IMG/VR virus record: IMGVR_UViG_3300031841_005832
Length of the DNA: 64,000 nt
Source of the DNA: an uncultured virus (IMG/VR IMGVR_UViG_3300031841_005832)
Taxonomy: Duplodnaviria > Heunggongvirae > Uroviricota > Caudoviricetes
Reading direction: 5' to 3' (one strand)
Positions 1 to 64,000 of the stretch are shown here, piece by piece. Positions within the stretch are counted from its first letter, which is position 1; each line of letters begins with the position of its first letter. The notes beneath the pieces were generated by a model. It was not told the DNA's origin and did not search any database. It saw only the letters and a program-made list of their open reading frames with translations. A program made the translations under genes and the position numbers.

Positions 1-94
1 CATTATCAGCTGCCGCCCGCGGATGCATCTCTTTGTAGAGTTTCTCTCGTTCTTCTTTAATGATTCTTCTCAAATCAGCTTTTGTGATTTTCAT
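1..94 (-). CDS. Leader-motif protein, truncated by window edge (MKITKADLRRIIKEERE...)
   Basis: ATG at 94 directly after the stop of the upstream gene; same N-terminal motif as its neighbours. Confidence 0.8.
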   Translation of the reverse strand, partial: MKITKADLRRIIKEEREKLYKEMHPRAAADN

Positions 95-358
95 TTATCT
101 ACTCCCGTAGTACTTGCCGGCGAGTGCGCCTTTGAGTTTGCTTGGGTCAAGCTTCTTACCTCGACCGCTATCACTCGGTGCCTGCATCTTGGGTAAGCCT
201 GCGTCCACCTGTGCCTCGTTGTAACCCATCATATAGTCTTCATCAGGAAATTGTGGGCGGATCCCAGCAAAAGAATCTTCTCTGCCCTGGTCGTACATCG
301 TGACTTCTTCCATAGCTTCTCGAATGATTCTTCGCAATTGTCGCTTAGTGATTCTCAT
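95..358 (-). CDS. Small leader-motif protein (putative virion internal protein)
   Basis: Start reassigned to MRITKRQLRRIIREAMEE at 358. Confidence 0.75.
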   Translation of the reverse strand: MRITKRQLRRIIREAMEEVTMYDQGREDSFAGIRPQFPDEDYMMGYNEAQVDAGLPKMQAPSDSGRGKKLDPSKLKGALAGKYYGSR

Positions 359-359
359 T

Positions 360-671
360 TTATCGCAAAGTCCTGATAAGTGCCTCATACTGAGCCAGCA
401 GTCCCAATCCCTGAAGTGTTTGTGCAATGGTAATGGTCACAGCTGCTACTGCTGCGTCGTCTGCGTCGTCTTCATCGCCCATGTCTTCAAATGCGCTTTG
501 ATCAGTTCCCGCCAAGAGATCTGCTACGGCTCTTTCGACCGCGGCGACCGAAGCAGTGTCAGAATATACGCCTTGCATGCGCTCAGCGTTTGCGATAGGA
601 CTCATCTCCATTAGAAGTTTCTGCTTCTCTTCTTTGATGATCTTCTCTAGTTCTTTCTTTGTGACTTTCAT
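360..671 (-). CDS. Small leader-motif protein
   Basis: MKVTKKELEKIIKEEKQKLLME; AGGAG upstream. Confidence 0.75.
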   Translation of the reverse strand: MKVTKKELEKIIKEEKQKLLMEMSPIANAERMQGVYSDTASVAAVERAVADLLAGTDQSAFEDMGDEDDADDAAVAAVTITIAQTLQGLGLLAQYEALIRTLR

Positions 672-672
672 C

Positions 673-1008
673 TTAATATACTCTCCTGCTTGCTCCCACA
701 AGCTCTAAAATTTCGTTAGGGCCCATTCTTGAGCCTACAAGTGATGCGTCTTGAACTGCGGTTGCAAAAGACTCAGGATGTCGCTCAGCTAGTGCCAAAG
801 GAGTTATTGAGGCATCCATGTCTCGAAAATCACGGAATCCAAACTCGTAAGCTATTTTATCTAGATCCAGCACTCCGATATCAAGAGCGTCAGAGAACCG
901 ACGCCAATTTGAATCTGCGGGTGGAGCATCGTTCATTTGTCCGTACTCATTCATCATTGAGATCGTCTCTCTGATGACTGCTCTTAGTTTGGATTCTGTG
1001 AGTTTCAT
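673..1008 (-). CDS. Small leader-motif protein
   Basis: MKLTESKLRAVIRETISMMNE. Confidence 0.75.
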   Translation of the reverse strand: MKLTESKLRAVIRETISMMNEYGQMNDAPPADSNWRRFSDALDIGVLDLDKIAYEFGFRDFRDMDASITPLALAERHPESFATAVQDASLVGSRMGPNEILELVGASRRVY

Positions 1009-1019
1009 CTTGCTTCCCT

Positions 1020-1124
1020 TTACTGTCCGCAAGATCCGCAGTCAGCGCATGCACAACATCCACAGCAGCAGCAGCAGTGCTTTGAATCGAACAGTGTAAC
1101 CAATTTGTGTAGAAATTTCTTCAT
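1020..1124 (-). CDS. 34-aa cysteine-rich peptide (metallothionein-like), not in ORF track
   Basis: Hand translation MKKFLHKLVTLFDSKHCCCCCGCCACADCGSCGQ*; AGGAG Shine-Dalgarno; fills the gap between two genes. Confidence 0.7.
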   Translation of the reverse strand: MKKFLHKLVTLFDSKHCCCCCGCCACADCGSCGQ

Positions 1125-1164
1125 TTTACGTCTCCTGTGTAAAAAATCTGAGTTAGTTAGCAAA

Positions 1165-1452
1165 TTATGCTGGGTGCATGACACTCATGAGATCTTCGAG
1201 ATTCATGCTTTCGCCGCCAGCCTGAAGGTCTTCGTAGAATCTGATCAGTGCATCTTTTGAGCCAACGGTTCGTACTTCGATCTGTACGCCGTGTCTCTGT
1301 GCGAGCTTAGCAATTCCGTGTGCGGTATGGCTGTCAGGTAGCAGACCCTCAAGGTCTTCAGCCACTGCCATCTTTGGGCCTGCTTGCTCTGCAACGAGCT
1401 TAGCTGCCTCTTCTTTGATTATTCTTCTGAGTTGGTTCTTTGTGATTTTCAT
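1165..1452 (-). CDS. Small leader-motif protein
   Basis: MKITKNQLRRIIKEEAAKLVAE. Confidence 0.8.
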   Translation of the reverse strand: MKITKNQLRRIIKEEAAKLVAEQAGPKMAVAEDLEGLLPDSHTAHGIAKLAQRHGVQIEVRTVGSKDALIRFYEDLQAGGESMNLEDLMSVMHPA

Positions 1453-1835
1453 TTTATTCTCCTAGTAGTCGTCGTCGTCGTCAAACTCTTGAACCGGGAG
1501 TCTGTCTTTGATTTCTTTTGGAATGTACCTTAGCAAGTCGTAGGCATCGTCGTTATAGCCACCCTTGATTGAGTCCTTAAGCTCTTCCAGCTCTTCCAGC
1601 GCCGCAGGACTTAAACCTGCTGTGTCGACGTTCATCAAGTCACCTTCGATTTCGCTGAGAGCATCACTGTCAGAATAGTATCCCACGTCCATTGCCTGCA
1701 TGAGACCTTTGTCGTATGGGTGCACTCCCTCGTTAAGGATAGCTTTGCGAACAGCCTTGCGAACTCGGTTCTCTTCGAGAAGCTTCTGCTTCTCTTCCCG
1801 AATGATTCTTCTGAGTTGGTTCTTTGTGATTTTCA
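1421..1835. repeat. 31-nt exact direct repeat (1421-1451 and 1805-1835) encoding the leader peptide
   Basis: attcttctgagttggttctttgtgattttca occurs at the 5' end of both adjacent genes. Confidence 0.9.
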
Positions 1836-1836
1836 C
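1462..1836 (-). CDS. Small leader-motif protein with doubled motif
   Basis: MKITKNQLRRIIREEKQKLLEE-NRVRKAVRKAILNE; GTG start with AGGAG. Confidence 0.8.
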   Translation of the reverse strand: MKITKNQLRRIIREEKQKLLEENRVRKAVRKAILNEGVHPYDKGLMQAMDVGYYSDSDALSEIEGDLMNVDTAGLSPAALEELEELKDSIKGGYNDDAYDLLRYIPKEIKDRLPVQEFDDDDDY

Positions 1837-2011
1837 TCCGTTTCTCCTTCTCTGATAATCAAATCACTGACTGGCGAAAACGTAAGTGTCTAGATGTGCC
1901 AGTCTCATTTTATTTTAGGGTGAGCACAGACCATACAATATCTCACCTGTTGTTCTTAAATATAACACAACGGGCTGAAATGTGCACTCGTTTTTGGTGA
2001 GAAATTAAAAT

Positions 2012-3319
2012 TTATTTGTGAGAGATTTCCAGAAGCATCGCTCGAACAATGCGCCTGATTTGAGCTTCTTCAACGGCTCCAAAAGCACCAGCCCTATAGC
2101 GGGAAATGTCCTGAGAGGTTTTGGGGAGTTTGTCCTTAGGGTATACCAAGAACCTAACGCCTCTGACGCTTTCTGCAGGGCTTAGACCGACTTGCTCCAT
2201 GAAGTCATCATCGAGGAACTGTCCGATCTGAAGTGCAGAAGAGCTGTCGTACCGGGCGTGTAAGTAAGGAGCGTAACCACCGACTGGAATTCCTGGATAA
2301 GAAACTTTGTGAGCACCCTGCACGGTGAAGATCTTTTGTCCGTAAGCTTCAGGAAACTCAGCTGCGAGTTTGCTTGCTTCTGATGAGCTTAATTCCACGA
2401 TATCGGGACGATCTTTCTGGACAATCAGGTGAATCTTTTCAGGACTGAAATTAACTTCGTTCACAGGCAATGCCTTAGTGCCGTAGAGAGACCATATCTT
2501 AAGATCAGTCTCGATCGGAGAATCACCCAGTGGCTTGTAAAAACCGATCGCAGCGCGCTTGCCCTGCGGGAGTTTAACCTTACCCACCTCAGTTTCGCTC
2601 ACGCCAACGATCTGCTTAACGAAGTCTCGAACTGATGCATGCTGGTTAAACTTTGTGGCGCCGCTCCACTGCTGATGGTCCTTGGGGGTGTCGCCTGCCT
2701 TGAGCGACATGTAGACAGAGTCCTTGGGTCCCGCAACTCCTTGCATCACGGTATCAGCCTTGGGAGTTCCGGTGACATTCTCAGGTGCACGAACGAGTCG
2801 AGGCCGGCGCAGCTCAGCGATCTTAGAGTTCGGGTCGGGTGAGAACATGATGCCCTTCCCAGCGTCAAGCTCTCCGACTTGCTGTGCCATGGCGTCGATG
2901 GCGATCTGCTCTTTCGTGGTCTTCACGCCACCGGCGAAAACGACGAAGTGCTCAGCACCGTCTTCGGGATCTCTAACCTTGTAAGCATCGAACGATCCGG
3001 AAAAAGCTTTTCCGTCCGGGCCCTTTGCGGCTTTAGGGACGACCTCTCCCGTAAACTCAAGACCCGCAGTGGTGATGAGTTTTGTGAGATCTGCCTGGGA
3101 CATCTTTTTTGCGGCTTCTTTGTTTGCCGTGTTTTGCGCTGTATCACCCGTATCGGCGTTCACCGTGAGTCTTAGCTGCTGAGCGTTGCCAGTTCGACCA
3201 CCGCCGCCTGCTTTGTACACGCCACCTGACGCTGTTGCGATGCGGCGCTCAAGTTCAGCACGTGACGCCTCGGAGAGGACCCCTCGCACGATCTGTCTCA
3301 ATCTGTTTTCTGTGATCAT
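2012..3319 (-). CDS. Leader-motif protein with putative PD-(D/E)XK-like nuclease core
   Basis: TPKAD...YMSLKAG...QQWSG; leader-like motif at both N- and C-terminus. Confidence 0.5.
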   Translation of the reverse strand: MITENRLRQIVRGVLSEASRAELERRIATASGGVYKAGGGGRTGNAQQLRLTVNADTGDTAQNTANKEAAKKMSQADLTKLITTAGLEFTGEVVPKAAKGPDGKAFSGSFDAYKVRDPEDGAEHFVVFAGGVKTTKEQIAIDAMAQQVGELDAGKGIMFSPDPNSKIAELRRPRLVRAPENVTGTPKADTVMQGVAGPKDSVYMSLKAGDTPKDHQQWSGATKFNQHASVRDFVKQIVGVSETEVGKVKLPQGKRAAIGFYKPLGDSPIETDLKIWSLYGTKALPVNEVNFSPEKIHLIVQKDRPDIVELSSSEASKLAAEFPEAYGQKIFTVQGAHKVSYPGIPVGGYAPYLHARYDSSSALQIGQFLDDDFMEQVGLSPAESVRGVRFLVYPKDKLPKTSQDISRYRAGAFGAVEEAQIRRIVRAMLLEISHK

Positions 3320-3855
3320 TTCTGTTCCTTGCTTGCCGCACCGCCCGTGTAAGTTCCTTCGACTTCGGCCCAGCGGCGGCCCTCGTAGTTCTTAAGCACC
3401 ACGGCTTCCACGCCCGCGATGGCTCGGATGTCTCGTTTAAGATTGTAAACATCCCGGTCAGCGTCGTCTTCAAACGTCACGAAAACGTTCACGTAGCGCA
3501 TGGGCCCCGGAATGTCGTCTTGCCCACCCTGTTGCTTCACGGTGATGACGTTCTTAATGCCCCGGATGTCAGTATAGATATCGGGCAACCGCGCATCGTC
3601 CCGCAACTTGATCCGCAACCCCAGCTCCACCACATCGTCCTCACCCTCAGTGAGGACGCGGCGCACAAAGCGTCGCAGACGCGACTCGTTCTTGCTCGCG
3701 TAGCGAGCCCGGAGGGCGCCTTGCGCCTTGGGTTCCGAGGTGTGGCACGACTCTTGCTCTTCGCCGCCGTCACTTTTGACTTTAACAACAACGTGGGAAC
3801 CGGCTCGATCCGTGCTCTTTTGTTTGCAAGCTCTTTTCCGAACTTTCCAGGGCAT
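3316..3855 (-). CDS. Hypothetical protein with internal leader motif
   Basis: Start reassigned to MPWKVRK (GAAGGAG upstream); NESRLRRFVRRVLTE. Confidence 0.65.
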   Translation of the reverse strand: MPWKVRKRACKQKSTDRAGSHVVVKVKSDGGEEQESCHTSEPKAQGALRARYASKNESRLRRFVRRVLTEGEDDVVELGLRIKLRDDARLPDIYTDIRGIKNVITVKQQGGQDDIPGPMRYVNVFVTFEDDADRDVYNLKRDIRAIAGVEAVVLKNYEGRRWAEVEGTYTGGAASKEQK

Positions 3856-3877
3856 CCTAGCGTCTCCTTCTTCCCTC

Positions 3878-4462
3878 TTAATTATTACCTTGGACGGGAA
3901 CCGCGGGAGCTTTAGGCGTCCGTTTTGGGGGCACGGGGCCGATCCGGGCTGCCTTGAGTCGGACTTGTAATCCCAGCACCTTGCGCGCGTAGCGCGCGCC
4001 GGCGCGTTTGCAAGTTCGGAAGCCCGCGTTGTAACCGCACAGACCCTCGCGGACGTCGCCCTTGCGATGGGTGATCCACCAGCGCAGGATCCGGGCTCCA
4101 ACGCCGATGGCGGTGTGTGGGCGCTTAAGCTGTTCACAAGTCCACTTACGACGCCCAGAAGCCGTGCCTCCGGTCCATTTCGGAATGACTTGAGTTAATC
4201 CACAGGCATGAGCGTGAGACACAGCCCAGGGCCGCCAGCGCGACTCCACAACGATCAGGGCACCCAAGAGATCGGGATCCAAGTCGAAGCGCTTTGCGGC
4301 GCGGCGCACAGTGGGTTCCCAACGACAAGCTCGACGGCGGGCTTTCTTACCGATCTCGAAACGTCCCAAGTCCGCGGTGAGCCAGTGACACGTGGGTCCG
4401 ACAGCGGGAGTCGAAGCGGGGGCAGCCAAGAGTTGTAGGGATAGTAAGAAGATCTCAAGCAT
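3878..4462 (-). CDS. Lytic transglycosylase (SLT domain) with signal peptide
   Basis: LDPDLLGALIVVES...AVS...CGLTQV...YNAG motifs; hydrophobic N-terminus. Confidence 0.85.
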   Translation of the reverse strand: MLEIFLLSLQLLAAPASTPAVGPTCHWLTADLGRFEIGKKARRRACRWEPTVRRAAKRFDLDPDLLGALIVVESRWRPWAVSHAHACGLTQVIPKWTGGTASGRRKWTCEQLKRPHTAIGVGARILRWWITHRKGDVREGLCGYNAGFRTCKRAGARYARKVLGLQVRLKAARIGPVPPKRTPKAPAVPVQGNN

Positions 4463-4548
4463 CGGGGTGTCCTGGGGTTCGGGAAGTGAACTCGGTCGCG
4501 TAGTGAGGAGGGGCAAGAGACGTCTTGCGATGACTCACACGCTCTTTG

Positions 4549-4986
4549 TTATTCCGTGTCTGTTGAAGTAGAAGCTTTACTAGTTGTCCTGGTAGACTTA
4601 GTGGTCTTGGTGGATCTAGTTGAGCGTCTTCTTGTAGTTTTGGCAACTGGTTTCACCTGAGGTTCTTCGGATTCTGATTCCTGAACTTGCTTTTCGGCGG
4701 ATACCCCGGGCGCTTGCGCGGGCTTTGATGTTCGACGGCGACGAGTTTGCGGTGGGCTGGGCGGCTCCTGTGGCTCCGCCACAGTAACGATAGCTTCCTC
4801 GATGACGGGCTTGGGCGCTGGTTCTCTGGAGGCTGGGGTCGGCGCGTTTTTGGGCTGCGGTTGTGGTGCTTGTTCTTGAACTGCTTCGATTTCGGGCTGC
4901 TGACCAGTCCGATTCTTTAGCTTCTTCTTTTGTTTTCCTATAAACTTAGCCAGATCCTTACCTAGCTTTCTGTTTGTAGATGGCAT
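4549..4986 (-). CDS. Basic, Pro/Thr-rich low-complexity protein
   Basis: MPSTNRKLGK...; AGGAG upstream. Confidence 0.6.
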   Translation of the reverse strand: MPSTNRKLGKDLAKFIGKQKKKLKNRTGQQPEIEAVQEQAPQPQPKNAPTPASREPAPKPVIEEAIVTVAEPQEPPSPPQTRRRRTSKPAQAPGVSAEKQVQESESEEPQVKPVAKTTRRRSTRSTKTTKSTRTTSKASTSTDTE

Positions 4987-5014
4987 GTGTATTCTCCTGT
5001 TAGACTTGTTTGGT

Positions 5015-5386
5015 TTATTGATCACTAACTTGGTCGACTTGAACAGTACTTAAGCCAGTGTCTCTCGTTAAATTCCAAGAAATGGCTCTATCGCCCGGGG
5101 TTGCTGGATCTAGATCGTTCACAAGATGTCTAGGGCCTCTTTCTATTCCCATGACTAGTCCATCATAAACTACATCTAAAACTGACAGCTCGTATTCAGT
5201 ATGACCTCTTAAGTTCTCGGGCCTAGCAGTAGTTAGAATAATTTTATGACCTGCTTCTTTTATCTCTACGAGCTTTTCTCTAGACCCGGGTGTTAACTGA
5301 GCCTGGGTTGTTGTGTAAGTGTCAAACGGTCTATAGTTTAATATAGTTCCGTCGATATCTATAAAATACGTGCTATATTTGGCCAC
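5015..5386 (-). CDS. HAD-family phosphatase
   Basis: FIDIDGT, LTTAR, VND motifs. Confidence 0.85.
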   Translation of the reverse strand: MAKYSTYFIDIDGTILNYRPFDTYTTTQAQLTPGSREKLVEIKEAGHKIILTTARPENLRGHTEYELSVLDVVYDGLVMGIERGPRHLVNDLDPATPGDRAISWNLTRDTGLSTVQVDQVSDQ

Positions 5387-8064
5387 TATCGAACTCCTTC
5401 AAAAAGAACCCAACCTTTCGGCCTCTTTCCTTTTTTTAAAGAAACCTTTGAGTACTGTGGGTTTGTTTCCAGTATATCTTTTTTCACCTTTGACTTTTCG
5501 TGTCTTTCGTCTGAGGCATAAGTACAGGTCTCAATTTCGCCTGTTTCCTTGATTACACAGGTGGCTATCCAAAACTTCAATTAAGATCCGCTCCAAGTCT
5601 CGATATTAAACTTTCTTTGATATTCAACAAATTCCTTCTCCATGTCGGCAGAATCTATGAGTTCTTCTAGCCAGCATGTTCTTCTCATTATTTCTTCCTT
5701 CTCTTCCGAGAGGTTGACGAACATGTCGAGAATTTCTTTACGTGTCTCTCTCGAGCACTCTTTTCTTAAAAGATTGTTTAGTCTATTCATTTCTCTAGAG
5801 TATTTCATTGAAATTTACCTATCACGATCCATATTAACAAGCGAAAAACAAATGTTTCAGTTCTGTTTCAAGTATGTATAAATATGTGTCTTCGAATGAC
5901 AAATAGACTTCTATGACCGAAAAGAAGCAACTATTTTAACTACACCTTCGAAAGCTTGGTGATCTTCTAGAGAAGCCAAGAACACTGATTGAAATTTCTT
6001 AGAGCTCCATCGCTTGAGAGAATATTGCTCTAAGAACCAAGCCTTAAAACCCTTATCAAGAAGTACATGAGCCTCTTTCTCTCCGGAGCTGTTAACTCTT
6101 AGCTCTTTTACTTCAATCGTTTTCAATTGAATCCCCAAGTTGACTTTCAATCATATCTAAGATGACAGATGCGTTTTCTTCGAAGTCTTTCTTTCTAGCT
6201 GTTATCTCTTGAACTCTTTCTTTTGCTTGACTCAAATCGTATTCGTATTCGATTAAATCCTTCTCGAACGAAGCTACGTTTAAGTCTCGAGCTTCCTGAG
6301 GTCCACCGAAAGAAAAGAATCTGACAACTGGTTCGGAGTAGTAAGAAGAGTCTGTGCCTACGACTCCTGAAAACACAAAGGATCTCGCTACGGCATCTTC
6401 CTTTCCTGAAGCCCAGACAAACATTGACTTTTTGTAAGACCAACGGACAACCCAAACTCCTGGTCGTCCTTTGCTTCTGATGTCATCTACGGCGAACCTA
6501 ATTTTCTGGTAGGCTCTTTTTGCCCTAAGGTTTATAGCTCGATCAGAGATTTTTTCCTCTTCGTACGCTTTGCAAGCTTCTTTCTGAATTTCGTAAAACT
6601 TTGGTTTCTCTCCAAAATGCTCCCAAATAAATCTCTCGTCGTGGCCTCCCCACTTGCTTCCTGAACTTCTAAGGGACCAGACGTCGATATACTTTTCATA
6701 GACCGAACAGTATTGATAATCGGAGAAATAAGCAGATCTTAAATTCTTGCCCTTAGGTCCTTTCGGATATTTTCTAGCGAGGTCTCTTAAGATGTCCAAC
6801 TTATTCATTCCAGATTCCTATACTTTCTTTAAGTCTTCGGCGTAGTAAACTTCTGTTACAGTTGAGTGGCCCCAGTCTTTTGCTATCTCACTGGCATCAG
6901 TCTCAACCACGTAAGATCTAACAGAGCCCTCACATGTGACTATCTCTTCTTGGGCAGCAGTAGATATCGGGAAGTATCTTCCGGGGCCGTAAAGCGGCTT
7001 TCCATGGTCGTCAAGCTCATCAATCTCTACGTTAAAGTCAATCTCTACACTCTTGATAATTCCAGATTTCCCGCTAGGTAGTAAAACCTCTTCACCAATT
7101 TCAAAATCTAGGGGAGCTATCTTGGCGAGTCTGTTCTTTTCTCTGTCAACGAGAGCAGAAAACCTTTCGCTGAATTCTGTGTCTAAGTTTGCCTGCCTCA
7201 TTTCGAGCTGCTCGTACAGTTCGTTATAAGATGCTAGAAAGTCTGATGAAAGGTATTTAAACTTCATTGAATATCTCCTGGAAGTGTTTCGATATATTTT
7301 TCGTCTTCGACGATGCTTGCTAGAAGAAGATGTCCTTTTTCTTCATAGTGGTTTTTTACAAACTCAAAAGCAGCTTCTTCTGGATTAAGATCTTCTTTCA
7401 TTTCAATCCAATTATTACTACGCTTCATCTCTTGTACAAGATTCATCATACCCCAGACAAAAAGAATCTTGTCTGACTTGTTCAAACACGCCTCTGTCGA
7501 TTTGGGAAGACCAAACATTTCGTACACACTGTGCATGAACTCTCTCGTCCAGTCATCGTTTGTATAAAGATCAACCAAGCTCTCGTTCATGATTTTCTTG
7601 TCACTCATTGTCTAGACCATCTTTCAATGCCTGTATAACATCGCCTAGGATGTTTTTAGGAATGTGAACCTTCCACGTAGGATCTTCTACGTCACCTTTT
7701 AGAGTACACCCAACAGAAACAACTGAATCGGTTCCCGGGCCGTATGGCTCAAAAATCTCTTTGACAACGATAAAAGATTTATCTCTGTCCTTATACGGAA
7801 TTGCTCTCATTTTTCATCCTCCACTTTTACAATATCTTCTACATAAAGCTCTACAACGTCGGCTCTGTCAGTAGAATATACCAAAACTTTATCATCTCCT
7901 TCGGGCTGAATCACGACCATCATGTCATTTGAAACCTCACCCGGAATATCTTCGTACCAGTCGTCTGAGAAGTTTTGCATCGCCATTGCCCTCTCACTGT
8001 ATTTTACTAAATCGTGTTTTTGCATTCTATTTTTGTCACTCATATTTAAATCTCCGGAGGTCAT
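5386..8064 (-). CDS. Run of small hypothetical genes (5386-5580, 5581-5808, 5911-~6123, 6113-6808, 6818-7267, 7264-7608, 7601-7810, 7807-~8043)
   Basis: Abutting or overlapping co-oriented ORFs; no recognisable family. Confidence 0.6.
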
Positions 8065-8065
8065 T

Positions 8066-8281
8066 ATGGATGCATTGTCATTGTTTTTCTTGTTGCCCGT
8101 AATTTCTTTGGCAGTATGTTTACCTATTTTTAGTCTTTACAGGCGGTATGTTAGAGAACGTGAGTTTCAAAAAGAAACCATCAGACTCAGAGAAGAAAGA
8201 CTGGAAAGACAATACAAATTAAATTCACTCCTAGAAAAAAGAAAAAGAAGAGAAGAGGCCCTTAGAAAGAAGCGACCTTAG
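8066..8281 (+). CDS. Small membrane-anchored coiled-coil protein
   Basis: GGAGG then MDALSLFFLLPVISLAVCLPIFSLY, charged tail. Confidence 0.65.
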   Translation: MDALSLFFLLPVISLAVCLPIFSLYRRYVREREFQKETIRLREERLERQYKLNSLLEKRKRREEALRKKRP

Positions 8282-9443
8282 AGCCCCACTCCCTCCAGAA
8301 CTCACGACAAACTGCTCGATAATAATCTCTTCCACCTTCATTTTCTGAATAAAAGTTGTACAGAGGTTTGTAGTCAGAGATCTGCTTGCAAAGCGATACA
8401 ACATCTTCGACCATCTTGTCTGCAGTTTCTCGAACCTCTTCAGGCAGTGTCATGAACATCTTCTCAGCTCTGTCATTCTGTAGACATCGCATCACATACT
8501 TATATGACAGCTTTGATTGAACCATCATGCCGATGTAAGTTTCGTACTTAAATTTTACCAATCTATCACCAACTGTTGCAACCCAACCTTCATTGTTCGT
8601 GACAGACCGGTCTCTAATTTCTTCAAGAAGCTCATGTAAAGTCATGAGGCGTTCTTCGGGCATAACAAAGAATCCTGTCTGGTCTGCAAGCTCATGAAGC
8701 TCCTCAAGCTCGAACATATTGCCGGCTTTGTCATAAGCAGCGAGAAGATGCAGTTCCTCTTTACCTTCGTAGTTTACGTGAACTTCTGTATTAGGATGGA
8801 CGAGCTCAACAACAATCGTCATGAGATCTTTACCAATCGTCTTGGCGACTGTAGAAGTTTTGATAAACTGCGATCTGTCAAACATGTCAAGAGCAACAAC
8901 AGAAGAAGCAGTTCCAAACTTGCCACGGGTTGTTGCTGTTAAACTCTTACCTGTCATAAAGTATTCAATCATATGTCCATCAGACTTACCACGACACATA
9001 ACTTCTTCGCCTTCTGGTGCATCCCTAAGAAGTGACCAAAGACGCGTTTCTGGCATTTCGTTAAAGTTGAAGAACTTTTCAAAGCCTCGTGAAACTAGCT
9101 TTACCTGAGATGCATCACCCGGCTCACCGAAACTATAAACCAACCCTCGCATAAGACGAAGTGCGGGAGTCCACCCATCCTCGACAGAGTGGAGAACGTT
9201 GTGAGCCTGGCCAGTGTAGTTCAACAGAATCAAATTGTTTTCACTGTCGATATCAAAGCCAATGAGCTCTCCGGCGTTGACTCCGGAATCTTTTGGAAGG
9301 TTAATAGCTCTGTTAAGATAATCTCTGTTTTCTTTTTTGTAAGAAGCCCAGAGTCGCTTCTTGTCTTCTCGAGATCGCATCACTGACGTGATGTTTGCCA
9401 CGATCGATGGGATTGTGTTGTTTAGAATTTCTGTGTTACTCAT
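8262..9443 (-). CDS. T4 Rnl1-like RNA ligase
   Basis: LNY...RGLV...RGFEKFFN, KSDG motif I, EGWV, LVKFK. Confidence 0.85.
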   Translation of the reverse strand: MSNTEILNNTIPSIVANITSVMRSREDKKRLWASYKKENRDYLNRAINLPKDSGVNAGELIGFDIDSENNLILLNYTGQAHNVLHSVEDGWTPALRLMRGLVYSFGEPGDASQVKLVSRGFEKFFNFNEMPETRLWSLLRDAPEGEEVMCRGKSDGHMIEYFMTGKSLTATTRGKFGTASSVVALDMFDRSQFIKTSTVAKTIGKDLMTIVVELVHPNTEVHVNYEGKEELHLLAAYDKAGNMFELEELHELADQTGFFVMPEERLMTLHELLEEIRDRSVTNNEGWVATVGDRLVKFKYETYIGMMVQSKLSYKYVMRCLQNDRAEKMFMTLPEEVRETADKMVEDVVSLCKQISDYKPLYNFYSENEGGRDYYRAVCREFWREWGSKVASF

Positions 9444-9497
9444 AACGTCTCCTTACTGAGTTTTGGAGGAGCCTATCCCCTCCTTCCTTATGTTCTT

Positions 9498-9526
9498 ATT
9501 ATACTACAAGAAGGAGATATTTGCAC
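9498..9526 (-). promoter_or_regulatory. Promoter GTGCAA-N17-TATAAT
   Basis: Exact 6-17-6 spacing upstream of the RNA ligase gene; recurs in the window. Confidence 0.8.
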
Positions 9527-9543
9527 AAAAATTCTTTTTATTT

Positions 9544-10653
9544 TTAGTTATTTTTATTCCATGTGGGATTTTTAAAATTCAAAGAAAGCTGACGTCCACG
9601 AGATGAAATAGCTACACGCTTCTCTACAATCCAGCCCTTGTCAGAATAGAGGGGAATAATCTCTTTCAAGCTGCTTATCCACGAAGGCATACAGTGAATT
9701 TCTTTTCCATTCTTTGTATCAAAATCGTCCCAGGGCTCCCTGAGAATTTTGTTTATCATCTTGACTAGTTGTTGTTTTTGCATGACTAAAAGATCGGCAA
9801 GAATATTACAGTGGTCTGTTTGATTGGCTTTCCATCCCAAGACTGAGCTAATTCTCCTGACTTGAATTCTATCATTTCAGGCCCTAGAACTCTGCATCGT
9901 TGTCTGTTCTCAAGGGTTCTTTCTCCCGGCTCTACGTACTGAAAATCTTCGTTTTGAAATACTATGACCTTGTCTACTTGTCTTACTTCGCAAGTATTCG
10001 TAGTGGACCGTTCCACCCTGTAGAACACTACATCGTCCTCTGAATACGTCTGGACGAAAAATATCTTTCCTTTAAATCTAACAGACATCAAATATAAGTA
10101 ATTGAAATTTTCTAGATTTTCAAAGTTTTTTCTAATCTTCGAAGGCAGGTCTAAGAGAAAGAGACCGGAACCTAACCAGATCTCCGCCTTTTAGCGCTCG
10201 GACAATTCCACTATCAGAGATATCAACAACCATCATGGGTTCTTTTTTCATGGTATCTGACCTATGAACTACCATGGTTCCTTCTGACAGCCAGCTGCTG
10301 TTGTTCTTTTTGATTGATCTGTTTGTCTCAGAGACTTCTGCGGCTGCCTCCCAGTTTATCCTCTTGTTGGGTTTTGAGAACCTTATTTCGTCACGAGTTC
10401 TGTCGTCTGTCCACTGGATGGACTTTTTCTTTTTTCTACCCTTGGAAAGATTCCAGTCTTGTATTTTCTTATGAGATGCATCGATCTTTGCATCAAGAAT
10501 AGCAAGTCTTTCTTCAAGCCAGGAAGAAGTTTCTTTTTGGATCTCTTCTAGGACTTCTTTTCTCTGAGAGAGAAGTTCATCAAGTTCACCCCAAAGTTCA
10601 TTCTTGATTGATTCTTTAGCTTGACTGAGAACTTGTTTTCTGTTGCGAATCAT
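9544..10653 (-). CDS. Three hypothetical genes (9544-~9783, 9786-~10088, 10132-10653)
   Basis: Co-oriented ORFs; the last has a strong SD and its own promoter. Confidence 0.6.
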
Positions 10654-10676
10654 AACGCCTCCTAGCTTATAGTAAT

Positions 10677-10705
10677 ATTATAAACCAGACTGACAAAATT
10701 TGCAC
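10677..10705 (-). promoter_or_regulatory. Promoter GTGCAA-N17-TATAAT
   Basis: Exact match upstream of 10132-10653. Confidence 0.8.
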
Positions 10706-10708
10706 AAA

Positions 10709-10879
10709 TTATTTTAAGTCATAGTGAATTACGTTATCTTCTTCCTCTTCGTTCATATCGATGATGATAACTCTAGAGGGTTCTTCGGTAGGAATTTCTT
10801 TTTCGTAGTAGTCTTCAACTTTTCTAAGCTGAAGATAAAGGCGCCCATCAGGACCTTGTACAACTTCTGTTACTGTCAT
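10709..10879 (-). CDS. 56-aa acidic hypothetical protein, not in ORF track
   Basis: MTVTEVVQGPDGRLYLQLRKVEDYY...; GGAGG SD; GTGTAA-N17-TATACT promoter at 10901-10929. Confidence 0.65.
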   Translation of the reverse strand: MTVTEVVQGPDGRLYLQLRKVEDYYEKEIPTEEPSRVIIIDMNEEEEDNVIHYDLK

Positions 10880-10928
10880 AACAACCTCCGTTCATATCTA
10901 AGTATAACACGGTGGATGACAGTTTACA

Positions 10929-11114
10929 CTATCCGTCGAGCAAACTCCAAACAGTTCCAAAAGCAGTGGAAACTAAACCAGTCATTAGTCCCATATCTCT
11001 ATCATGTGCATAAAAAATTGTGATGCCCGCTAAGACACCTAACAAAACTACACCCGCAACTTTTTTGGCTGCAAGTCTTTTCTTTCCTTTGTCGTCAACT
11101 CTTACTATTGGCAT
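10929..11114 (-). CDS. Small two-TM membrane protein
   Basis: Two hydrophobic segments. Confidence 0.6.
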   Translation of the reverse strand: MPIVRVDDKGKKRLAAKKVAGVVLLGVLAGITIFYAHDRDMGLMTGLVSTAFGTVWSLLDG

Positions 11115-11123
11115 ATCTCTCTC

Positions 11124-12458
11124 CTAGTACTTGTAATCTTCTGACTTGAATGGACCGGATATCTCCACCCCAATGTACTTCGCTTGCTCGGGAGACAGAG
11201 TTTCTACTTCTGCTCCAACGTGGTCTAAATGAAGCCTTGCGACTTCTTCGTCTAAATGCTTTGGAAGAACATAAACTTTGTTCTCATATTGATCGGATTT
11301 TTCCCATAACTCTATCTGTGCAAGCACTTGGTTTGTAAAAGAGTTAGACATGACAAAGCTTGGGTGGCCCGTTGCACAACCTAGATTAACAAGGCGACCT
11401 TCAGCAAGAAGAATAATGTTCTTCTGCTCTCTCTTCTCTAGACCCGTGATCTTTCTAAGGAAAGAAGTCTTGATCCTAAAGATATCTACCTGAGGTTTGA
11501 TGTTTTCTTTTTCGCAATTCTCTTCAAGCCAAGCAACATCTATCTCATTGTCGAAGTGCCCGATGTTGCAAACGATTGCGTTATGCTTCATCTTGTGAAA
11601 ATGGTTAGAATTAACAACAGAGAAGTTACCTGTCGCTGTTACAACAATGTCGGCTTCTTTAACAGCGTCTTCCATTTTCATAACTTGATAACCATCCATC
11701 GCTGCCTGTAGAGCACATATAGGATCGATCTCAGTTACTATGACTCTGCATCCTGCAGATGCCAGAGATGCGACTGAACCCTTTCCTACATCTCCGTATC
11801 CCGCAACGACCGCGACTTTTCCGGCCATCATGATATCTGTCGCTCTTCTTATTGCGTCGACGCAACTCTCCTTGCACCCATATTTGTTATCAAACTTACT
11901 TTTGGTTACAGAATCATTCACGTTTATACACGGAACTGGGAGCTGACCCTTAGCTTCGTATTCACGTAGTCTCAAAACCCCTGTGGTGGTCTCCTCTGTT
12001 ACACCTTTAATTTCGTCGTAAAGAGCTGGATGATTCTCAAGGACATACTTTGTAAGATCTCCCCCGTCGTCGAGAATCATATTAGGTCCTTTATCACCGA
12101 ACCAAAGTACTTCTTCTAGACATTCTTCATATTCTTCTTCAGTCATTCCTTTCCACGCGAAAACCGGGATGCCTTTTGAAGCTATGTAAGAAGCTGCGTG
12201 ATCCTGCGTTGAGAAAATGTTACAAGTCATCCACCTCACATTAGCACCCAGGTCAATTAGAGTATCTATTAGAACAGCCGTCTGAATTGTCATGTGGAGA
12301 CAACCGGCTATCCTGGCTCCCTTCAAGGGTTTCTTCTCAGCAAACTTTTCTCTAAGCGACATCAGGCCAGGCATTTCGTGTTCTGCAAGTCTGACTTCTT
12401 TCTCTCCCCACGCAGAGAGGGAGATATCAGCTATTTTAAAATCTTTCTTACCATTCAT
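11124..12458 (-). CDS. ahcY: S-adenosylhomocysteine hydrolase
   Basis: [45 protein letters not shown]. Confidence 0.97.
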
Positions 12459-12864
12459 CTTTTTGTATCATCCAGTCTTTAAACTCTTCTTTTCCGCCCC
12501 GTTCTGACCAGTCTGAATCTACACATAGACGAGAAGATATGCCCCCTCTAGGGTTTGTTAATAAAACAAGACGCAACCTTCTGGGTTTGTAAACCTCAAA
12601 CAAATCATCATAGATCACGTTGATTATTCTCTCGTAAGAATACAGCTGGTTCCTAAATTCGTAAATGTACTCTTTGAGAGATTTCAACTCTATGACTGAA
12701 TTATTCGGGTAGAAGGTTATGTAAAGACTTGCAAAGTCGGGCTTGTCTTTGTCCCCCATGAAAGTGAGCTCAGGTATCTTTGTCTTTATTTCGTACGCCT
12801 CTCCACTAGGATTGGGAATTGACTTAAGTGAACTTCTGTTCTTTGTCCAGTCTCTCTTAGCCAT
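12448..12864 (-). CDS. QueF-like T-fold protein lacking the catalytic Cys
   Basis: [12 protein letters not shown] QueF motif, [13 protein letters not shown] where QueF has PEFTxLCP. Confidence 0.8.
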
Positions 12865-13259
12865 TAACTATCCTTGGCACCTTTTCCGTACCATCGAGCA
12901 TTTCTGCCTCTTGTGTCATAGTGGGTAAACGTGGTATAAAGTCCGATTCCTCCACTTTTCATCTGTCCGGACTCGATCAAGTGAAGAATTGCTTTCTTAA
13001 CTTCCGTGGGCTCCATGCCCTTGACAACTAGATCTCCGGCTCGAGCAAGCATATGCTGACTCTTTTTTGCTCCACCGATCTTCTTGTTGTACTCGGGAGA
13101 TCTATAACCTGAAATTATAGTTATCGGCATTTGAATGTGGTCTCTAAGGACTTGTAAGTTATCAGCAAGCTCCTGGACGTTTTCCATTAATTCAGGCGGA
13201 ACGTCAGAACCATCCTTGCATCTGAACTCGTGTAAAGAGAAATTTTCTGTTAGTTTCAT
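12864..13259 (-). CDS. Peptidase M15A family (endolysin-like)
   Basis: SGYRSPEYN..IGGAKKSQH...AGD...FTHYDTRG. Confidence 0.9.
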   Translation of the reverse strand: MKLTENFSLHEFRCKDGSDVPPELMENVQELADNLQVLRDHIQMPITIISGYRSPEYNKKIGGAKKSQHMLARAGDLVVKGMEPTEVKKAILHLIESGQMKSGGIGLYTTFTHYDTRGRNARWYGKGAKDS

Positions 13260-13268
13260 TTTTTCACC

Positions 13269-13460
13269 TCAAGAGTAACTATCTCTGTACCATCCTTTTC
13301 CCTTTAGGGAAAAAGAAGTCTTTCCGATAACCCTCTCTACTTCGACAGAAGAACAATGGACACAAACTATTTCTTCCTTCGAATTATCTGTCCTTGTGGA
13401 AAGAGTTATTTTTTCAAAGCTTTTTTCACAGCTAATACATTGGTATTTGTAAATCGGCAT
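13269..13460 (-). CDS. FmdB-family zinc-ribbon protein
   Basis: MPIYKYQCxxC...CxxC...FSLKGKGWY. Confidence 0.85.
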   Translation of the reverse strand: MPIYKYQCISCEKSFEKITLSTRTDNSKEEIVCVHCSSVEVERVIGKTSFSLKGKGWYRDSYS

Positions 13461-13475
13461 TTTGTTTTCCAAAAA

Positions 13476-13566
13476 TGGCGGAGAGGGAGGGATTCGAACC
13501 CCCGGTGGTTATTAGCCACGCTGCTTTTCAAGAGCAGTGCAATAAGCCAGACTCTGCCACCTCTCC
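13476..13566 (-). tRNA. tRNA-Ser (anticodon UGA)
   Basis: GGAGAGG/CCTCTCC acceptor stem, G discriminator plus encoded CCA, CTGCT-CTTGAAA-AGCAG anticodon arm, long variable arm, GTTCGAATC T-loop. Confidence 0.95.
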
Positions 13567-13572
13567 TAAGTC

Positions 13573-13851
13573 TTATTTTTCAGGGACATGTTTCTTAAAA
13601 TAAAGAATGTGATTTTTCCCACCAGGAGCACTAACTTCGAACTTATAGTCGTATTCTTCTTCAGTAGAGATCTCATAAAGCTCTTCTGAGTCTTCTGGCT
13701 TTCCGATTTTCTTTGACACGTGATCCAGGTGATTTACCCTGTATTTCTGTTCAGACTTTCTGTAAAGGCCTGTCTTGTCGTCTCTTGAAAAAGAAACTGT
13801 GGTTCCTTCCGACTTGTGAACACCTTTTTTTCTAGCGATAGGTTTTGCCAC
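13573..13851 (-). CDS. Hypothetical protein
   Basis: GTG start with AGGAG; lies between tmRNA and tRNA. Confidence 0.6.
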   Translation of the reverse strand: MAKPIARKKGVHKSEGTTVSFSRDDKTGLYRKSEQKYRVNHLDHVSKKIGKPEDSEELYEISTEEEYDYKFEVSAPGGKNHILYFKKHVPEK

Positions 13852-13869
13852 CTAGAATCTCCTTTGAAA

Positions 13870-14150
13870 AAGAAGCGGCTTATTGGGTAACAAGGAAAGC
13901 CGCAAACCCCGCAAAATTATGCCGCTAAGGCAAAATCCTGAAGCTCAACATCATCGTTGGCATTTATGTTTTTAAGCGTTTTGACAGTGACCATCGCTTC
14001 CCACTGCCTTGCACGTCTTGTCTTCCAAACCTAGTCGAAACCGTGCGCCCCCGTAAAAAATGGTGGAGGCGGAGGGAATCGAACCCTCGTCCTAAATTCT
14101 TCTAACAACCCGTCATTCACAAGGTTGTCCGGTTTTGAATAGATCCGGCA
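13870..14150 (-). ncRNA. ssrA: Circularly permuted (two-piece) tmRNA
   Basis: T-arm plus CGCCTCC-A-CCA (ends at 14061) precedes GGGGGCG (starts at 14052), separated by an 8-nt spacer; G3:U70 pair; PK1; tag ANDDVELQDFALAA* at 13961-13917; outer ends approximate. Confidence 0.93.
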
Positions 14151-14160
14151 ACTATTTTAC

Positions 14161-14364
14161 TTACTTCTTATTGACAAAAGCCAGAAGCTTTTCAGCCTCA
14201 GTAAGAACATCCTCTGTCGTAAAAGGCTGAATCGCTTGACGTGTCCCTTCCGGCTTCATATGTTCGTTCTCAAATTGTCGCTGAACTCTAGACTCAACAA
14301 TTCCAATTGCCATTCCCAATAGTTCTGTTCGCAGTTCGTAGCCGCTCTTTGTAGAATTACCCAT
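14161..14364 (-). CDS. Small phage hypothetical protein
   Basis: SGYELRTELLGMA...PFTTEDVLTEAEKLLAFV; AGGAG SD. Confidence 0.7.
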   Translation of the reverse strand: MGNSTKSGYELRTELLGMAIGIVESRVQRQFENEHMKPEGTRQAIQPFTTEDVLTEAEKLLAFVNKK

Positions 14365-14411
14365 GATTATCTCCTTTCTGTGTGTATGTGTGTTAACACA
14401 TGGGCTATCAA

Positions 14412-14446
14412 AAAAGGCATACAACAACCTCTGATGTATGCCTTTT
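14412..14446. terminator. Hairpin with A/T tails (bidirectional intrinsic-terminator-like)
   Basis: aaaaggcataca ... tgtatgcctttt perfect 12-bp inverted repeat. Confidence 0.65.
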
Positions 14447-14489
14447 GTAATATATTAAGGTGGGAATGTGTGTATAAAGGAAAGTTATT

Positions 14490-15308
14490 TTATTCTTCGT
14501 CAGATTCTTTGCGCCACTTCTCGAGTTTCTTGACTCTCTTTTCGAGTCTTTCACCGTCGAAATCAGCGTTGATTGAAACCTGGTTCTCGAGCGTTCCGAT
14601 TCTAGACTTGACTTCAGCAACCTCTGCTGTGAGTTGTGCGTGAACTGCCTGACACTGACCCGGAGATTTATCCTGCCCTTTTGATTCGAGCTTGATCTTC
14701 GCCATCTTTTCTTCGTGCCGCTGTTCTGCCCACTGCTTATAAAACTTCATTGCTGCGCCGCCACCGAACACTGCGAGTGCCGCGAGGATGATTGTAACTG
14801 TGGGATCTGATGCGTTGTCCTTTGCGAGTTTCATAAGTTCCGATGATACCGCATCAGGTGTGGGTTGTTGTACAGTAGCGATTAGTTCCTGGTCTTTTTT
14901 CGCCATGCTTGCGCCTCCTTCTATCTGTTCTTCGTTTTTTTCTTCGGTGATAGAAGCTGTTTCTTCTTCCACCGGTTTTTCTGCCACTTCCGTAAGTATC
15001 GGTTCGATCTTCTGAATCTCATCTTGTTTTTTCGGGTTTGATACTCTTCCCGGCTTTTGATCCTTGATTTCTCGGGCAGATTCTTCACGGACAGATTCTC
15101 GAGGTTTCTCTCTGATTTCCGCAACGGGTGGGGGAGTTTCTTGGGTTTTCTTAATATCTTGAGGTTCGTATGGGATTCTGAGAACAGTTCCCACTTCCAG
15201 GTCACAGTTAACGGTCCAATCATCTACCCAAGAATTTCCCTTGGAATCTAGAAGTTTCTCCTCTATGAGAATGGATACATCACCTTTTTGTAACTTGCAT
15301 TTTGACAT
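14490..15308 (-). CDS. Membrane-anchored coiled-coil protein
   Basis: Single TM (VTIILAALAVFGGGAAM) followed by coiled coil. Confidence 0.65.
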   Translation of the reverse strand: MSKCKLQKGDVSILIEEKLLDSKGNSWVDDWTVNCDLEVGTVLRIPYEPQDIKKTQETPPPVAEIREKPRESVREESAREIKDQKPGRVSNPKKQDEIQKIEPILTEVAEKPVEEETASITEEKNEEQIEGGASMAKKDQELIATVQQPTPDAVSSELMKLAKDNASDPTVTIILAALAVFGGGAAMKFYKQWAEQRHEEKMAKIKLESKGQDKSPGQCQAVHAQLTAEVAEVKSRIGTLENQVSINADFDGERLEKRVKKLEKWRKESDEE

Positions 15309-15318
15309 TTTAATTTCC

Positions 15319-18300
15319 TTAGAGAGAGATCACGATCACATCGATCACCGCAGACCCTGTGTTTCCTTTGTTGACCAGTTCCAATCGATCTAGAGATATA
15401 CCACGTGTGACAAGATATTCTTCAACCCGATCCACAACTCTCTGGCCGTATTCTTCAGAACGTTCGTTAAGAGTATTTATCTCGATCCTGACTCGCATCG
15501 TTGGGTGCTTGTCTAACAGATCTTTGATCGCCGCCAAAGATTTGTACACAGCGCCGTGGAACTCATGAGGTTCAGGTTCCTCAACGATTTCTTGTTCGGG
15601 TTGTTCTGGTTCTTCGGGTTCTTCCGCTTTTTGAGGTTCCACCTTGGGTTCTTCACTTTCGTAACTTACTGATAATAACCCGCGCAACTTTGGGGTTCCT
15701 GGTTCGTTTGCGATTCCAACTGAAACACCGGGCTGAATCGCGAAGTTCCCGATTTTAAATCTGTAACCCACCACAACTTCGGATGGGTTGTAATCCATGT
15801 AACGGCGTTCAAGCCATTCTGCAGTAATTCTCCCATCCTCAGAACCAATATAGATACCAGCGGTGATATCCTTTTCAAGATCTTCAAGCGGATCCCTTCC
15901 CACGAATCCAACACTCACGCCGAAAGTATCACCGAAGTAACCTCCACTAGCGCCGAGTTCCGGAACCCATCGATCGTTTGATATCGGAACGTAACCACTA
16001 CCTCGAATCACGATTCCGAACTTCTTAATCTCTGAAGAGAAACCTAACGTGAGGCGAGGATCAAGAAGATCGGGTTGTTCGGGTACAATGATTTCCGCAA
16101 TCGCATCCGCACCCAAGAACAATCTGTACTTGTTTGGTCCGAAGTTAAACTGGCTGTTGATCTCTTGGTGAATCAAGTGTTCAATGAGTACATCTCTTTC
16201 CCCTCCCGAAGTTTTGTAAACGAGCGGGGACCACGCGTAACCGGTAACTGAACGTAAAGAGAATTCACCTCTTGCGGGAGAATCCATTGTAAGGAAATCA
16301 TTCCCATATGGGATTCTGTAGGTTTGATGTTTGGGAACTTCTGCAAACACGTTTGAGGTTATAATCAGGGCGAACAGGACAAGTACAACAGAGGATCTTT
16401 TTCGCATCACTGTGAGGATTCCTGCGAGTAACATCAAGGAAACCGGTGAACCCGTTCCCGTAGAAGAACATCCCCATCCTCCTCCGTACTCTCCTTCGAT
16501 CACTTCACCCGCATCAGGAATGGGTTGAACTGCGGCATCGAGTTCCACAACTTCCGCATCAACAACAGGTGCGGCATCCACGATTACAGCAGAATCCACG
16601 GGCACCTGAACATCTGGTACAACAGCTGCATCCGGAATGATAGAAACATCAGGAACAGCGGCATCAACCACGGCAGAATCAGGAATGGCGGCATCTACAA
16701 TGATTTCCGCATCGATTTCGGCATCGGGTATCGCAGCATCGATTTCTGCGTCTACTTCCGCATCAATCGCTGCATCTGGAATTGCCGCATCGGGTATGAT
16801 CGAATCATCAACGGGATCACACACATCTCCGATTCCATCTTCATCGATATCTTCCTGACCAGGATTTGCAGCCGCTGGACAGTTATCAACATCTCCACAA
16901 ACCCCATCCCCATCTGAATCGTTGGCGGGATCAAGTGGACACGGATCAGAATCATCGCAGAGAGAATCCACATCAGTATCGCCTGAGTTATCGTCCCCGG
17001 TACATACATCTACAGAATCGCAGATCCCATCTCCATCGGTATCATCGGGATTGTTTTCAGGACACACATCACATCCATCAGGAACTCCATCACCATCGAG
17101 ATCTGCAGCATCACTGAATCCCAAACAGATATCTACATCATCGCAAACACCATCTTCGTCCGCATCATCTGGGTTACTGGTTGGACATTGATCACAGAGA
17201 TCAGGTACTCCATCTCCATCCGTGTCAAAATTGTCATCAAAACCGGGACAAATATCGGCAGAATCGCAAACAGTGTCAAAATCAGAATCGTCCGGATTAT
17301 CTAGTGGACAAGGATCCACATCACCACAAACTCCATCGCCATCGATATCGTTTTCCGCATCAAGTGGGCAGCTGTCCAAACAATCAACGATCGTATCACC
17401 ATCTGTGTCCAACAAGTCATCTTGACCCGGACAAATATCATCGGGATCTAGAATGGTATCACCATCTGAATCTGTTTCGAGTGCGTTTAGAATCCCATCA
17501 GAATCATCATCTAAACCACCTAGCGCATCCTCTCCTTGTACACATACATTTTCTACGGGGATTACACCATCACACAATCCATCGCCATCAGAATCAGGGT
17601 TATTGGGATCTGTTCCAATGGTTAACTCAACCGCATCATCGATTCCATCATCATCATCGTCCAGATCGAGATCAATGATTCCACTGCCGAACACGATCAC
17701 AGCGATCGTTTCCTGATCGTGGTTTCTTTCCGGATCCGCAAACCAATCTTCGTTGATCTTAAACGAGATGAAATCCATGCCGATTCCACAAACCATCGCC
17801 CATCCACCATCTTGACCAACACGTGAGTTCATTGAAATAACTGCGGGTGTAACCTGTTGGTGAGGTGCGAGTAAAGGTTCTGATTTACAGTTCTCGTCGA
17901 ATCCCATTCCTCCGCCACCAGGAACAGCGGGTACCACACTACTTTCCCAAAGAATGTTGTTGCCGTTGATATCGGTGAGTTCACCCCACGCATCTCCCGT
18001 AATCGCAACCCATCCAATGGATTCTGGAACGGCAACCTCTCCTGGTAGCGCCTCCGATCTTTCTAGTGCGATTTGAAACCCGTTCGGTTGAACATCACTA
18101 ATTGCTGCGGTCAAAAAAGGAACAGAGGCAAGTTGAGGTATTCCCGCAAGGTTTTGTTCGTTGTTCATCGTTTGTATCTGAGAAACAACAGCGGGTGTTG
18201 AAGGATATTCAACATCGAACTGTACGGGTTCCCAAGATCCCTGTTGGTTGAAATTTAAACCGAACTGTTGCGCGGTCGTGTCCGCGATGTCCGCAATCAA

Positions 18301-18651
18301 AAAAGATCCATCGGGTAAACCGTGAACTCCTCTCTCAACCGCCATGTATGTTATATTGACAGATAAGTGATCCGGATCATGACCACCAGAAGGTTCCACA
18401 ATCTGTGCAAGAAAACCCACGTTCGTAACTTCTCTGATCCTGATCGTAAAAGGTTGTCCTCCTGGTGATGGGCCGGGAGAAACAATCACAACAGGCGTAT
18501 CACTGAACGGTGTTTGAAACTGTATTGGGACCCAAACGTTAGGTGGCCCTCCGATTGTAGAAGGTAACGTAACTTGTCTGGTTTCTATCTCAAGAGCGTG
18601 AGATACATTTGGTAGGATTAAAAAAAGAAAAGCTAGCAAATATTTTTTCAT
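15319..18651 (-). CDS. Large secreted/outer-membrane protein: beta-rich N-terminal domain, thrombospondin type-3 repeats, DAA(I/V)PD repeats, internal MYXO-CTERM-like segment, beta-barrel and degenerate OmpA-like C-terminus
   Basis: DxDGDGxCDxxDxCP repeats; GGGWGCSSTG...LMLLAGILTVMRKR; VEEYLVTRGISLDRL. Confidence 0.8.
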   Translation of the reverse strand: MKKYLLAFLFLILPNVSHALEIETRQVTLPSTIGGPPNVWVPIQFQTPFSDTPVVIVSPGPSPGGQPFTIRIREVTNVGFLAQIVEPSGGHDPDHLSVNITYMAVERGVHGLPDGSFLIADIADTTAQQFGLNFNQQGSWEPVQFDVEYPSTPAVVSQIQTMNNEQNLAGIPQLASVPFLTAAISDVQPNGFQIALERSEALPGEVAVPESIGWVAITGDAWGELTDINGNNILWESSVVPAVPGGGGMGFDENCKSEPLLAPHQQVTPAVISMNSRVGQDGGWAMVCGIGMDFISFKINEDWFADPERNHDQETIAVIVFGSGIIDLDLDDDDDGIDDAVELTIGTDPNNPDSDGDGLCDGVIPVENVCVQGEDALGGLDDDSDGILNALETDSDGDTILDPDDICPGQDDLLDTDGDTIVDCLDSCPLDAENDIDGDGVCGDVDPCPLDNPDDSDFDTVCDSADICPGFDDNFDTDGDGVPDLCDQCPTSNPDDADEDGVCDDVDICLGFSDAADLDGDGVPDGCDVCPENNPDDTDGDGICDSVDVCTGDDNSGDTDVDSLCDDSDPCPLDPANDSDGDGVCGDVDNCPAAANPGQEDIDEDGIGDVCDPVDDSIIPDAAIPDAAIDAEVDAEIDAAIPDAEIDAEIIVDAAIPDSAVVDAAVPDVSIIPDAAVVPDVQVPVDSAVIVDAAPVVDAEVVELDAAVQPIPDAGEVIEGEYGGGWGCSSTGTGSPVSLMLLAGILTVMRKRSSVVLVLFALIITSNVFAEVPKHQTYRIPYGNDFLTMDSPARGEFSLRSVTGYAWSPLVYKTSGGERDVLIEHLIHQEINSQFNFGPNKYRLFLGADAIAEIIVPEQPDLLDPRLTLGFSSEIKKFGIVIRGSGYVPISNDRWVPELGASGGYFGDTFGVSVGFVGRDPLEDLEKDITAGIYIGSEDGRITAEWLERRYMDYNPSEVVVGYRFKIGNFAIQPGVSVGIANEPGTPKLRGLLSVSYESEEPKVEPQKAEEPEEPEQPEQEIVEEPEPHEFHGAVYKSLAAIKDLLDKHPTMRVRIEINTLNERSEEYGQRVVDRVEEYLVTRGISLDRLELVNKGNTGSAVIDVIVISL

Positions 18652-18723
18652 GTGGCTGCCTCCTAGAAGCATGCCTTAAATATTTGCTAGCTTTTACATG
18701 TTCAAAAGAATGAGAGAAGAAAT

Positions 18724-19065
18724 TTAAGCAGCTTCTTCCTCAGCTGCCTCTTCTTCGGCCTCTTCCTCTGCAGGTGCTTCTTCGGCCTCTTCCTCTGCAG
18801 GTGCTTCTTCGGTGGATTCCTCTACAGGCTCCTCTTCAGATGCTTCCTCTTCAGCCGGTGCTTCCTCTTCGGGAGTTTCCTCGGCTGGCGCATCTACTTC
18901 TTCAGCACCTGCATCTCCGCCTGCTTCCTCTTCACCTGCAGCGCCGCCATCAGCTTCTGATCCGCCTGCATCTACTACTGCTTCTTCCTGGGTTTCATCA
19001 CAGTCTTCACATCCGATGGTTCCCATCAAAAATAAAACGCAAAAAATCGTAAGAATATTCTTCAT
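18724..19065 (-). CDS. Acidic low-complexity lipoprotein
   Basis: Lipobox-like TIGC; tandem EEAPAEEEA repeats. Confidence 0.7.
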   Translation of the reverse strand: MKNILTIFCVLFLMGTIGCEDCDETQEEAVVDAGGSEADGGAAGEEEAGGDAGAEEVDAPAEETPEEEAPAEEEASEEEPVEESTEEAPAEEEAEEAPAEEEAEEEAAEEEAA

Positions 19066-19120
19066 TTCTTTCCTCCTTGTTATTAGAAATTGAGGCTTTC
19101 TTACTTGCCTCTTTAAAGAT

Positions 19121-19552
19121 TTAACCGATGCTGACTAGCTCGATTTCAAAATTAAGGTTCTTTCCGGCGAGTGGGTGGTTGAAGTCAATGGTAGCTGTGG
19201 TGTCTGTTAAACCTACAACCTTTCCCATCATTTGCTGGCCTAGTTCGTTTTGGCCCATGATTGTGACTCCTTCTGTTAGAGTCATTTCTGGAGGAAACAT
19301 ATCCTTTCCAAATTCTTGAACCGCTTCCTGAACAGGTTCTCCATACGCTTGATCAGGTGTCAAGTGAACAGTCTTTGTTTCTCCCGTAGACATTCCTACG
19401 AGTGCAGATTCAAAACCAGGGACTACTTGTCCAGACCCAACCTGAAAAGACAGTGTCTCCCCTCTATCGTGCGAACTATCAAATTTTGTTCCGTCGTCAA
19501 ACGTTCCTGTGTAGTGGACGTTGACTGTGTTGCCGGATTCTACTTTACTCAT
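19121..19552 (-). CDS. FKBP-type peptidyl-prolyl isomerase (SlyD/FkpB-like)
   Basis: VHYTG..DDGTKFDSS, AYG, DFNHPLAGKNLNF. Confidence 0.95.
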   Translation of the reverse strand: MSKVESGNTVNVHYTGTFDDGTKFDSSHDRGETLSFQVGSGQVVPGFESALVGMSTGETKTVHLTPDQAYGEPVQEAVQEFGKDMFPPEMTLTEGVTIMGQNELGQQMMGKVVGLTDTTATIDFNHPLAGKNLNFEIELVSIG

Positions 19553-19624
19553 TCTACTTCCTTTGCTGTGGCTTGATGCCGTTCAATTAATCTACACTTA
19601 GCTGCAGATATGTTTAAATTTATT

Positions 19625-20224
19625 TTATACTGTCCAGGTTCCTGCTTCTAGTCCCACACCTTTCCATCCAGGTCTATCTGTCCGAGAGTAAAGATCTAGA
19701 TATGGACCCTTGCTTCGACTCTCTACATAGCGATAGAACTCCTCTGGCTTTCTAGAATGCTGCCTTCTTTCCGCTATAATAAAATCCTTTGAAGATGTAA
19801 ATCCTTTACCCATAGGGACAGATTCGAGGTCTGAATTGCCCCTATAGCGGACTCTTTTACCCTTGCCCTTCTGGTACTTTACGCCGAAGATGCACATTTC
19901 TGTGTATCTCATTCCGTAGGGTGTGGGACTTCCCACATTGCTTTTAACCCAGGGTATTAGAGTAATCGGTGTATAACCGAGAGACTCACAAACCTCAAGA
20001 GCAGGTAATATTCCTTGATTAGCGCCCGCGGTAAAAGAATTTACTGCCCACATATAGAGGTGTGATTCAGGAGCAACTCCATACTGGTTAAACCAATCTC
20101 TTATGGTCACTATAATCTCTTCTTTTGTCTGGACTGCGTAATGTGTTGACATTTGCAGAGAGGAATGACCGACTCCTCCTGTCGACTTTTTCCACGGTGG
20201 ATCTATTACTATTGTCTTGTACAT
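19625..20224 (-). CDS. MT-A70 family adenine methyltransferase
   Basis: IDPPW, HSRKPEEFY, LDLYSR. Confidence 0.9.
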   Translation of the reverse strand: MYKTIVIDPPWKKSTGGVGHSSLQMSTHYAVQTKEEIIVTIRDWFNQYGVAPESHLYMWAVNSFTAGANQGILPALEVCESLGYTPITLIPWVKSNVGSPTPYGMRYTEMCIFGVKYQKGKGKRVRYRGNSDLESVPMGKGFTSSKDFIIAERRQHSRKPEEFYRYVESRSKGPYLDLYSRTDRPGWKGVGLEAGTWTV

Positions 20225-21207
20225 TAAATCTCGCTTGGGCTTCTAGAAAATATTACATGGGAATTAGGGATGTGTGAACTGAGCCAGTGCTCTAAATCTT
20301 CTGACGACTCAAACTCGTAAAGACTCTCATTGTCCCGAACTCTCCAGACACCTATCTCTTCTAGTATGTCTGCTTTGTTGAAGACGACCTTTGTTGCACT
20401 ATTGATATAAACTGATCTTATGAGGAGCTGAATGTCTAGCCAATTTACTTGCCTAGGCCTTCCTGTTGTAGCACCGTACTCTTTTCCAACCTCTCTAATT
20501 TCTTCAAAAACTTCATCATCCCCGGAAAAGCTTTTTGCACCTACATACGTCTCATAAACTTTTGCAACTCCCCACACATCTCGGATAGCAGAATAAGGAA
20601 CACCAGAGGCAACTACTCCTGCAACCGTGCAATGAGACGACGTCACGTAAGGATAGTCTCCCCAGTCTACGTCTAGTCCAAAACCCTGCGCGCCTTCGCA
20701 AAGGACTTCTACCCCTGATTCACAGTGAAGCTCTTCAAAAACATCAACCATGAATTCGTCAAGCTCAGGAACTTCTTTTGCCAAGACTCCTCTTCTTGCA
20801 TATTTGTCTCTGTAAGCAGGGCCATTTCCAGTTCTAGTAGTTCCTATCTTTTCTTCTTTAGAGTCTTCAGCCACGTGAAAGTCAGTTATGACGTGAGCAT
20901 TCTCTGCAATCATGAGATAGTCTGAGACGTTTATTCCGCTTCTTTCCAGCTCTTCTATTTCTTCATAAAGCTTTTCGACATTAATAACACAGCCAGGCCC
21001 TATGATGGAAGGAATTCCATAAAACACACCACACGGGATGTGATGGGTAACAAACTTTTTTCCTTCATGATAGATGGTATGTCCTGCATTGCACCCTCCG
21101 TTAAACCTGAGGACGTGAGTATAATTTCCATTCCTCGCTAGCTGGTGCGAAACCTTCCCTTTTCCTTCGTCTCCGTACTGAAGACCTACGACAACGTCAG
21201 CGATCAT
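20224..21207 (-). CDS. purA: Adenylosuccinate synthetase (short form)
   Basis: QYGDEGKG, NAGHT, EGAQG, YPYVTSS, GATTGRPR. Confidence 0.95.
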   Translation of the reverse strand: MIADVVVGLQYGDEGKGKVSHQLARNGNYTHVLRFNGGCNAGHTIYHEGKKFVTHHIPCGVFYGIPSIIGPGCVINVEKLYEEIEELERSGINVSDYLMIAENAHVITDFHVAEDSKEEKIGTTRTGNGPAYRDKYARRGVLAKEVPELDEFMVDVFEELHCESGVEVLCEGAQGFGLDVDWGDYPYVTSSHCTVAGVVASGVPYSAIRDVWGVAKVYETYVGAKSFSGDDEVFEEIREVGKEYGATTGRPRQVNWLDIQLLIRSVYINSATKVVFNKADILEEIGVWRVRDNESLYEFESSEDLEHWLSSHIPNSHVIFSRSPSEI

Positions 21208-21326
21208 TCTTTCTCCAAGATTTCAACTCTAAATGATTTAAAAAATTTCGGCGCAATCAAGAAAATAGGAAGTGAACCAATCGTAAAAGAAAAGTAGACA
21301 AAGACCATTAGATCTACTAGACTCAT
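21204..21326 (-). CDS. 40-aa membrane peptide, not in ORF track
   Basis: MSLVDLMVFVYFSFTIGSLPIFLIAPKFF...; ATGA overlaps with both neighbours. Confidence 0.6.
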   Translation of the reverse strand: MSLVDLMVFVYFSFTIGSLPIFLIAPKFFKSFRVEILEKE

Positions 21327-22432
21327 TTTATTCCATACTTTTCCAGAGTAGCCTCTGCGCAATAAACCTCGTGTGCGCTTTTAATTTCTTCATGAATGTC
21401 CTGAGCAACCTCTAGATAATCGTCAAACATTTCTTTGAAGTCCTTGAATATTTCCTTAGCACTTACTTCTTTGCTAGCCCTAGAGTGTCCTCTTCCTAGC
21501 TGTGCACCTACAGAGAAACATAAGTCGCATTGATCAATTGTATCAATCGGAAAGTCTAATTTTACTTGCTGAATGGGAATCTGTCTACACCAAAACTGCT
21601 CTCCTTTATAAGAAGCGTGACCTGGCAGTTGTTCCCACCCAGGAGCGTAGACTTCTCCAGCCATGTTCATTCTAATTCCGTGATGGTTAAAAGGGTTACT
21701 AAACCACTTGTCGTTCTCTTCTTCGTAGACTTCTTTGATATCAATAATGACTGGATCTAGTTTTTCGTTAGGGTCTCTGAGAAGATAGAGATGATGAATT
21801 TTTCCCATGCTTCCCGGAACTTCAGCGCAAGTCGTGAGATCGTATGCGTCTAAGACTGATTCGTTATCTAGACTTTTCACATAACTGTCTAACATCTTCT
21901 TTCTCTTGTTAGTGATCTCAACTGTGTTTTCAAAAAGCTTTTTGGCCCATTTCTTTCCTGACTCCAAGTAGTGCTCTGCGCTCATTTGCCACTTTCTAGG
22001 CTCTCTTTCTCTAAGGTCTAGCATTTCTTCGTGTTCGTACTTTTTATTCAGAAGCCCGTATGTATAGCCTCTTCTGAAATGGTCGACGACCACTGGATGA
22101 AGAAAGTCATCATCTACCTGTCTACCCGAAAAAGAGATTGAAACCAAGAATCTGACTATATCATACGAGTACGGTCCGATCCTGGACCTATCGAAGTCCA
22201 CCATTGCTGCACCTCTTGAGGTTTTGCAGTAGTTCGCTATGTGTGGGTTTCCATGAATCAGGACTTTTGGTATATTCTTACAGTCAACAAGCTCAGTGAA
22301 TCTTTTTTGCATTCTTGGACCAGACGTTCTAAAAAATCTGTGTGTGCCAGAAGCATCACTTGTAATTTGATTTCTTATTTCAAAAGAGTCGTCTGAAATG
22401 CTTCTATAGAAATAGAGATTCTTTGAGCTCAT
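21323..22432 (-). CDS. DUF2252-like kinase-fold protein
   Basis: RFFR, HGNPHIANY, DFD..IGPYSYDIVR, GSMG, IDIKE, LGRGH. Confidence 0.7.
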   Translation of the reverse strand: MSSKNLYFYRSISDDSFEIRNQITSDASGTHRFFRTSGPRMQKRFTELVDCKNIPKVLIHGNPHIANYCKTSRGAAMVDFDRSRIGPYSYDIVRFLVSISFSGRQVDDDFLHPVVVDHFRRGYTYGLLNKKYEHEEMLDLREREPRKWQMSAEHYLESGKKWAKKLFENTVEITNKRKKMLDSYVKSLDNESVLDAYDLTTCAEVPGSMGKIHHLYLLRDPNEKLDPVIIDIKEVYEEENDKWFSNPFNHHGIRMNMAGEVYAPGWEQLPGHASYKGEQFWCRQIPIQQVKLDFPIDTIDQCDLCFSVGAQLGRGHSRASKEVSAKEIFKDFKEMFDDYLEVAQDIHEEIKSAHEVYCAEATLEKYGIK

Positions 22433-22435
22433 AAA

Positions 22436-23287
22436 CTACTCCACTAACGTGTGATACCAAAGGGGAAGTATAGAATGACCATCAGATGTACCTATTGCTG
22501 CCTCAAAGGCTTCTTTCTCATATCTAATTGAGTAACCATCCGTAGGTCCGGACCATCCATACCCTCCCTTAAATGTTTGCCGCCAGACACCTGCGGGATC
22601 ATTAGATGTGTAATGTGTACCATCAAAACCGGTGACAACGAGGACATGACCGTATCCTGTGAAATAGCCATGAACAATTAAGACGTCACCTGCGGCCGCT
22701 CTTGATCTAAACTCAGTCAAAGATCCGCTAGTATTAGTAACAAGAGTACCGCTTAGTCCCGCTGACCTTGCGATGGTGTTGAACATGTAGGAAAGGTTGT
22801 GAGGTCTCTGAGCATAGTCCTTTCCCCAGGAAGACGTAATATCGTCAGGTACTCCTCGCCACCCCATGTAAGCTAGCACCATAGCTACACTTGTGTTCTG
22901 ACAGGAAGAGCCAGGGTACAACTGATTCGAGTATTGGAAAAAATACGGAACACCAAGGTTGTTAGAAGACTGGGGCTCAGAGGGCGGAAAAGATTCTGGG
23001 ATATCATCTGGAACCTCTTGCCCTTCGACTTCACAAGAGACCCAGACGTTACCTTCCTCGACGCAAGCGCAGGGAATTCCTGCGCACTCATCAGTTGCTT
23101 CTTGTGCCTCCATTGCAACGGCATAACCTGACCAGATGCAACCAACAGCGCAGGAGGTCCCAACTGTGGAGAAAGTATCACCTTTTGCCACGACAACCTC
23201 AGGCGTAAGTTTATCTGTCTCGATGTCTTCTATCAGAGTGTCAGAACACCCTAACGTAAATGCTAAAAGAAAAAGATAAGTTCTCAT
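22436..23287 (-). CDS. Lipoprotein with C39-like peptidase domain
   Basis: Lipobox TLGC; VPYFFQ, SCQNTSVAM, GHVLVVTG, NDP. Confidence 0.85.
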   Translation of the reverse strand: MRTYLFLLAFTLGCSDTLIEDIETDKLTPEVVVAKGDTFSTVGTSCAVGCIWSGYAVAMEAQEATDECAGIPCACVEEGNVWVSCEVEGQEVPDDIPESFPPSEPQSSNNLGVPYFFQYSNQLYPGSSCQNTSVAMVLAYMGWRGVPDDITSSWGKDYAQRPHNLSYMFNTIARSAGLSGTLVTNTSGSLTEFRSRAAAGDVLIVHGYFTGYGHVLVVTGFDGTHYTSNDPAGVWRQTFKGGYGWSGPTDGYSIRYEKEAFEAAIGTSDGHSILPLWYHTLVE

Positions 23288-23289
23288 TT

Positions 23290-24270
23290 CTACCCCTCCG
23301 TCAAAATCTCTACCAGCTCTTCGACAATCTCAGTGATCTTTTCAGTGCTGCATGTGGTTGTTTCTTCTTCAGACATTTCAACACTGAAAGTGCATGGAAC
23401 ATACTCACCCTGGAATAGTTGATCGCAGTTTTCAGTGAAGAAATCATATACTGACGTTATGATATCATCAGTATCAGAGATTGCTGCTTGAAACTCACTG
23501 AAGAGATCTTCTTCATGATAGAAAGTTTCGTAATCAGATACATGCTCGAGATAAATCTGAGCTGCAACTGCTTTTGCATCTTCGTAAGAAGTAGCTGTCT
23601 TTGCCCACGTGTCTGCGTGTGGTCGCTTGTAACAGTCTGATGTCGACGTTACTGTGATTACGTAAACTGGGTTTCCTGTTTGATCTTCATTCTGGTTCGA
23701 CATTAATTCCTCTTCTTCTGATTCTTTATTTAGTCTAGCGATCATTTCGTCAACTGTCTCTTGATAAGTCGTATACTTTTTTACAACACATCCAAATTTA
23801 GTAGCTTCAAAGCCAATGTGGCGCTTTTTACCTTTGAACATCGCTTTGAAAGATTCAAAATCTAGAAGCTGCGTAGTGATCCAAGACTCGTTCCACTTGC
23901 TATCACTAGGTTCTATGACTTCGTAACAATGGTTGGGCGTGACCATCCTGTCGTCTTCGTCAGCAAGTACAATGTGCTCTTTGGTGGGCGATTCGACGGC
24001 AAATCCTTTCTTACCTGCGCCTGAATAGCAACTGAACATATCAACATCACCGAGTCCCTCGATCGCAACTTCAGAAGAAGTGTTCATAAAGTTCTTCGTT
24101 CTGTTGTAAGTTCGAACTACTGCCCCGGGAACAAGGCCCAGCTCGGTCAAGCGATTAATGTATTCTTCTCTGACAAGCGAGCTCACCTTCAAGTAAGTCT
24201 GATAGTCATTATTGATTTCTTCACACTGTTTTCGTGTGTGATTCGGATTTCCACAGTATGTACACGGCAT
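23290..24270 (-). CDS. Hypothetical protein with N-terminal CCHC zinc knuckle
   Basis: CTYCGNPNHTRKQC. Confidence 0.6.
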   Translation of the reverse strand: MPCTYCGNPNHTRKQCEEINNDYQTYLKVSSLVREEYINRLTELGLVPGAVVRTYNRTKNFMNTSSEVAIEGLGDVDMFSCYSGAGKKGFAVESPTKEHIVLADEDDRMVTPNHCYEVIEPSDSKWNESWITTQLLDFESFKAMFKGKKRHIGFEATKFGCVVKKYTTYQETVDEMIARLNKESEEEELMSNQNEDQTGNPVYVITVTSTSDCYKRPHADTWAKTATSYEDAKAVAAQIYLEHVSDYETFYHEEDLFSEFQAAISDTDDIITSVYDFFTENCDQLFQGEYVPCTFSVEMSEEETTTCSTEKITEIVEELVEILTEG

Positions 24271-24485
24271 TAGCGTAACCCTTGCTTTCGTTGTCTAGTT
24301 TTTGGTTCTTTGTAGTCTTTCCACTTTTTGTAATATTCTTTTGTCTCTTCGATGATCTCGTAGTACTCTTGCTGAGTAATATAGCCCTTTTTGAGTCGTG
24401 TCTTCAAGAGAGTCTTTTCAGTTTTAAGTGCCTGCCCCTTTCTTCGGAGCATGCTGTCAATTAAAGTTTCTTTTGTCCAAGCCAT
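24270..24485 (-). CDS. Small basic hypothetical protein
   Basis: ORF coupled to downstream gene. Confidence 0.55.
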   Translation of the reverse strand: MAWTKETLIDSMLRRKGQALKTEKTLLKTRLKKGYITQQEYYEIIEETKEYYKKWKDYKEPKTRQRKQGLR

Positions 24486-24573
24486 TAGAGAATCCTTTCA
24501 TCTAGGCCAACGTCTTCTAACAAGATATACTGCTAGCAAGTTTAAGGGTATTAAAACAAAGAAAAGCCAGAGC

Positions 24574-24909
24574 TCACTGAGATAAGACATTGTCTGCCAG
24601 ATCTCTGAGCTTCTGAGCTGGATTAGCCGGAGCTCCGACATGCTGCTCCACTACGTTACCTTCGCTAAAAGTAAAAATCGCAGGGATTCCTTTGATGCCA
24701 AGGGTCTTAGCCACCTCGCCATTTTCATCGACGTTTACTTTAACGACCTTTAGACGCCCAGAATATTCATCTGAGAGCTTTTCGACAAAAGGTCCGATTG
24801 TTTTACAAGGGCCGCACCACGGGGCCCAGAAATCAACCAGGACGGGCGTCTTGCTCTGGAGAACCTCTTCTTCAAAATTATCATCCGTTGCATCAATGTG
24901 TTGACTCAT
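24574..24909 (-). CDS. trxA: Thioredoxin
   Basis: VLVDFWAPWCGPCK; start reassigned to MSQHID. Confidence 0.95.
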   Translation of the reverse strand: MSQHIDATDDNFEEEVLQSKTPVLVDFWAPWCGPCKTIGPFVEKLSDEYSGRLKVVKVNVDENGEVAKTLGIKGIPAIFTFSEGNVVEQHVGAPANPAQKLRDLADNVLSQ

Positions 24910-25063
24910 CTTCTTCATACTCCTCGTATATTTCTCTAATGTCTTCTCTGCATGAACCACAGTGTTGCATCATTCCTTCACAATAGAGATCCTCTAGTCT
25001 GTTTTCCTCTATCGCTAGACGTATCTCTTCTTCTGAGATGCCGGAACAGTTACAAACAATCAT
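24893..25063 (-). CDS. Bfd-like [2Fe-2S] ferredoxin (56 aa), not in ORF track
   Basis: Hand translation MIVCNCSGISEEEIRLAIEE...HCGSCREDIRE; CxC...CGSC pattern. Confidence 0.8.
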   Translation of the reverse strand: MIVCNCSGISEEEIRLAIEENRLEDLYCEGMMQHCGSCREDIREIYEEYEEDESTH

Positions 25064-25692
25064 GAAGATTCATGCAACTCCAAAGCTGTCAATACTGCTG
25101 AATTTAGTATATTAGACTCAACAGCTTTGTTCAATCTATGACCGTCTCTTGGCGATATTATGACGTTTCCTCCAACCCTGTTTGCAACTGAAATGTTGTG
25201 CTTGTTAGAGACAACTGTATCCATTTCCCCTAGAAGCCAGACAGAGTTCTTAAAGTTTTCAACTCCATTCTCTACAGCCTGTTTGACATATGACTCTCCT
25301 AAAAGATTCTGAATTGCAGGGGCACAAAACACTGCCATTCCTGAATAATGTCCCTCGGCGATTAGCTTGAACAAAATGGCTGCTCCCATACTCGAGCCTA
25401 CTACAAGATCAGGTTTGGCATATTTTACTGCGTCCAGAGCGTCATTGAAAGGTGTGTCGAAGCACTCATCTATTTCTTCTTTGGGAAGATTTGACCAAAC
25501 ACCCGAACATTTGGACCTGAGATTTGCAAGATCTTGCGTTCTAAGTGATGGGCAAAGGGCCGCCCATTCTCCCGAAAGGCTCGTTGCTTTGGAACCTCGA
25601 GGTCCTCTACCCTCTAGGCCGTGCAAAAAAAGCACCTTAATTCCATAGCTGTTCTCTGTCTGAACTTCTTCAGGTTTTGCAAATATTGACAT
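25060..25692 (-). CDS. Alpha/beta hydrolase
   Basis: FLHGLEG, GSSMG nucleophile elbow, D..V, DGH. Confidence 0.85.
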   Translation of the reverse strand: MSIFAKPEEVQTENSYGIKVLFLHGLEGRGPRGSKATSLSGEWAALCPSLRTQDLANLRSKCSGVWSNLPKEEIDECFDTPFNDALDAVKYAKPDLVVGSSMGAAILFKLIAEGHYSGMAVFCAPAIQNLLGESYVKQAVENGVENFKNSVWLLGEMDTVVSNKHNISVANRVGGNVIISPRDGHRLNKAVESNILNSAVLTALELHESS

Positions 25693-25704
25693 CGATTTCT
25701 CCTT

Positions 25705-27099
25705 CTATGCTGATTCCTTCATCTTCATAACGAAGTCAGAATTATCTGGGTCGAACGCAAGGTCTCTTCCTGGGACTATGAGCCAGCCTCTCTTTAGCTT
25801 TGAGTGAGAGGGCTTAGGAGCCTCTCCGTCCGTTATGACAAGAAAGCCGTCGAATCGATGCCTATTCTTGTTTGCGTGAAGAGTAACAGACTCAAAATCG
25901 GTGCCGCCGCAACGGGTTCTCATAGCCTCAGGTGTCTTTCCTTTCTTCCAGACAGTCTCGCTTTTTTCATCAACAGTAGTGTCAAAGTGATAAGTTACGA
26001 ACTCTGTTCTCTTTGCAAGATTTCTGAGATTTGCGAATGCAAGCTCTAGCGAATCGTTGCAAACAGAGCCACTCTGGTCAATGTAGACTGCGATCGAAGA
26101 AGTGTATCCTCTTTTTACGCCCTGAACCCGTCCTGCGTACTTCTTGTTCAAGCGGGTCCAAGATGTAGTTCTAGTGCCTCTTCTAGAAGATCCCACAAAC
26201 TTCTTTAAAATAGACCTCCAGTCTACTTCATTGGAGATCAGAGTTCTAAGGTGAGCCCTGTTTGTGGCGGAAACAGAGCCCCACTTGCCTGAGGCATCTG
26301 ATTTCTCGATGGCTTTTTCCAGAGCTTTTTTTACCTTGTCACTTATCAAGTCTTTCTCTTCGTCAGACGTGTTTCCCCAGTCTTCATGACTGTCCATTTC
26401 ACCGGGCAAGACTCTTACGTCGACTGGGTTTCCGTCCTTGTCGAAAACGTTTCCATCCTCGTCGATGTCGATATCACCGTCGGCAAGAGCCTGTTCAAGA
26501 GATTTTCCTTTAGCGTCATCCTGAATATCTTTTGCGATTTGATCATCCTCCATAAGCCGAGCGAAGTACCACTCGCTGGATTCATGCTTAGGAAAAGAAG
26601 CTATCTTTGAAGAAACTCTTTCATATCTTTGAATCTGATCTGCAGTCATTCGATTTATCTGAACTTCAGTAAGTTCCTTGAAAGGAGAGCCCGGTATCAA
26701 TCCGCCTTCTGGTAACCAGTCCTCACTGATGTTGGAGTTAATCGCGAGGTCTGTTGCGTAATTATGGATGATGTGAGGACTAAGTCGTCGAGTCGTAGTA
26801 TGCTCAAGGATTACGTGCCAGATCTCGTGAATCAAGAGACCTTTGATTTGATCGTCAGTTAGTGATGCAAGAAATTTTGGATTGTACCACATCCGAACTT
26901 CGCCGTCTTGAGCGAGGACGCCGGCGGTGGGAATAGAATCCGTCTTGACTATTTTGATAGTCCTGAGAAATGTTGAATAGAAAGGTTCATCAAACATGAG
27001 TCTGATGAGATGCTTCTCAATATTGAAATTCTTTACAGCTTCTTCATCTGCCTCGATCGAGATCGGAAGGTTGTTCGAAGTTCCTTTGTCTTGGTTCAT
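25705..27099 (-). CDS. DUF2201-like metallopeptidase plus VWA-like domain protein
   Basis: HEIWH, ATDLAIN, IDQSGSV MIDAS, GGTDF, ITDG. Confidence 0.88.
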   Translation of the reverse strand: MNQDKGTSNNLPISIEADEEAVKNFNIEKHLIRLMFDEPFYSTFLRTIKIVKTDSIPTAGVLAQDGEVRMWYNPKFLASLTDDQIKGLLIHEIWHVILEHTTTRRLSPHIIHNYATDLAINSNISEDWLPEGGLIPGSPFKELTEVQINRMTADQIQRYERVSSKIASFPKHESSEWYFARLMEDDQIAKDIQDDAKGKSLEQALADGDIDIDEDGNVFDKDGNPVDVRVLPGEMDSHEDWGNTSDEEKDLISDKVKKALEKAIEKSDASGKWGSVSATNRAHLRTLISNEVDWRSILKKFVGSSRRGTRTTSWTRLNKKYAGRVQGVKRGYTSSIAVYIDQSGSVCNDSLELAFANLRNLAKRTEFVTYHFDTTVDEKSETVWKKGKTPEAMRTRCGGTDFESVTLHANKNRHRFDGFLVITDGEAPKPSHSKLKRGWLIVPGRDLAFDPDNSDFVMKMKESA

Positions 27100-27125
27100 G
27101 AGCGTTTCCTCCTTGCCACTTTCTT

Positions 27126-27154
27126 ATAGTACCAAACTTTCTTGGTTTTTGCAC
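27126..27154 (-). promoter_or_regulatory. Promoter GTGCAA-N17-TACTAT
   Basis: Same architecture; leader shares 20 nt with that at 36717-36736. Confidence 0.75.
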
Positions 27155-27286
27155 AAATATTCTAAAAAAAAGAAAATTAGTTGCAACTAAAAAGTCCCTT
27201 ATTACAGAAAGAAAAGGCTTTGGAAACCAAGGAAGAGACACGACAAAAAGAATAGTGCCGAAAAGAAATAGATCAAAAACGGACAT

Positions 27287-27508
27287 CTAGTAATTCTCGT
27301 TGCAATCAGGACAAAGAAGCATTAAGCTCGTCTCCTTGGCTACGACATACCAGGAATCTTGGTCTGATTCTTTGTCGAAAGTTTTGTTGCACGAAGAACA
27401 TGCAGTGGGCATACCTGCTGTTGCCCTAAGAGACCTTTTCAAACCCTTCAAGGCACTCTTTCTTTTTTTGACCTTCTGTCTTCTTTTAAATGCTCTAGCA
27501 AACGACAT
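27287..27508 (-). CDS. Small basic zinc-ribbon protein
   Basis: CSSC...CPDC; start MSFAR. Confidence 0.6.
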   Translation of the reverse strand: MSFARAFKRRQKVKKRKSALKGLKRSLRATAGMPTACSSCNKTFDKESDQDSWYVVAKETSLMLLCPDCNENY

Positions 27509-27509
27509 C

Positions 27510-27851
27510 TTAGCTCCTGTTATAGATATCGGAGTACCGGATGATATCATCTTCTCCGAAGTACTCGCCTGTTTGAATTTCTATGAAAGTCAGTCCTGGA
27601 TCATCAAACGAAGATCCTATTCGATGCTTTTGTAACGCTTCTATTCTGAACCTATCGCCTTGTACGCAAGAACTCTTAAGATCGTCTAGGACAACGTAAC
27701 CTGATCCGTCGATTATGATCCAGTCTTCCCGGCGTTTTTCGTGAGATTGATAGCTCAAGACCTGGCCTGATTCGACCCTGATCTTTTTTACCTTTGTGTT
27801 AGAATCTTCGTAAAGAATTTCAAAATATCCCCAAGGCCTGATTTCTCTCAT
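27510..27851 (-). CDS. Mannose-6-phosphate isomerase type II C-terminal cupin
   Basis: RPWG, LSYQSH..RREDW, FIEIQTGEYFGEDDIIRY. Confidence 0.92.
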   Translation of the reverse strand: MREIRPWGYFEILYEDSNTKVKKIRVESGQVLSYQSHEKRREDWIIIDGSGYVVLDDLKSSCVQGDRFRIEALQKHRIGSSFDDPGLTFIEIQTGEYFGEDDIIRYSDIYNRS

Positions 27852-27898
27852 GTTACCTCCAGATAGAAAGATATCAAATTTGACACCTTGTATAAGTA

Positions 27899-28418
27899 CT
27901 ATGCAACCTGAAGGTGCTTAAAATCCCTTCCCTCTATGTAGGCAACTGATCCTGCGACATAAAGAAGGCGCAAGGTTTTGTTTTGTCCCGACTGAGTTTT
28001 TATCTTTTTTCGGCCCGCATATATGATGGGTTCACTCGGGTCCACTGAGATTATTCCTCTTTGAAAACCCATGAGAATCCCTATAGGAGATTCTGCTAGC
28101 ACAAATCTTCTAATGCTTTTTTCGTATTCAGTCCCTCTTGTCTTTCTAGAGACATTGCTCAGCCAGCACGTCATATCGCTACTAGCTATTTTGAGAAGCA
28201 TTCCGACTTCGAGATCCTTACATTTCACGAAGCATCTCCTCCCAATCTTCAGAGGACTTGTGATCTCCTGCAAGAGCTCTTACGTGAAGTTTTTTTAAAG
28301 ATTCTTTTTGACTCTTTCTAGACTCTTCCGATGCCTCACAGATAAAATTAACTAACTGAGCTGTTGCAAAAACGCAGCCGGCGACAAGAAAGACATTTAT
28401 GAGAAAATCGTTCATCAT
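27899..28418 (-). CDS. Two hypothetical genes (27899-~28230 SH3-like; 28218-28418 membrane)
   Basis: Co-oriented ORFs. Confidence 0.5.
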
Positions 28419-28419
28419 T

Positions 28420-29289
28420 CTAATATAGACTCAGATATCTTTCACCTCTGTCGCAGAGGGTAGTAACCACTATGCCTTCTGGATTTTCTTCTTGTATATA
28501 CTTCTCAGCAGCGAGAAGATTCGCACCTGAAGAAATCCCAACCAGAACACCCCTCTCTGCAGAAAACCTCTTGGCTCTATTAAGAGCATCCTGAGTTCTT
28601 ATTCTGCAGACTCCGTCGAGATCCTCTCTTTTGACTAGATAGTCTCCTCCGTCTCCGATTCCCTGGATTCCGTGAGAGTCAGAAGGTTCGTCAGGCACGA
28701 CAAGAAAACATTTAGAAGTCATCCCTTTTTCTATAAAAGCTTCCCTAACGCCCATAATAGTCCCTCCAGTTCCAGCGCCTGAAAAGAAAGCAGAAATAGT
28801 AGAAAAGGGAGCGACCTGAGAGATTATCTCTTGTCCAGTTGTTACTTTGTGACACTCTATGTTTAGCAGGTTTTCAAACTGCATCGGGGACCAGTGATTG
28901 TCTCTGGTCTCTACCATTTCATTTCTCATTGAGATAGCAGTTTTAAAATCGCTAGGCGGTGCATCGATTATCTCTGCTCCAAAAATCTCCATCATTTGTC
29001 GTCGCTCTTTTGACATATTCGAAGGCATTATTATCTTTACCTTGACGCCTAGACACGCTCCTATGGCACTCAGAGAAATACCTGTGTTTCCGCTAGAAGC
29101 CTCGACAAAAGTTGTGTCGAAGCCTATTTCTCCTTGAGTAAGTGCAGCTTTAACGATATACTGGATTGTCCTGTCTTTTATAGACCCAGTCGGATTTTCT
29201 GTCTCCATTTTTGCATAAAGACGATCTGTTATCTTAACAAGACGTGTATTTCCAATTTTGTCCCAAGGACACTGTAGATTCGGTTTCAA
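28420..29289 (-). CDS. cysK: Cysteine synthase family PLP enzyme
   Basis: NPTGSIKDR, SSGNTG, GAGTGGT, IQGIG, GISSGAN, DRGERYLS. Confidence 0.92.
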   Translation of the reverse strand: MKPNLQCPWDKIGNTRLVKITDRLYAKMETENPTGSIKDRTIQYIVKAALTQGEIGFDTTFVEASSGNTGISLSAIGACLGVKVKIIMPSNMSKERRQMMEIFGAEIIDAPPSDFKTAISMRNEMVETRDNHWSPMQFENLLNIECHKVTTGQEIISQVAPFSTISAFFSGAGTGGTIMGVREAFIEKGMTSKCFLVVPDEPSDSHGIQGIGDGGDYLVKREDLDGVCRIRTQDALNRAKRFSAERGVLVGISSGANLLAAEKYIQEENPEGIVVTTLCDRGERYLSLY

Positions 29290-29681
29290 CTTAATCCTAA
29301 GCCTCTTTTAATTCTTACTTGTTCTCCGATCGGAACGGGCTCTCCGTCGCCATCGATTCTTACAAAAGTCATTACAGTGTCGCACACAATCTTCTGCTGA
29401 CCGTTGTATGGGCTGTGTCTTCTTGCTTCTAGAGCAATTTTCACACTAGTTTTTCCGATCTCCAAAAGCTTTCCATAAACCTTGATGATCTGGTGTGGTC
29501 GTACAGGCAGTTTAAAGTGAACTGCCTCTACCTTGACTGTAACCATTTTTGGAGTATCACACATTTGACAAGCGTAAGCAGCTGCAGCTTCATCTAACCA
29601 AGCTAGCATCTGTCCTCCAAAAAGATTACCGTGAAAACCCACGTCCGATACTTTGCAAACGTGTGTTGTGATCAGTTCCAT
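29286..29681 (-). CDS. Acyl-CoA thioesterase (hotdog fold)
   Basis: HGNLFGGQMLAWLDEAA. Confidence 0.9.
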   Translation of the reverse strand: MELITTHVCKVSDVGFHGNLFGGQMLAWLDEAAAAYACQMCDTPKMVTVKVEAVHFKLPVRPHQIIKVYGKLLEIGKTSVKIALEARRHSPYNGQQKIVCDTVMTFVRIDGDGEPVPIGEQVRIKRGLGLS

Positions 29682-29751
29682 TTCGTTTCCTTTGCGCGGA
29701 GGTGCTGTCATTTTCTTCATGGTTCCTTTATAATAAAATTATAAGAAAAGT

Positions 29752-30261
29752 TTATCTTACAAACGGAACATAAGTAGGTGGGAGATCAGGAATTTCTTTT
29801 GGAATCATTCCACATTCTTTTGGTAGTTTGCTGCCTTTTTTCTGATTGCACTTTCGACACGCGATAACAACGTTGTTCCACGTGTGTTTTCCACCTTTTG
29901 ACTTCGGAATGACGTGGTCTATGGTGCAGTCCTTGATAGTAAGTTTCTTATCACAGTACTGACACTGGCCTTTGTCTCTTGCCCAGATTGTTTTCTTCGA
30001 AGGGCTAGCTCTTCGATTGATGTTTTTGATTCGGCCGGCAATAACACCTGTTAAGAACCTGACTATCGTAGGAAACTCTATTTTTCCTGTTCCGGTTCCG
30101 ATATAAAGAGTTTCATGAGTTTCGACTACTTCAGCACGGCCGCAAAAAACTGCAGTGATAGCTCGCTTCCAATTTGTCTTAAAAAGTGGTTCGTATCCAG
30201 TGCTTAGCACAAGAACTTGTTGAGAATTGAGTTCAGATAAACTAGATCCACTTTTTTTCAT
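29752..30261 (-). CDS. HNH endonuclease
   Basis: RD...CQYC...TIDHVIPKSKGG..TWNNVVIACRKCNQKK. Confidence 0.93.
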   Translation of the reverse strand: MKKSGSSLSELNSQQVLVLSTGYEPLFKTNWKRAITAVFCGRAEVVETHETLYIGTGTGKIEFPTIVRFLTGVIAGRIKNINRRASPSKKTIWARDKGQCQYCDKKLTIKDCTIDHVIPKSKGGKHTWNNVVIACRKCNQKKGSKLPKECGMIPKEIPDLPPTYVPFVR

Positions 30262-30282
30262 AAAACCTCTTTCTTTCAAGGC

Positions 30283-30615
30283 TTAGGACTCTTGCTTAGA
30301 CAGAAAACTTTTCACGAAAATTATTCTATTCTTAAGAAACCTTACGTTATTAAATAAACGATCGGCTCGATTAAATCCCATACGATCTCTTGCACGATCG
30401 ACTATTCTTTCTCTCTCTCTTTGAGTAAGACTTTTTTGTGAAGTTATTTCTGACATGTGCCTAACACAAAGCTTTTTTATCTTTCTAACCACCTTTCTTC
30501 TTTCAACGGTTCCCAAAGAGATTATGAACTTAGCGGCTTCGTGAGGATCTCCTGACAGGGGAGGGATATCTCTGTTCAGGCATTTTATGTCAAGAATCGT
30601 ATCTTTTATATTCAT
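30283..30615 (-). CDS. Hypothetical protein
   Basis: ORF only. Confidence 0.5.
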   Translation of the reverse strand: MNIKDTILDIKCLNRDIPPLSGDPHEAAKFIISLGTVERRKVVRKIKKLCVRHMSEITSQKSLTQRERERIVDRARDRMGFNRADRLFNNVRFLKNRIIFVKSFLSKQES

Positions 30616-30696
30616 TGAACATCCTTTTGAATTAGACAATTAATTTTATCTCTGACTACTATTATTTACATTAGAAACATTCCAATAGGAGAACTA

Positions 30697-31044
30697 GTGT
30701 ACTTGTCAATTTCAATCATTCTCCTTCTGTGTAGTCACGTAGCCATCTGGTTTTCCACAAACGCTCAACTAATAAAAGGATGGGAAGGTTCTCGATCTCT
30801 TTTTTTAAGCCTAGCTCTTTCAATACCCATAACGCTAATGGCTTATTACGCAACTCGATTTGGATACAAAGCACTTGAATCGCTATGGTCTGTTAGATTT
30901 TTAGCGTTTAGTCTTTCTTATCTTGTGTTCCCTGTGCTTACGTGGGTGTTTCTAAAGGAATCTCCATTCACGGCAAAGACAGTTATGTGTACAGTTCTTT
31001 CTTTTGCAATTGTTGCAATTCAGCTTTTTCTACCAGATACTTAA
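30697..31044 (+). CDS. Four-TM membrane protein (DMT/SMR-like size)
   Basis: Four hydrophobic helices; AGGAG upstream of GTG. Confidence 0.65.
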   Translation: MYLSISIILLLCSHVAIWFSTNAQLIKGWEGSRSLFLSLALSIPITLMAYYATRFGYKALESLWSVRFLAFSLSYLVFPVLTWVFLKESPFTAKTVMCTVLSFAIVAIQLFLPDT

Positions 31045-31076
31045 AATAGATCAACATACTCCAGGAGTCCGAGCAA

Positions 31077-31301
31077 ATGCTGCTAACAGAATCTCAAATT
31101 AGAAAAATTACAAGAAAAATTCTTAAAGAGCTTTTTACAAAAAAGAGCGGAATTGGACTTGGAAAGCTTTTTGGAAAAACAGATACTCCCATCAATCCAT
31201 TCGACTACAGCGACACTGGCGGATCAGAGGACGCTTACGATGATTACTACGGAGAAGGAGAAGAAAAGCTCGAAGAAGAGGAAGAAGAGGAAGAGACTTG
31301 A
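31077..31301 (+). CDS. Leader-motif protein with acidic tail
   Basis: MLLTESQIRKITRKILKE; ATACTTA at 31037-31043. Confidence 0.75.
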   Translation: MLLTESQIRKITRKILKELFTKKSGIGLGKLFGKTDTPINPFDYSDTGGSEDAYDDYYGEGEEKLEEEEEEEET

Positions 31302-31615
31302 GAATAAAAACCAGCGTATCGATGAATTATCTACTCTTTGGTATAATGCTTCTGAGTGTTCTCGACGCTGTGTTTACTCTTTCCTGGATTCGGTCGGGAA
31401 TAGCAACAGAGGCGAATCCAATACTTGACTATCTCCTGTCATGGGGTGAAGAATATTTTTTTGCAGGCAAAGTTTTCTTAACTTTTTCAGGGTGTGCTAT
31501 ATTGAAATTCTTGTCGGACAACCCTTTATCGAGGAAAGCCGCGATAAGTCTTACGGGATTTTATGGGTGTTTAACTCTATACCACGTTATCGGAGCCTAT
31601 CTTGCTGTCTTCTAA
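31298..31615 (+). CDS. DUF5658-like membrane protein
   Basis: LDAVFTL...EANP...F..K. Confidence 0.75.
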   Translation: MRIKTSVSMNYLLFGIMLLSVLDAVFTLSWIRSGIATEANPILDYLLSWGEEYFFAGKVFLTFSGCAILKFLSDNPLSRKAAISLTGFYGCLTLYHVIGAYLAVF

Positions 31616-31843
31616 GATAGCCTCTTTTTCTTTTTTTCTCTTTCTTTTTATTTGATATTCTCTAGAAAGAGCCGACCCTTTGGTTGGGTGGGTTTCATGC
31701 CAGACAAATTTCACGGGAAGTCTAGACCTTGTGTACTTTGAGCCCTTTCCAGAATTGTGGACCTTTTCTCTTTTTTCTAGATTGTTTGTTATACCGCAGT
31801 ACAGAGAGTCATCAGAACATCGGGCTAAATAAACATACCACAT
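31577..31843 (-). CDS. GIY-YIG nuclease (UPF0213-like)
   Basis: WYVY...CSDDSLYCGIT...HNSGKGSKYTRSRLPV. Confidence 0.92.
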   Translation of the reverse strand: MWYVYLARCSDDSLYCGITNNLEKREKVHNSGKGSKYTRSRLPVKFVWHETHPTKGSALSREYQIKRKRKKEKEAILEDSKIGSDNVV

Positions 31844-32043
31844 TAGTTTACGTGAAAGACGTCACCTAGCTTAAGACGAACTATTCGCCCTGTCTTTAAC
31901 TTAACCTCACAGTAAGGGGCAAGATCTAAGGTTCCCCCAACAAGCATGGTTGAATGTTTTTCGGTTCCGAGATTTACAACTTCTCCAATTACGTTTGCAT
32001 CCCAGAAAGCCTGAACTATGTCGCCTATTTTAATTTGTCTCAT
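31843..32043 (-). CDS. Small SH3/KOW-like protein
   Basis: IKIGDIV...GEVV. Confidence 0.55.
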   Translation of the reverse strand: MRQIKIGDIVQAFWDANVIGEVVNLGTEKHSTMLVGGTLDLAPYCEVKLKTGRIVRLKLGDVFHVN

Positions 32044-32087
32044 TTTTCACCTCGAAGAAGTATAGACTTGATATCTGAAAAGTTTAC

Positions 32088-32414
32088 CTAGGCGTAAGGT
32101 TTTGCTAGACCTTCTTGAAGAAGCCAGTCATTCATACAAGTGTCATCCAGCCAGACTTCGCCAAGCCATCGGCCAAACTTCCCTTTCTTGTCTTTTTGTG
32201 TTTTAATGACGACCCATTTGTTTGCGATCTTTTCTCGAAGAGCGTCTCGAGATTTTAAACCCTCTTCTCTTTCTTTTCCGCGAACTTCTGGTGTGTTGAT
32301 TCTGGAAAGTCTTATCTTCTGACCTTTTAGCAAAATATCAAAACCGAGGTCAAAATCAACTGTGATAGTATCTCCATCGTAGACTTTTCTTACAAACGCT
32401 CTATATTCGTACAT
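32088..32414 (-). CDS. Thermonuclease (SNase-like)
   Basis: VYDGDT, IRL..INTPE, GKFGRWL. Confidence 0.92.
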   Translation of the reverse strand: MYEYRAFVRKVYDGDTITVDFDLGFDILLKGQKIRLSRINTPEVRGKEREEGLKSRDALREKIANKWVVIKTQKDKKGKFGRWLGEVWLDDTCMNDWLLQEGLAKPYA

Positions 32415-32617
32415 CAATCAATCATTCCCATCGCTTTGAGAAACCTAGAGACATTATCTTTGTCAGACTTTTCCATGCCCTCTTGATCCAGCATAAGAAT
32501 AGAATCGTTTGCACGAGCCCACTTGTGATCAGATTCTAAAATAAATCTTCTTATGAATCTCCTCAGAGAGGACTCAGAAAGAACAAAACGATTCTTAGAG
32601 GTATTTTCGCCAGGCAT
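32414..32617 (-). CDS. Small protein with leader-like motif
   Basis: SESSLRRFIRRFILES. Confidence 0.55.
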   Translation of the reverse strand: MPGENTSKNRFVLSESSLRRFIRRFILESDHKWARANDSILMLDQEGMEKSDKDNVSRFLKAMGMID

Positions 32618-32969
32618 AAAGTCTTCTTTTCTCTAGGTACTCAGGATCTTCGTCGTTGTCATAAGCTTCAAGCTCGAAAGGGTTTTGTCTATAGGCTTGA
32701 GCACCATCTTTCTCCTTGAAGAGACCCTTGACATGAAACAAACCATAAAGAATCCAGTGAAAAACAAAGAGAAGCTCAAGCTGCTGGTGATAATGTATCG
32801 TCTCGTGACGAAGTGTTTTTTCAGGAAACTCTTCTTTACAAAATACCCACGGACCAAAAGATACAGCGAAGGGTTCTATCGGAGCAACATAACCAACAAG
32901 CTTAGGGATCTTGCTGTTTTCGAAAACCCAAGGTCTTTGTCTTGATATCAGTTTTCTAAGAAATTCCAT
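32595..32969 (-). CDS. HExxH zincin-like phage protein
   Basis: RHETIHYHQQLE...AY..NPFELEAY. Confidence 0.7.
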   Translation of the reverse strand: MEFLRKLISRQRPWVFENSKIPKLVGYVAPIEPFAVSFGPWVFCKEEFPEKTLRHETIHYHQQLELLFVFHWILYGLFHVKGLFKEKDGAQAYRQNPFELEAYDNDEDPEYLEKRRLYAWRKYL

Positions 32970-32978
32970 AGAGTTTAC

Positions 32979-33338
32979 CTACTTTTTGTTGTCCATCATT
33001 TTTTGAACTTTAGGAGCTAGAGAAATGGCCTTCTTCAAAAGACCTTGAGCTGCTTTAACATCATTGTCAGCGTAAGAAATAGCGTAAGCAAGAAGTGCAA
33101 AAGCCTGATGCTGAGGAGAGCCTTTATCGTCGAGCTGAGCGTCAAGAGCTGCGAACTTTTGAGGGGTTACGTTCGGATCCAAGAGTTTGACTAGATTTTT
33201 TGGAACTCCCTGGAGTTTTGTCGGATCAAAGTCTAGATCTATTTCTTGCTTTTCTTCAAGCTTGTCTGCCTGTTCTTTCAAAGCAACGAGCTGGTTCTTT
33301 ATAGATTCTCTCAAATCTTTTTCTTTAGTTATTTTCAT
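32979..33338 (-). CDS. Leader-motif protein
   Basis: MKITKEKDLRESIKNQLVALKE. Confidence 0.7.
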   Translation of the reverse strand: MKITKEKDLRESIKNQLVALKEQADKLEEKQEIDLDFDPTKLQGVPKNLVKLLDPNVTPQKFAALDAQLDDKGSPQHQAFALLAYAISYADNDVKAAQGLLKKAISLAPKVQKMMDNKK

Positions 33339-33348
33339 GTTGTATCCT

Positions 33349-33792
33349 TCAGGTAGATGCTATAAAGATCTCTAAGTCAACGCTCGCAGTATCAGCCCAG
33401 GCTTTTATCGAAGTTATGTTATCGAAAGTTACTGCATCGCTATCTTCTGCTGCACCTGCCTCTCCTGATGACAGCATAAAGCTGTCTCCAGCAGGTACTT
33501 TTACGTGGACATCAGTCCCGTCTGTTATCAAGGCAAGCCGAACAAAATTAGAATCGTCCAAATTGGTTATCCTCAAGTACTTGAGCGAACTTCTTATGAA
33601 AGTACCGGCGCCGGCGGTGGCTCCTAAGCTTAGAAGATCAGTCCCAGTTGTAAGAGTAGTTATAATTCTCTCAGAGACTTCGTTTATAGATCCAATCTCT
33701 CTTGTATTGGTACTGCCTCTTTTAGTTCCATTCAGAGTTATTTCTTCTATCACTCTGACTGTAAGCTTTGCGTTGGAAAGTGTTGTTGCCAT
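33349..33792 (-). CDS. Putative virion structural protein (beta-rich)
   Basis: Thr/Ser-rich, YLRITNLD; ATATTTA upstream. Confidence 0.55.
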   Translation of the reverse strand: MATTLSNAKLTVRVIEEITLNGTKRGSTNTREIGSINEVSERIITTLTTGTDLLSLGATAGAGTFIRSSLKYLRITNLDDSNFVRLALITDGTDVHVKVPAGDSFMLSSGEAGAAEDSDAVTFDNITSIKAWADTASVDLEIFIAST

Positions 33793-33835
33793 AAAATATT
33801 CTCATCCTCAAGATGTTACCTGAATAAATATGACA

Positions 33836-34876
33836 TCAAACTCGATTTATGTGTGTGCTGCTTTCTATCTGTCCACTTTGTGTTTGCTGTATGAATTCTG
33901 CCTTGGACTGAAACTCAGAAATGGAAGAAGAGCCTGAATATGACATCCCGCTTCTGAGACCTCTTTCTATTTCTTCAAGCACGTCTTTTACTTTTCCTCG
34001 GTGAGGTACAGTACTTGAAACTCCTTCGACGGAAGAAGTGTGGCCTCTCCAATCTACCTGAGCTTCAACAGAAGCCATTCCCCTATATACTTTGTGCATT
34101 GAATAAGTCAGTTTTCCGTTAACCATTTCTGGGACGTGAAGAAATTCTCCGGGTGTCTCTTCTGTGCCAGCAAGCTTAGAACCCAGCATGACGAAGTCGG
34201 CTCCGGCTGCAATCGCTTTTGTAACGTCTCCGCTAGTTCTAATTCCTCCGTCTGCTATTAATGAAGCATCTCTATCAGAAACAGAACAATCTATTATTGA
34301 CTGGAGAGTTGGGACTCCGTGACCTGTTTGAATTCTTGTACTGCATATGCTTCCTCCTCCAATGCCAACCCTGACGGCGTCGGCGCCCCAATCAGAGAGA
34401 TCGTTGAAACCTTCGAGAGTGGCCACGTTTCCTGCAATTATGTAAACTGTCTCATCGAAAGATGATCGAAGACACTTAAGGGCGTTCTTCATAAGAGAAT
34501 GATGGCCGTGTGCTATGTCAACACAGATGACGTTTGCACCTGCCATAACTGCAGATTTGGCTCTGTCAAGATAGTCTCCGGAGACTCCAACAGCTGCTCC
34601 TATGTTTTTACTGCCAGAAGCGTGAGCAATGTGAACCATCTTCGACTGTTCTGATATTGTATTGTACCTGTGTACTATCCCAAGGCCTTGAGAATTATCC
34701 ATGGCTACAAGCATCTCAGATTCAGTGACTGTATCCATTGGGCTTGATATTATTGGGAGCCCGATACTGAGATCTTTTATCTTAGAGGAAACATCGATTT
34801 GACGCCTAGAATCAATATCAGAATATTGGGGCTTCAAGAGAACGTCATCAAACGTTATGGTCTTTGTTATCTTCAT
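33836..34876 (-). CDS. guaB: IMP dehydrogenase/GMP reductase family (no CBS domains)
   Basis: [43 protein letters not shown]. Confidence 0.9.
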
Positions 34877-34880
34877 TTTT

Positions 34881-35313
34881 TTACCTCACTCTCTCTAGAG
34901 TAGAAATTGGAACTTTTTTGTATACTTGATTCATGAATAAAAGATCAACAACAAGAACTTCGGATGAAAGAAGCGTTCTGTTCAAGAGATTTCCGTCGAT
35001 ATCTTCTAAGCTATTTAAATCTTTTGTGGTAAAAACAGTACAATAAGTTTCCGTTATGACAAGCCCAGTTGCATCACTAAGTCCCATAACTTTTACGAGA
35101 TCACCTTTTTTGATCGCCACTCTGCACCTCGTAACAGATAAGATACTTTTTCCCGGGCTCTAGCTTTGAATCTTGATGAACGGGTCTGTAGCCTAAGCTT
35201 TGTGGGTCCCATGTTAGGACCTTGTCAGGCTTTCCGGTCAAGCTGGAAATAGAACCTACAGTCTTTCCTATCAAATAGCCACAGAAAAATCCGACAAAGA
35301 TCTCAAACACCAT
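34881..35313 (-). CDS. Two small genes (34881-35120 SH3-like; 35101-35313 membrane-anchored)
   Basis: KKGDLVKV; N-terminal TM. Confidence 0.55.
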
Positions 35314-35890
35314 ACAAATTTCTCACAGTTGTTTCTAACCCAGGGTTAACTTTCTTAGCTAACGGGACAATCTCTTTTCTGACAAGATTTCTAGCGTAAC
35401 GAGTGGTTGAATTTGAAGGATCTTCGATGTGATCAAACTTATCGAATCGATGCAAGTCACCTTTTTTCGATAAGAGAAAGGGCCTGATTACGTTTGATTC
35501 TGGATTCTCGATCGGCATAAGATTCGGATTTCCTCTAAAAGAGCTGAACAGCCACCATTCAGTTGCATCCGAAAGATGATGTGCAAGAACGACAGGGTCG
35601 GCAAACTTTCCAAAGAAGTCGTAACGCTCTCGATGCCAATATGATTCTAAAGACTCTTTCTTCTTTCTTTTAGAGTGAGGCATGCTAATGTAATAAGTCA
35701 GTCCTAGTCTCTCAGCAGTGCTTATAACAAAGTCTTCTGCTTCTTTTCCGTGTGCAGTCTCGTGATTGAAGTAGGCGATTTCTACGCTTCTTCTGCCTCT
35801 CAAGAGAAACTCAAGGGCTGACATAGAATCTCGCCCTCCTGAACACGCAAGAACTACTCTTTCCGGGATTTTACAAGCAAGTCTTATCAT
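35303..35890 (-). CDS. tilS: tRNA(Ile)-lysidine synthetase, PP-loop domain only
   Basis: SGGRDSM, RY.FF, LAHHLSD..E, IRPFL, EDPSN...YARN; start reassigned to MIRLAC. Confidence 0.88.
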   Translation of the reverse strand: MIRLACKIPERVVLACSGGRDSMSALEFLLRGRRSVEIAYFNHETAHGKEAEDFVISTAERLGLTYYISMPHSKRKKKESLESYWHRERYDFFGKFADPVVLAHHLSDATEWWLFSSFRGNPNLMPIENPESNVIRPFLLSKKGDLHRFDKFDHIEDPSNSTTRYARNLVRKEIVPLAKKVNPGLETTVRNLYGV

Positions 35891-36711
35891 CGTTTTAAGA
35901 TATCCTCTACATTGACGTCCCGAACTTCTCCATCGATTAGACACTCATACTGGACCTTTCCTCGCTTGGAAACTTTTGGTTCTCCGATAATCATACAAAG
36001 TTTCTTCCCCTCGGAAAAAGAGCGTCTGTAGCGCATGTCGCCCGGCGTGTGCCTTGGGTTCAACATTTCTTTTAGGACGCCCTTGCAGGAAGCAGCTGCT
36101 TTTTCCACAAGCCACTTTGACATCTCAGGTTCAGGCCCCATCTCAAGTCCATCAGCCTTTGCTCGTTGCCAGCTAAGCCAGTCAGAAACCTTGGCAATTG
36201 CCTTTACCTGCCCTTGACGATGTGACCAGTACCAACTGTCTTTTCCTCTTGCAGCAGCCTCAGCAATTACAAGAATCTTTACATCCTCGTCAGATGGGAC
36301 GAACTTTCCATTGACTCGAATATCCTCAGCTTTCTCCAAAAGAATGTTCATAAAGTTTGTTTGACGTTCTGAGAGATCGTATCCTTTGGCAAGTTTCCAT
36401 CGAAAAGACTGGAGTGCTTCTCGATGAGCTCCCATCCCTTCGAGCTCAATTGCTGCGTCAATCGCAGCAACTTTTTCAGGGTTTTTAGGCTCAGGAATCG
36501 TAGGAGACCCCTGTTCGATCAAGGAGTCTAGATATCTCTTCTGCCCTGATGTTATATCTCTTCGGGAAAGTCGAGCAATCATGTCGCAGATAAACCGGTA
36601 ACTTTTACTGTAAGTGTGTCCGGCTTGCTCATAAAGAGATTTCAATTCTTGAGCCTGAGATAGTCGAAGATCTTTAGACTTACGAGTGATTTTAGTTTTT
36701 TGATTTTGCAT
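35887..36711 (-). CDS. Hypothetical early protein
   Basis: Strong SD and promoter; SH3-like C-terminus. Confidence 0.7.
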   Translation of the reverse strand: MQNQKTKITRKSKDLRLSQAQELKSLYEQAGHTYSKSYRFICDMIARLSRRDITSGQKRYLDSLIEQGSPTIPEPKNPEKVAAIDAAIELEGMGAHREALQSFRWKLAKGYDLSERQTNFMNILLEKAEDIRVNGKFVPSDEDVKILVIAEAAARGKDSWYWSHRQGQVKAIAKVSDWLSWQRAKADGLEMGPEPEMSKWLVEKAAASCKGVLKEMLNPRHTPGDMRYRRSFSEGKKLCMIIGEPKVSKRGKVQYECLIDGEVRDVNVEDILKR

Positions 36712-36734
36712 AATCGCCTCCTTGCCACTTTCTT

Positions 36735-36763
36735 ATTATACTACAATTTGACGTTATTTGCAC
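36735..36763 (-). promoter_or_regulatory. Promoter GTGCAA-N17-TATAAT
   Basis: Exact match. Confidence 0.8.
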
Positions 36764-36768
36764 AAATT

Positions 36769-37399
36769 TTATTCTAAGTCAAGAGAAAGTTGATCGGGAT
36801 TTTGATTCGATGTAGAGTAATCTCTGACAACTTGAATCGCGTGATCAAAGTCTTCTGCAAGCCCGTTAGCTACGAAATAGTTTAAGAATCTGCTAATAAG
36901 CTCTCCCTGTGATCTTACTGCTGAACTTAACTCGATAGTCCTTCCTATTTCTTCACTGAGTTCACTTTCTAGTCGCTTTATTTTTGATGATACTTTTTCT
37001 GGCATCTTTACCTCCACAAAAAAGTCTATCTCAAGAAGGAAGCTTTTACAACTTCGTGATGCACAAAATTAAACCTACTAAGCAGATCACAGAAAGAGCA
37101 AAGGAAGAAAGGACAAGAGATCTCATTCCAGAGAAGTCTTTCTCAAGTCCTTCGTTTGTCTTTAGAATTCCCAGGACTTTGTCAGAGAGCTCGTCGAGAG
37201 CTTCCTCCCTGTTTCCATCAGATGTCTCGATTTGTGACTGGAGAGACTGAACGTCCGCTTCACACTTAGATATTCTTTCTCTAGCAACGTCAAGCTGCTG
37301 CTGAGTCACTACATTGGAAAGCTGAGTCGTTGCAGTTTCTAGAGAGTCGGCAACCTTTCCTAGTTTTCCAATCACTTCGTCTGAATTACTTTCTGACAT
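36769..37399 (-). CDS. Two coiled-coil hypothetical genes (36769-~37005; 37046-37399 with C-terminal TM)
   Basis: ORFs with SD sequences. Confidence 0.55.
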
Positions 37400-37407
37400 T
37401 TTTTCTC

Positions 37408-38322
37408 CTAGCAAAAGTCTTTCAAATACTTGAAAAGAGCTTTTTCTTTGGCTTTTGCCTCAAGTGCTACATCAACTTCGTAACCTAGGTCTTTGAAAGG
37501 CTTGTAATAGTAGTTGCTGTGCGCTGCGTAAGTATTGACTGAATCGTCTTCGTAAAGCTTTTTGCTGTTTGAGTGGTGGCACATAGGACGAATTCCTTTA
37601 GGCCACGATTCTACTGCCATAGCAAGAGACTCATCGTAAGAAGCATCTTCTGGCCCACACTCGAAATGGTGAGAGTCAAAAACAATGGGCACCTGTAGTC
37701 TTTCATAAATTGAATCGTAAAGCATCTTTGCGGAATAAAGATTCTTGCGATCATCATTCTCTACAGTGAGCCGACACTTTACATTGTCAGGAAGAAGTTC
37801 AAAGTTTTTGCACCAACGATCTAGGGCTGAGTCTCGATCTCCATAAGCGCCGCCAATGTGAATATTGATCTTTGCCCAGTGGTTTCGAGGCTGGAGAAAC
37901 ATATCCATCATATCGCCGTGAATCTTTAAATCCTTGATGCAGTTTAAGACAGCCTGCGGATTTTTTGAAGTTAGACAATTAAACGGGCCTGGGTGGAAAG
38001 ATAATCGAAGGTCTGCGTCGAGAGCCTTTTGGCCGGTTCTGGCCATGACTTTTTTGATCTCTAGAATATCAGGAAGATCATCCCACCGATATTCAGATGC
38101 CCAAGGAAAGAGGACGGAGGTCATCCTAAAGACCTTTAGTCCCTTTTCAATATTCCAATCAATGATTCGCTCAAGGCCCTTTACATTCTTGAGAGAAAGC
38201 TCAGATGCATAGTCTATTCCTTTCTTTTCGAAAGTTGCTTTTCGCATCGTCTTGTTACACGTAACTCCTTCCGTTTCTTGCAGTTCTAGATTAATACAAC
38301 AATAACCGAATCGTGCAGCCAT
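37408..38322 (-). CDS. uvsE: UV-damage endonuclease
   Basis: GYCCIN, RLSFHPG.F, INIHIGG, LTVENDD, FDSHH, AHS, EAKAKE. Confidence 0.95.
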   Translation of the reverse strand: MAARFGYCCINLELQETEGVTCNKTMRKATFEKKGIDYASELSLKNVKGLERIIDWNIEKGLKVFRMTSVLFPWASEYRWDDLPDILEIKKVMARTGQKALDADLRLSFHPGPFNCLTSKNPQAVLNCIKDLKIHGDMMDMFLQPRNHWAKINIHIGGAYGDRDSALDRWCKNFELLPDNVKCRLTVENDDRKNLYSAKMLYDSIYERLQVPIVFDSHHFECGPEDASYDESLAMAVESWPKGIRPMCHHSNSKKLYEDDSVNTYAAHSNYYYKPFKDLGYEVDVALEAKAKEKALFKYLKDFC

Positions 38323-38342
38323 ACAGCACCTCCTTTTTTATT

Positions 38343-38371
38343 ATTATACCATGTTACAAACAGACTTGCAC
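38343..38371 (-). promoter_or_regulatory. Promoter GTGCAA-N17-TATAAT, back-to-back with a plus-strand ATAATTA at 38376-38382
   Basis: Exact match upstream of uvsE in a divergent intergenic region. Confidence 0.8.
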
Positions 38372-38387
38372 AATAATAATTAGAGAT

Positions 38388-38969
38388 ATGAAAAAACCAT
38401 TGCACATACAGTTCAACGAATCAATGTCTGGCTTTTATAGTGAGCCGTTACAGTTTCACGTAAAGAACGGCGTTGGCGTTGACAAGAATATTTTTAGGCC
38501 CGGGTCAAAAGGTTTCTTCGATCTGTTCGTAGAAGTACGTAACCTTCACAACGAAGGCAAGTACATGCTCAACGAAAACGAAGAGTTCTACATACTTGAG
38601 ACTCGCATCGGTGAGTACGATAATTTTGAAGGCGAAGAAGTTCCTATTGATTTTCCTTTCATGATAGAAAACCTTGAAGAAGCCAAGTATAAAGGACGTG
38701 AAGTCAAGCTTGGAAAAAAAGGCGCTCAAAGAATCGGAAAAGGTCGAGGTCGTGTTTACGTTCGCGACAAGAAAACGGGTAAGGTGAAGAAGGTTGAATT
38801 CGGATCTGATATGCCTGATGCGATGGGAGACAGTGAAGAGGCTAAAAAGCGAAGAAAGAGTTTCGGTGACCGTCACAACTGCGCTGACAAAGACGACAAC
38901 ACAAAACCAGGGTACTGGTCATGTCGAGCAACTAAACTATTCGGTAGAAATGTAGCAGGGTGGTGGTGA
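38388..38969 (+). CDS. Conserved jumbo-phage protein (DUF6321-like C-terminus)
   Basis: EAKYKGREVKL...VYV...KKVEFG...RRKSF..RHNC...PGYWSCR. Confidence 0.7.
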   Translation: MKKPLHIQFNESMSGFYSEPLQFHVKNGVGVDKNIFRPGSKGFFDLFVEVRNLHNEGKYMLNENEEFYILETRIGEYDNFEGEEVPIDFPFMIENLEEAKYKGREVKLGKKGAQRIGKGRGRVYVRDKKTGKVKKVEFGSDMPDAMGDSEEAKKRRKSFGDRHNCADKDDNTKPGYWSCRATKLFGRNVAGWW

Positions 38970-39715
38970 TGAACAAGCTTTCAAAAAAGCAAGAAGAGAC
39001 TCTTAGAAAAATAATAAGAGAAGAAATACAAAAAGAAAAGCTTGAAGAAGGAGTAATGGACTGGCTTCAAGGAGGCTTGGATGTAGTTGGTCTCATACCC
39101 GGGATAGGAGAAGCTGCGGACGGAGTGAATGCAGCGATATCTTTAGCTAGAGGAAATCCCTTAGAAGCTGCGCTCTCTCTTGTGTCAATGATACCGGTTG
39201 CAGGAGATGCAGTCGGAAAAGGTGGAAAACTAGTGCTAAAGCTTCTTGACCCTGCAATGGATCTTATCAAGGCAGGCGGGAAAGCTGCTGACATTATCAA
39301 GAAGATCGGACCTGATAAGATTAAGAAGGCATCAGGTGCTCTTAATCTCGTAAAAGACACATTAGTTAAAAACAAGAGCAAGATACAAAAAGGATTCGAC
39401 GCAGTCAAGAAAGCAGATCTGGAATCTATAGAAAAGATTATAAACGTAAAAATACCGGACATAGCTCGATCAAAAGTAGAAAAAGAAATTAAGAAAGCTG
39501 CTGCAAAAATAGATGCTGACGCTATCGGAAACGTTATCAAGTTTTTAACAGACCTAGATGGTGATGAAGCCGCAGTGGCGAGTGAATCATATTCTCCTAG
39601 AGGGTATGAAAACTCTCTAAAGTCAATAAGTCCTCATGTCCTCGGGGAACAATATGTAAAGAGTGAACTAGAAGAACTATATGAATTCTTCTTGAAATCA
39701 GGAGAAGAGATATAA
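38969..39715 (+). CDS. Leader-motif protein with pre-toxin TG-like domain
   Basis: LRKIIREEIQKEKLEE then LDVVGLIPGIGEAADGVNAAISLARG...AALSLVSMIPVAGD. Confidence 0.75.
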   Translation: MNKLSKKQEETLRKIIREEIQKEKLEEGVMDWLQGGLDVVGLIPGIGEAADGVNAAISLARGNPLEAALSLVSMIPVAGDAVGKGGKLVLKLLDPAMDLIKAGGKAADIIKKIGPDKIKKASGALNLVKDTLVKNKSKIQKGFDAVKKADLESIEKIINVKIPDIARSKVEKEIKKAAAKIDADAIGNVIKFLTDLDGDEAAVASESYSPRGYENSLKSISPHVLGEQYVKSELEELYEFFLKSGEEI

Positions 39716-39716
39716 C

Positions 39717-40634
39717 ATGCTTCCTTTCAAAGAGAAGACATTAAGCGAAAACACAGTCCTTCGAGAATTTAAGAACACTTCTGTCACTGATGAACAGATG
39801 TGGCACAGAGATGCAGAAAACAGAACAGTCATAGTCTTGGAATCGGGTGGATGGTCTTTTCAAACTGACGACGCTCTTCCTGTTGTCCTTAGCGAGGGTG
39901 ATGAAATATTTATCCCGAAAGAAACATGGCATAGAGTCATCCAAGGCGAAGGAGTCTTAAAAGTGAAAGTCATAAAAGAGACACTAGAAGAATCAGAATT
40001 TTCATACATGGTTGCTCAAGCGGCTATGGATGGAAAGAAAGAAGTCAAGATAGGTGACAAAACTTACCCGGTCAAGATGTCAAAAGACAAAGCTAAAAAA
40101 ATCTTAGATGAAAAAGACGGGGTTGTAGAAGAATCTGATAAGCCACATCCTAAACAGTATGGAGCGCCGCAAGGGTCTAAAAGAGACAAGCAGCTCGACG
40201 CAACAAAGGCTGACCTCGCTAGCGGAGATCCTGAGCGAATAGCTCGAGCCTACAGAAGAAGAGACAGAATGGAAAAGAAAGCAAGGGAAAAGCCGGGCTA
40301 CAAAAACAAACCTAGGAAAGACACAAAAAAGGAATCTGCCATGAGAATGACAGAATCTCAACTTAGAGAGATGATTCGAAATGTACTCTCAGAAAAACTT
40401 AGCAAAAAGACAAAAGAAACTCTTAAGAAAAAAGCAGAAAAGAGAGGGTTAACTCCTGGTTCGGTCTACGCAGAGTTCAAAAAAGGGCTAGCAGCTTACG
40501 CAACGTCTGGATCTAGAAAAGGCATGACCGCTCACCAATGGGCACACGCTAGAGTTAATTCGGCAACGCCATCGAAGTCGTGGGCAGTTGTTAAGAAATC
40601 TAAAGCAAAGAAAAAGAAAAAGAAGAAGAAATAA
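39717..40634 (+). CDS. Modular protein: cupin plus small domains separated by leader-like motifs (DUF5824-like C-terminus)
   Basis: WHRD...IFIPKETWHRVI; MTESQLREMIRNVLSE; KGLAAYATSGSR..MTAHQWAHARVNS. Confidence 0.7.
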   Translation: MLPFKEKTLSENTVLREFKNTSVTDEQMWHRDAENRTVIVLESGGWSFQTDDALPVVLSEGDEIFIPKETWHRVIQGEGVLKVKVIKETLEESEFSYMVAQAAMDGKKEVKIGDKTYPVKMSKDKAKKILDEKDGVVEESDKPHPKQYGAPQGSKRDKQLDATKADLASGDPERIARAYRRRDRMEKKAREKPGYKNKPRKDTKKESAMRMTESQLREMIRNVLSEKLSKKTKETLKKKAEKRGLTPGSVYAEFKKGLAAYATSGSRKGMTAHQWAHARVNSATPSKSWAVVKKSKAKKKKKKKK

Positions 40635-41146
40635 TGACAGACAATATCACAGAGCACTGCGGCTGTCCTATTAAGGGCAAACTTAGACCCATATTCTTGG
40701 AGTACATTGGTACAACTCGTGCCCTTCACCTCTGGTTTCATGGCGCGCACCACGTAACTCGAGGAACAGGTTTTATCGGTGACCACATTCACTTGTACGG
40801 CAAGATCTACGAGAAGATCCAAGATGATATCGACATCGTGATCGAAAAGGCTGTATCTATTTTGGAAGATGAATCGGTTGCATGCCCAGCGAAAATCTGT
40901 GAAATCGCTTGTGATATACTGAATGAATACCCATCTCCTTCACAGCACACTGCACTGGCGATTGCTGCACACGGCAAGACCTTGATGGTTTCATATCTCA
41001 AGATGTTAGATGCGATGTTTAAAGAGATTCAAGCAACTGATGCGATGACATTGGGACTTGAGGACCACATCTCAACTACGTGTAACGAATACGAATCTTT
41101 CGTTTATCTCTTGCAGCAAAGAGAAAAGTCAGAACTAGAAAACTAG
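40634..41146 (+). CDS. Dps/ferritin-like four-helix bundle protein
   Basis: HGAHH..RG.GF..DH..LY..IYE...DID...EK. Confidence 0.75.
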   Translation: MTDNITEHCGCPIKGKLRPIFLEYIGTTRALHLWFHGAHHVTRGTGFIGDHIHLYGKIYEKIQDDIDIVIEKAVSILEDESVACPAKICEIACDILNEYPSPSQHTALAIAAHGKTLMVSYLKMLDAMFKEIQATDAMTLGLEDHISTTCNEYESFVYLLQQREKSELEN

Positions 41147-43209
41147 TAACACATCCTACTGTCTTCCCAGCTCGCCTTGTAGGTCTTGGGTGGTAAACTC
41201 ATGACTGACATCTTCAACCAATCATTCACGATCGCTGCTTGTTCTTCACCTCTAGGTAAACACGCTTCGTCGATGATGGACATCAGATCATTGTACATGT
41301 TGTTTGCGTTTGCTGTGAGTACAAACCTTCTTCCTCCGCCCGCAAGTATGTAATCTTCCCATCGATTACCTTCCCATCCTGGATCTACAAAACCGTACAG
41401 TTTGAAATCTATTGCCGCACGCAAAGCGGGTAGAAGTAACTCAGGAGTTGTGGGTGGTAACCAATAAGATTGTGGTCCTTCATCTGTAAAGAGAACTATG
41501 ATTCTAGCAGAATCTTCTCTCCAGGTGATAGTGAAGTTTTCTTTCAAGGGATCGGATCCTGTGTTTCCTCTCCAGAGAGTTGCGTTCACATCGATGTTTG
41601 CCGCACCTGTGATGTTCTGAATGGAAAGGTATAACGCATCCTTCAACATCTCGCTTCCTGTATCCATACCTTCATTCCCTAACTGAGAGAATGCGCGCAA
41701 GAACTCGTCGAAGGGTGAGATATCAATAACCTTCACTAACAATTCAGTACTTCCAAAGGGACCCGATTCTTTTGGACCGATGATTAAACCCCATTGTAAC
41801 GCTTCTTCTGCAGCGAACTGTTGCGCGAATTGATTGAGGGCGATTCTTACAGCAGCGATTTCTTCGTCCATCGATCCTGACCAATCCACCACGAACAAGA
41901 TATCGGTATCCCTAATCTCTTCTCCGTAATCCACTTCACCATCACAATCGTTGTCCGCACCATCACAGATCTCGTCCTGTGGTAGAACTTCATTCGCGCA
42001 TAACCCAGGACGAAACTCTCCGTTCATGTCGTTACCCCACACACCTAGATTACAATACGCTTCGCCGGGAACGCACACACCCACAAACAGAGTATCAGGA
42101 TCACCGGTATAACAAGGTTGGGTCAGGTTTTCGTCAAGTAACTGGTCACAATCTTCATCAAACGCGTTACATTCCTCTTGCTGAACTGCCAAACCTACGC
42201 GTGGATCACAATCCTCCGGAGGGCCGATTGGAACGTATTCACAGAGTGCCGCACATTGGGTCATGCGGAATTCAGTACAGGTGGGATCAGTACACTCACA
42301 AGTCTTGAATCCTTGGCCGCACAGAAGCGGAGGTTCGTTGCAGGGCTGTAGGTTTCCAACATCTTGAATTGTACATAAACACTCAAGCTGCTCATCAACG
42401 TTACCATCACAATCGTTGTCGATTCCATCACAAATTTCTTCTGCGGGCTGAGTTGCGGAACAAGATCTATACGCGCCATCGAGACAAGTTTCGATTCCTC
42501 TTTCGCATGCAGTTACACACTCACGTACGAGTTCTTCATCCACAGTTCCGTCACAATCATCATCGAATCCGTTACACACATCAGAGGGGACAGGACCGCA
42601 AACACCACAAACGTTTGTTTGACCTTCATCGACATTTCCATCGCAATCATCGTCCTTATAGTTACACCTCTCCTCGCCCGGTTCACATACAACGCATTCA
42701 CCGTACTGGATGTTACCTTTTGTACACAGGATCTCTTGTGTTCCTTGTTGACCTTCAATCTCGCACTGAACCGTTATTGTTATGTCATTGTCTAAATTTG
42801 GAGGACATTCTTGAATCGAACGGCAATCGGATCTAGACAGGATCTCATTCGGAGGACAGTTAAGATTCACAGCGCGATCACAGATCTCTAAGTTATCATC
42901 GCAAATGTTCATCACAACTTCCGCACCATTCACGTTCAAACCGTTCGGTGGACAATACCACACCTGAACCTGACAACACTGGGGTTCACATTCGCAGAAG
43001 TACTCGCTAGAACTGGTTACGTTCTCGCAAGGATCTACATACGCATCAGGTGGAATGAATGGAATGACGGGAATGTCAGGTAGGTCAGGTGAAAGGACAG
43101 CATCTATAACAACTCTCGAACCAGAATCGGGTGATCCCCTTCCTGATGTGGAAGAATCCTCGCAGCCTGATAATAAAACGAATACGGACACTATGATTAT
43201 GTACTTCAT
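41143..43209 (-). CDS. Lipoprotein with Cys-rich CDGxDNDCDG repeats and C-terminal vWA domain (Myxococcota type)
   Basis: Lipobox LSGC; five ExCxxxDxDCDxxxD-type repeats; DILFVVDWSGSM, FTDE. Confidence 0.85.
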   Translation of the reverse strand: MKYIIIVSVFVLLSGCEDSSTSGRGSPDSGSRVVIDAVLSPDLPDIPVIPFIPPDAYVDPCENVTSSSEYFCECEPQCCQVQVWYCPPNGLNVNGAEVVMNICDDNLEICDRAVNLNCPPNEILSRSDCRSIQECPPNLDNDITITVQCEIEGQQGTQEILCTKGNIQYGECVVCEPGEERCNYKDDDCDGNVDEGQTNVCGVCGPVPSDVCNGFDDDCDGTVDEELVRECVTACERGIETCLDGAYRSCSATQPAEEICDGIDNDCDGNVDEQLECLCTIQDVGNLQPCNEPPLLCGQGFKTCECTDPTCTEFRMTQCAALCEYVPIGPPEDCDPRVGLAVQQEECNAFDEDCDQLLDENLTQPCYTGDPDTLFVGVCVPGEAYCNLGVWGNDMNGEFRPGLCANEVLPQDEICDGADNDCDGEVDYGEEIRDTDILFVVDWSGSMDEEIAAVRIALNQFAQQFAAEEALQWGLIIGPKESGPFGSTELLVKVIDISPFDEFLRAFSQLGNEGMDTGSEMLKDALYLSIQNITGAANIDVNATLWRGNTGSDPLKENFTITWREDSARIIVLFTDEGPQSYWLPPTTPELLLPALRAAIDFKLYGFVDPGWEGNRWEDYILAGGGRRFVLTANANNMYNDLMSIIDEACLPRGEEQAAIVNDWLKMSVMSLPPKTYKASWEDSRMCY

Positions 43210-43242
43210 AGTGCCAGTATAAAAACGTTTAGTTAAATGTAT

Positions 43243-43899
43243 TTATTGGATTTCGCCGGTGTGTTTCTTTATCTTGTACTCAAGGTAGTGTTTTACCTTG
43301 CCCACACAAGCACGTGCAACTGCGATCTTGTAGTGACACCACTGAGGCAGATCGTCATCATCGTCGAGAAGATCGTGGAGTTCCTTGCTGTACGCGCTTA
43401 ATTCGTACAACGCCTGACGTGCCATTTTACCTTCTCGGGAATCACTCTTCGTGTGACCGTAATCTAACATGCGGCCATCACCTTCGTCACGATCTGCGTG
43501 ATCATGCTTGTCCTCGTGTGATTCTGCTGGCTTGTCTTCCATGTCCATGATATCTTCGAGTTCAAAATCGGCGATCTCAGTGAGAACGTTCTCTTTGCCA
43601 GAAACACTTTCAGGAATCGGATGGGTACGTGTCATCGAACCGTAGGAATCACGGCTTTCTGGCTTGTAGGTCATCAATCCTTGCTGTGAGTGCCGCTGAA
43701 TCTCTGTTTGTACGTGAACTCGGACCTTTTCCGCAAGGAGGTGATCCAGTTCATGTTCACTCATGAGTTCCTCAGTTGTGAGTGCCGCAATCTCTTCCAG
43801 TTCGGAAGGATGTAACTTTGCCTGTGATAAACACTTTGCGATCGCAACTTCAAGAGTTGCAGCCGCTTCTTTAAGAATTCTTCTGTTGGTTGTTGTCAT
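43243..43899 (-). CDS. Hypothetical (likely virion) protein
   Basis: EGKMARQAL...LPQWCHYKIAVA...HYLEY; ATAATTA upstream. Confidence 0.6.
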   Translation of the reverse strand: MTTTNRRILKEAAATLEVAIAKCLSQAKLHPSELEEIAALTTEELMSEHELDHLLAEKVRVHVQTEIQRHSQQGLMTYKPESRDSYGSMTRTHPIPESVSGKENVLTEIADFELEDIMDMEDKPAESHEDKHDHADRDEGDGRMLDYGHTKSDSREGKMARQALYELSAYSKELHDLLDDDDDLPQWCHYKIAVARACVGKVKHYLEYKIKKHTGEIQ

Positions 43900-43941
43900 A
43901 TTAAACCTCACTCTTCTTTAATTATTTTCTTCCCGAGTGTT

Positions 43942-45165
43942 TTATCTATCGTTTCGAAAACAAACGAAGGTTGGGAAGCGAAGAGATCCATCGGGAGTTA
44001 CTTCTTGATATCGAACCTCAATCATTCTACCCACAAAATCATCAGGGTTGTTCCAAACGGTTTCTCGGAGTTCATCAGAGAACCCAGAACCAACTTGTAC
44101 ATCAACCCCATTGAAAACTACCTGTACAGATCCGAGTTTCCCAGAATGTCTTCCTGTACCCTCTAACAGTTTTTCTATTTTGAGGTCCACATCGTGGAAC
44201 GCTTTGAGTTTCATGATCTCGTATCCGCGGCCGAACTTGTATGGCGCGCTGAGATCTTTGACCATCGCACCTTCGAATCCATCTGCAACAAAATCATCGT
44301 GTAGTTTCTTGATCTCGGCGTAATCGGTACTCGTGGTCCAGCGCGAAACGATCTGTAGGTACTTTTCTTCTCCCGTCAAAAATGACTTGAGGGAATCGTA
44401 TCTTTCCTCACACGTAAGTTTCGCCTCTCGGGTTTCCCATTCTTCGGGCGGCAGATAATCAAACAGCGCGAGATAAGTTCCCTCAGTTTCCACGTTCTCT
44501 TTTCGATACGCTTGCCGCATGAGGGAAACGAAATCCTCGCCCATGATCTCGCCATCGTAACACCCATCAGGTAGTTTCGAGAGTTCCACACCAATTGTAC
44601 TATCAAAGTTCGTGATCAGTTTACCTGAACGTGCGTAGAGAAGTGTTGTATCACCTTCCACCACCGCGAAACACCGGATTCCATCGAGTTTCGGTTCCAC
44701 ACCTACCCGTTCTTGTCCCTTTAACCTTTTCTCCTCAAACTTTTGTGCGAGGGAAACCTCAAAGGTTGGAATCAACCCAGGAAACACCTTGTTCACCGAT
44801 TTCACAGATGCGCCAATCGCCATGTGTTTCTTCAGGATCTTACGCATCCACTTCTCATCTTCGGCATCCACCAAAGAAAAACAATCGTGAAGAAGTTCGA
44901 TCGCTGCGTTACCGGTCACTTCTCTACTCGCGCACATATCTGCAGCGTTGAAGAACGTTTCCCATGCAGCAGATTCGACAAACGGTTTCTCGGATCTTTC
45001 TTTTACACGCGGAACCTTTACCACATTAAACGGCATGAATGGATCCATACCGTAACGTAGAGCGCGTTGCAGCAGCTCGTTATTCCCATGTGATGATAAG
45101 ATATCACGCTTAGCGTTTGTACTGCCGATCGATGCGATCTCAGTTAGAATCTCTCTGATTTTCAT
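43942..45165 (-). CDS. ATP-dependent DNA ligase
   Basis: EPKLDGIR, DGEI, FD, EGAMVK, KLK, VGSGFSD, SLRFP. Confidence 0.95.
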   Translation of the reverse strand: MKIREILTEIASIGSTNAKRDILSSHGNNELLQRALRYGMDPFMPFNVVKVPRVKERSEKPFVESAAWETFFNAADMCASREVTGNAAIELLHDCFSLVDAEDEKWMRKILKKHMAIGASVKSVNKVFPGLIPTFEVSLAQKFEEKRLKGQERVGVEPKLDGIRCFAVVEGDTTLLYARSGKLITNFDSTIGVELSKLPDGCYDGEIMGEDFVSLMRQAYRKENVETEGTYLALFDYLPPEEWETREAKLTCEERYDSLKSFLTGEEKYLQIVSRWTTSTDYAEIKKLHDDFVADGFEGAMVKDLSAPYKFGRGYEIMKLKAFHDVDLKIEKLLEGTGRHSGKLGSVQVVFNGVDVQVGSGFSDELRETVWNNPDDFVGRMIEVRYQEVTPDGSLRFPTFVCFRNDR

Positions 45166-45186
45166 TGGAACCTCTCGAAAGTTGAA

Positions 45187-45786
45187 TTATTTCTTACGGC
45201 GTTTACGAGTTTTTCTTTTTGGTGTGGAGTTTCGGGTTCTTTCCGCTTTGAGAATCGCTTGTTTCTTAAGCGAGATTTTTCTCAATTTACGGGTAACCAT
45301 GTTTCTAGTTGCGCCCTCAAGCCTGTGAATAAACAGCTTGCCGAGGAGGTGATCAGTTTCGTGTTGAACCGAAGCGGCCTCAGAACCTTCTAGAACTGCT
45401 TCTAAGGGATCGCCGGCGGTGTTTCTATAGGTTAACCTTATTTTACCGTACCTGTTCACACTGGCTGTGATTTCGTCCACGGATAAACACGCTTCTTCCC
45501 ATCTGTAATCTTTATCTGAGAGGTGTTCGATCTCAGGATTTCCGAAGAAAACCACATCGGGTACGTTAGGATCGACCGGAAGCGAGGGAACGTAATCGGC
45601 TGTTAGGACACAACCTGCAAGCGTTTCACCAATCTGAGTTCCGGCCAATCCCACACCATGGTTTACCTTCATGGTATCACGCAAATCAACGGCCAGTTGG
45701 ACCACAGTTTCGTCGAAAGATTCGATGGGTTCTGAGGACCTGAGGAGGGATGGGTTCGGCCATTTTACCAATCTGCGTGCAACCAT
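45187..45786 (-). CDS. def: Peptide deformylase
   Basis: GVGLAGTQIG, EACLS, QHETDHL.G. Confidence 0.93.
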   Translation of the reverse strand: MVARRLVKWPNPSLLRSSEPIESFDETVVQLAVDLRDTMKVNHGVGLAGTQIGETLAGCVLTADYVPSLPVDPNVPDVVFFGNPEIEHLSDKDYRWEEACLSVDEITASVNRYGKIRLTYRNTAGDPLEAVLEGSEAASVQHETDHLLGKLFIHRLEGATRNMVTRKLRKISLKKQAILKAERTRNSTPKRKTRKRRKK

Positions 45787-46035
45787 CTAGTCAACGTGCT
45801 CCAGACACATGACCTTTTCAAGAATCATCATACTCTGGTCAAAATCCTGTTTCTCATCAGGCTTGACCTTTGAGATGATCTTTACAGCGCGCAATGCGGA
45901 TTGAAACGCCTTCGGATCGATACGGTCCTTGAATTCTGCAAGCAACTGCTTCTTGTCATCTTGAAGGAGTTTAATCTCAGATTCAACTCGCATGTATCTT
46001 TCAAAAAGTTCCTGAATGTCTTGATTAGTTGCCAT
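45787..46035 (-). CDS. GapR/T4 DsbA-like dsDNA-binding protein
   Basis: FERYMRVESEIKLLQDDKKQLLAEFK..IDPKAF..ALR pattern. Confidence 0.6.
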   Translation of the reverse strand: MATNQDIQELFERYMRVESEIKLLQDDKKQLLAEFKDRIDPKAFQSALRAVKIISKVKPDEKQDFDQSMMILEKVMCLEHVD

Positions 46036-46222
46036 TTTTTCTCCTTAAATTTTTGGAACTAAAATTAACTGTTCATCTACGAGAACGACCATATGATTAT
46101 CGTTCTCAACTCTGTTTCCAACAAACAAACCTAACGTTTCCAGTGAGATTCGCTTTATTTCGTTCTTGTCAACCATCATATAATTTCCAGGCGGAATGGT
46201 CAATAATTCTTTCACAACAGAA

Positions 46223-46642
46223 CTATTTCTTTTCTGGTTTGATGATTTTTCTGAAATACTGCTTTTTCTCATCTTTAGTCTCGACGGTCTGTTCTTGACT
46301 TGCCTCCTGAACTGGCTCTTCCTTCTTCTTAGGAGTTGCTTTTCTACGAGTTCTAGTCGTTTTCGTTGTCTTTGACGGAGATGTTTTTCTGGTAGACCTA
46401 GATCTTGTCGCAGCACCTTTCTTCGAAGGTCGGCTAGAAGCTTTCGAAGCTTGAGCTTTTTCAGCAACCTGTGGTGTGGCAGGAGCCTCGGGCGGCTCTA
46501 TGGCCTCCTTAATGCTGTCAGCTGAAGGTGGTTCAAGACCTAGTCTTGCAAACTTTTCTATCGCAGACTTTAAATCAGAGCAGTCAGAAAGAAAACTTTC
46601 CAGCGTGACTCTTTTTCTTCTAGAATAAAAATCCCATCTCAT
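46223..46642 (-). CDS. Protein with basic histone-like tail
   Basis: K/R/S/T-rich C-terminal half. Confidence 0.6.
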   Translation of the reverse strand: MRWDFYSRRKRVTLESFLSDCSDLKSAIEKFARLGLEPPSADSIKEAIEPPEAPATPQVAEKAQASKASSRPSKKGAATRSRSTRKTSPSKTTKTTRTRRKATPKKKEEPVQEASQEQTVETKDEKKQYFRKIIKPEKK

Positions 46643-46938
46643 CGCAGTCTAACATTCCTATTAAGGGTTTCTAAAATTTCAGCGACTCCAGACTGGAATC
46701 TTGGATCCTTCGCAGTGACCTGTAAGTCGTCTTGATTTTCGGAAAGACCGTGCATCTTATGAACAGGTTTTGCTATTTTTCTTAGGGCACCTAGAAAGAC
46801 GTTTCGTGCAGTCGCATGATTCATCTTGTGCCCGGACTTAGTCATGGTTTCTGCGATCGTTCTGTAGTCAGCACCGGATTCGAATTCCGTCACTGTTGCA
46901 TAACCATTCTTTGATTTAAAACCTTTTGGCATCGGCAT
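46639..46938 (-). CDS. Stand-alone sigma region-4.2-like HTH protein
   Basis: DYRTIAETM...HATARNVFLGALRKIAK; own GAGGAGG SD inside the sigma gene end. Confidence 0.6.
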   Translation of the reverse strand: MPMPKGFKSKNGYATVTEFESGADYRTIAETMTKSGHKMNHATARNVFLGALRKIAKPVHKMHGLSENQDDLQVTAKDPRFQSGVAEILETLNRNVRLR

Positions 46939-46939
46939 C

Positions 46940-47656
46940 TTATTTTACCTCCTCGTTTAACTCTTCTGTTAGACCAAACCTAAGTCGTAAGACTGTTTCC
47001 TCCCTTGGAGAGAGATTACCTAGCGCTGATCTGATTGCCTTTTCAAGCTTTTGATGATCTAGAATTTCATCGACTTTATCATTACTTCTGTCCACGAGAA
47101 CTTCGTGCATAGTTCTTCCTGATTCGTCTGAACTATAGACCGAAGCATCAAACGCTACAGGAGTAGCTGCGCTCTTTATAAGAGCCTGCAGAGTTTCTGG
47201 ACTCGTACCAAGGAGTTCTGCGACTTCTTTCTGGGAAGGCTCGGTTCCAAATTCTTTCCTGTACTCTTCGATAACTTCTTTCATCTTGTACAGTGTTCCT
47301 CTGGCATAAGAAGGAAGCTTTATGGCCCCTGACTGAGCTGCTACGTGTTGACGGACTGCCTGCTTTATCCACCAGCAAGCGTATGTAGAGAACTTAAATC
47401 CCTTTCGCCAGTCAAAACGATCAACTGCCTTGATAAGACCCAAAGAGGATTCTTGAATTAGATCTTCAAGATCAACACCCTTCTTTGAATAATTCTTAGC
47501 AATACTTATTGCAAGCCTTATGTTAGCTCTTATCATCTTGTCTCGAGCTTTTTGGTCTCCAAGTTCAATCCTCTTCGAAAGTTCAACTTCTTCCTCTCGA
47601 GTCAGAAGATCTGTTTGACCAACAGACTTGAAAAAACTTTGCATATTGCCGGCCAT
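46940..47656 (-). CDS. Sigma-70 family factor (regions 1.2-4.1; region 4.2 missing)
   Basis: LLTREEEVEL, NIRLAISIAK, DLIQE..LGLIKAVDRFD..KGFKFSTYACWWIKQA, ends LSPREETVLRLRFGL+9 aa. Confidence 0.93.
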   Translation of the reverse strand: MAGNMQSFFKSVGQTDLLTREEEVELSKRIELGDQKARDKMIRANIRLAISIAKNYSKKGVDLEDLIQESSLGLIKAVDRFDWRKGFKFSTYACWWIKQAVRQHVAAQSGAIKLPSYARGTLYKMKEVIEEYRKEFGTEPSQKEVAELLGTSPETLQALIKSAATPVAFDASVYSSDESGRTMHEVLVDRSNDKVDEILDHQKLEKAIRSALGNLSPREETVLRLRFGLTEELNEEVK

Positions 47657-47678
47657 ATAGCCTCCTTTGCTAGTGCTG

Positions 47679-47891
47679 TTATTGACGTCTTGTGTTCTTG
47701 TATCTCATTTGCTTTTCATGGTCTAGATAACAATACTCTGTCTCAAAGGGTAATGTATCTTTACCAGAAGCGTGAGCCTCTTTTATCATTCTTCTGAACT
47801 TCATGATCTGTTGATACAGCTCTTGTTGAGACATTTGTCTCAATTCTTCAAAAGTAAAAGGAGTAAAATCAAAATCAAACTTCTTGCCCAT
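47679..47891 (-). CDS. Small hypothetical protein
   Basis: AGGAG SD; first gene after a promoter. Confidence 0.65.
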   Translation of the reverse strand: MGKKFDFDFTPFTFEELRQMSQQELYQQIMKFRRMIKEAHASGKDTLPFETEYCYLDHEKQMRYKNTRRQ

Positions 47892-47938
47892 AGTGTTTCT
47901 CCTGTTTAAAGCTTGGCAAGCCTGTTGTTTATGTTTCT

Positions 47939-47967
47939 ATTATAACAAACAAAGAAAAGATTTGCAC
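47939..47967 (-). promoter_or_regulatory. Promoter GTGCAA-N17-TATAAT driving the sigma operon
   Basis: Exact match. Confidence 0.8.
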
Positions 47968-47976
47968 TTTTTTATT

Positions 47977-49602
47977 TTAAAGTTCCTCTATTAAGCCTAA
48001 ACCTTCTCCTCCTTCCTTTTCAGTTATTGAAATTGCGCACCCAATCATAAGGATGTTGCAAACGACTGATGTTGCGTGCATAAGCGAAGAAACGACAACA
48101 TCGTGAGGATCAATAATTTTCATTTCAAGCATGTCCCCGTATCTGGAGTTTCTTGCATCGTAGCCGTAATTAAGCTTATTTGTCCTTGTCAGCTTTCGTA
48201 TAACTATTTCGGGAACCTCGTCAGTGTTCTTAACAATCTGAGCTATTGGGACAGTACACGATTTCACTAGAGCATCAAAGCCGGCGTTAAAAGAACTGTT
48301 TCCGGAGTTACCTCTTTTAACTTTTTTAGAGGCTTGTAAAAGAGCGGTTCCGCCTCCAGGTTGTATTCCTGATCTTTTTGCAGATCTAGCTGAGCACAAA
48401 GCATCGTCAACTCTGTCTCTTCTTTCGAACATTTCACCTTCTGTACTTCCGCCTACTCTGATAATTGCGATACCTTCTGACAATCTTCTTATTCGTCTAT
48501 TTAAAAGACCTACCTCAGAATCATCTAGCCCGGGGGCTCTTGCAGACTCAGAAAGACTTTCAGCTCGGCTTTTTACTGCATCTCTATTGCCTTTAGTCCC
48601 TATCAAGAGAGTTCCGTACTTGTCGACAATGATCTTGTCAGCGCTTCCAAGAAATTCTGAAAGATCGTCTGTCTTTTTTACTTCGTGCTCTGAAGTTATT
48701 ACAGAGCCTCCTGTAACAAGAGCAAGGTCGTCGAGGGCTTGTGATCTTGCATTTCCAAACTCAGGAGCTTTTATAGCACATACACTTAATGTACCCTTCA
48801 TCTTGTTTACAACGAGCGTCTGAAGTGCTTCGTTTGCTATGTCATTAGCTACTATCAATAGAGACCTATTAGAAGAAGCAGAGTATTCAAGAAACGGAAG
48901 AATACTTTGGGCATTAGTAAGAGTCTGGTTGCACATCAAGACAAGTGCCTTTTCAAGCTCGGCTTGTCCCTTGTTTTTATCAGTAGCAAAATAGGGAGAA
49001 AGATATCCTCTGTCAATAACTGTTCCCTCAACAATGTCTAGCTGCGTGTCGAAACCCTTTGCGTTTTCTACTGTTATAGGGCCATCAGGGCCAACTCTTT
49101 CGATCGCCTCAGCTATTAACTCTCCGACAAAATCCTCTCCGTTAGCAGAGATGGTAGCCACAGATACAAGCTGCTCTTCAGTATCAAGATCAATTCTAGA
49201 CTCTTCTAAGGCTTCTAAAACCTGATTGCAAGCCTCTTCTATGCCAGCGGTTACCTGACGTGCATCATGACCGGTCTCAAGGAGTCTGTTTCCTTCATCA
49301 AGGAGGTGAGAAGCTAAAACAGTCGAAGTCGTAGTTCCATCGCCTGCGACGTCTGCTGAGCGCTGTGCAGCCTCTTTTACAATCTGGCACCCTAGATTTT
49401 CAAACGGGTCTTTAAGATTTACAGCATTTGCGACAGTAACGCCGTCCTTCGTTAAGTGAGGGCGCATCCCTTCCTTGATAATCGCTACATTCTTTCCTTT
49501 TGGACCAAGAGTTACACTAACAGCATCAGAGAGTTTGTGAACTCCTTTTACTATCTTTTCTCTTGCGTCTGATTGGAATTTTAATTCTGAAACCTGAGAC
49601 AT
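47977..49602 (-). CDS. groEL: Chaperonin GroEL (phage type)
   Basis: TLGPKG, TKDGVTVA, GDGTTT, RVDDAL, GGG; no GGM tail. Confidence 0.95.
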   Translation of the reverse strand: MSQVSELKFQSDAREKIVKGVHKLSDAVSVTLGPKGKNVAIIKEGMRPHLTKDGVTVANAVNLKDPFENLGCQIVKEAAQRSADVAGDGTTTSTVLASHLLDEGNRLLETGHDARQVTAGIEEACNQVLEALEESRIDLDTEEQLVSVATISANGEDFVGELIAEAIERVGPDGPITVENAKGFDTQLDIVEGTVIDRGYLSPYFATDKNKGQAELEKALVLMCNQTLTNAQSILPFLEYSASSNRSLLIVANDIANEALQTLVVNKMKGTLSVCAIKAPEFGNARSQALDDLALVTGGSVITSEHEVKKTDDLSEFLGSADKIIVDKYGTLLIGTKGNRDAVKSRAESLSESARAPGLDDSEVGLLNRRIRRLSEGIAIIRVGGSTEGEMFERRDRVDDALCSARSAKRSGIQPGGGTALLQASKKVKRGNSGNSSFNAGFDALVKSCTVPIAQIVKNTDEVPEIVIRKLTRTNKLNYGYDARNSRYGDMLEMKIIDPHDVVVSSLMHATSVVCNILMIGCAISITEKEGGEGLGLIEEL

Positions 49603-49604
49603 TT

Positions 49605-49796
49605 TCACCCCTTTAATATCTGCTTTCTCGACTCTGTGAGAATCGCAGAAGTATTGCCTAGAATTCTTCTGTTTCCAGTCAAGGCATTTTCTGCTATAAC
49701 CAAGTCACCAGATCTAAAGGCTATTTCATTTGCTTCTATTTTTCCTTCTAAGCGAAGAGCAGAAAGCTGATCTTCTGTTAGTGCAACCTTATCCAT
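49605..49796 (-). CDS. Small hypothetical protein
   Basis: Coupled ORF. Confidence 0.6.
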   Translation of the reverse strand: MDKVALTEDQLSALRLEGKIEANEIAFRSGDLVIAENALTGNRRILGNTSAILTESRKQILKG

Positions 49797-50592
49797 TCAA
49801 ATTCTCCATAGTTGTTTTCCATTTGGACCAAGCGTTACCAATTATAGTCTTGAAGGCTCGATTTTTAAACTCTTCGAACAAACTATGTTCATCAAAAGAA
49901 TATTTTTCTTTTTCCCATTTTAGACAAGACTCAGGTATGTCTACAAGCTTTATCTGCCTCTTGGCACTTTCAAAAGTCTCTCTTCTTCCTGGGACCTTCG
50001 AAAGAAATGCTTCAAGTTCCTTAAGATTAGAAGCTAGCTTGGTCGCAGTTTTTGGCCCGACGCCTTTGATGCCCGGAATATTATCAGTAGGGTCTCCCTT
50101 GAGGCCCTTCCAGGTCAGGTAGTCAACGTGCCACTTATCGACAAATTTCTTCTTAACAGGATTCCAGAGGCTCACGTTTTCTTCTTCGAGAAGCTGAATG
50201 AAATCAGAATCAGAAGAGCAGATTACAACCTTGTCGCCTGAGTCTGAATATTTCTTAGCAAGAGTACCAATTACATCATCACACTCATAGTCTGGATGTC
50301 TTATGAAGGTCACTGGAAAATACTTGCAGATCTCAAAGATATCTCTTTTTTGTCGGTGAAAGTCAGGATCTTTTAGAGATTCTCTGTTTCCTTTATATTC
50401 TCCTCCAGACTCTGCGATCCTATGCTTGGGTCGACCTTCAGAGACTATGTAAACTAAACTTGGTTCGTGTCTTTCTATTTCAGATCTCAGAGACCTAAAG
50501 AAATTGAAGGTAACAGAATGTTCACCGGACCCAAAGCCAAATCGAGACCGGTGAATCATGTTGTACGCGTCTACTAAAAGAATCTTATTCAT
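49789..50592 (-). CDS. 5'-3' exonuclease / T4 RNase H-like flap nuclease
   Basis: LLVD, YKGNR, ECDDVIG, SSDSDFIQL, GDPTDNIPGIKGVGPKTA. Confidence 0.93.
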   Translation of the reverse strand: MNKILLVDAYNMIHRSRFGFGSGEHSVTFNFFRSLRSEIERHEPSLVYIVSEGRPKHRIAESGGEYKGNRESLKDPDFHRQKRDIFEICKYFPVTFIRHPDYECDDVIGTLAKKYSDSGDKVVICSSDSDFIQLLEEENVSLWNPVKKKFVDKWHVDYLTWKGLKGDPTDNIPGIKGVGPKTATKLASNLKELEAFLSKVPGRRETFESAKRQIKLVDIPESCLKWEKEKYSFDEHSLFEEFKNRAFKTIIGNAWSKWKTTMENLNG

Positions 50593-51052
50593 GAGAAAGC
50601 TCTCTAGGAAGTGTGACTTTAACTTGCTGTCCTCCGATATCAACAAAAACTTGCTCAGGCTCTAAATCATTTTTAGTCTCAGGATCGATCACAAGGGTGT
50701 GAGCTTCGAGACCTAAAGATTGATCTGGCGACTTCTCATCATTAGTTTCAAGATCGACGGGCTTGACTCCAAACGAAGCAAATGCTACCTCTCCCGCCCT
50801 TCTCATAGTGTGAGAAACAAGCTCCAGAGCAGCCTCCTTTAGGTATTCATAAGCCTTTTCATAGTTTTCAAACCAGGTTGCATTGTAGTCCTCTAAGACA
50901 ATCTTTTTTCCAGTTGGTGAAGTAACTATGTTTTTAACAGCTTCTCCTTCTAGGGTGACAGAAGAAATTATCTCTACGACCTGACAGGGTACTACAGAGT
51001 GAGTCTTCTTGTCGAGAACATAAACAACCTTACCTACGGATAGCTTCATCAA
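50585..51052 (-). CDS. Hypothetical protein
   Basis: Coupled ORF. Confidence 0.6.
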   Translation of the reverse strand: MMKLSVGKVVYVLDKKTHSVVPCQVVEIISSVTLEGEAVKNIVTSPTGKKIVLEDYNATWFENYEKAYEYLKEAALELVSHTMRRAGEVAFASFGVKPVDLETNDEKSPDQSLGLEAHTLVIDPETKNDLEPEQVFVDIGGQQVKVTLPRELSHE

Positions 51053-51704
51053 GGGCCTCCATCTCTATGTTGTATTTCGCAGGAGTGGTCTTCCAATACG
51101 AAATAGATTTTAATATTTTCTCTTTCTTTTTCTCAGTGGTTGCTGCTGGAAGCTTTTTGGATAATTTTAAGAGCTCCCTTTCGTTCACGTTGGTCATTTT
51201 TCCTAAGAGAACGTTAGCCCTGTCAGCAGCTTTGTGCTTCATGAGCTGTGTCTTTCCTCTTGATCCGTTTGACAGTTTTCTGTAGTCGTTCACTGTCAAT
51301 CCCTCGTAATGAATTACAGCGAACTTGTCGAAGTCTTTGTCAGCTACTACATACAGATAGTCAAGCGAACCTTTCTTGACTAGGGTTTCATAGTCAGTCT
51401 GAAATGATATGTTGCCTTTTTTCTGGGGAGAAGTAAGTTTACACTCAAGCTCTTTTCGAAGCTCTCCGATTACTATGTCGGGCTCGCCAGTTCTTCCATC
51501 TTCGGTAACGCCAGTGTATTTTCGGGAGAGCTCTTGAGCAAAAAACTTTTCTTGTGCCTGAGAAAGTAGAATATTTCTTCTGCCCAGGTTCTCAAAAAGA
51601 TTGAAGTCGTGCTTTTTCATGACTTCCTCAAGATCCTTGTGAAAGCTTCTCATTTTCATGAGGGCTCTGATTGAGTCTTCTCTGTTTAAAAAGCTGTCTG
51701 ACAT
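51030..51704 (-). CDS. Putative PD-(D/E)XK nuclease
   Basis: GEPDIV...ELECK; ATGTAA-N17-TAGAAT upstream (51730-51758). Confidence 0.6.
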   Translation of the reverse strand: MSDSFLNREDSIRALMKMRSFHKDLEEVMKKHDFNLFENLGRRNILLSQAQEKFFAQELSRKYTGVTEDGRTGEPDIVIGELRKELECKLTSPQKKGNISFQTDYETLVKKGSLDYLYVVADKDFDKFAVIHYEGLTVNDYRKLSNGSRGKTQLMKHKAADRANVLLGKMTNVNERELLKLSKKLPAATTEKKKEKILKSISYWKTTPAKYNIEMEALDEAIRR

Positions 51705-51770
51705 ACGTGCACCTCCTAAGTACATGTATATTCTAACACCTCTTCGTTCAATTTACATTTTTATTCAAGA

Positions 51771-52124
51771 CTATTTTTGAATCTTTAGATTTTCTCTAAT
51801 GTTGTTGGTTATTTGTCTGCCCTTTGAGACTGCAGAACCCATGGGCTCGAGACCTAGAGCAGATCTAACCTTATCGTAGGTCTCAAGATCTAGACGCGTC
51901 TTTAGATAATTCATGTCCGCATACTGGTGGAGATCCATTTCAGTTACTGGTAACTCTTCTCCGTCCGGACCGGGTTCAACTTCTCCAGTCTCTCTAGACT
52001 CAAAAACGTAGAGAAGCTTAGGCATCTCTTCTGTGGTTGGTACGGGAATAAAAGGTATGTGGCTTGTTAACCCTTCATCTCCAGAATCTTCATACATTAT
52101 CTCTGGTATCCAGTTGTTCTTCAA
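51771..52124 (-). CDS. Hypothetical protein
   Basis: TTG start with AGGAG. Confidence 0.6.
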   Translation of the reverse strand: MKNNWIPEIMYEDSGDEGLTSHIPFIPVPTTEEMPKLLYVFESRETGEVEPGPDGEELPVTEMDLHQYADMNYLKTRLDLETYDKVRSALGLEPMGSAVSKGRQITNNIRENLKIQK

Positions 52125-52154
52125 AATTTTCTCCTTAGCTCTAGCAAGATTTTT

Positions 52155-53411
52155 CTAAATGTTAATATATCTAGTTTTTGCATCTTGTATCAACTTAGAC
52201 AATTTTAGTCCTGCAGGTGTCTTGGAGATGATAGAAAGAGCTTTTTCAGAAGGAAGCCTTTTCTCGAGATCTTTTCCTAACGATCTTTTCATTTTGAGTA
52301 CTTTTTTATCAGAAGACTCGAGAAAATTCTTTTTCATATCTTCAAAGACAGCTTTCTTCGCAGAGTCTAAAATTTCTGATTCTGACACTTGAGATTCTGG
52401 CTCATTTCCCTGAGAAGATAGATCCTCGATCTTGTCTCTAAAGTCTTTTGACTGAGAGAGCTTAAGGGCTCCATTTTCGATTTCTTTTCTCAGAGTCTGA
52501 GGTGCTCCTTGCAGATCTATACCTGAAGATTCTATTCCAGCAAGTTTTTTTACAAACTGATCTGCATCGGTAGCTTCAGAGATGGCGTCTATTACTGACT
52601 CTTTAGCAGAGACTTCTTTGTCATATCCTTCAATTATATCCTCATATGCGGACTGCATTTTTTCTTGAGCAGATTCCATTTCAGAAGATACTCCAGTTGA
52701 TTTAAGAAACTCTCTAAAATCTTCTAAGAAGTCTCCTTGCTTGTTTTCCGATATCAGAGTCTGACTTGTGTTTGTAGCTTCGTTCTTATCTGTGCTCTTC
52801 TTTTCTTGCTTTTCTTGATATTTTATATACTCGCCTACAGCTGCTCCGCCCAGGAAGAGCATAAACATCTTGTCTATAAGAGGAGTCTTATCGTCGGAAC
52901 TATCGGGCAATGATGAAGTAGTCGTGTCTAATGACGCTGAGCTTACTCCCGGAAGAAGTGATAAAAATCCTTGCTTGATCCCTAGATTGCTTAAAAAAGT
53001 TCCGATTCCCTCAGCAGAGTTATAGCTAGAAGCCCCTAGGGCAGACAAAGCGTAGATCCCCGGGGCGTATATCATTGCAAGAAGATCTGCATCGCCGGCG
53101 CCCAAAGCTTCATCGGCTTTGCTCATTAGAGGCTCCCACTCTTTGCCGATAGCTTCGTATCTTTTGTCAAAATTATCTAGCCTTGCCTGCTGAAGCTTTG
53201 GACTAAAAGATAAAAGAGTAGTCCCTAAGATAACCATGACACCGGAAATTACATCTTGAGTTGCTAAATTGGCAGCTTTTACTGCATCGGCAAAAGGTTC
53301 GACGAAAGTTGTATAAAGATCTTGCTCTTCGAGTCTATTTTCTGATATCAGACTCTTTATCTTGATCTTGAACTTTTGTTTGGCGAGTGCCTCTTTTAAG
53401 TCTTTATTCAT
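52155..53411 (-). CDS. Hypothetical (putative virion) protein
   Basis: IKSLISE..LEE leader-like N-terminus. Confidence 0.6.
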   Translation of the reverse strand: MNKDLKEALAKQKFKIKIKSLISENRLEEQDLYTTFVEPFADAVKAANLATQDVISGVMVILGTTLLSFSPKLQQARLDNFDKRYEAIGKEWEPLMSKADEALGAGDADLLAMIYAPGIYALSALGASSYNSAEGIGTFLSNLGIKQGFLSLLPGVSSASLDTTTSSLPDSSDDKTPLIDKMFMLFLGGAAVGEYIKYQEKQEKKSTDKNEATNTSQTLISENKQGDFLEDFREFLKSTGVSSEMESAQEKMQSAYEDIIEGYDKEVSAKESVIDAISEATDADQFVKKLAGIESSGIDLQGAPQTLRKEIENGALKLSQSKDFRDKIEDLSSQGNEPESQVSESEILDSAKKAVFEDMKKNFLESSDKKVLKMKRSLGKDLEKRLPSEKALSIISKTPAGLKLSKLIQDAKTRYINI

Positions 53412-53950
53412 CTTTTCATTCCAAAATTCTTTGTAACTCTGCCGTTCTTGACTCTGTTAGTCTTGAGCTGGACATTAGAATCTACAAAAGTCTTGATAAT
53501 AGTTCTAATGTTTCTTACGTTGTCTTCAAAGACCCTTACAGTCTGTATTTCATCGTCGTTTATTATTCTCTTAAGAATATATTCGGCTTTTGCCCTAGGA
53601 TCTGAAGAACCTACAGCTTCGACGTGAATCTTTGGTATTTTATTGTTTATCAAAAACGCCCTTACAGGCACCGGATTAGATCTTGCCGTAAGAATCACAA
53701 CTCTAGAAACGCCGTCTGAATCTATGGAGTTCAAAAGCTCTTCGAAGACAGGCTCTATTATTTCTGGGTTCTTGGGGTAAGAGTCGAAGTCCGAGAAATC
53801 TTCGGTCTCTCCGTCCTGTGGTGTGTATTTTGCATATTCTTCAGAAGACAACTCCTTGACGGAGCCATCAGGAGATGTTATGACAACCCTGGCATCGCTT
53901 TTAACTAGAGTATCATCAAAATCAAAAATATGAAGAGTTTTCATAGCCAT
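53408..53950 (-). CDS. HAD-superfamily phosphatase
   Basis: FDFDDTL, ILTAR, FEDN..N. Confidence 0.8.
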   Translation of the reverse strand: MAMKTLHIFDFDDTLVKSDARVVITSPDGSVKELSSEEYAKYTPQDGETEDFSDFDSYPKNPEIIEPVFEELLNSIDSDGVSRVVILTARSNPVPVRAFLINNKIPKIHVEAVGSSDPRAKAEYILKRIINDDEIQTVRVFEDNVRNIRTIIKTFVDSNVQLKTNRVKNGRVTKNFGMKR

Positions 53951-53985
53951 TCTAATTATGGCATTTTAGGAAGAAATGTATTGTT

Positions 53986-54345
53986 TTAATTTTTAGGAAC
54001 GGGCATTTGATCAATAAGGTTGTTTCTCTTGTAATGCATGTCGTGCATGCCCTTAAGAACTCTCTTTGCGACTCTTATTACAGCGTCGTCGAAATCCTTA
54101 TCAGACTTTGATTTTTTGAATCTATCTGTTATGGCATCATCAACAAACTTATTGACTTTGCCTCTTGTCCCGAAAAAGCTTTTTCCGAGCTCTCTATCGA
54201 TAGCTTTTGATATCTCTTTCTCAAAATATTTGCGAGCCTGAGACTTTGCTATCTTCTCTATCTGATTCTTGTCAGATCGAGAAAGCTCCTCAGAGAGAAG
54301 AGCCTCTCTAACAATGTTTCTGATTTGGTTTTCTGTAAGCTTCAT
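53986..54345 (-). CDS. Leader-motif protein
   Basis: MKLTENQIRNIVREALLSE. Confidence 0.75.
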   Translation of the reverse strand: MKLTENQIRNIVREALLSEELSRSDKNQIEKIAKSQARKYFEKEISKAIDRELGKSFFGTRGKVNKFVDDAITDRFKKSKSDKDFDDAVIRVAKRVLKGMHDMHYKRNNLIDQMPVPKN

Positions 54346-54353
54346 CACAGTCT

Positions 54354-55313
54354 CTAGTCAGAAAGAATTCCAGCCATTCGACGCCACCGCTCGATGACTA
54401 GATCGTCTGATTCTTTTTTGGACTCTGCGACGTCGGTCGGTTGATCTTCAGAGGCATAAGGTTCGTTGAGATCGACCGCACCCGTCTGCAGGAGCTTTAT
54501 AGCTTGAGCTAGATGACCTTTTCCCTTGCTTATGACAGGCATATCAGGTCTTTCTGGGAAACCTCCAGGAACTGAGAGTGTTAGCTTGGAAACGTTGTCT
54601 CCCATTTTTTTAGAAGCAGCAACGACTGCAGCTTCGCCAGCCTGTCCTGTAAATTCCTCACAAGCTCTTTGACATTCTTCTGCAGAAGCTCCCCAGAACC
54701 CTTCAGCGACAAGTTTCTGAAGCTGAGGTAGAATTCCTGATTCATTGAATTGATCGAAACCCCCAGAGCCTGGCTTGCCTGATGTTATGCCGAGCTTTAC
54801 AGTTATCATGTTCAGGGCTGCGATCATCTGCTTTGCAGGAAACTCTACTATAAAACCTCCAACTGAAGCGTTAGGATCAACCATGCCCGTGGCTATCCAG
54901 CGATGATGACCATCCATTATATGATTATCACTTGTGATTATAGCTCCTAAATCTCCTCCAGGTCCGTCTGGAAAAGGGTTGACTTTGAGTATGGCACAAA
55001 TTGCAAATTGGCATGCCTTTTCAATATTCATAGAGCTCTGTGAGGGCTTTAGTTCTTTGACAGCCATCTGACCGGCTGAAGCTTTGACGATGTCGTCATC
55101 AGGACTGCCGTCTTCTGATCCTTTTGTTACAAGCTTCTCGGCTTCGGGACCTGCTTTGGAGGCAGCCTGAGAAAGCTTCAGAGGAAACCTCTCTGGGTCG
55201 ACTTTAGTTGGGTTTGCATCTTCTGAAATGACGTCCTTGATAAGGCTCTTAAGCTCTTCAATTCTCAGCTTTTTTGGCACATCAAAATCGTATAGTTCTT
55301 TTAAAGTTTTCAT
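54354..55313 (-). CDS. ParB/Srx-like domain protein with leader and C-terminal RWRRMAGI motif
   Basis: LKPSQS...IITSDNHIMDGHHRW. Confidence 0.7.
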   Translation of the reverse strand: MKTLKELYDFDVPKKLRIEELKSLIKDVISEDANPTKVDPERFPLKLSQAASKAGPEAEKLVTKGSEDGSPDDDIVKASAGQMAVKELKPSQSSMNIEKACQFAICAILKVNPFPDGPGGDLGAIITSDNHIMDGHHRWIATGMVDPNASVGGFIVEFPAKQMIAALNMITVKLGITSGKPGSGGFDQFNESGILPQLQKLVAEGFWGASAEECQRACEEFTGQAGEAAVVAASKKMGDNVSKLTLSVPGGFPERPDMPVISKGKGHLAQAIKLLQTGAVDLNEPYASEDQPTDVAESKKESDDLVIERWRRMAGILSD

Positions 55314-55346
55314 ATTTCTCCAGAATTTTAAATAACTGTCAACCTA

Positions 55347-56551
55347 TTAAATATTCTTTCTGTAGGCTTTTAGCGCCCTTTCAAAATCGTAACCTTCTCC
55401 CACTATAATAGGGCTGTCTTCAGTTCCTTTCCCAGAAGCCTGTTTTGACGACTTTAGATCAGATCTTGAATCAGGAGATTTTTCTCCCTTTGTACTTACT
55501 CCAATGTCCTTTGGCTCTAGGGCTTCGGCGCCCTTTTCAACTCCAGTGAGTATTTGAGCTATCCCAGTCATGAAAGCTAGCAAAGTCTGCCTCTCAGATG
55601 TACTGAGTCCTTCAAAATACTGTTCAAAAGATTCTTTGACGTCCGGGTCTTTTAGGGATTTCCCGCCTCTGAGTGCGTTGAGCTTATCAATAACAGATCC
55701 TAGAGTGGGAGCTTTTAGAACCTTTTCTTTAGGGACTTTTAACTTCGGAGAATCCGCTGTACCTTTTCCGCCTGTTCGGTCTTCTCTTTTTTTATCCTCA
55801 GAGTCATCCTCTTCTTTTTCGGCTTCATCCTGAGTTCTTGGGTTCTCATCTGAGTCTGAGACGATGCCTCTATCTTTTACAGATTTCGCCATTCGCTCTT
55901 GTCTCTTTTTTTCCTCGTCTCCATCAGAAGAGAGCTTTGTCTCAAGAACAGCTTTTACAGATCGACTAATCTCTCTGGTTATCAAGCTGTTTATATCATT
56001 TATTGACATTTTTCTTCCCATGAGTAATTAAGTTTTGAGGAAGTTCCCTATAGAGCTTAGCAAGCTTTCTTGCATAGTTGTTTTCCTCTTGCTCTTGCAA
56101 CCTTTCAAGCTCTTCAGTCCTAAGTCTATCTCTTTCTTCGATGTCTTTCATGAATTTTTCGAAGTCAAGCTTATACTGTTTCATTAAATATTCTCCGGGT
56201 CTTTATTGTTAAAAGATTGTTTTCCCATGAAACTATCTCATTGGGTATCTGAATGAAATGTTCTCCTTCTATTTCTGCTTCAACGGAGTCTGATCTTAGT
56301 AGATCTCTTGTTGAAAGCGAAGGAACCTCGAGAGTAAAAGAAAAAACTTTGTCCTCTATCTCTATCTTCTTCAAAGAAAAGATGTAACTCTTTCCTGAAA
56401 TTGTTAGGTGATTTTCTTCGGAAGGTTTATCTTCAGAGATATCAGCAGATGAATGCTCGTCTAGACTTGATAAAACCCCTTCCAGGGATTTGCTGATTAT
56501 CACATTCTCAGGGTTTCCTAAAACCCTTTCAAACTCTTTATCTGCAGTCAA
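55347..56551 (-). CDS. Three hypothetical genes (55347-~56009, 55996-56184, 56171-56551)
   Basis: Overlapping co-oriented ORFs in the putative late cluster. Confidence 0.55.
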
Positions 56552-56909
56552 AGTCTAAAACGTCCCTATAAATTCTATCGATCTGAACTGTGTATTCTTT
56601 GTCAAGATCAGTTATTCTGTTAATGTCTTTCGTGTAAATCTCTATGTTAACCTCTAGATGATCGATTCTCATCTGACCGTGATGATTAACATGATCTTCG
56701 TGCATCATGACTTCGGAAACAAAGCTGGCTAACCTCTTTCGAGAGACGAACTTAAATGTTTTCGAAAATCTTTCCGGATCTGTGTGTACTTCCCACGAGA
56801 ACTTTTTTACTTGAACCGGTTGTAAACTAGTGGGTATACCAAAAGGATCACGTCCAATTTCGGTGTTCTCAAAATATTCGTTCAAGAGTCTTTTTAAACT
56901 AGTTTTCAT
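56538..56909 (-). CDS. Pterin-4a-carbinolamine dehydratase-like protein with leader
   Basis: W...KTFKF...FV......NHH...V.I..YTKD...ITDLD. Confidence 0.7.
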   Translation of the reverse strand: MKTSLKRLLNEYFENTEIGRDPFGIPTSLQPVQVKKFSWEVHTDPERFSKTFKFVSRKRLASFVSEVMMHEDHVNHHGQMRIDHLEVNIEIYTKDINRITDLDKEYTVQIDRIYRDVLDFDCR

Positions 56910-58034
56910 TCAACCCTCTGACGTCTTCTCCAGAGCCTGTTTAATAGCCTTAAGCCTCAATCCCTTAGAAGTGGACTGCCACTTGTCAAGCGATCTTTGA
57001 ACGAGATCATCACTATATTCAACTGATGCCTTAAGCGCAGGCAGAGCAGAAGAAATCTTTCTAGCTATTTCAGGTATGTCCTGTTCTTTTATCTCACCAG
57101 AATCGATCAATTTCTTGAGTCTCTTTAAAATAACTTCGGGCTTCTTAGATGAAGCACCTGTAACTTGATTGAATACTGTCTGATGAAGAGCGTCTGGAAT
57201 TCCAAGATCTGAGATTTCTTTCTTGAGTTTCTTTGTAGCTTCTCTAACTACTTCTCTGTATGCAGGAAGAACAAAAGTCCCAACGAAGAAAAACCTAAAA
57301 GAATCTAATCCTTTTACCATATCGGGAGACTTTTGAAGGTCTCTGGCATCCTCTTCTTCGATGAAGTCGCCTTTTAGCAAGGTGTCGACATATTCTCCTA
57401 CAGCATACTCCATGAGAGCGTTGAGGTCTTCTTCTGAAACTTTTTGAACAAAGTATTCGAGCCTGTTTGTTATTTTATCTATTTCTTGTCTAACTCCAGG
57501 AGCTCCGGAATATCCAAACTTTGCAGCAAGATCCTCAAGGCTCATGCCTTCGTTGTCTTCGGTCTCAGGCTCAGAGTCTCCGAAATAGTCAACCCCGCCA
57601 GTTCTATACTTGTCAAACTCTCTTTTGTCTTCGTCTGAAAGCATTTCTTTGAGGACGTTCTTTATCATTTTTTTAGATCTGGATTCGCTTACTTCTTTAG
57701 AGTCCAATTCTTCACCAGCCCTATCTGTTGAGTCGTCTAAGAGCTTGTGAAGCTGTCTATAGAAAAACTCTAACTGTCCTTGAGGTACCATTCTAGCTAT
57801 AGCGCTAGCTGACTTAGAAAGCTCCTCTATGTTCCCAGGAACGTAATCTTCATCCTCTACAGGGGGCCTCTCAACAGAAAGCTGACTTGCCATTTGATTA
57901 GTAGGCATAATCGGAGCTGAATCGGGAACTGTATCTTCTGGTTCTTTGTCTAATTCAGCAACAGATCCCATAGGACCCGGCTTGTCGTAGATTCCATAAG
58001 CTATGTCTTCAAGAAATATATTTCTCTTTTTCAT
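56910..58034 (-). CDS. Hypothetical (putative virion) protein
   Basis: Internal MIKNVLKE motif; ATACTTA upstream. Confidence 0.6.
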   Translation of the reverse strand: MKKRNIFLEDIAYGIYDKPGPMGSVAELDKEPEDTVPDSAPIMPTNQMASQLSVERPPVEDEDYVPGNIEELSKSASAIARMVPQGQLEFFYRQLHKLLDDSTDRAGEELDSKEVSESRSKKMIKNVLKEMLSDEDKREFDKYRTGGVDYFGDSEPETEDNEGMSLEDLAAKFGYSGAPGVRQEIDKITNRLEYFVQKVSEEDLNALMEYAVGEYVDTLLKGDFIEEEDARDLQKSPDMVKGLDSFRFFFVGTFVLPAYREVVREATKKLKKEISDLGIPDALHQTVFNQVTGASSKKPEVILKRLKKLIDSGEIKEQDIPEIARKISSALPALKASVEYSDDLVQRSLDKWQSTSKGLRLKAIKQALEKTSEG

Positions 58035-58055
58035 TTTTCACCTCAAGGGTAAGTA

Positions 58056-59071
58056 TTACTTTGCTTGCCCAATTGCGTATCCGGCAGCAGTTGTTATTCC
58101 GATGCCTGCTATTACGCCAAAAGCAAACCAGAACTCTCCGCTCTCATACCACGCAGGGGGTCGATAATTGTCTTCCAGAAATTTAATTCTATCGTCTCTG
58201 ACAGCTATCATTCCGGTGAGACGTTTTGTCTCGACTTCGAGCTTGAGATCAGACGTCTTGAGAAGGCCTTCAAACTTTATTTTAGAAAACTCTAGTTCCT
58301 TCTCAAGCCGAGCATCACATTCTTTTTTTGAATACTTGATATCTGCAAACAGTTTAGCAGCTGTTTCGTCAGAAAGTAGTATTCCTTTGAAAGGAGCTTC
58401 CTCTCCCGCTTTAAGCTCTGTGACTAAGCCCTCAGAGTAAGCATACAAGGGAGAAAAAATCACAGAGACAGAGCATACAATTGCAATTATTTGGCTAGTC
58501 TTTTTCCACATATTTGGCACCTAGTTCTTCAGCAAGCTTTCTGGCTAAGCTGTCGTCATGAGTCACTTCCTTCGCTAGTTCTTCCTTAGAAGCCTTGATC
58601 TCTTCTTCTTTTTTTTCATGACGAGATCGTGCGTCTTCTAATTGATCAATCGTTGAGTCGGATATCTTCTCAAGTCCTGATGTTAGATCATTGATTGCAT
58701 CATCATTAAGCTTGTTGTCTTTTTCGTGAGATTCATTTGCTTTTTGAAGAACTCTCTTCTGAGACCTTATTTTCAAGTACACAGAAAGTATTCCCAAGAG
58801 GCTGAGAATAGCTGCTAGAGCTATCTTCCACTTTTCTCTCAACCATATCCATACGTTACTCATAAAAGCCTTCTTACTGCTTTCCGTGCTTCCACTGAAC
58901 TGCAAGATCAACAAGAGCTTGTGACCCGATGTAAGCTAAAGTTACTGCTACCCAATCCCCACTGGTGACAGACCCTGAAAGGCACAAATAGGTAGCTGTG
59001 CCCCATGCTAGAAATTTTCTAGAAATAAATCGTTCTGTATGTTTATCTAAAAATGCTTTTACCCTTGCCAT
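58056..59071 (-). CDS. Three membrane-associated genes (58056-58520, 58495-58863, 58874-59071), possible lysis cassette
   Basis: Small 2-TM holin-like protein; N-terminal TM plus coiled coil; signal peptide plus coiled coil plus C-terminal TM. Confidence 0.45.
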
Positions 59072-59080
59072 TTCTTCTCC

Positions 59081-59627
59081 TTAGTGAAGATACCCTTTGT
59101 CGTCGTCTTCTTTAGAAAGAAGAGCTTCAAGAGGATCCTCTGTGGTTGCTGATTTGATTCCCTGTAGTGCAAACGTTGTCATTGATGCAGCAAGATGCTG
59201 TATGCAAACAGCTATGTCTGATATGTTTGTCTCGAGATCTTTATTTTTTTCTGAGAGCTCCTCGACGTCTTTTTGTAAGATTTCGATTCTTTTCTCAAGA
59301 ACCTTGATCTTGCTAGAACTCCCCAGAGAAAGGATCGATGTGAGATATTGCATCGTATAAGTCGTCCACTTCATTTTGATTTAGCTTCTCCAGTGTTTTT
59401 GATCTTTTAATATTTTTTGCTTCTATCACGATCTCAAGGGCTCTCTTATCTTCTTCCCCTACTAGAAGGGCAAACCTTTCGAAAACTTCTTGCATCGAAA
59501 GACCGTGATCTAACAAAGTTTTTCTAAACTCAGAATGTGTTTTCTTTTTTAAATTTATGTGAACTGACTTCTTTGTTTCAAAATCAGTAAGCTTTTCTAC
59601 TACTTTGTCACTCACTTGATCTTGCAC
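59081..59627 (-). CDS. Two hypothetical genes (59081-~59353 coiled coil; 59313-59627 possible ribbon-helix-helix)
   Basis: KSVHINL...HSEFRK..LDHGLSMQEVF. Confidence 0.5.
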
Positions 59628-60201
59628 CCAAAGCTAACGGGACTTCTGCGTCGGAGCTTAGAGAGCTTGAGTCTTTTACTTCGACGTCATGCGACTTCTC
59701 AAGCTCATCTATCAGTGCGTCTCCGGCAGGATCTCCGTATCTGTCTACGAGAAATTCTTTTGCCCGAGAAACTAAAATACCTTCAATGTCAAGAAGGTTT
59801 TCATAATTTTTTACGAGACGAGCAACGTTTGCTGCAAATGAATCTATATTGATGTCATCGATGTCAGACTCTTCGTACAAGAGTCGTATTGAATTCTGAT
59901 TGGACTCAGACTGTATCGCTTGCTTCCTAGCATCTGTCTCGAAGTCTATAAAGATGGCATTCAAGTCAGCATCCAGGGAGTTTTCGTAAGAGCCTTTCTT
60001 TTCTTCGGATTCTTCCTCAGCCTCTTCTTCGGTTTCTTCCTCAGTTTCTTCCTCAGTTTCTTCCTCAGTTTCTTCTTCGGTTTCTTCTTCGGTTTCTTCT
60101 TCGGTTTCTTCTTCGGTTTCTTCCTCAGTTTCTTCTTAGTCGCCAGGGGCTTCTGATAAGATCTTTATGCCGCCTCTGTATATCAATTCGATGTCTGACA
60201 T
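59608..60201 (-). pseudogene. Gene interrupted by an in-frame TAA at 60136-60138 (mutation or sequence error)
   Basis: GGAGA-ATG at 60201; MSDIELIYRGGIKILSEAPGD*EETEEE... runs in frame into ORF 59608-59964. Confidence 0.75.
60001..60135. repeat. 12-bp tandem repeat encoding (EETE)n
   Basis: ttcttc(c/t)tc(a/g)gt units in tandem. Confidence 0.9.
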
Positions 60202-60211
60202 CTTGATTCTC

Positions 60212-60892
60212 CTATGCAGTCAGAGTCTTTGAAGATTTTTCAATTCTCTTAATTCTCTTTTCAATAACTTCCCAGTCAAACTCTTTCATCATTCTTAAGA
60301 CGTACGATCTTCTGTCGTCTAGGTAGTCTCTGTAGTAGGCGCCTTCTGCGACGTCAAGAGATATTACAGGAAGGAAACCAATGGGAACGTTTAAAGACTC
60401 AGTGTCAACAACTATGTTCATATACCTTTTAAGAAAAGTAGAATAGCCAGTGACAGCATATCCGTCTCTTGACGACATTGCGCAAGCTATGAAATCTTTT
60501 TGCCAAGCATCAAAACCCCCGAAGTCTCTTTCGAGTCTAAGAAAACTCATCATATCCATAGTCAGAGAACTCTTTAGATCTGAGATGTTTTCAAAATGTA
60601 AAGCTCTTAAAAAAGCAGCATTCATACAGTGAGACTCGTCTATTTTTAATCCCCTGAATTTGCTTTTCTTATCACTCGCAGCATCTCTATCTACAGTATC
60701 TAGCTGCGCACTGATTTCATTTAACTGATCTACGAATTTCTCGAAGTCTTTCTGTCTAGCCACTTTTACCTTCTCTGACAGTGACTCAGTATTTAGACTG
60801 AATTTTTTTGCCTGAGTTACGTAAGCTTCCTCTAGAACTCCAGAAAGAGATTCATTGATGACTCTTTTTAAATCTTTCTTTATGTCAGACAT
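60212..60892 (-). CDS. Fe/Mn superoxide dismutase-fold protein lacking metal ligands, with leader
   Basis: LERDFGGFDAWQKDF; LDVAEGAYY where SODs have DxWEHAYY. Confidence 0.75.
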   Translation of the reverse strand: MSDIKKDLKRVINESLSGVLEEAYVTQAKKFSLNTESLSEKVKVARQKDFEKFVDQLNEISAQLDTVDRDAASDKKSKFRGLKIDESHCMNAAFLRALHFENISDLKSSLTMDMMSFLRLERDFGGFDAWQKDFIACAMSSRDGYAVTGYSTFLKRYMNIVVDTESLNVPIGFLPVISLDVAEGAYYRDYLDDRRSYVLRMMKEFDWEVIEKRIKRIEKSSKTLTA

Positions 60893-61246
60893 TTATTTGA
60901 CCTCGTATTCTTTTTCAAATTCACTTTTAGGAACAGCCAAGAGATCTTCTTCAGACTCAGGCTCTTCTTCGTCGGGCTCATAAATTTCAACGCTAGGATC
61001 TACCTCATAAAGAACTGATCCTCCGCTAAGATCTTTCATTAAGTCAGGAGAGGCAACTTGATCTTCTTGATCTATTCTAGGCTCTTCGGGCATCCTCAAA
61101 AGAACTACAAGCTCTCCGGCGTCGTCTTTCGCAACAGAGTCTACAGTATACTCGTACTGAGACTTTTTGTGTCGAACTTTTAAGTCAGGGGATATCACGA
61201 TGTTTCCGTGCTTATCCTCTAGATCCATTTCGTTTATTTTAGTCAT
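60893..61246 (-). CDS. Hypothetical protein
   Basis: Coupled ORF. Confidence 0.6.
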   Translation of the reverse strand: MTKINEMDLEDKHGNIVISPDLKVRHKKSQYEYTVDSVAKDDAGELVVLLRMPEEPRIDQEDQVASPDLMKDLSGGSVLYEVDPSVEIYEPDEEEPESEEDLLAVPKSEFEKEYEVK

Positions 61247-63465
61247 TTTATGGTTCCTGCCATTTTGTTCATTCTGTAGGCCATCATCTCTACCTCTGAA
61301 TATTTCTCCTGAGATTCAACTAGAACCTTGTCAAAGTCTTTATAGAATTTTCTGTTAAGAAATTCAAAAACTATCTTTTCAACATTTGACTCATTTAGAA
61401 AAAACTTAGATTCATTTGATTTTTTGATCATTGATCCTACAAGCTGAGGTATTAACTGCTGAAGAGAGTCGAAGTTCTTTTTAGCGAACCTTCTGCTTTT
61501 TACAAGTGTTTCTTCGTGCTCTGCTCTCCATTTTTTAATAGCATTGGCAACTTGTCTCTCGACTGACTTCGCGGTTTTATCTAAGCCAGTCTGAACGAGA
61601 CCCTTGAGCTGATCTAACCTTTTCTTGGAAGTCAGTGACTTTTGGCTCGTGGCAGAAAGACCTCCCATCCAAGAGTCCAAGGCGCCTAGGGCTGCATCTG
61701 TAGGGCTCTGACTTTGACCTTCTTCTTCTTTCACTGCGGCTTCAAGTTCTGCCTGAACTTCTTGTTGCTCTTCTTTTGCTTCAGCAGGAGCAGCCGGTGC
61801 TGGTTCATCAGCTGCAGCTGTTGCATCTCCTTCAATCTTCTCTCCCAGCTTAGAGGCCGGAAATCTGAAAGGCGGCTTCTTGAAACCGCCCTTGCCGTCT
61901 GACCTCATAGCAAAAACATCACCATCGTCGAAGATTTTTTCAATTTTAACAACCAGCTCTTTGCCTTTGTTGGTAGTGTAGTTGTAAATTTCTCCAACCT
62001 CAGCTTTGGGACCCTCATCTTTCTTTTCTTCTGGGACTCCCGTTACTTCAACTTCAGCAGAAGCAAGAGTATCAGCCATCGATCTAGCGAGAGAATTCTG
62101 AACAGATTCGTCGTCTGATGCCTTGTCTGCTGCCTTGGACAAGGTATCGAAAGGAACGTCTTCGAAAAGAAAAGGAAGAATTCTTCTTGACATTATGCTC
62201 TCGTCAATGTTTATCTTTCCTTGAATAGCATCCTGAAATGCCTTGTCGTCCTTCAGAGCATCAACAAACTTCTGAGCTGACTCTTTGTTTTCAGATGCAT
62301 CGACGTACTTCTTAGATATCTCAGACCACTTCTGGCCGGCTTTCTCTTCAGAGGGTTCTTCTGCAGGTGTTTCGGCGGCAGGTTCTAGTCCTTCTTCCGC
62401 GGCTTCTTCTGCAACATCCTTGGGATCTTTTCCTTTTGCTAAGTCTTCTGCGTCATCTGCAAGAGCTGCCTTTACTTCCTTGTCCGAGGCGTTTGCAAAG
62501 TCAGAAGGAAGTTTCCCTCCATTTGCATCTTTAAGCATCCCTAAGAGATAATCTATTCTCTCGTCTGATGTCATCTTTCTTGGGTCGTAATCTCCTGCGC
62601 CCGTTCCTCCCGCACCAGCTCCCTTTTCAGAAGCAGCCTCCTCTGACTCAACTGCGTCTTGAGCAACATCGTCAAGATCTTTCATAGGAACTTTAGTGTC
62701 CTTAAGATCAGCAGCGTCGAAAACTGACAAAGAAGTGTCCATTATAGCATCTGCCAGCTCTTGAGAAGCTACCTTGGCGTCAAGAGTAGGGATTGACTTA
62801 AGAATTTTACCTTGAGCACCGGGCATGTTTTTAGCGAAAAAACCTTTGAGCTTTGCAAGAAAGCCCTGGGGTTTCATAGACTTCTCTATGGCTTTCTGAA
62901 TTCCCTTTGTTAGTTTCGCTTCATCAGGAATTCCGCCCTGTCCGGCGATGTCTCTAAGAGGGGCGTTTTTAATTGAATCATCTTTTGCCAATGGAACTAG
63001 ATTGTCTTCTATGTTCTGTAGGGCATCGGTAAAACCTGTTAAGAACTGATTTGCCTTTGTCTGAATTGCTATCGCGGCCTTGGCAATTCCTGGCGCAGAC
63101 ATCTTACTTCCCATAAAGCTAGCTATTTTTCCAGAGTCAAAATTAACTGCAGCAAAATCGCCCTGAGCTTTGTCTATCGCAGTCCCTAGGTCGGTTATCA
63201 TCTTGGTCACAGAAGGAATCTTAGTTACATCCAGACCTTTTGACTTAAGGCCGTTAAGATAGTCTTCAAGCTTTTTAATCTGTTGTCTAGAACCATCTAG
63301 TGCGGATTTTACCTTCGCAGCCTCAGCCTTGTCTATTTTCTCAGAAATCAAAAATCTTAAAGATCCCTCTGTAAGGGAGTGTTCAGCCTCTTCTATATAA
63401 TGAGCTTTTGTGAATATTCTATTAAGCTCAGGGTCAGAAGATACCTCTATTAATTTTTCTTGCAT
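61243..63465 (-). CDS. Large Ala/Glu/Lys-rich putative virion protein
   Basis: Several LxE/NES motifs; C-terminal RMNKMAG; ATACTTA upstream. Confidence 0.65.
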   Translation of the reverse strand: MQEKLIEVSSDPELNRIFTKAHYIEEAEHSLTEGSLRFLISEKIDKAEAAKVKSALDGSRQQIKKLEDYLNGLKSKGLDVTKIPSVTKMITDLGTAIDKAQGDFAAVNFDSGKIASFMGSKMSAPGIAKAAIAIQTKANQFLTGFTDALQNIEDNLVPLAKDDSIKNAPLRDIAGQGGIPDEAKLTKGIQKAIEKSMKPQGFLAKLKGFFAKNMPGAQGKILKSIPTLDAKVASQELADAIMDTSLSVFDAADLKDTKVPMKDLDDVAQDAVESEEAASEKGAGAGGTGAGDYDPRKMTSDERIDYLLGMLKDANGGKLPSDFANASDKEVKAALADDAEDLAKGKDPKDVAEEAAEEGLEPAAETPAEEPSEEKAGQKWSEISKKYVDASENKESAQKFVDALKDDKAFQDAIQGKINIDESIMSRRILPFLFEDVPFDTLSKAADKASDDESVQNSLARSMADTLASAEVEVTGVPEEKKDEGPKAEVGEIYNYTTNKGKELVVKIEKIFDDGDVFAMRSDGKGGFKKPPFRFPASKLGEKIEGDATAAADEPAPAAPAEAKEEQQEVQAELEAAVKEEEGQSQSPTDAALGALDSWMGGLSATSQKSLTSKKRLDQLKGLVQTGLDKTAKSVERQVANAIKKWRAEHEETLVKSRRFAKKNFDSLQQLIPQLVGSMIKKSNESKFFLNESNVEKIVFEFLNRKFYKDFDKVLVESQEKYSEVEMMAYRMNKMAGTIK

Positions 63466-63518
63466 TGAAAACCTCAACAATGTCGCAATGATAGTCTGTT
63501 ATAAGTATCAAGCGGAAG

Positions 63519-63929
63519 TCATTTTAGACGCCTTGTTTGAATAGACATCTCTTCTAAAATTGAGATCGAAGACTCATCTCTGTAAAGGTCTTTGTAGATA
63601 ACCTCAGAGATTCCAGAGTTTATGATTGCTTTTGCACACATTCTGCACGGAAGAAGAGTTACGTACATCTTCTTCTTTTTCGGATTGTTGTAGTCCATCT
63701 TGAGAAGCGCGTTGATCTCCGCGTGAAGCATACCTGACTCGCCTGGAATTACAGATTCTACCTCGTTAGGTCCACCTGAGTAGTTTCCATTGTATCCCAC
63801 AGCGAGGACTTGAGTATTATCTTCAGTTACTACAATTGCCCCGACTTTATGACGAGGGTCATAAGATCTTTCGGCCAGGGCTTCGGCGGTCTTCATCCAG
63901 ACTTCGTCCCAGGTTGGTCTAGAATTCAT
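63519..63929 (-). CDS. dCMP deaminase
   Basis: RPTWD, KVGA, GYNG, HAEINAL, PCRMC. Confidence 0.93.
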   Translation of the reverse strand: MNSRPTWDEVWMKTAEALAERSYDPRHKVGAIVVTEDNTQVLAVGYNGNYSGGPNEVESVIPGESGMLHAEINALLKMDYNNPKKKKMYVTLLPCRMCAKAIINSGISEVIYKDLYRDESSISILEEMSIQTRRLK

Positions 63930-64000
63930 AGAATACCTCAAGTCTTCTCAGAAGATTGTTTCTTCCTGGTTGTTCTTTTTGGTTTGTCAAAGATATCTTC

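Follow-up and report, generated by a model that had tools for sequence, protein, structure and literature searches.

A circularly permuted tmRNA gene on a large uncultured marine phage groups with one-piece tmRNAs of related phages

We describe a circularly permuted tmRNA gene on the minus strand (13866–14152) of a 64-kb stretch of DNA, hereafter the window, from a large uncultured marine phage. The gene probably gives a working two-piece tmRNA, and its order of parts would come from a circular permutation of its own, inside a one-piece tmRNA family of related large marine phages. tmRNA rescues stalled ribosomes. Its two-piece form is a textbook case of a permuted RNA gene and has until now been attributed to three bacterial lineages and to mitochondria. 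Such genes have been seen on phages before. The distinctive part is the setting, in which the nearest relatives are one-piece genes.

Layout of the permuted gene

ARAGORN called a permuted tmRNA at 13826–14153 (minus strand) in the window, with the tag ANDDVELQDFALAA. From the Rfam models, tmRNA_permuted (RF04321) matched 13917–14124 (minus strand) with 117.5 bits (cut-off 47, E = 2.8e-22), and beta_tmRNA (RF01850) matched 13865–14174 (minus strand) with 94.1 bits (cut-off 84), the latter with the entire model covered and no non-standard pairs marked. By model scores only, RF01850 was the best of its clan and the cyanobacterial type RF01851 was not. These calls and the phage gene content agree with a sequence-only reading of this DNA, which had proposed a phage-borne circularly permuted tmRNA and suggested a check with ARAGORN and with Infernal, using standard and permuted tmRNA models. 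Every sequence statement of that reading was re-examined on the minus strand. The 7-bp acceptor stem, the G3:U70 pair, P2, pseudoknot 1 (PK1) and the ANDDVELQDFALAA tag were all as claimed.

The gene consists of a 5′ hairpin, an acceptor half, an 8-nt spacer, a coding half and a 3′ hairpin with a U-rich tail. The 5′ leader hairpin (GUUGCCGG/CCGGACAAC, 14124–14152), read from the sequence, is immediately upstream of the P2 strand and is 100% kept in L139, a related phage contig. The P2 3′ strand region (14112–14126) is part of a 16-nt signature (AACCTTGTGAATGACG) and holds the P2b strand CCUUGU (14124–14119). It is followed by the P2a 3′ strand AAUUUAG (14092–14098), with its partner at 14034–14028, and by the T arm GAGGG-UUCGAUU-CCCUC (14072–14088; sequence and Rfam). 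The acceptor 3′ strand CGCCUCC (14065–14071), the discriminator A14064 and an encoded CCA (14063–14061) form the element 14061–14071. The intervening segment UUUUUUAC (DNA TTTTTTAC, 14053–14060) is the same in L139 and would be removed at maturation.

The coding half starts with the acceptor 5′ strand GGGGGCG (from 14052, with G1 at 14052 and G3 at 14050; sequence and Rfam) and the GGUUUCGAC motif that follows it (DNA GGTTTCGAC, 14034–14042), together the element 14034–14052. The P2 5′ strands (14007–14034) are CUAGGUU (14034–14028) and GCAAGG (14012–14007). PK1 (13974–14006) has the stems S1, CAGUG (14006–14002)/CACUG (13989–13985), and S2, AAGCG (13999–13995)/CGCUU (13978–13974). The tag reading frame GCC...GCA UAA, called by ARAGORN and encoding ANDDVELQDFALAA, is found at 13917–13961. 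The post-tag element (13866–13910) has a GGGG (13910–13907) and a hairpin, GCGGCU (13903–13898)/AGCCGC (13880–13875), with the loop UUCCUUGUUACCCAAUA, and then UUCUUUUUC. It is probably a second pseudoknot, through GGGG/CCUU pairing, which would double as terminator. A tRNA-Ser(UGA) gene (13476–13566; ARAGORN, and Rfam with 53 bits) is encoded on the same strand 300 nt downstream, and is syntenic in L139.

The order is permuted: the acceptor 3′ half precedes the 5′ half, and the RF04321 score exceeds the cut-off. The tRNA-Ala-like domain has a 7-bp acceptor stem, in which G3 (14050) pairs with U70 (14067), a T arm and a CCA end. Both P2 pairings, CTAGGTT/AATTTAG and GCAAGG/CCTTGT, are present, and the tag frame comes after PK1, with a resume codon, an A-L-A-A type degron and a TAA stop. 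An RNase P site at 14053|14052 is suggested by tRNA/tmRNA biology. In cofolding, the MFE structure of the two pieces recovered seven intermolecular acceptor pairs and the T arm; it missed P2, pairing the 5′ leader with 14020–14043 in its place, and P2 therefore rests on covariation. The dimer gain of the two pieces was −20.3 kcal/mol, vs −11.0 ± 3.6 in shuffles.

Only one tmRNA-type T-arm/acceptor end was found in the 64 kb, a second match being the tRNA-Ser, indicating that the junction was not formed by two tandem full copies. A search for remnants of a duplicated copy in the flanks of the gene gave three short hits, vs 41 in 20 shuffles, and none of them counts.

Authenticity of the junction

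A 1834-nt DNA contig (X3), from a run of another study, covers 13543–14600 and spans the junction exactly. L139, from a different collection and with flanks diverged by 13%, has an identical junction and an identical 8-nt spacer. Two RNA-library contigs from two studies, X16 (exact) and X18 (four mismatches), also cross the junction. Assembly could have produced the permuted order artificially, in that the window derives from assembled sequence, its T-arm region is common to many organisms and the depth jumps at 14056–14096. Against the exact DNA contig of another study, the crossing RNA-library contigs and the identical junction in L139, the chance of this is negligible. The mis-assembly at 14053–14060 that the sequence-only reading had considered is not borne out by the data, since X3 and L139 show the same junction.

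The RNA-library contigs crossing the spacer fit either a precursor or DNA. The contigs of the three RNA runs examined have ends at 13899, 13907 and 13911 and at 14127 and 14145, a weak hint at best. A contig start of the RNA run X17 at 14061 was rejected as a processing site, the break falling where k-mers are common to many organisms. In the assembled contigs of these three RNA runs there was no cover on 13564–13891 or 14179–14465, and X17 had one contig at 14490–14600. Because these data are contigs only, the missing flank cover shows neither silent flanks nor a discrete RNA.

Conservation and covariation

The block 13860–14152 was identical to L139 in 289 of 293 positions (98.6%), vs 5263 of 6057 (86.9%) in the 6-kb surroundings. 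The adjacent ORFs shared 72–84% identity between the two contigs. An identity so far above the surroundings indicates that the gene is under selection. All four differences are located in the tag or in unpaired positions. The tag of L139 is ANDDVELQGFALAA, and both genes keep an uninterrupted tag frame that closes with the canonical ALAA.

We investigated covariation in 35 family members, namely the window gene, L139 and 33 one-piece phage tmRNAs. Every helix of the tRNA-like domain, P2 and PK1 was maintained across the set, with compensatory changes. The acceptor stem had seven of seven pairs canonical in 35/35 members, including G3:U70 (35/35), and the T arm had five of five (35/35), with compensatory changes at two pairs. 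The P2b pairs were canonical in all 35 members, and each P2a pair was held in 32–35 of them, compensatory changes being present. In PK1, S1 was held in 32–35 and S2 in 30–35 of the 35 members, with swaps such as A-U to G-C and C-G to U-A.

One-piece relatives and descent

The family, as we define it here, consists of 33 tmRNA genes of the standard one-piece form, carried by large uncultured viral contigs (IMG/VR loci L192–L249 and L172/L175/L182). The contigs of L209, L230, L227 and L231 are the nearest one-piece carriers. The 16-nt P2 signature of the window gene (AACCTTGTGAAYGACG) was found with 0–1 mismatch in 33 ARAGORN-called standard tmRNAs from viral contigs. Its best match in 104 other permuted genes (49 viral and 55 Rhodocyclaceae-type) had 6–9 mismatches of 16. 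All 33 called members have the standard order, and the window gene and L139 are permuted. RF00023 matched full-length, at 107–126 bits, in the eight of eight one-piece members tested.

The window gene has the P2 signature, the tag type, the PK1 and the post-tag hairpin of the family. Tags of the one-piece relatives are ANNDVELDDFALAA, ANDDVEIFEDFALAA and similar. A hairpin is found at the same place before (A)ACCTTGTG in one-piece relatives, for example in L209 and L232, and the 5′ leader hairpin of the window gene is likely homologous to it. The GGGG-plus-hairpin, with the loop CCTT[G/A/C]TTA[A/C]CCAA or variants, occurs in the one-piece relatives, in Dechloromonas/Azonexus and in viral permuted genes, the stem sequences being different. 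The 8-nt spacer resembles the T-run after the CCA of one-piece relatives (tttttttac in L246, ttttac in L232 and L236), plus an "ac" before G1.

The coding half took no part in choosing the family. Its median identity was 0.71 (maximum 0.76) with the one-piece family, 0.66 with viral permuted genes and 0.65 with Rhodocyclaceae-type genes, and in the identity ranking the top 17 rows after L139 were all one-piece. Sixteen window genes had homologues (28–68% amino acid identity) at most 6 kb from one-piece genes, at 29 loci overall. The alignment of L209 with RF00023 was too uncertain in the PK2–PK4 region to show the one-piece linker as ancestral.

In unrooted ML trees with a weak backbone (57/82), for which both comparison sets were chosen by exact motifs in common with the window gene, the window gene and L139 grouped with the 33 one-piece genes in a single clade (99/98, 98/95), and were placed within a 19-row subclade (95/99, 98/98, 99/98). 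This placement persisted when using the coding half alone and when dropping the signature columns. With respect to descent shared with the beta-type bacterial members, the trees separate the window gene from these (99/98), and the AU tests gave p values of 0.035–0.126. A single clade of all permuted genes had p = 0.126 (coding half) and 0.049. A clade of the window gene with 27 beta-like viral and 12 Rhodocyclaceae-type genes, a group named after the tree was seen, had p = 0.070, and one with the Rhodocyclaceae-type genes alone p = 0.035. A one-piece family forming a clade without the window gene was not rejected (p = 0.22), and the gene may thus branch beside the family and not within it, with either direction of change then possible. 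Whole-gene nhmmer profiles of beta vs alpha type were discarded as a test. One exact pattern had served to select both the beta training set and every target, and a "beta" result came out even for the two loci assigned to the alpha type by Rfam.

Overall, we favour a placement of the window gene and L139 with or inside the one-piece family, based on support of 95–99; the AU tests of rival groupings were only borderline. As the closest relatives are one-piece tmRNAs of related phages, the reordering probably arose in this phage group. The sequence-only reading had proposed an independent, phage-specific permutation from a likeness to the Myxococcus tag. The proposal is favoured here on account of the one-piece relatives, and the tag argument plays no part. 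A literature search, with subscription papers outside its reach, found no report of an independent phage tmRNA permutation. The Rhodocyclaceae-type genes grouped with phage genes and not with the sampled Burkholderiales standard tmRNAs, with weak support (57/82).

Phage context

Based on PHROGs and Pfam, the window encodes an RNA ligase, an endolysin, a DNA ligase, homing endonucleases, GroEL and a PurZ-like gene, nearly all genes being on one strand. No SmpB gene was found among the ~90 window ORFs scanned, and SmpB is assumed to be supplied by the host. A search for related loci with two window proteins gave no relatives among the viral contigs. GenBank phages included no close phage and no full-length tmRNA relative, and pointed to no host; the best protein matches had 24–42% identity and were spread over unrelated hosts.

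In a BLASTN search of 401 Burkholderiales genomes, only the T arm and acceptor of the window gene were matched, and 29 of the 30 fetched loci were standard tmRNAs. The permuted pattern with a 6–36 nt spacer was found in none of the 401 genomes. These genomes are a sample, and the negative result does not prove that such genes are missing from the order. Three unpublished genomes (G382, G029 and G208) are counted in the two tallies, and no claim depends on them.

Proposed mechanism and alternatives

The order of elements in the proposed transcript can be read directly from the DNA. A single transcript would carry the 5′ hairpin, the P2 3′ strand, the T arm, the acceptor 3′ strand with CCA and the 8 nt (UUUUUUAC). 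It would continue with the acceptor 5′ strand, the P2 5′ strand, PK1, the tag frame and the second pseudoknot hairpin, whose U-rich tail would end the RNA. RNase P would cleave before G14052, and 3′ exonucleases would trim the 8-nt trailer to CCA14061, leaving two RNAs, predicted at roughly 90 and 185 nt, which the 7-bp acceptor stem and P2 would keep joined. The host AlaRS would charge the RNA with alanine via G3:U70 and A73, and host SmpB and EF-Tu would carry it to stalled ribosomes. There, ANDDVELQDFALAA would be added to the stalled protein, marking it for proteolysis. As the sequence-only reading suggested, the gene might sustain ribosome rescue in infected cells. The gene order most probably came from its own circular permutation, for example by tandem duplication and then loss of the outer halves. 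Inheritance from the alpha-, beta- or cyanobacterial permuted lineages is probably not the origin.

A functional two-piece tmRNA could also have descended from the betaproteobacterial-type permuted lineage (RF01850), a known lineage that is common on viral contigs. There would then have been no separate permutation, and the one-piece family would be a re-permuted offshoot or only apparently close. We consider this possible, though doubtful. The window gene matched RF01850 full-length and above the cut-off, and 11 of the 20 viral permuted loci tested also reached this model, three of them with 5–7 nt spacers, but the core beta members score 222–246 bits vs 94. The GGUUUCGAC motif, the canonical T arm and the post-tag GGGG-plus-loop are common to the window gene and Dechloromonas/Azonexus, whereas none of the 104 further permuted genes in the comparison has the 16-nt P2 signature. 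Furthermore, the beta-type acceptor pieces begin at the P2 strand, and the window gene retains the upstream hairpin of the one-piece genes. In the trees, the clade with the one-piece genes was supported by 98–99/95–98 in three alignments, and grouping with the Rhodocyclaceae-type alone had an AU p of 0.035; grouping with other permuted genes was not clearly rejected (p 0.049–0.126), nor was a position outside the family (p 0.22). Re-permutation has a precedent in the mitochondria of Jakoba libera, as a passage of PMC11915505 indicates, but under the ML topology at least five reversions to the one-piece form would be needed by a parsimony reading of the tree.

We find it very improbable that the gene is a degenerating remnant, or that its RNA only titrates host SmpB and tags nothing, a role suggested for the tag-less tmRNA of mycobacteriophage DS6A. 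Hudson et al. 2014 (PMC4131195) describe decoy-type phage tmRNAs, the 64 kb gave no SmpB gene, and the processing and tagging are predictions. Against this stand a conservation of 98.6% vs 86.9% in the surroundings, the intact tag frame with canonical ALAA end in the window gene and L139, and the maintained PK1 and resume region.

Under the favoured reading, a permutation within the phage family, the permuted gene and its ordinary one-piece closest relatives in related phages form a natural before-and-after pair. The pair shows a dispensable part, the stretch that separates the post-tag hairpin from the last one, as well as a possible break position and the shortness of the spacer at birth. 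The duplication-deletion model becomes testable through the window gene and its one-piece relatives. The Rfam label "beta_tmRNA" on phage genes need not imply a betaproteobacterial origin or host. A wider scenario, which we regard as unlikely, is that tmRNA permutation recurs in phages, with the window gene and L139 as a young case beside one-piece sisters and the spacer as a tandem-duplication scar. Bacterial two-piece genes, for example of the Rhodocyclaceae type, would in that case derive from the phage pool.

Comparison with known systems

The betaproteobacterial type of two-piece tmRNA was reportedly first described by Sharkady and Williams in 2004. Its members in Dechloromonas, Accumulibacter and Azonexus share with the window gene the permuted order, the canonical T arm, GGUUUCGAC, PK1 and a short spacer. 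They also share an AND..FALAA-type tag and the post-tag GGGG and hairpin with a CCUU.UUA.CCAA loop. In contrast to the 94 bits of the window gene, these three genera reach 222–246 bits with RF01850, and their spacers are 4–5 nt instead of 8. The window tag is four residues longer and the P2 sequence differs. The window gene has no second GC-rich terminal hairpin but an extra 5′ hairpin, and the trees place it elsewhere. Spacers of 4–5 nt were seen in 16 of 49 viral permuted loci and in 56 bacterial genomes, the majority of which carry a Rhodocyclaceae-type label. Spacers of 4–7 nt were found in 19 of these 49 and in all 56 bacterial loci, which were searched under a spacer limit of 12 nt. The 8-nt segment is therefore not minimal, contrary to the sequence-only reading, spacers of 4–5 nt being usual in these mostly Rhodocyclaceae-labelled genomes and frequent on viral contigs.

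The alphaproteobacterial type (RF01849) is said to have been described by Keiler et al. in 2000, in Caulobacter and other Alphaproteobacteria. It follows the same principle of a permuted gene processed by tRNA enzymes into two base-paired RNAs, the processing of the window gene being predicted. The alpha type differs by its reduced T arm (GGACCCGGGGGCGGTACCCGG type), by AGGATCGAC and by spacers of ~5–75 nt (25 genes). Neither the reduced T arm nor the AGGATCGAC-type 5′ region is present in the window gene, and its canonical T arm GGTTCGA.TCC and GGUUUCGAC-type GG.TTCGAC were found in 0 of the 25 alpha genes.

Phage-encoded two-piece tmRNAs, whose novelty the sequence-only reading had implied, were already published. 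Buchholz et al. 2022 (PMC9004378) give 53 ARAGORN-called two-piece genes among 133 unique phage tmRNAs, with examples on the OM43 phage Melnitz, pelagimyophages and other aquatic phages. They propose that these sustain or redirect trans-translation during infection. The tmRNA database of PMC11915505 has 97,179 sequences, and that paper counts 79 phage sequences. Like the window gene, the permuted ssrA of Melnitz and its kin is carried by a large marine phage, has a complete tag frame and lies outside any integrase context. Melnitz differs in its reported alphaproteobacterial type and its glutamine riboswitch, for which the window had no Rfam hit. The same paper treats the phage genes as belonging to the three bacterial lineages, whereas the nearest relatives of the window gene are one-piece phage genes.

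With this one-piece family, the window gene shares the 16-nt P2 strand, the GCAAGG/CCUUGU helix, PK1 with compensatory changes and the resume region. Also in common are ANNDVELDDFALAA-like tags, the post-tag pseudoknot hairpin, the hairpin before the P2 strand and neighbour genes. The differences are the gene order, ordinary in the family and permuted in the window, and 50–150 nt of further structured RNA between the post-tag and last hairpins of the one-piece genes, which the window gene lacks.

Gene layout and tmRNA calls

Read along the minus strand, the tmRNA gene of the window has its acceptor half before its coding half. The T arm (14088-14072) is followed by the acceptor 3′ strand (14071-14065), A14064 and an encoded CCA (14063-14061). 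An 8-nt spacer, TTTTTTAC (14060-14053), leads to the acceptor 5′ strand GGGGGCG, starting at 14052, then to the motif GGTTTCGAC (14042-14034), pseudoknot 1 (14006-13974) and the tag frame (13961-13917) encoding ANDDVELQDFALAA; the P2 strands are also present. This is the layout described in the sequence-only reading. ARAGORN called a permuted tmRNA at 13826-14153 with the same tag, and a tRNA-Ser(UGA) at 13476-13566 (minus strand). The Rfam covariance models also called a permuted tmRNA, with 117.5 bits on tmRNA_permuted (RF04321, cut-off 47) and 94.1 bits on beta_tmRNA (RF01850, cut-off 84). The latter was the best clan model, covered in full with no non-standard pairs flagged. The 64-kb window had only one tmRNA-type acceptor end, indicating that the gene is truly permuted, and not the seam of two tandem copies.

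The alpha type (RF01849) was excluded. All 25 alphaproteobacterial genes fetched, with 114-316 bits on this model, had a reduced T arm and AGGATCGAC, and none had the GGTTCGA.TCC or GG.TTCGAC of the window gene.

Junction and selection

A mis-assembly at 14053-14060, which the sequence-only reading had named as fatal to the permutation, is ruled out by contigs from other studies and by a related phage. A 1834-nt contig from a public DNA run (X3) matched 13543-14600 with no differences. Two contigs from RNA libraries crossed the spacer, one of 229 nt (X16) matching 13899-14127 exactly and one (X18) matching 13907-14145 with four differences. The same gene, its 8-nt spacer unchanged, precedes tRNA-Ser in L139, a JGI metagenome contig from a related phage.

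The gene is under purifying selection. L139 and the window were 86.9% identical over 6 kb (5263/6057 columns) and 98.6% identical over 13860-14152 (289/293), versus 83.5% and 72.2% in the adjacent ORFs and 89.1% in the tRNA-Ser. Of the four differences, one changes tag codon 9 (D to G); the others are in a loop of pseudoknot 1, ahead of the resume codon and in the 3′-hairpin loop. This placement, and the high identity relative to the flanks, are the pattern expected for a functional RNA.

Phage genome and neighboring genes

Nearly all window ORFs were on one strand, and many had no family assignment in PHROGs or Pfam. Recognized were a T4-type RNA ligase, an M15 endolysin, an SLT transglycosylase, an ATP-dependent DNA ligase, a flap endonuclease and UvdE; SmpB was not found among the window ORFs with these databases. 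We take the window to be a piece of a large phage genome. A close relative among GenBank phages was not found, and 14 public runs, labeled as seawater, marine or biofilm metagenomes, contained at least half of the sampled window words; the window itself may stem from one of these runs.

The tmRNA region was rich in protein synthesis and folding genes (deformylase, GroEL, FKBP, tRNA-Ser). On the minus strand, at 19121-19552, 24574-24960, 45187-45786, 46940-47656, 47977-49608 and 60212-60892, there were genes for an FKBP isomerase, a thioredoxin, a peptide deformylase, a sigma-70-like factor, GroEL and an Fe/Mn superoxide dismutase-like protein. The set of translation and folding helpers near the tmRNA and tRNA-Ser is unusually full. 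HNH and GIY-YIG endonucleases, probably homing endonucleases, were encoded at 29752-30279 and 31577-31843 (both minus). A PurZ-like adenylosuccinate synthetase (phrog_1211, PF00709, 327 aa) adjoined an MT-A70-type methyltransferase at 19625-21207 (minus), a hint that 2-aminoadenine (Z) may be used in the phage DNA. An SAH hydrolase, a QueF-like protein (also matching a "GTP cyclohydrolase" PHROG), a PP-loop ATPase and a pterin dehydratase, encoded at 11124-12864, 35303-35944 and 56538-56909 (all minus), may belong to a pathway for deazaguanine or some other base modification.

One-piece relatives

A tag-start scan recovered standard tmRNAs with the tag ANDDVEIFED[F/Y]ALAA on three viral contigs (121-160 kb). 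Their first ~170 nt aligned to the coding half of the window gene, and their 3′ halves shared with it the strand AACCTTGTGAA[C/T]GACG. Scanning with this 16-mer, a signature of the P2 strand, gave 58 viral loci, 33 of which ARAGORN called standard one-piece and none permuted. In these 33 the 16-mer sat where expected, and the tags included ANNDVELDDFALAA, ANDNVEFDYALAA and ANDDVENFEDFALAA; all eight loci tested gave full-length RF00023 (standard tmRNA) matches with 107-126 bits. The 25 uncalled loci comprised 17 chance matches in coding DNA and eight partial tmRNA 3′ parts (at a contig end or otherwise), none of them followed by a 5′ half. Among 104 other permuted genes, the best 16-mer match had 6-9 mismatches.

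In the coding half (176 nt), a region not used to choose this family, identity to the window gene reached a median of 0.71 (maximum 0.76) for the 33 one-piece genes, 0.66 (0.71) for 49 viral permuted genes and 0.65 (0.69) for 53 Rhodocyclaceae-type genes, and after L139 the top 17 rows were all one-piece. Across 29 loci, homologues of sixteen window genes (28-68% amino acid identity) lay no more than 6 kb from the one-piece tmRNA gene. These included the QueF-like protein (68%), M15 peptidase (63%), FKBP (54%), PurZ-like protein (53-59%, in five loci), PP-loop ATPase, UvdE and a PALP enzyme. By gene content, the carriers of the one-piece genes and the window phage are related phages.

Across 35 members (the window gene, L139 and the 33 one-piece genes), the acceptor stem had 7/7 and the T arm 5/5 canonical pairs in every member, and G3:U70 was present in all. 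P2a was retained in 32-35 members, P2b in 35, and stems 1 and 2 of pseudoknot 1 in 32-35 and 30-35, with many two-sided changes. The helices joining the two RNAs of the window gene are therefore those folding the one-piece RNAs.

Origin of the permutation

IQ-TREE phylogenies used 115 rows: the window gene, L139, the 33 one-piece, 39 viral permuted, 12 Rhodocyclaceae-type and 29 standard Burkholderiales genes. Duplicates, Rhodocyclaceae-type genes beyond the first 12 unique, short segments and L136 were left out. With both halves, the window gene and L139 grouped with all 33 one-piece genes (99/98), in a 19-row subclade (95/99) and a 6-row subclade (94/98, not starred). The coding half alone supported the 19-row (98/98) and 6-row (97/95) subclades, and removing 16 motif columns from both halves gave 98/95, 99/98 and 99/98 for the three groupings. 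AU tests were weaker than the branch supports, and the tree was unrooted with a weak backbone (57/82). Placing all permuted genes in one clade gave p-AU of 0.126 (coding half) and 0.049, and placing the window gene with the Rhodocyclaceae-type genes 0.035. Placing it with 27 beta-like viral and 12 Rhodocyclaceae-type genes, a group named after seeing the tree, gave 0.070, and a one-piece clade without it 0.22. Taken together, the window gene and the one-piece family are mutual closest relatives with good support. The nesting of the window gene among one-piece genes, and hence the direction of change, is favored by the trees but not proven.

In the both-halves tree the Rhodocyclaceae-type two-piece genes (L050-L061) grouped with the phage tmRNAs, permuted and one-piece, and apart from the standard genes sampled from other Burkholderiales (L109-L138), on the weak 57/82 branch.

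Gene anatomy pointed to where the break occurred. After the tag, the window gene had GGGG and a hairpin (13903-13875) whose loop UUCCUUGUUACCCAAUA matched the one-piece loop CCTTGTTAACCAAA; the stems varied (GCAGC/GCTGC, GCCAT/ATGGC, TCCAGAT/ATCTGGA, GCGGCT/AGCCGC). This element is probably a second pseudoknot (GGGG/CCUU) and, since UUCUUUUUC directly follows the hairpin, probably also a transcript terminator. One-piece relatives had 50-150 nt more structure after this hairpin, with a final hairpin just before (A)ACCTTGTG. The window gene kept a comparable hairpin at 14152-14124, identical in L139, and lacked the intervening part, placing the break between the post-tag and last hairpins. The spacer TTTTTTAC resembled the T-run after CCA in relatives (L246 tttttttac; L232/L236 ttttac; L227 tttttttt) and the "ac" preceding G1 in many of them, as expected if the gene had been duplicated in tandem and its outer halves then deleted. 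No further remnant of a duplicated copy was found in the flanks searched. Some one-piece relatives (L195 and L228, similarly L230 and L241) lacked an encoded CCA and had a conserved stretch, aatccacccaaaactttgggcgtttcc, with a small hairpin just after the tmRNA 3′ end.

The sequence-only reading had suggested an independent, phage-specific permutation. That the closest relatives are one-piece genes of related phages points to such an event, which we consider fairly likely. No published case of a permuted phage tmRNA nearest to one-piece phage genes turned up in the literature searched.

Proposed maturation

The gene combines permuted order, conserved pairings, an intact tag and junction-spanning sequence in RNA libraries. 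By analogy with tRNA and tmRNA biology, RNase P would cleave at 14053|14052 and exonucleases would remove the 8-nt trailer, leaving the encoded CCA as the 3′ end. The two RNAs would associate via the acceptor stem and P2, be alanylated via G3:U70 and A73, and use host SmpB in tagging for proteolysis. Published proposals are that phages may carry tmRNA to sustain rescue while host RNA decays, or for protein recycling. In a thermodynamic cofold the conserved 5′ leader (14130-14152) paired with the GGUUUCGAC/P2 region (14020-14043, minus strand) in place of P2; this predicted pairing could be an artefact or an alternative fold specific to the precursor.

Comparison with known permuted tmRNAs

Contrary to the sequence-only reading, the 8-nt segment is not minimal. 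Pattern matching on viral contigs recovered 49 loci, of which ARAGORN called 48 permuted, with spacers of 4-30 nt (4 nt in eight, 5 nt in eight and 7 nt in three). A bacterial scan (one genome per species, spacer up to 12 nt) gave 56 loci, with 5 nt in 53 and 4 nt in three; 50 were titled Accumulibacter, Rhodocyclaceae/Rhodocyclales, Dechloromonas, Azonexus, Azonexaceae or Sulfuritalea, and three scored 222-246 bits on beta_tmRNA. A 6-36 nt spacer pattern had no matches in 401 sampled Burkholderiales genomes. The Rfam beta consensus spacer is 28 nt, versus these shorter bacterial and variable viral lengths, and may derive from phage or metagenome seed sequences. RF04321 also scored just over its cut-off of 47 on one-piece genes (L232 6130-6347, 52.6 bits; L209 6179-6360, 54.3 bits), so this model alone can mislabel the gene form.

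Nor is a two-piece phage tmRNA new, contrary to what had been implied. Buchholz et al. 2022 (PMC9004378) describe one in the OM43 phage Melnitz and list 133 unique phage tmRNAs, 53 two-piece by ARAGORN, 50 of these aquatic. Huge phages are reported to carry tmRNAs and SmpB (Al-Shayeb et al. 2020, PMC7162821), and the 2025 tmRNA database holds 79 phage sequences (PMC11915505). The two-piece tmRNA gene of the window is genuine, carried by a phage and under selection, and as a kind it is ordinary. In beta-type bacterial genes the acceptor piece begins right at the P2 strand, whereas the window gene keeps a hairpin upstream.
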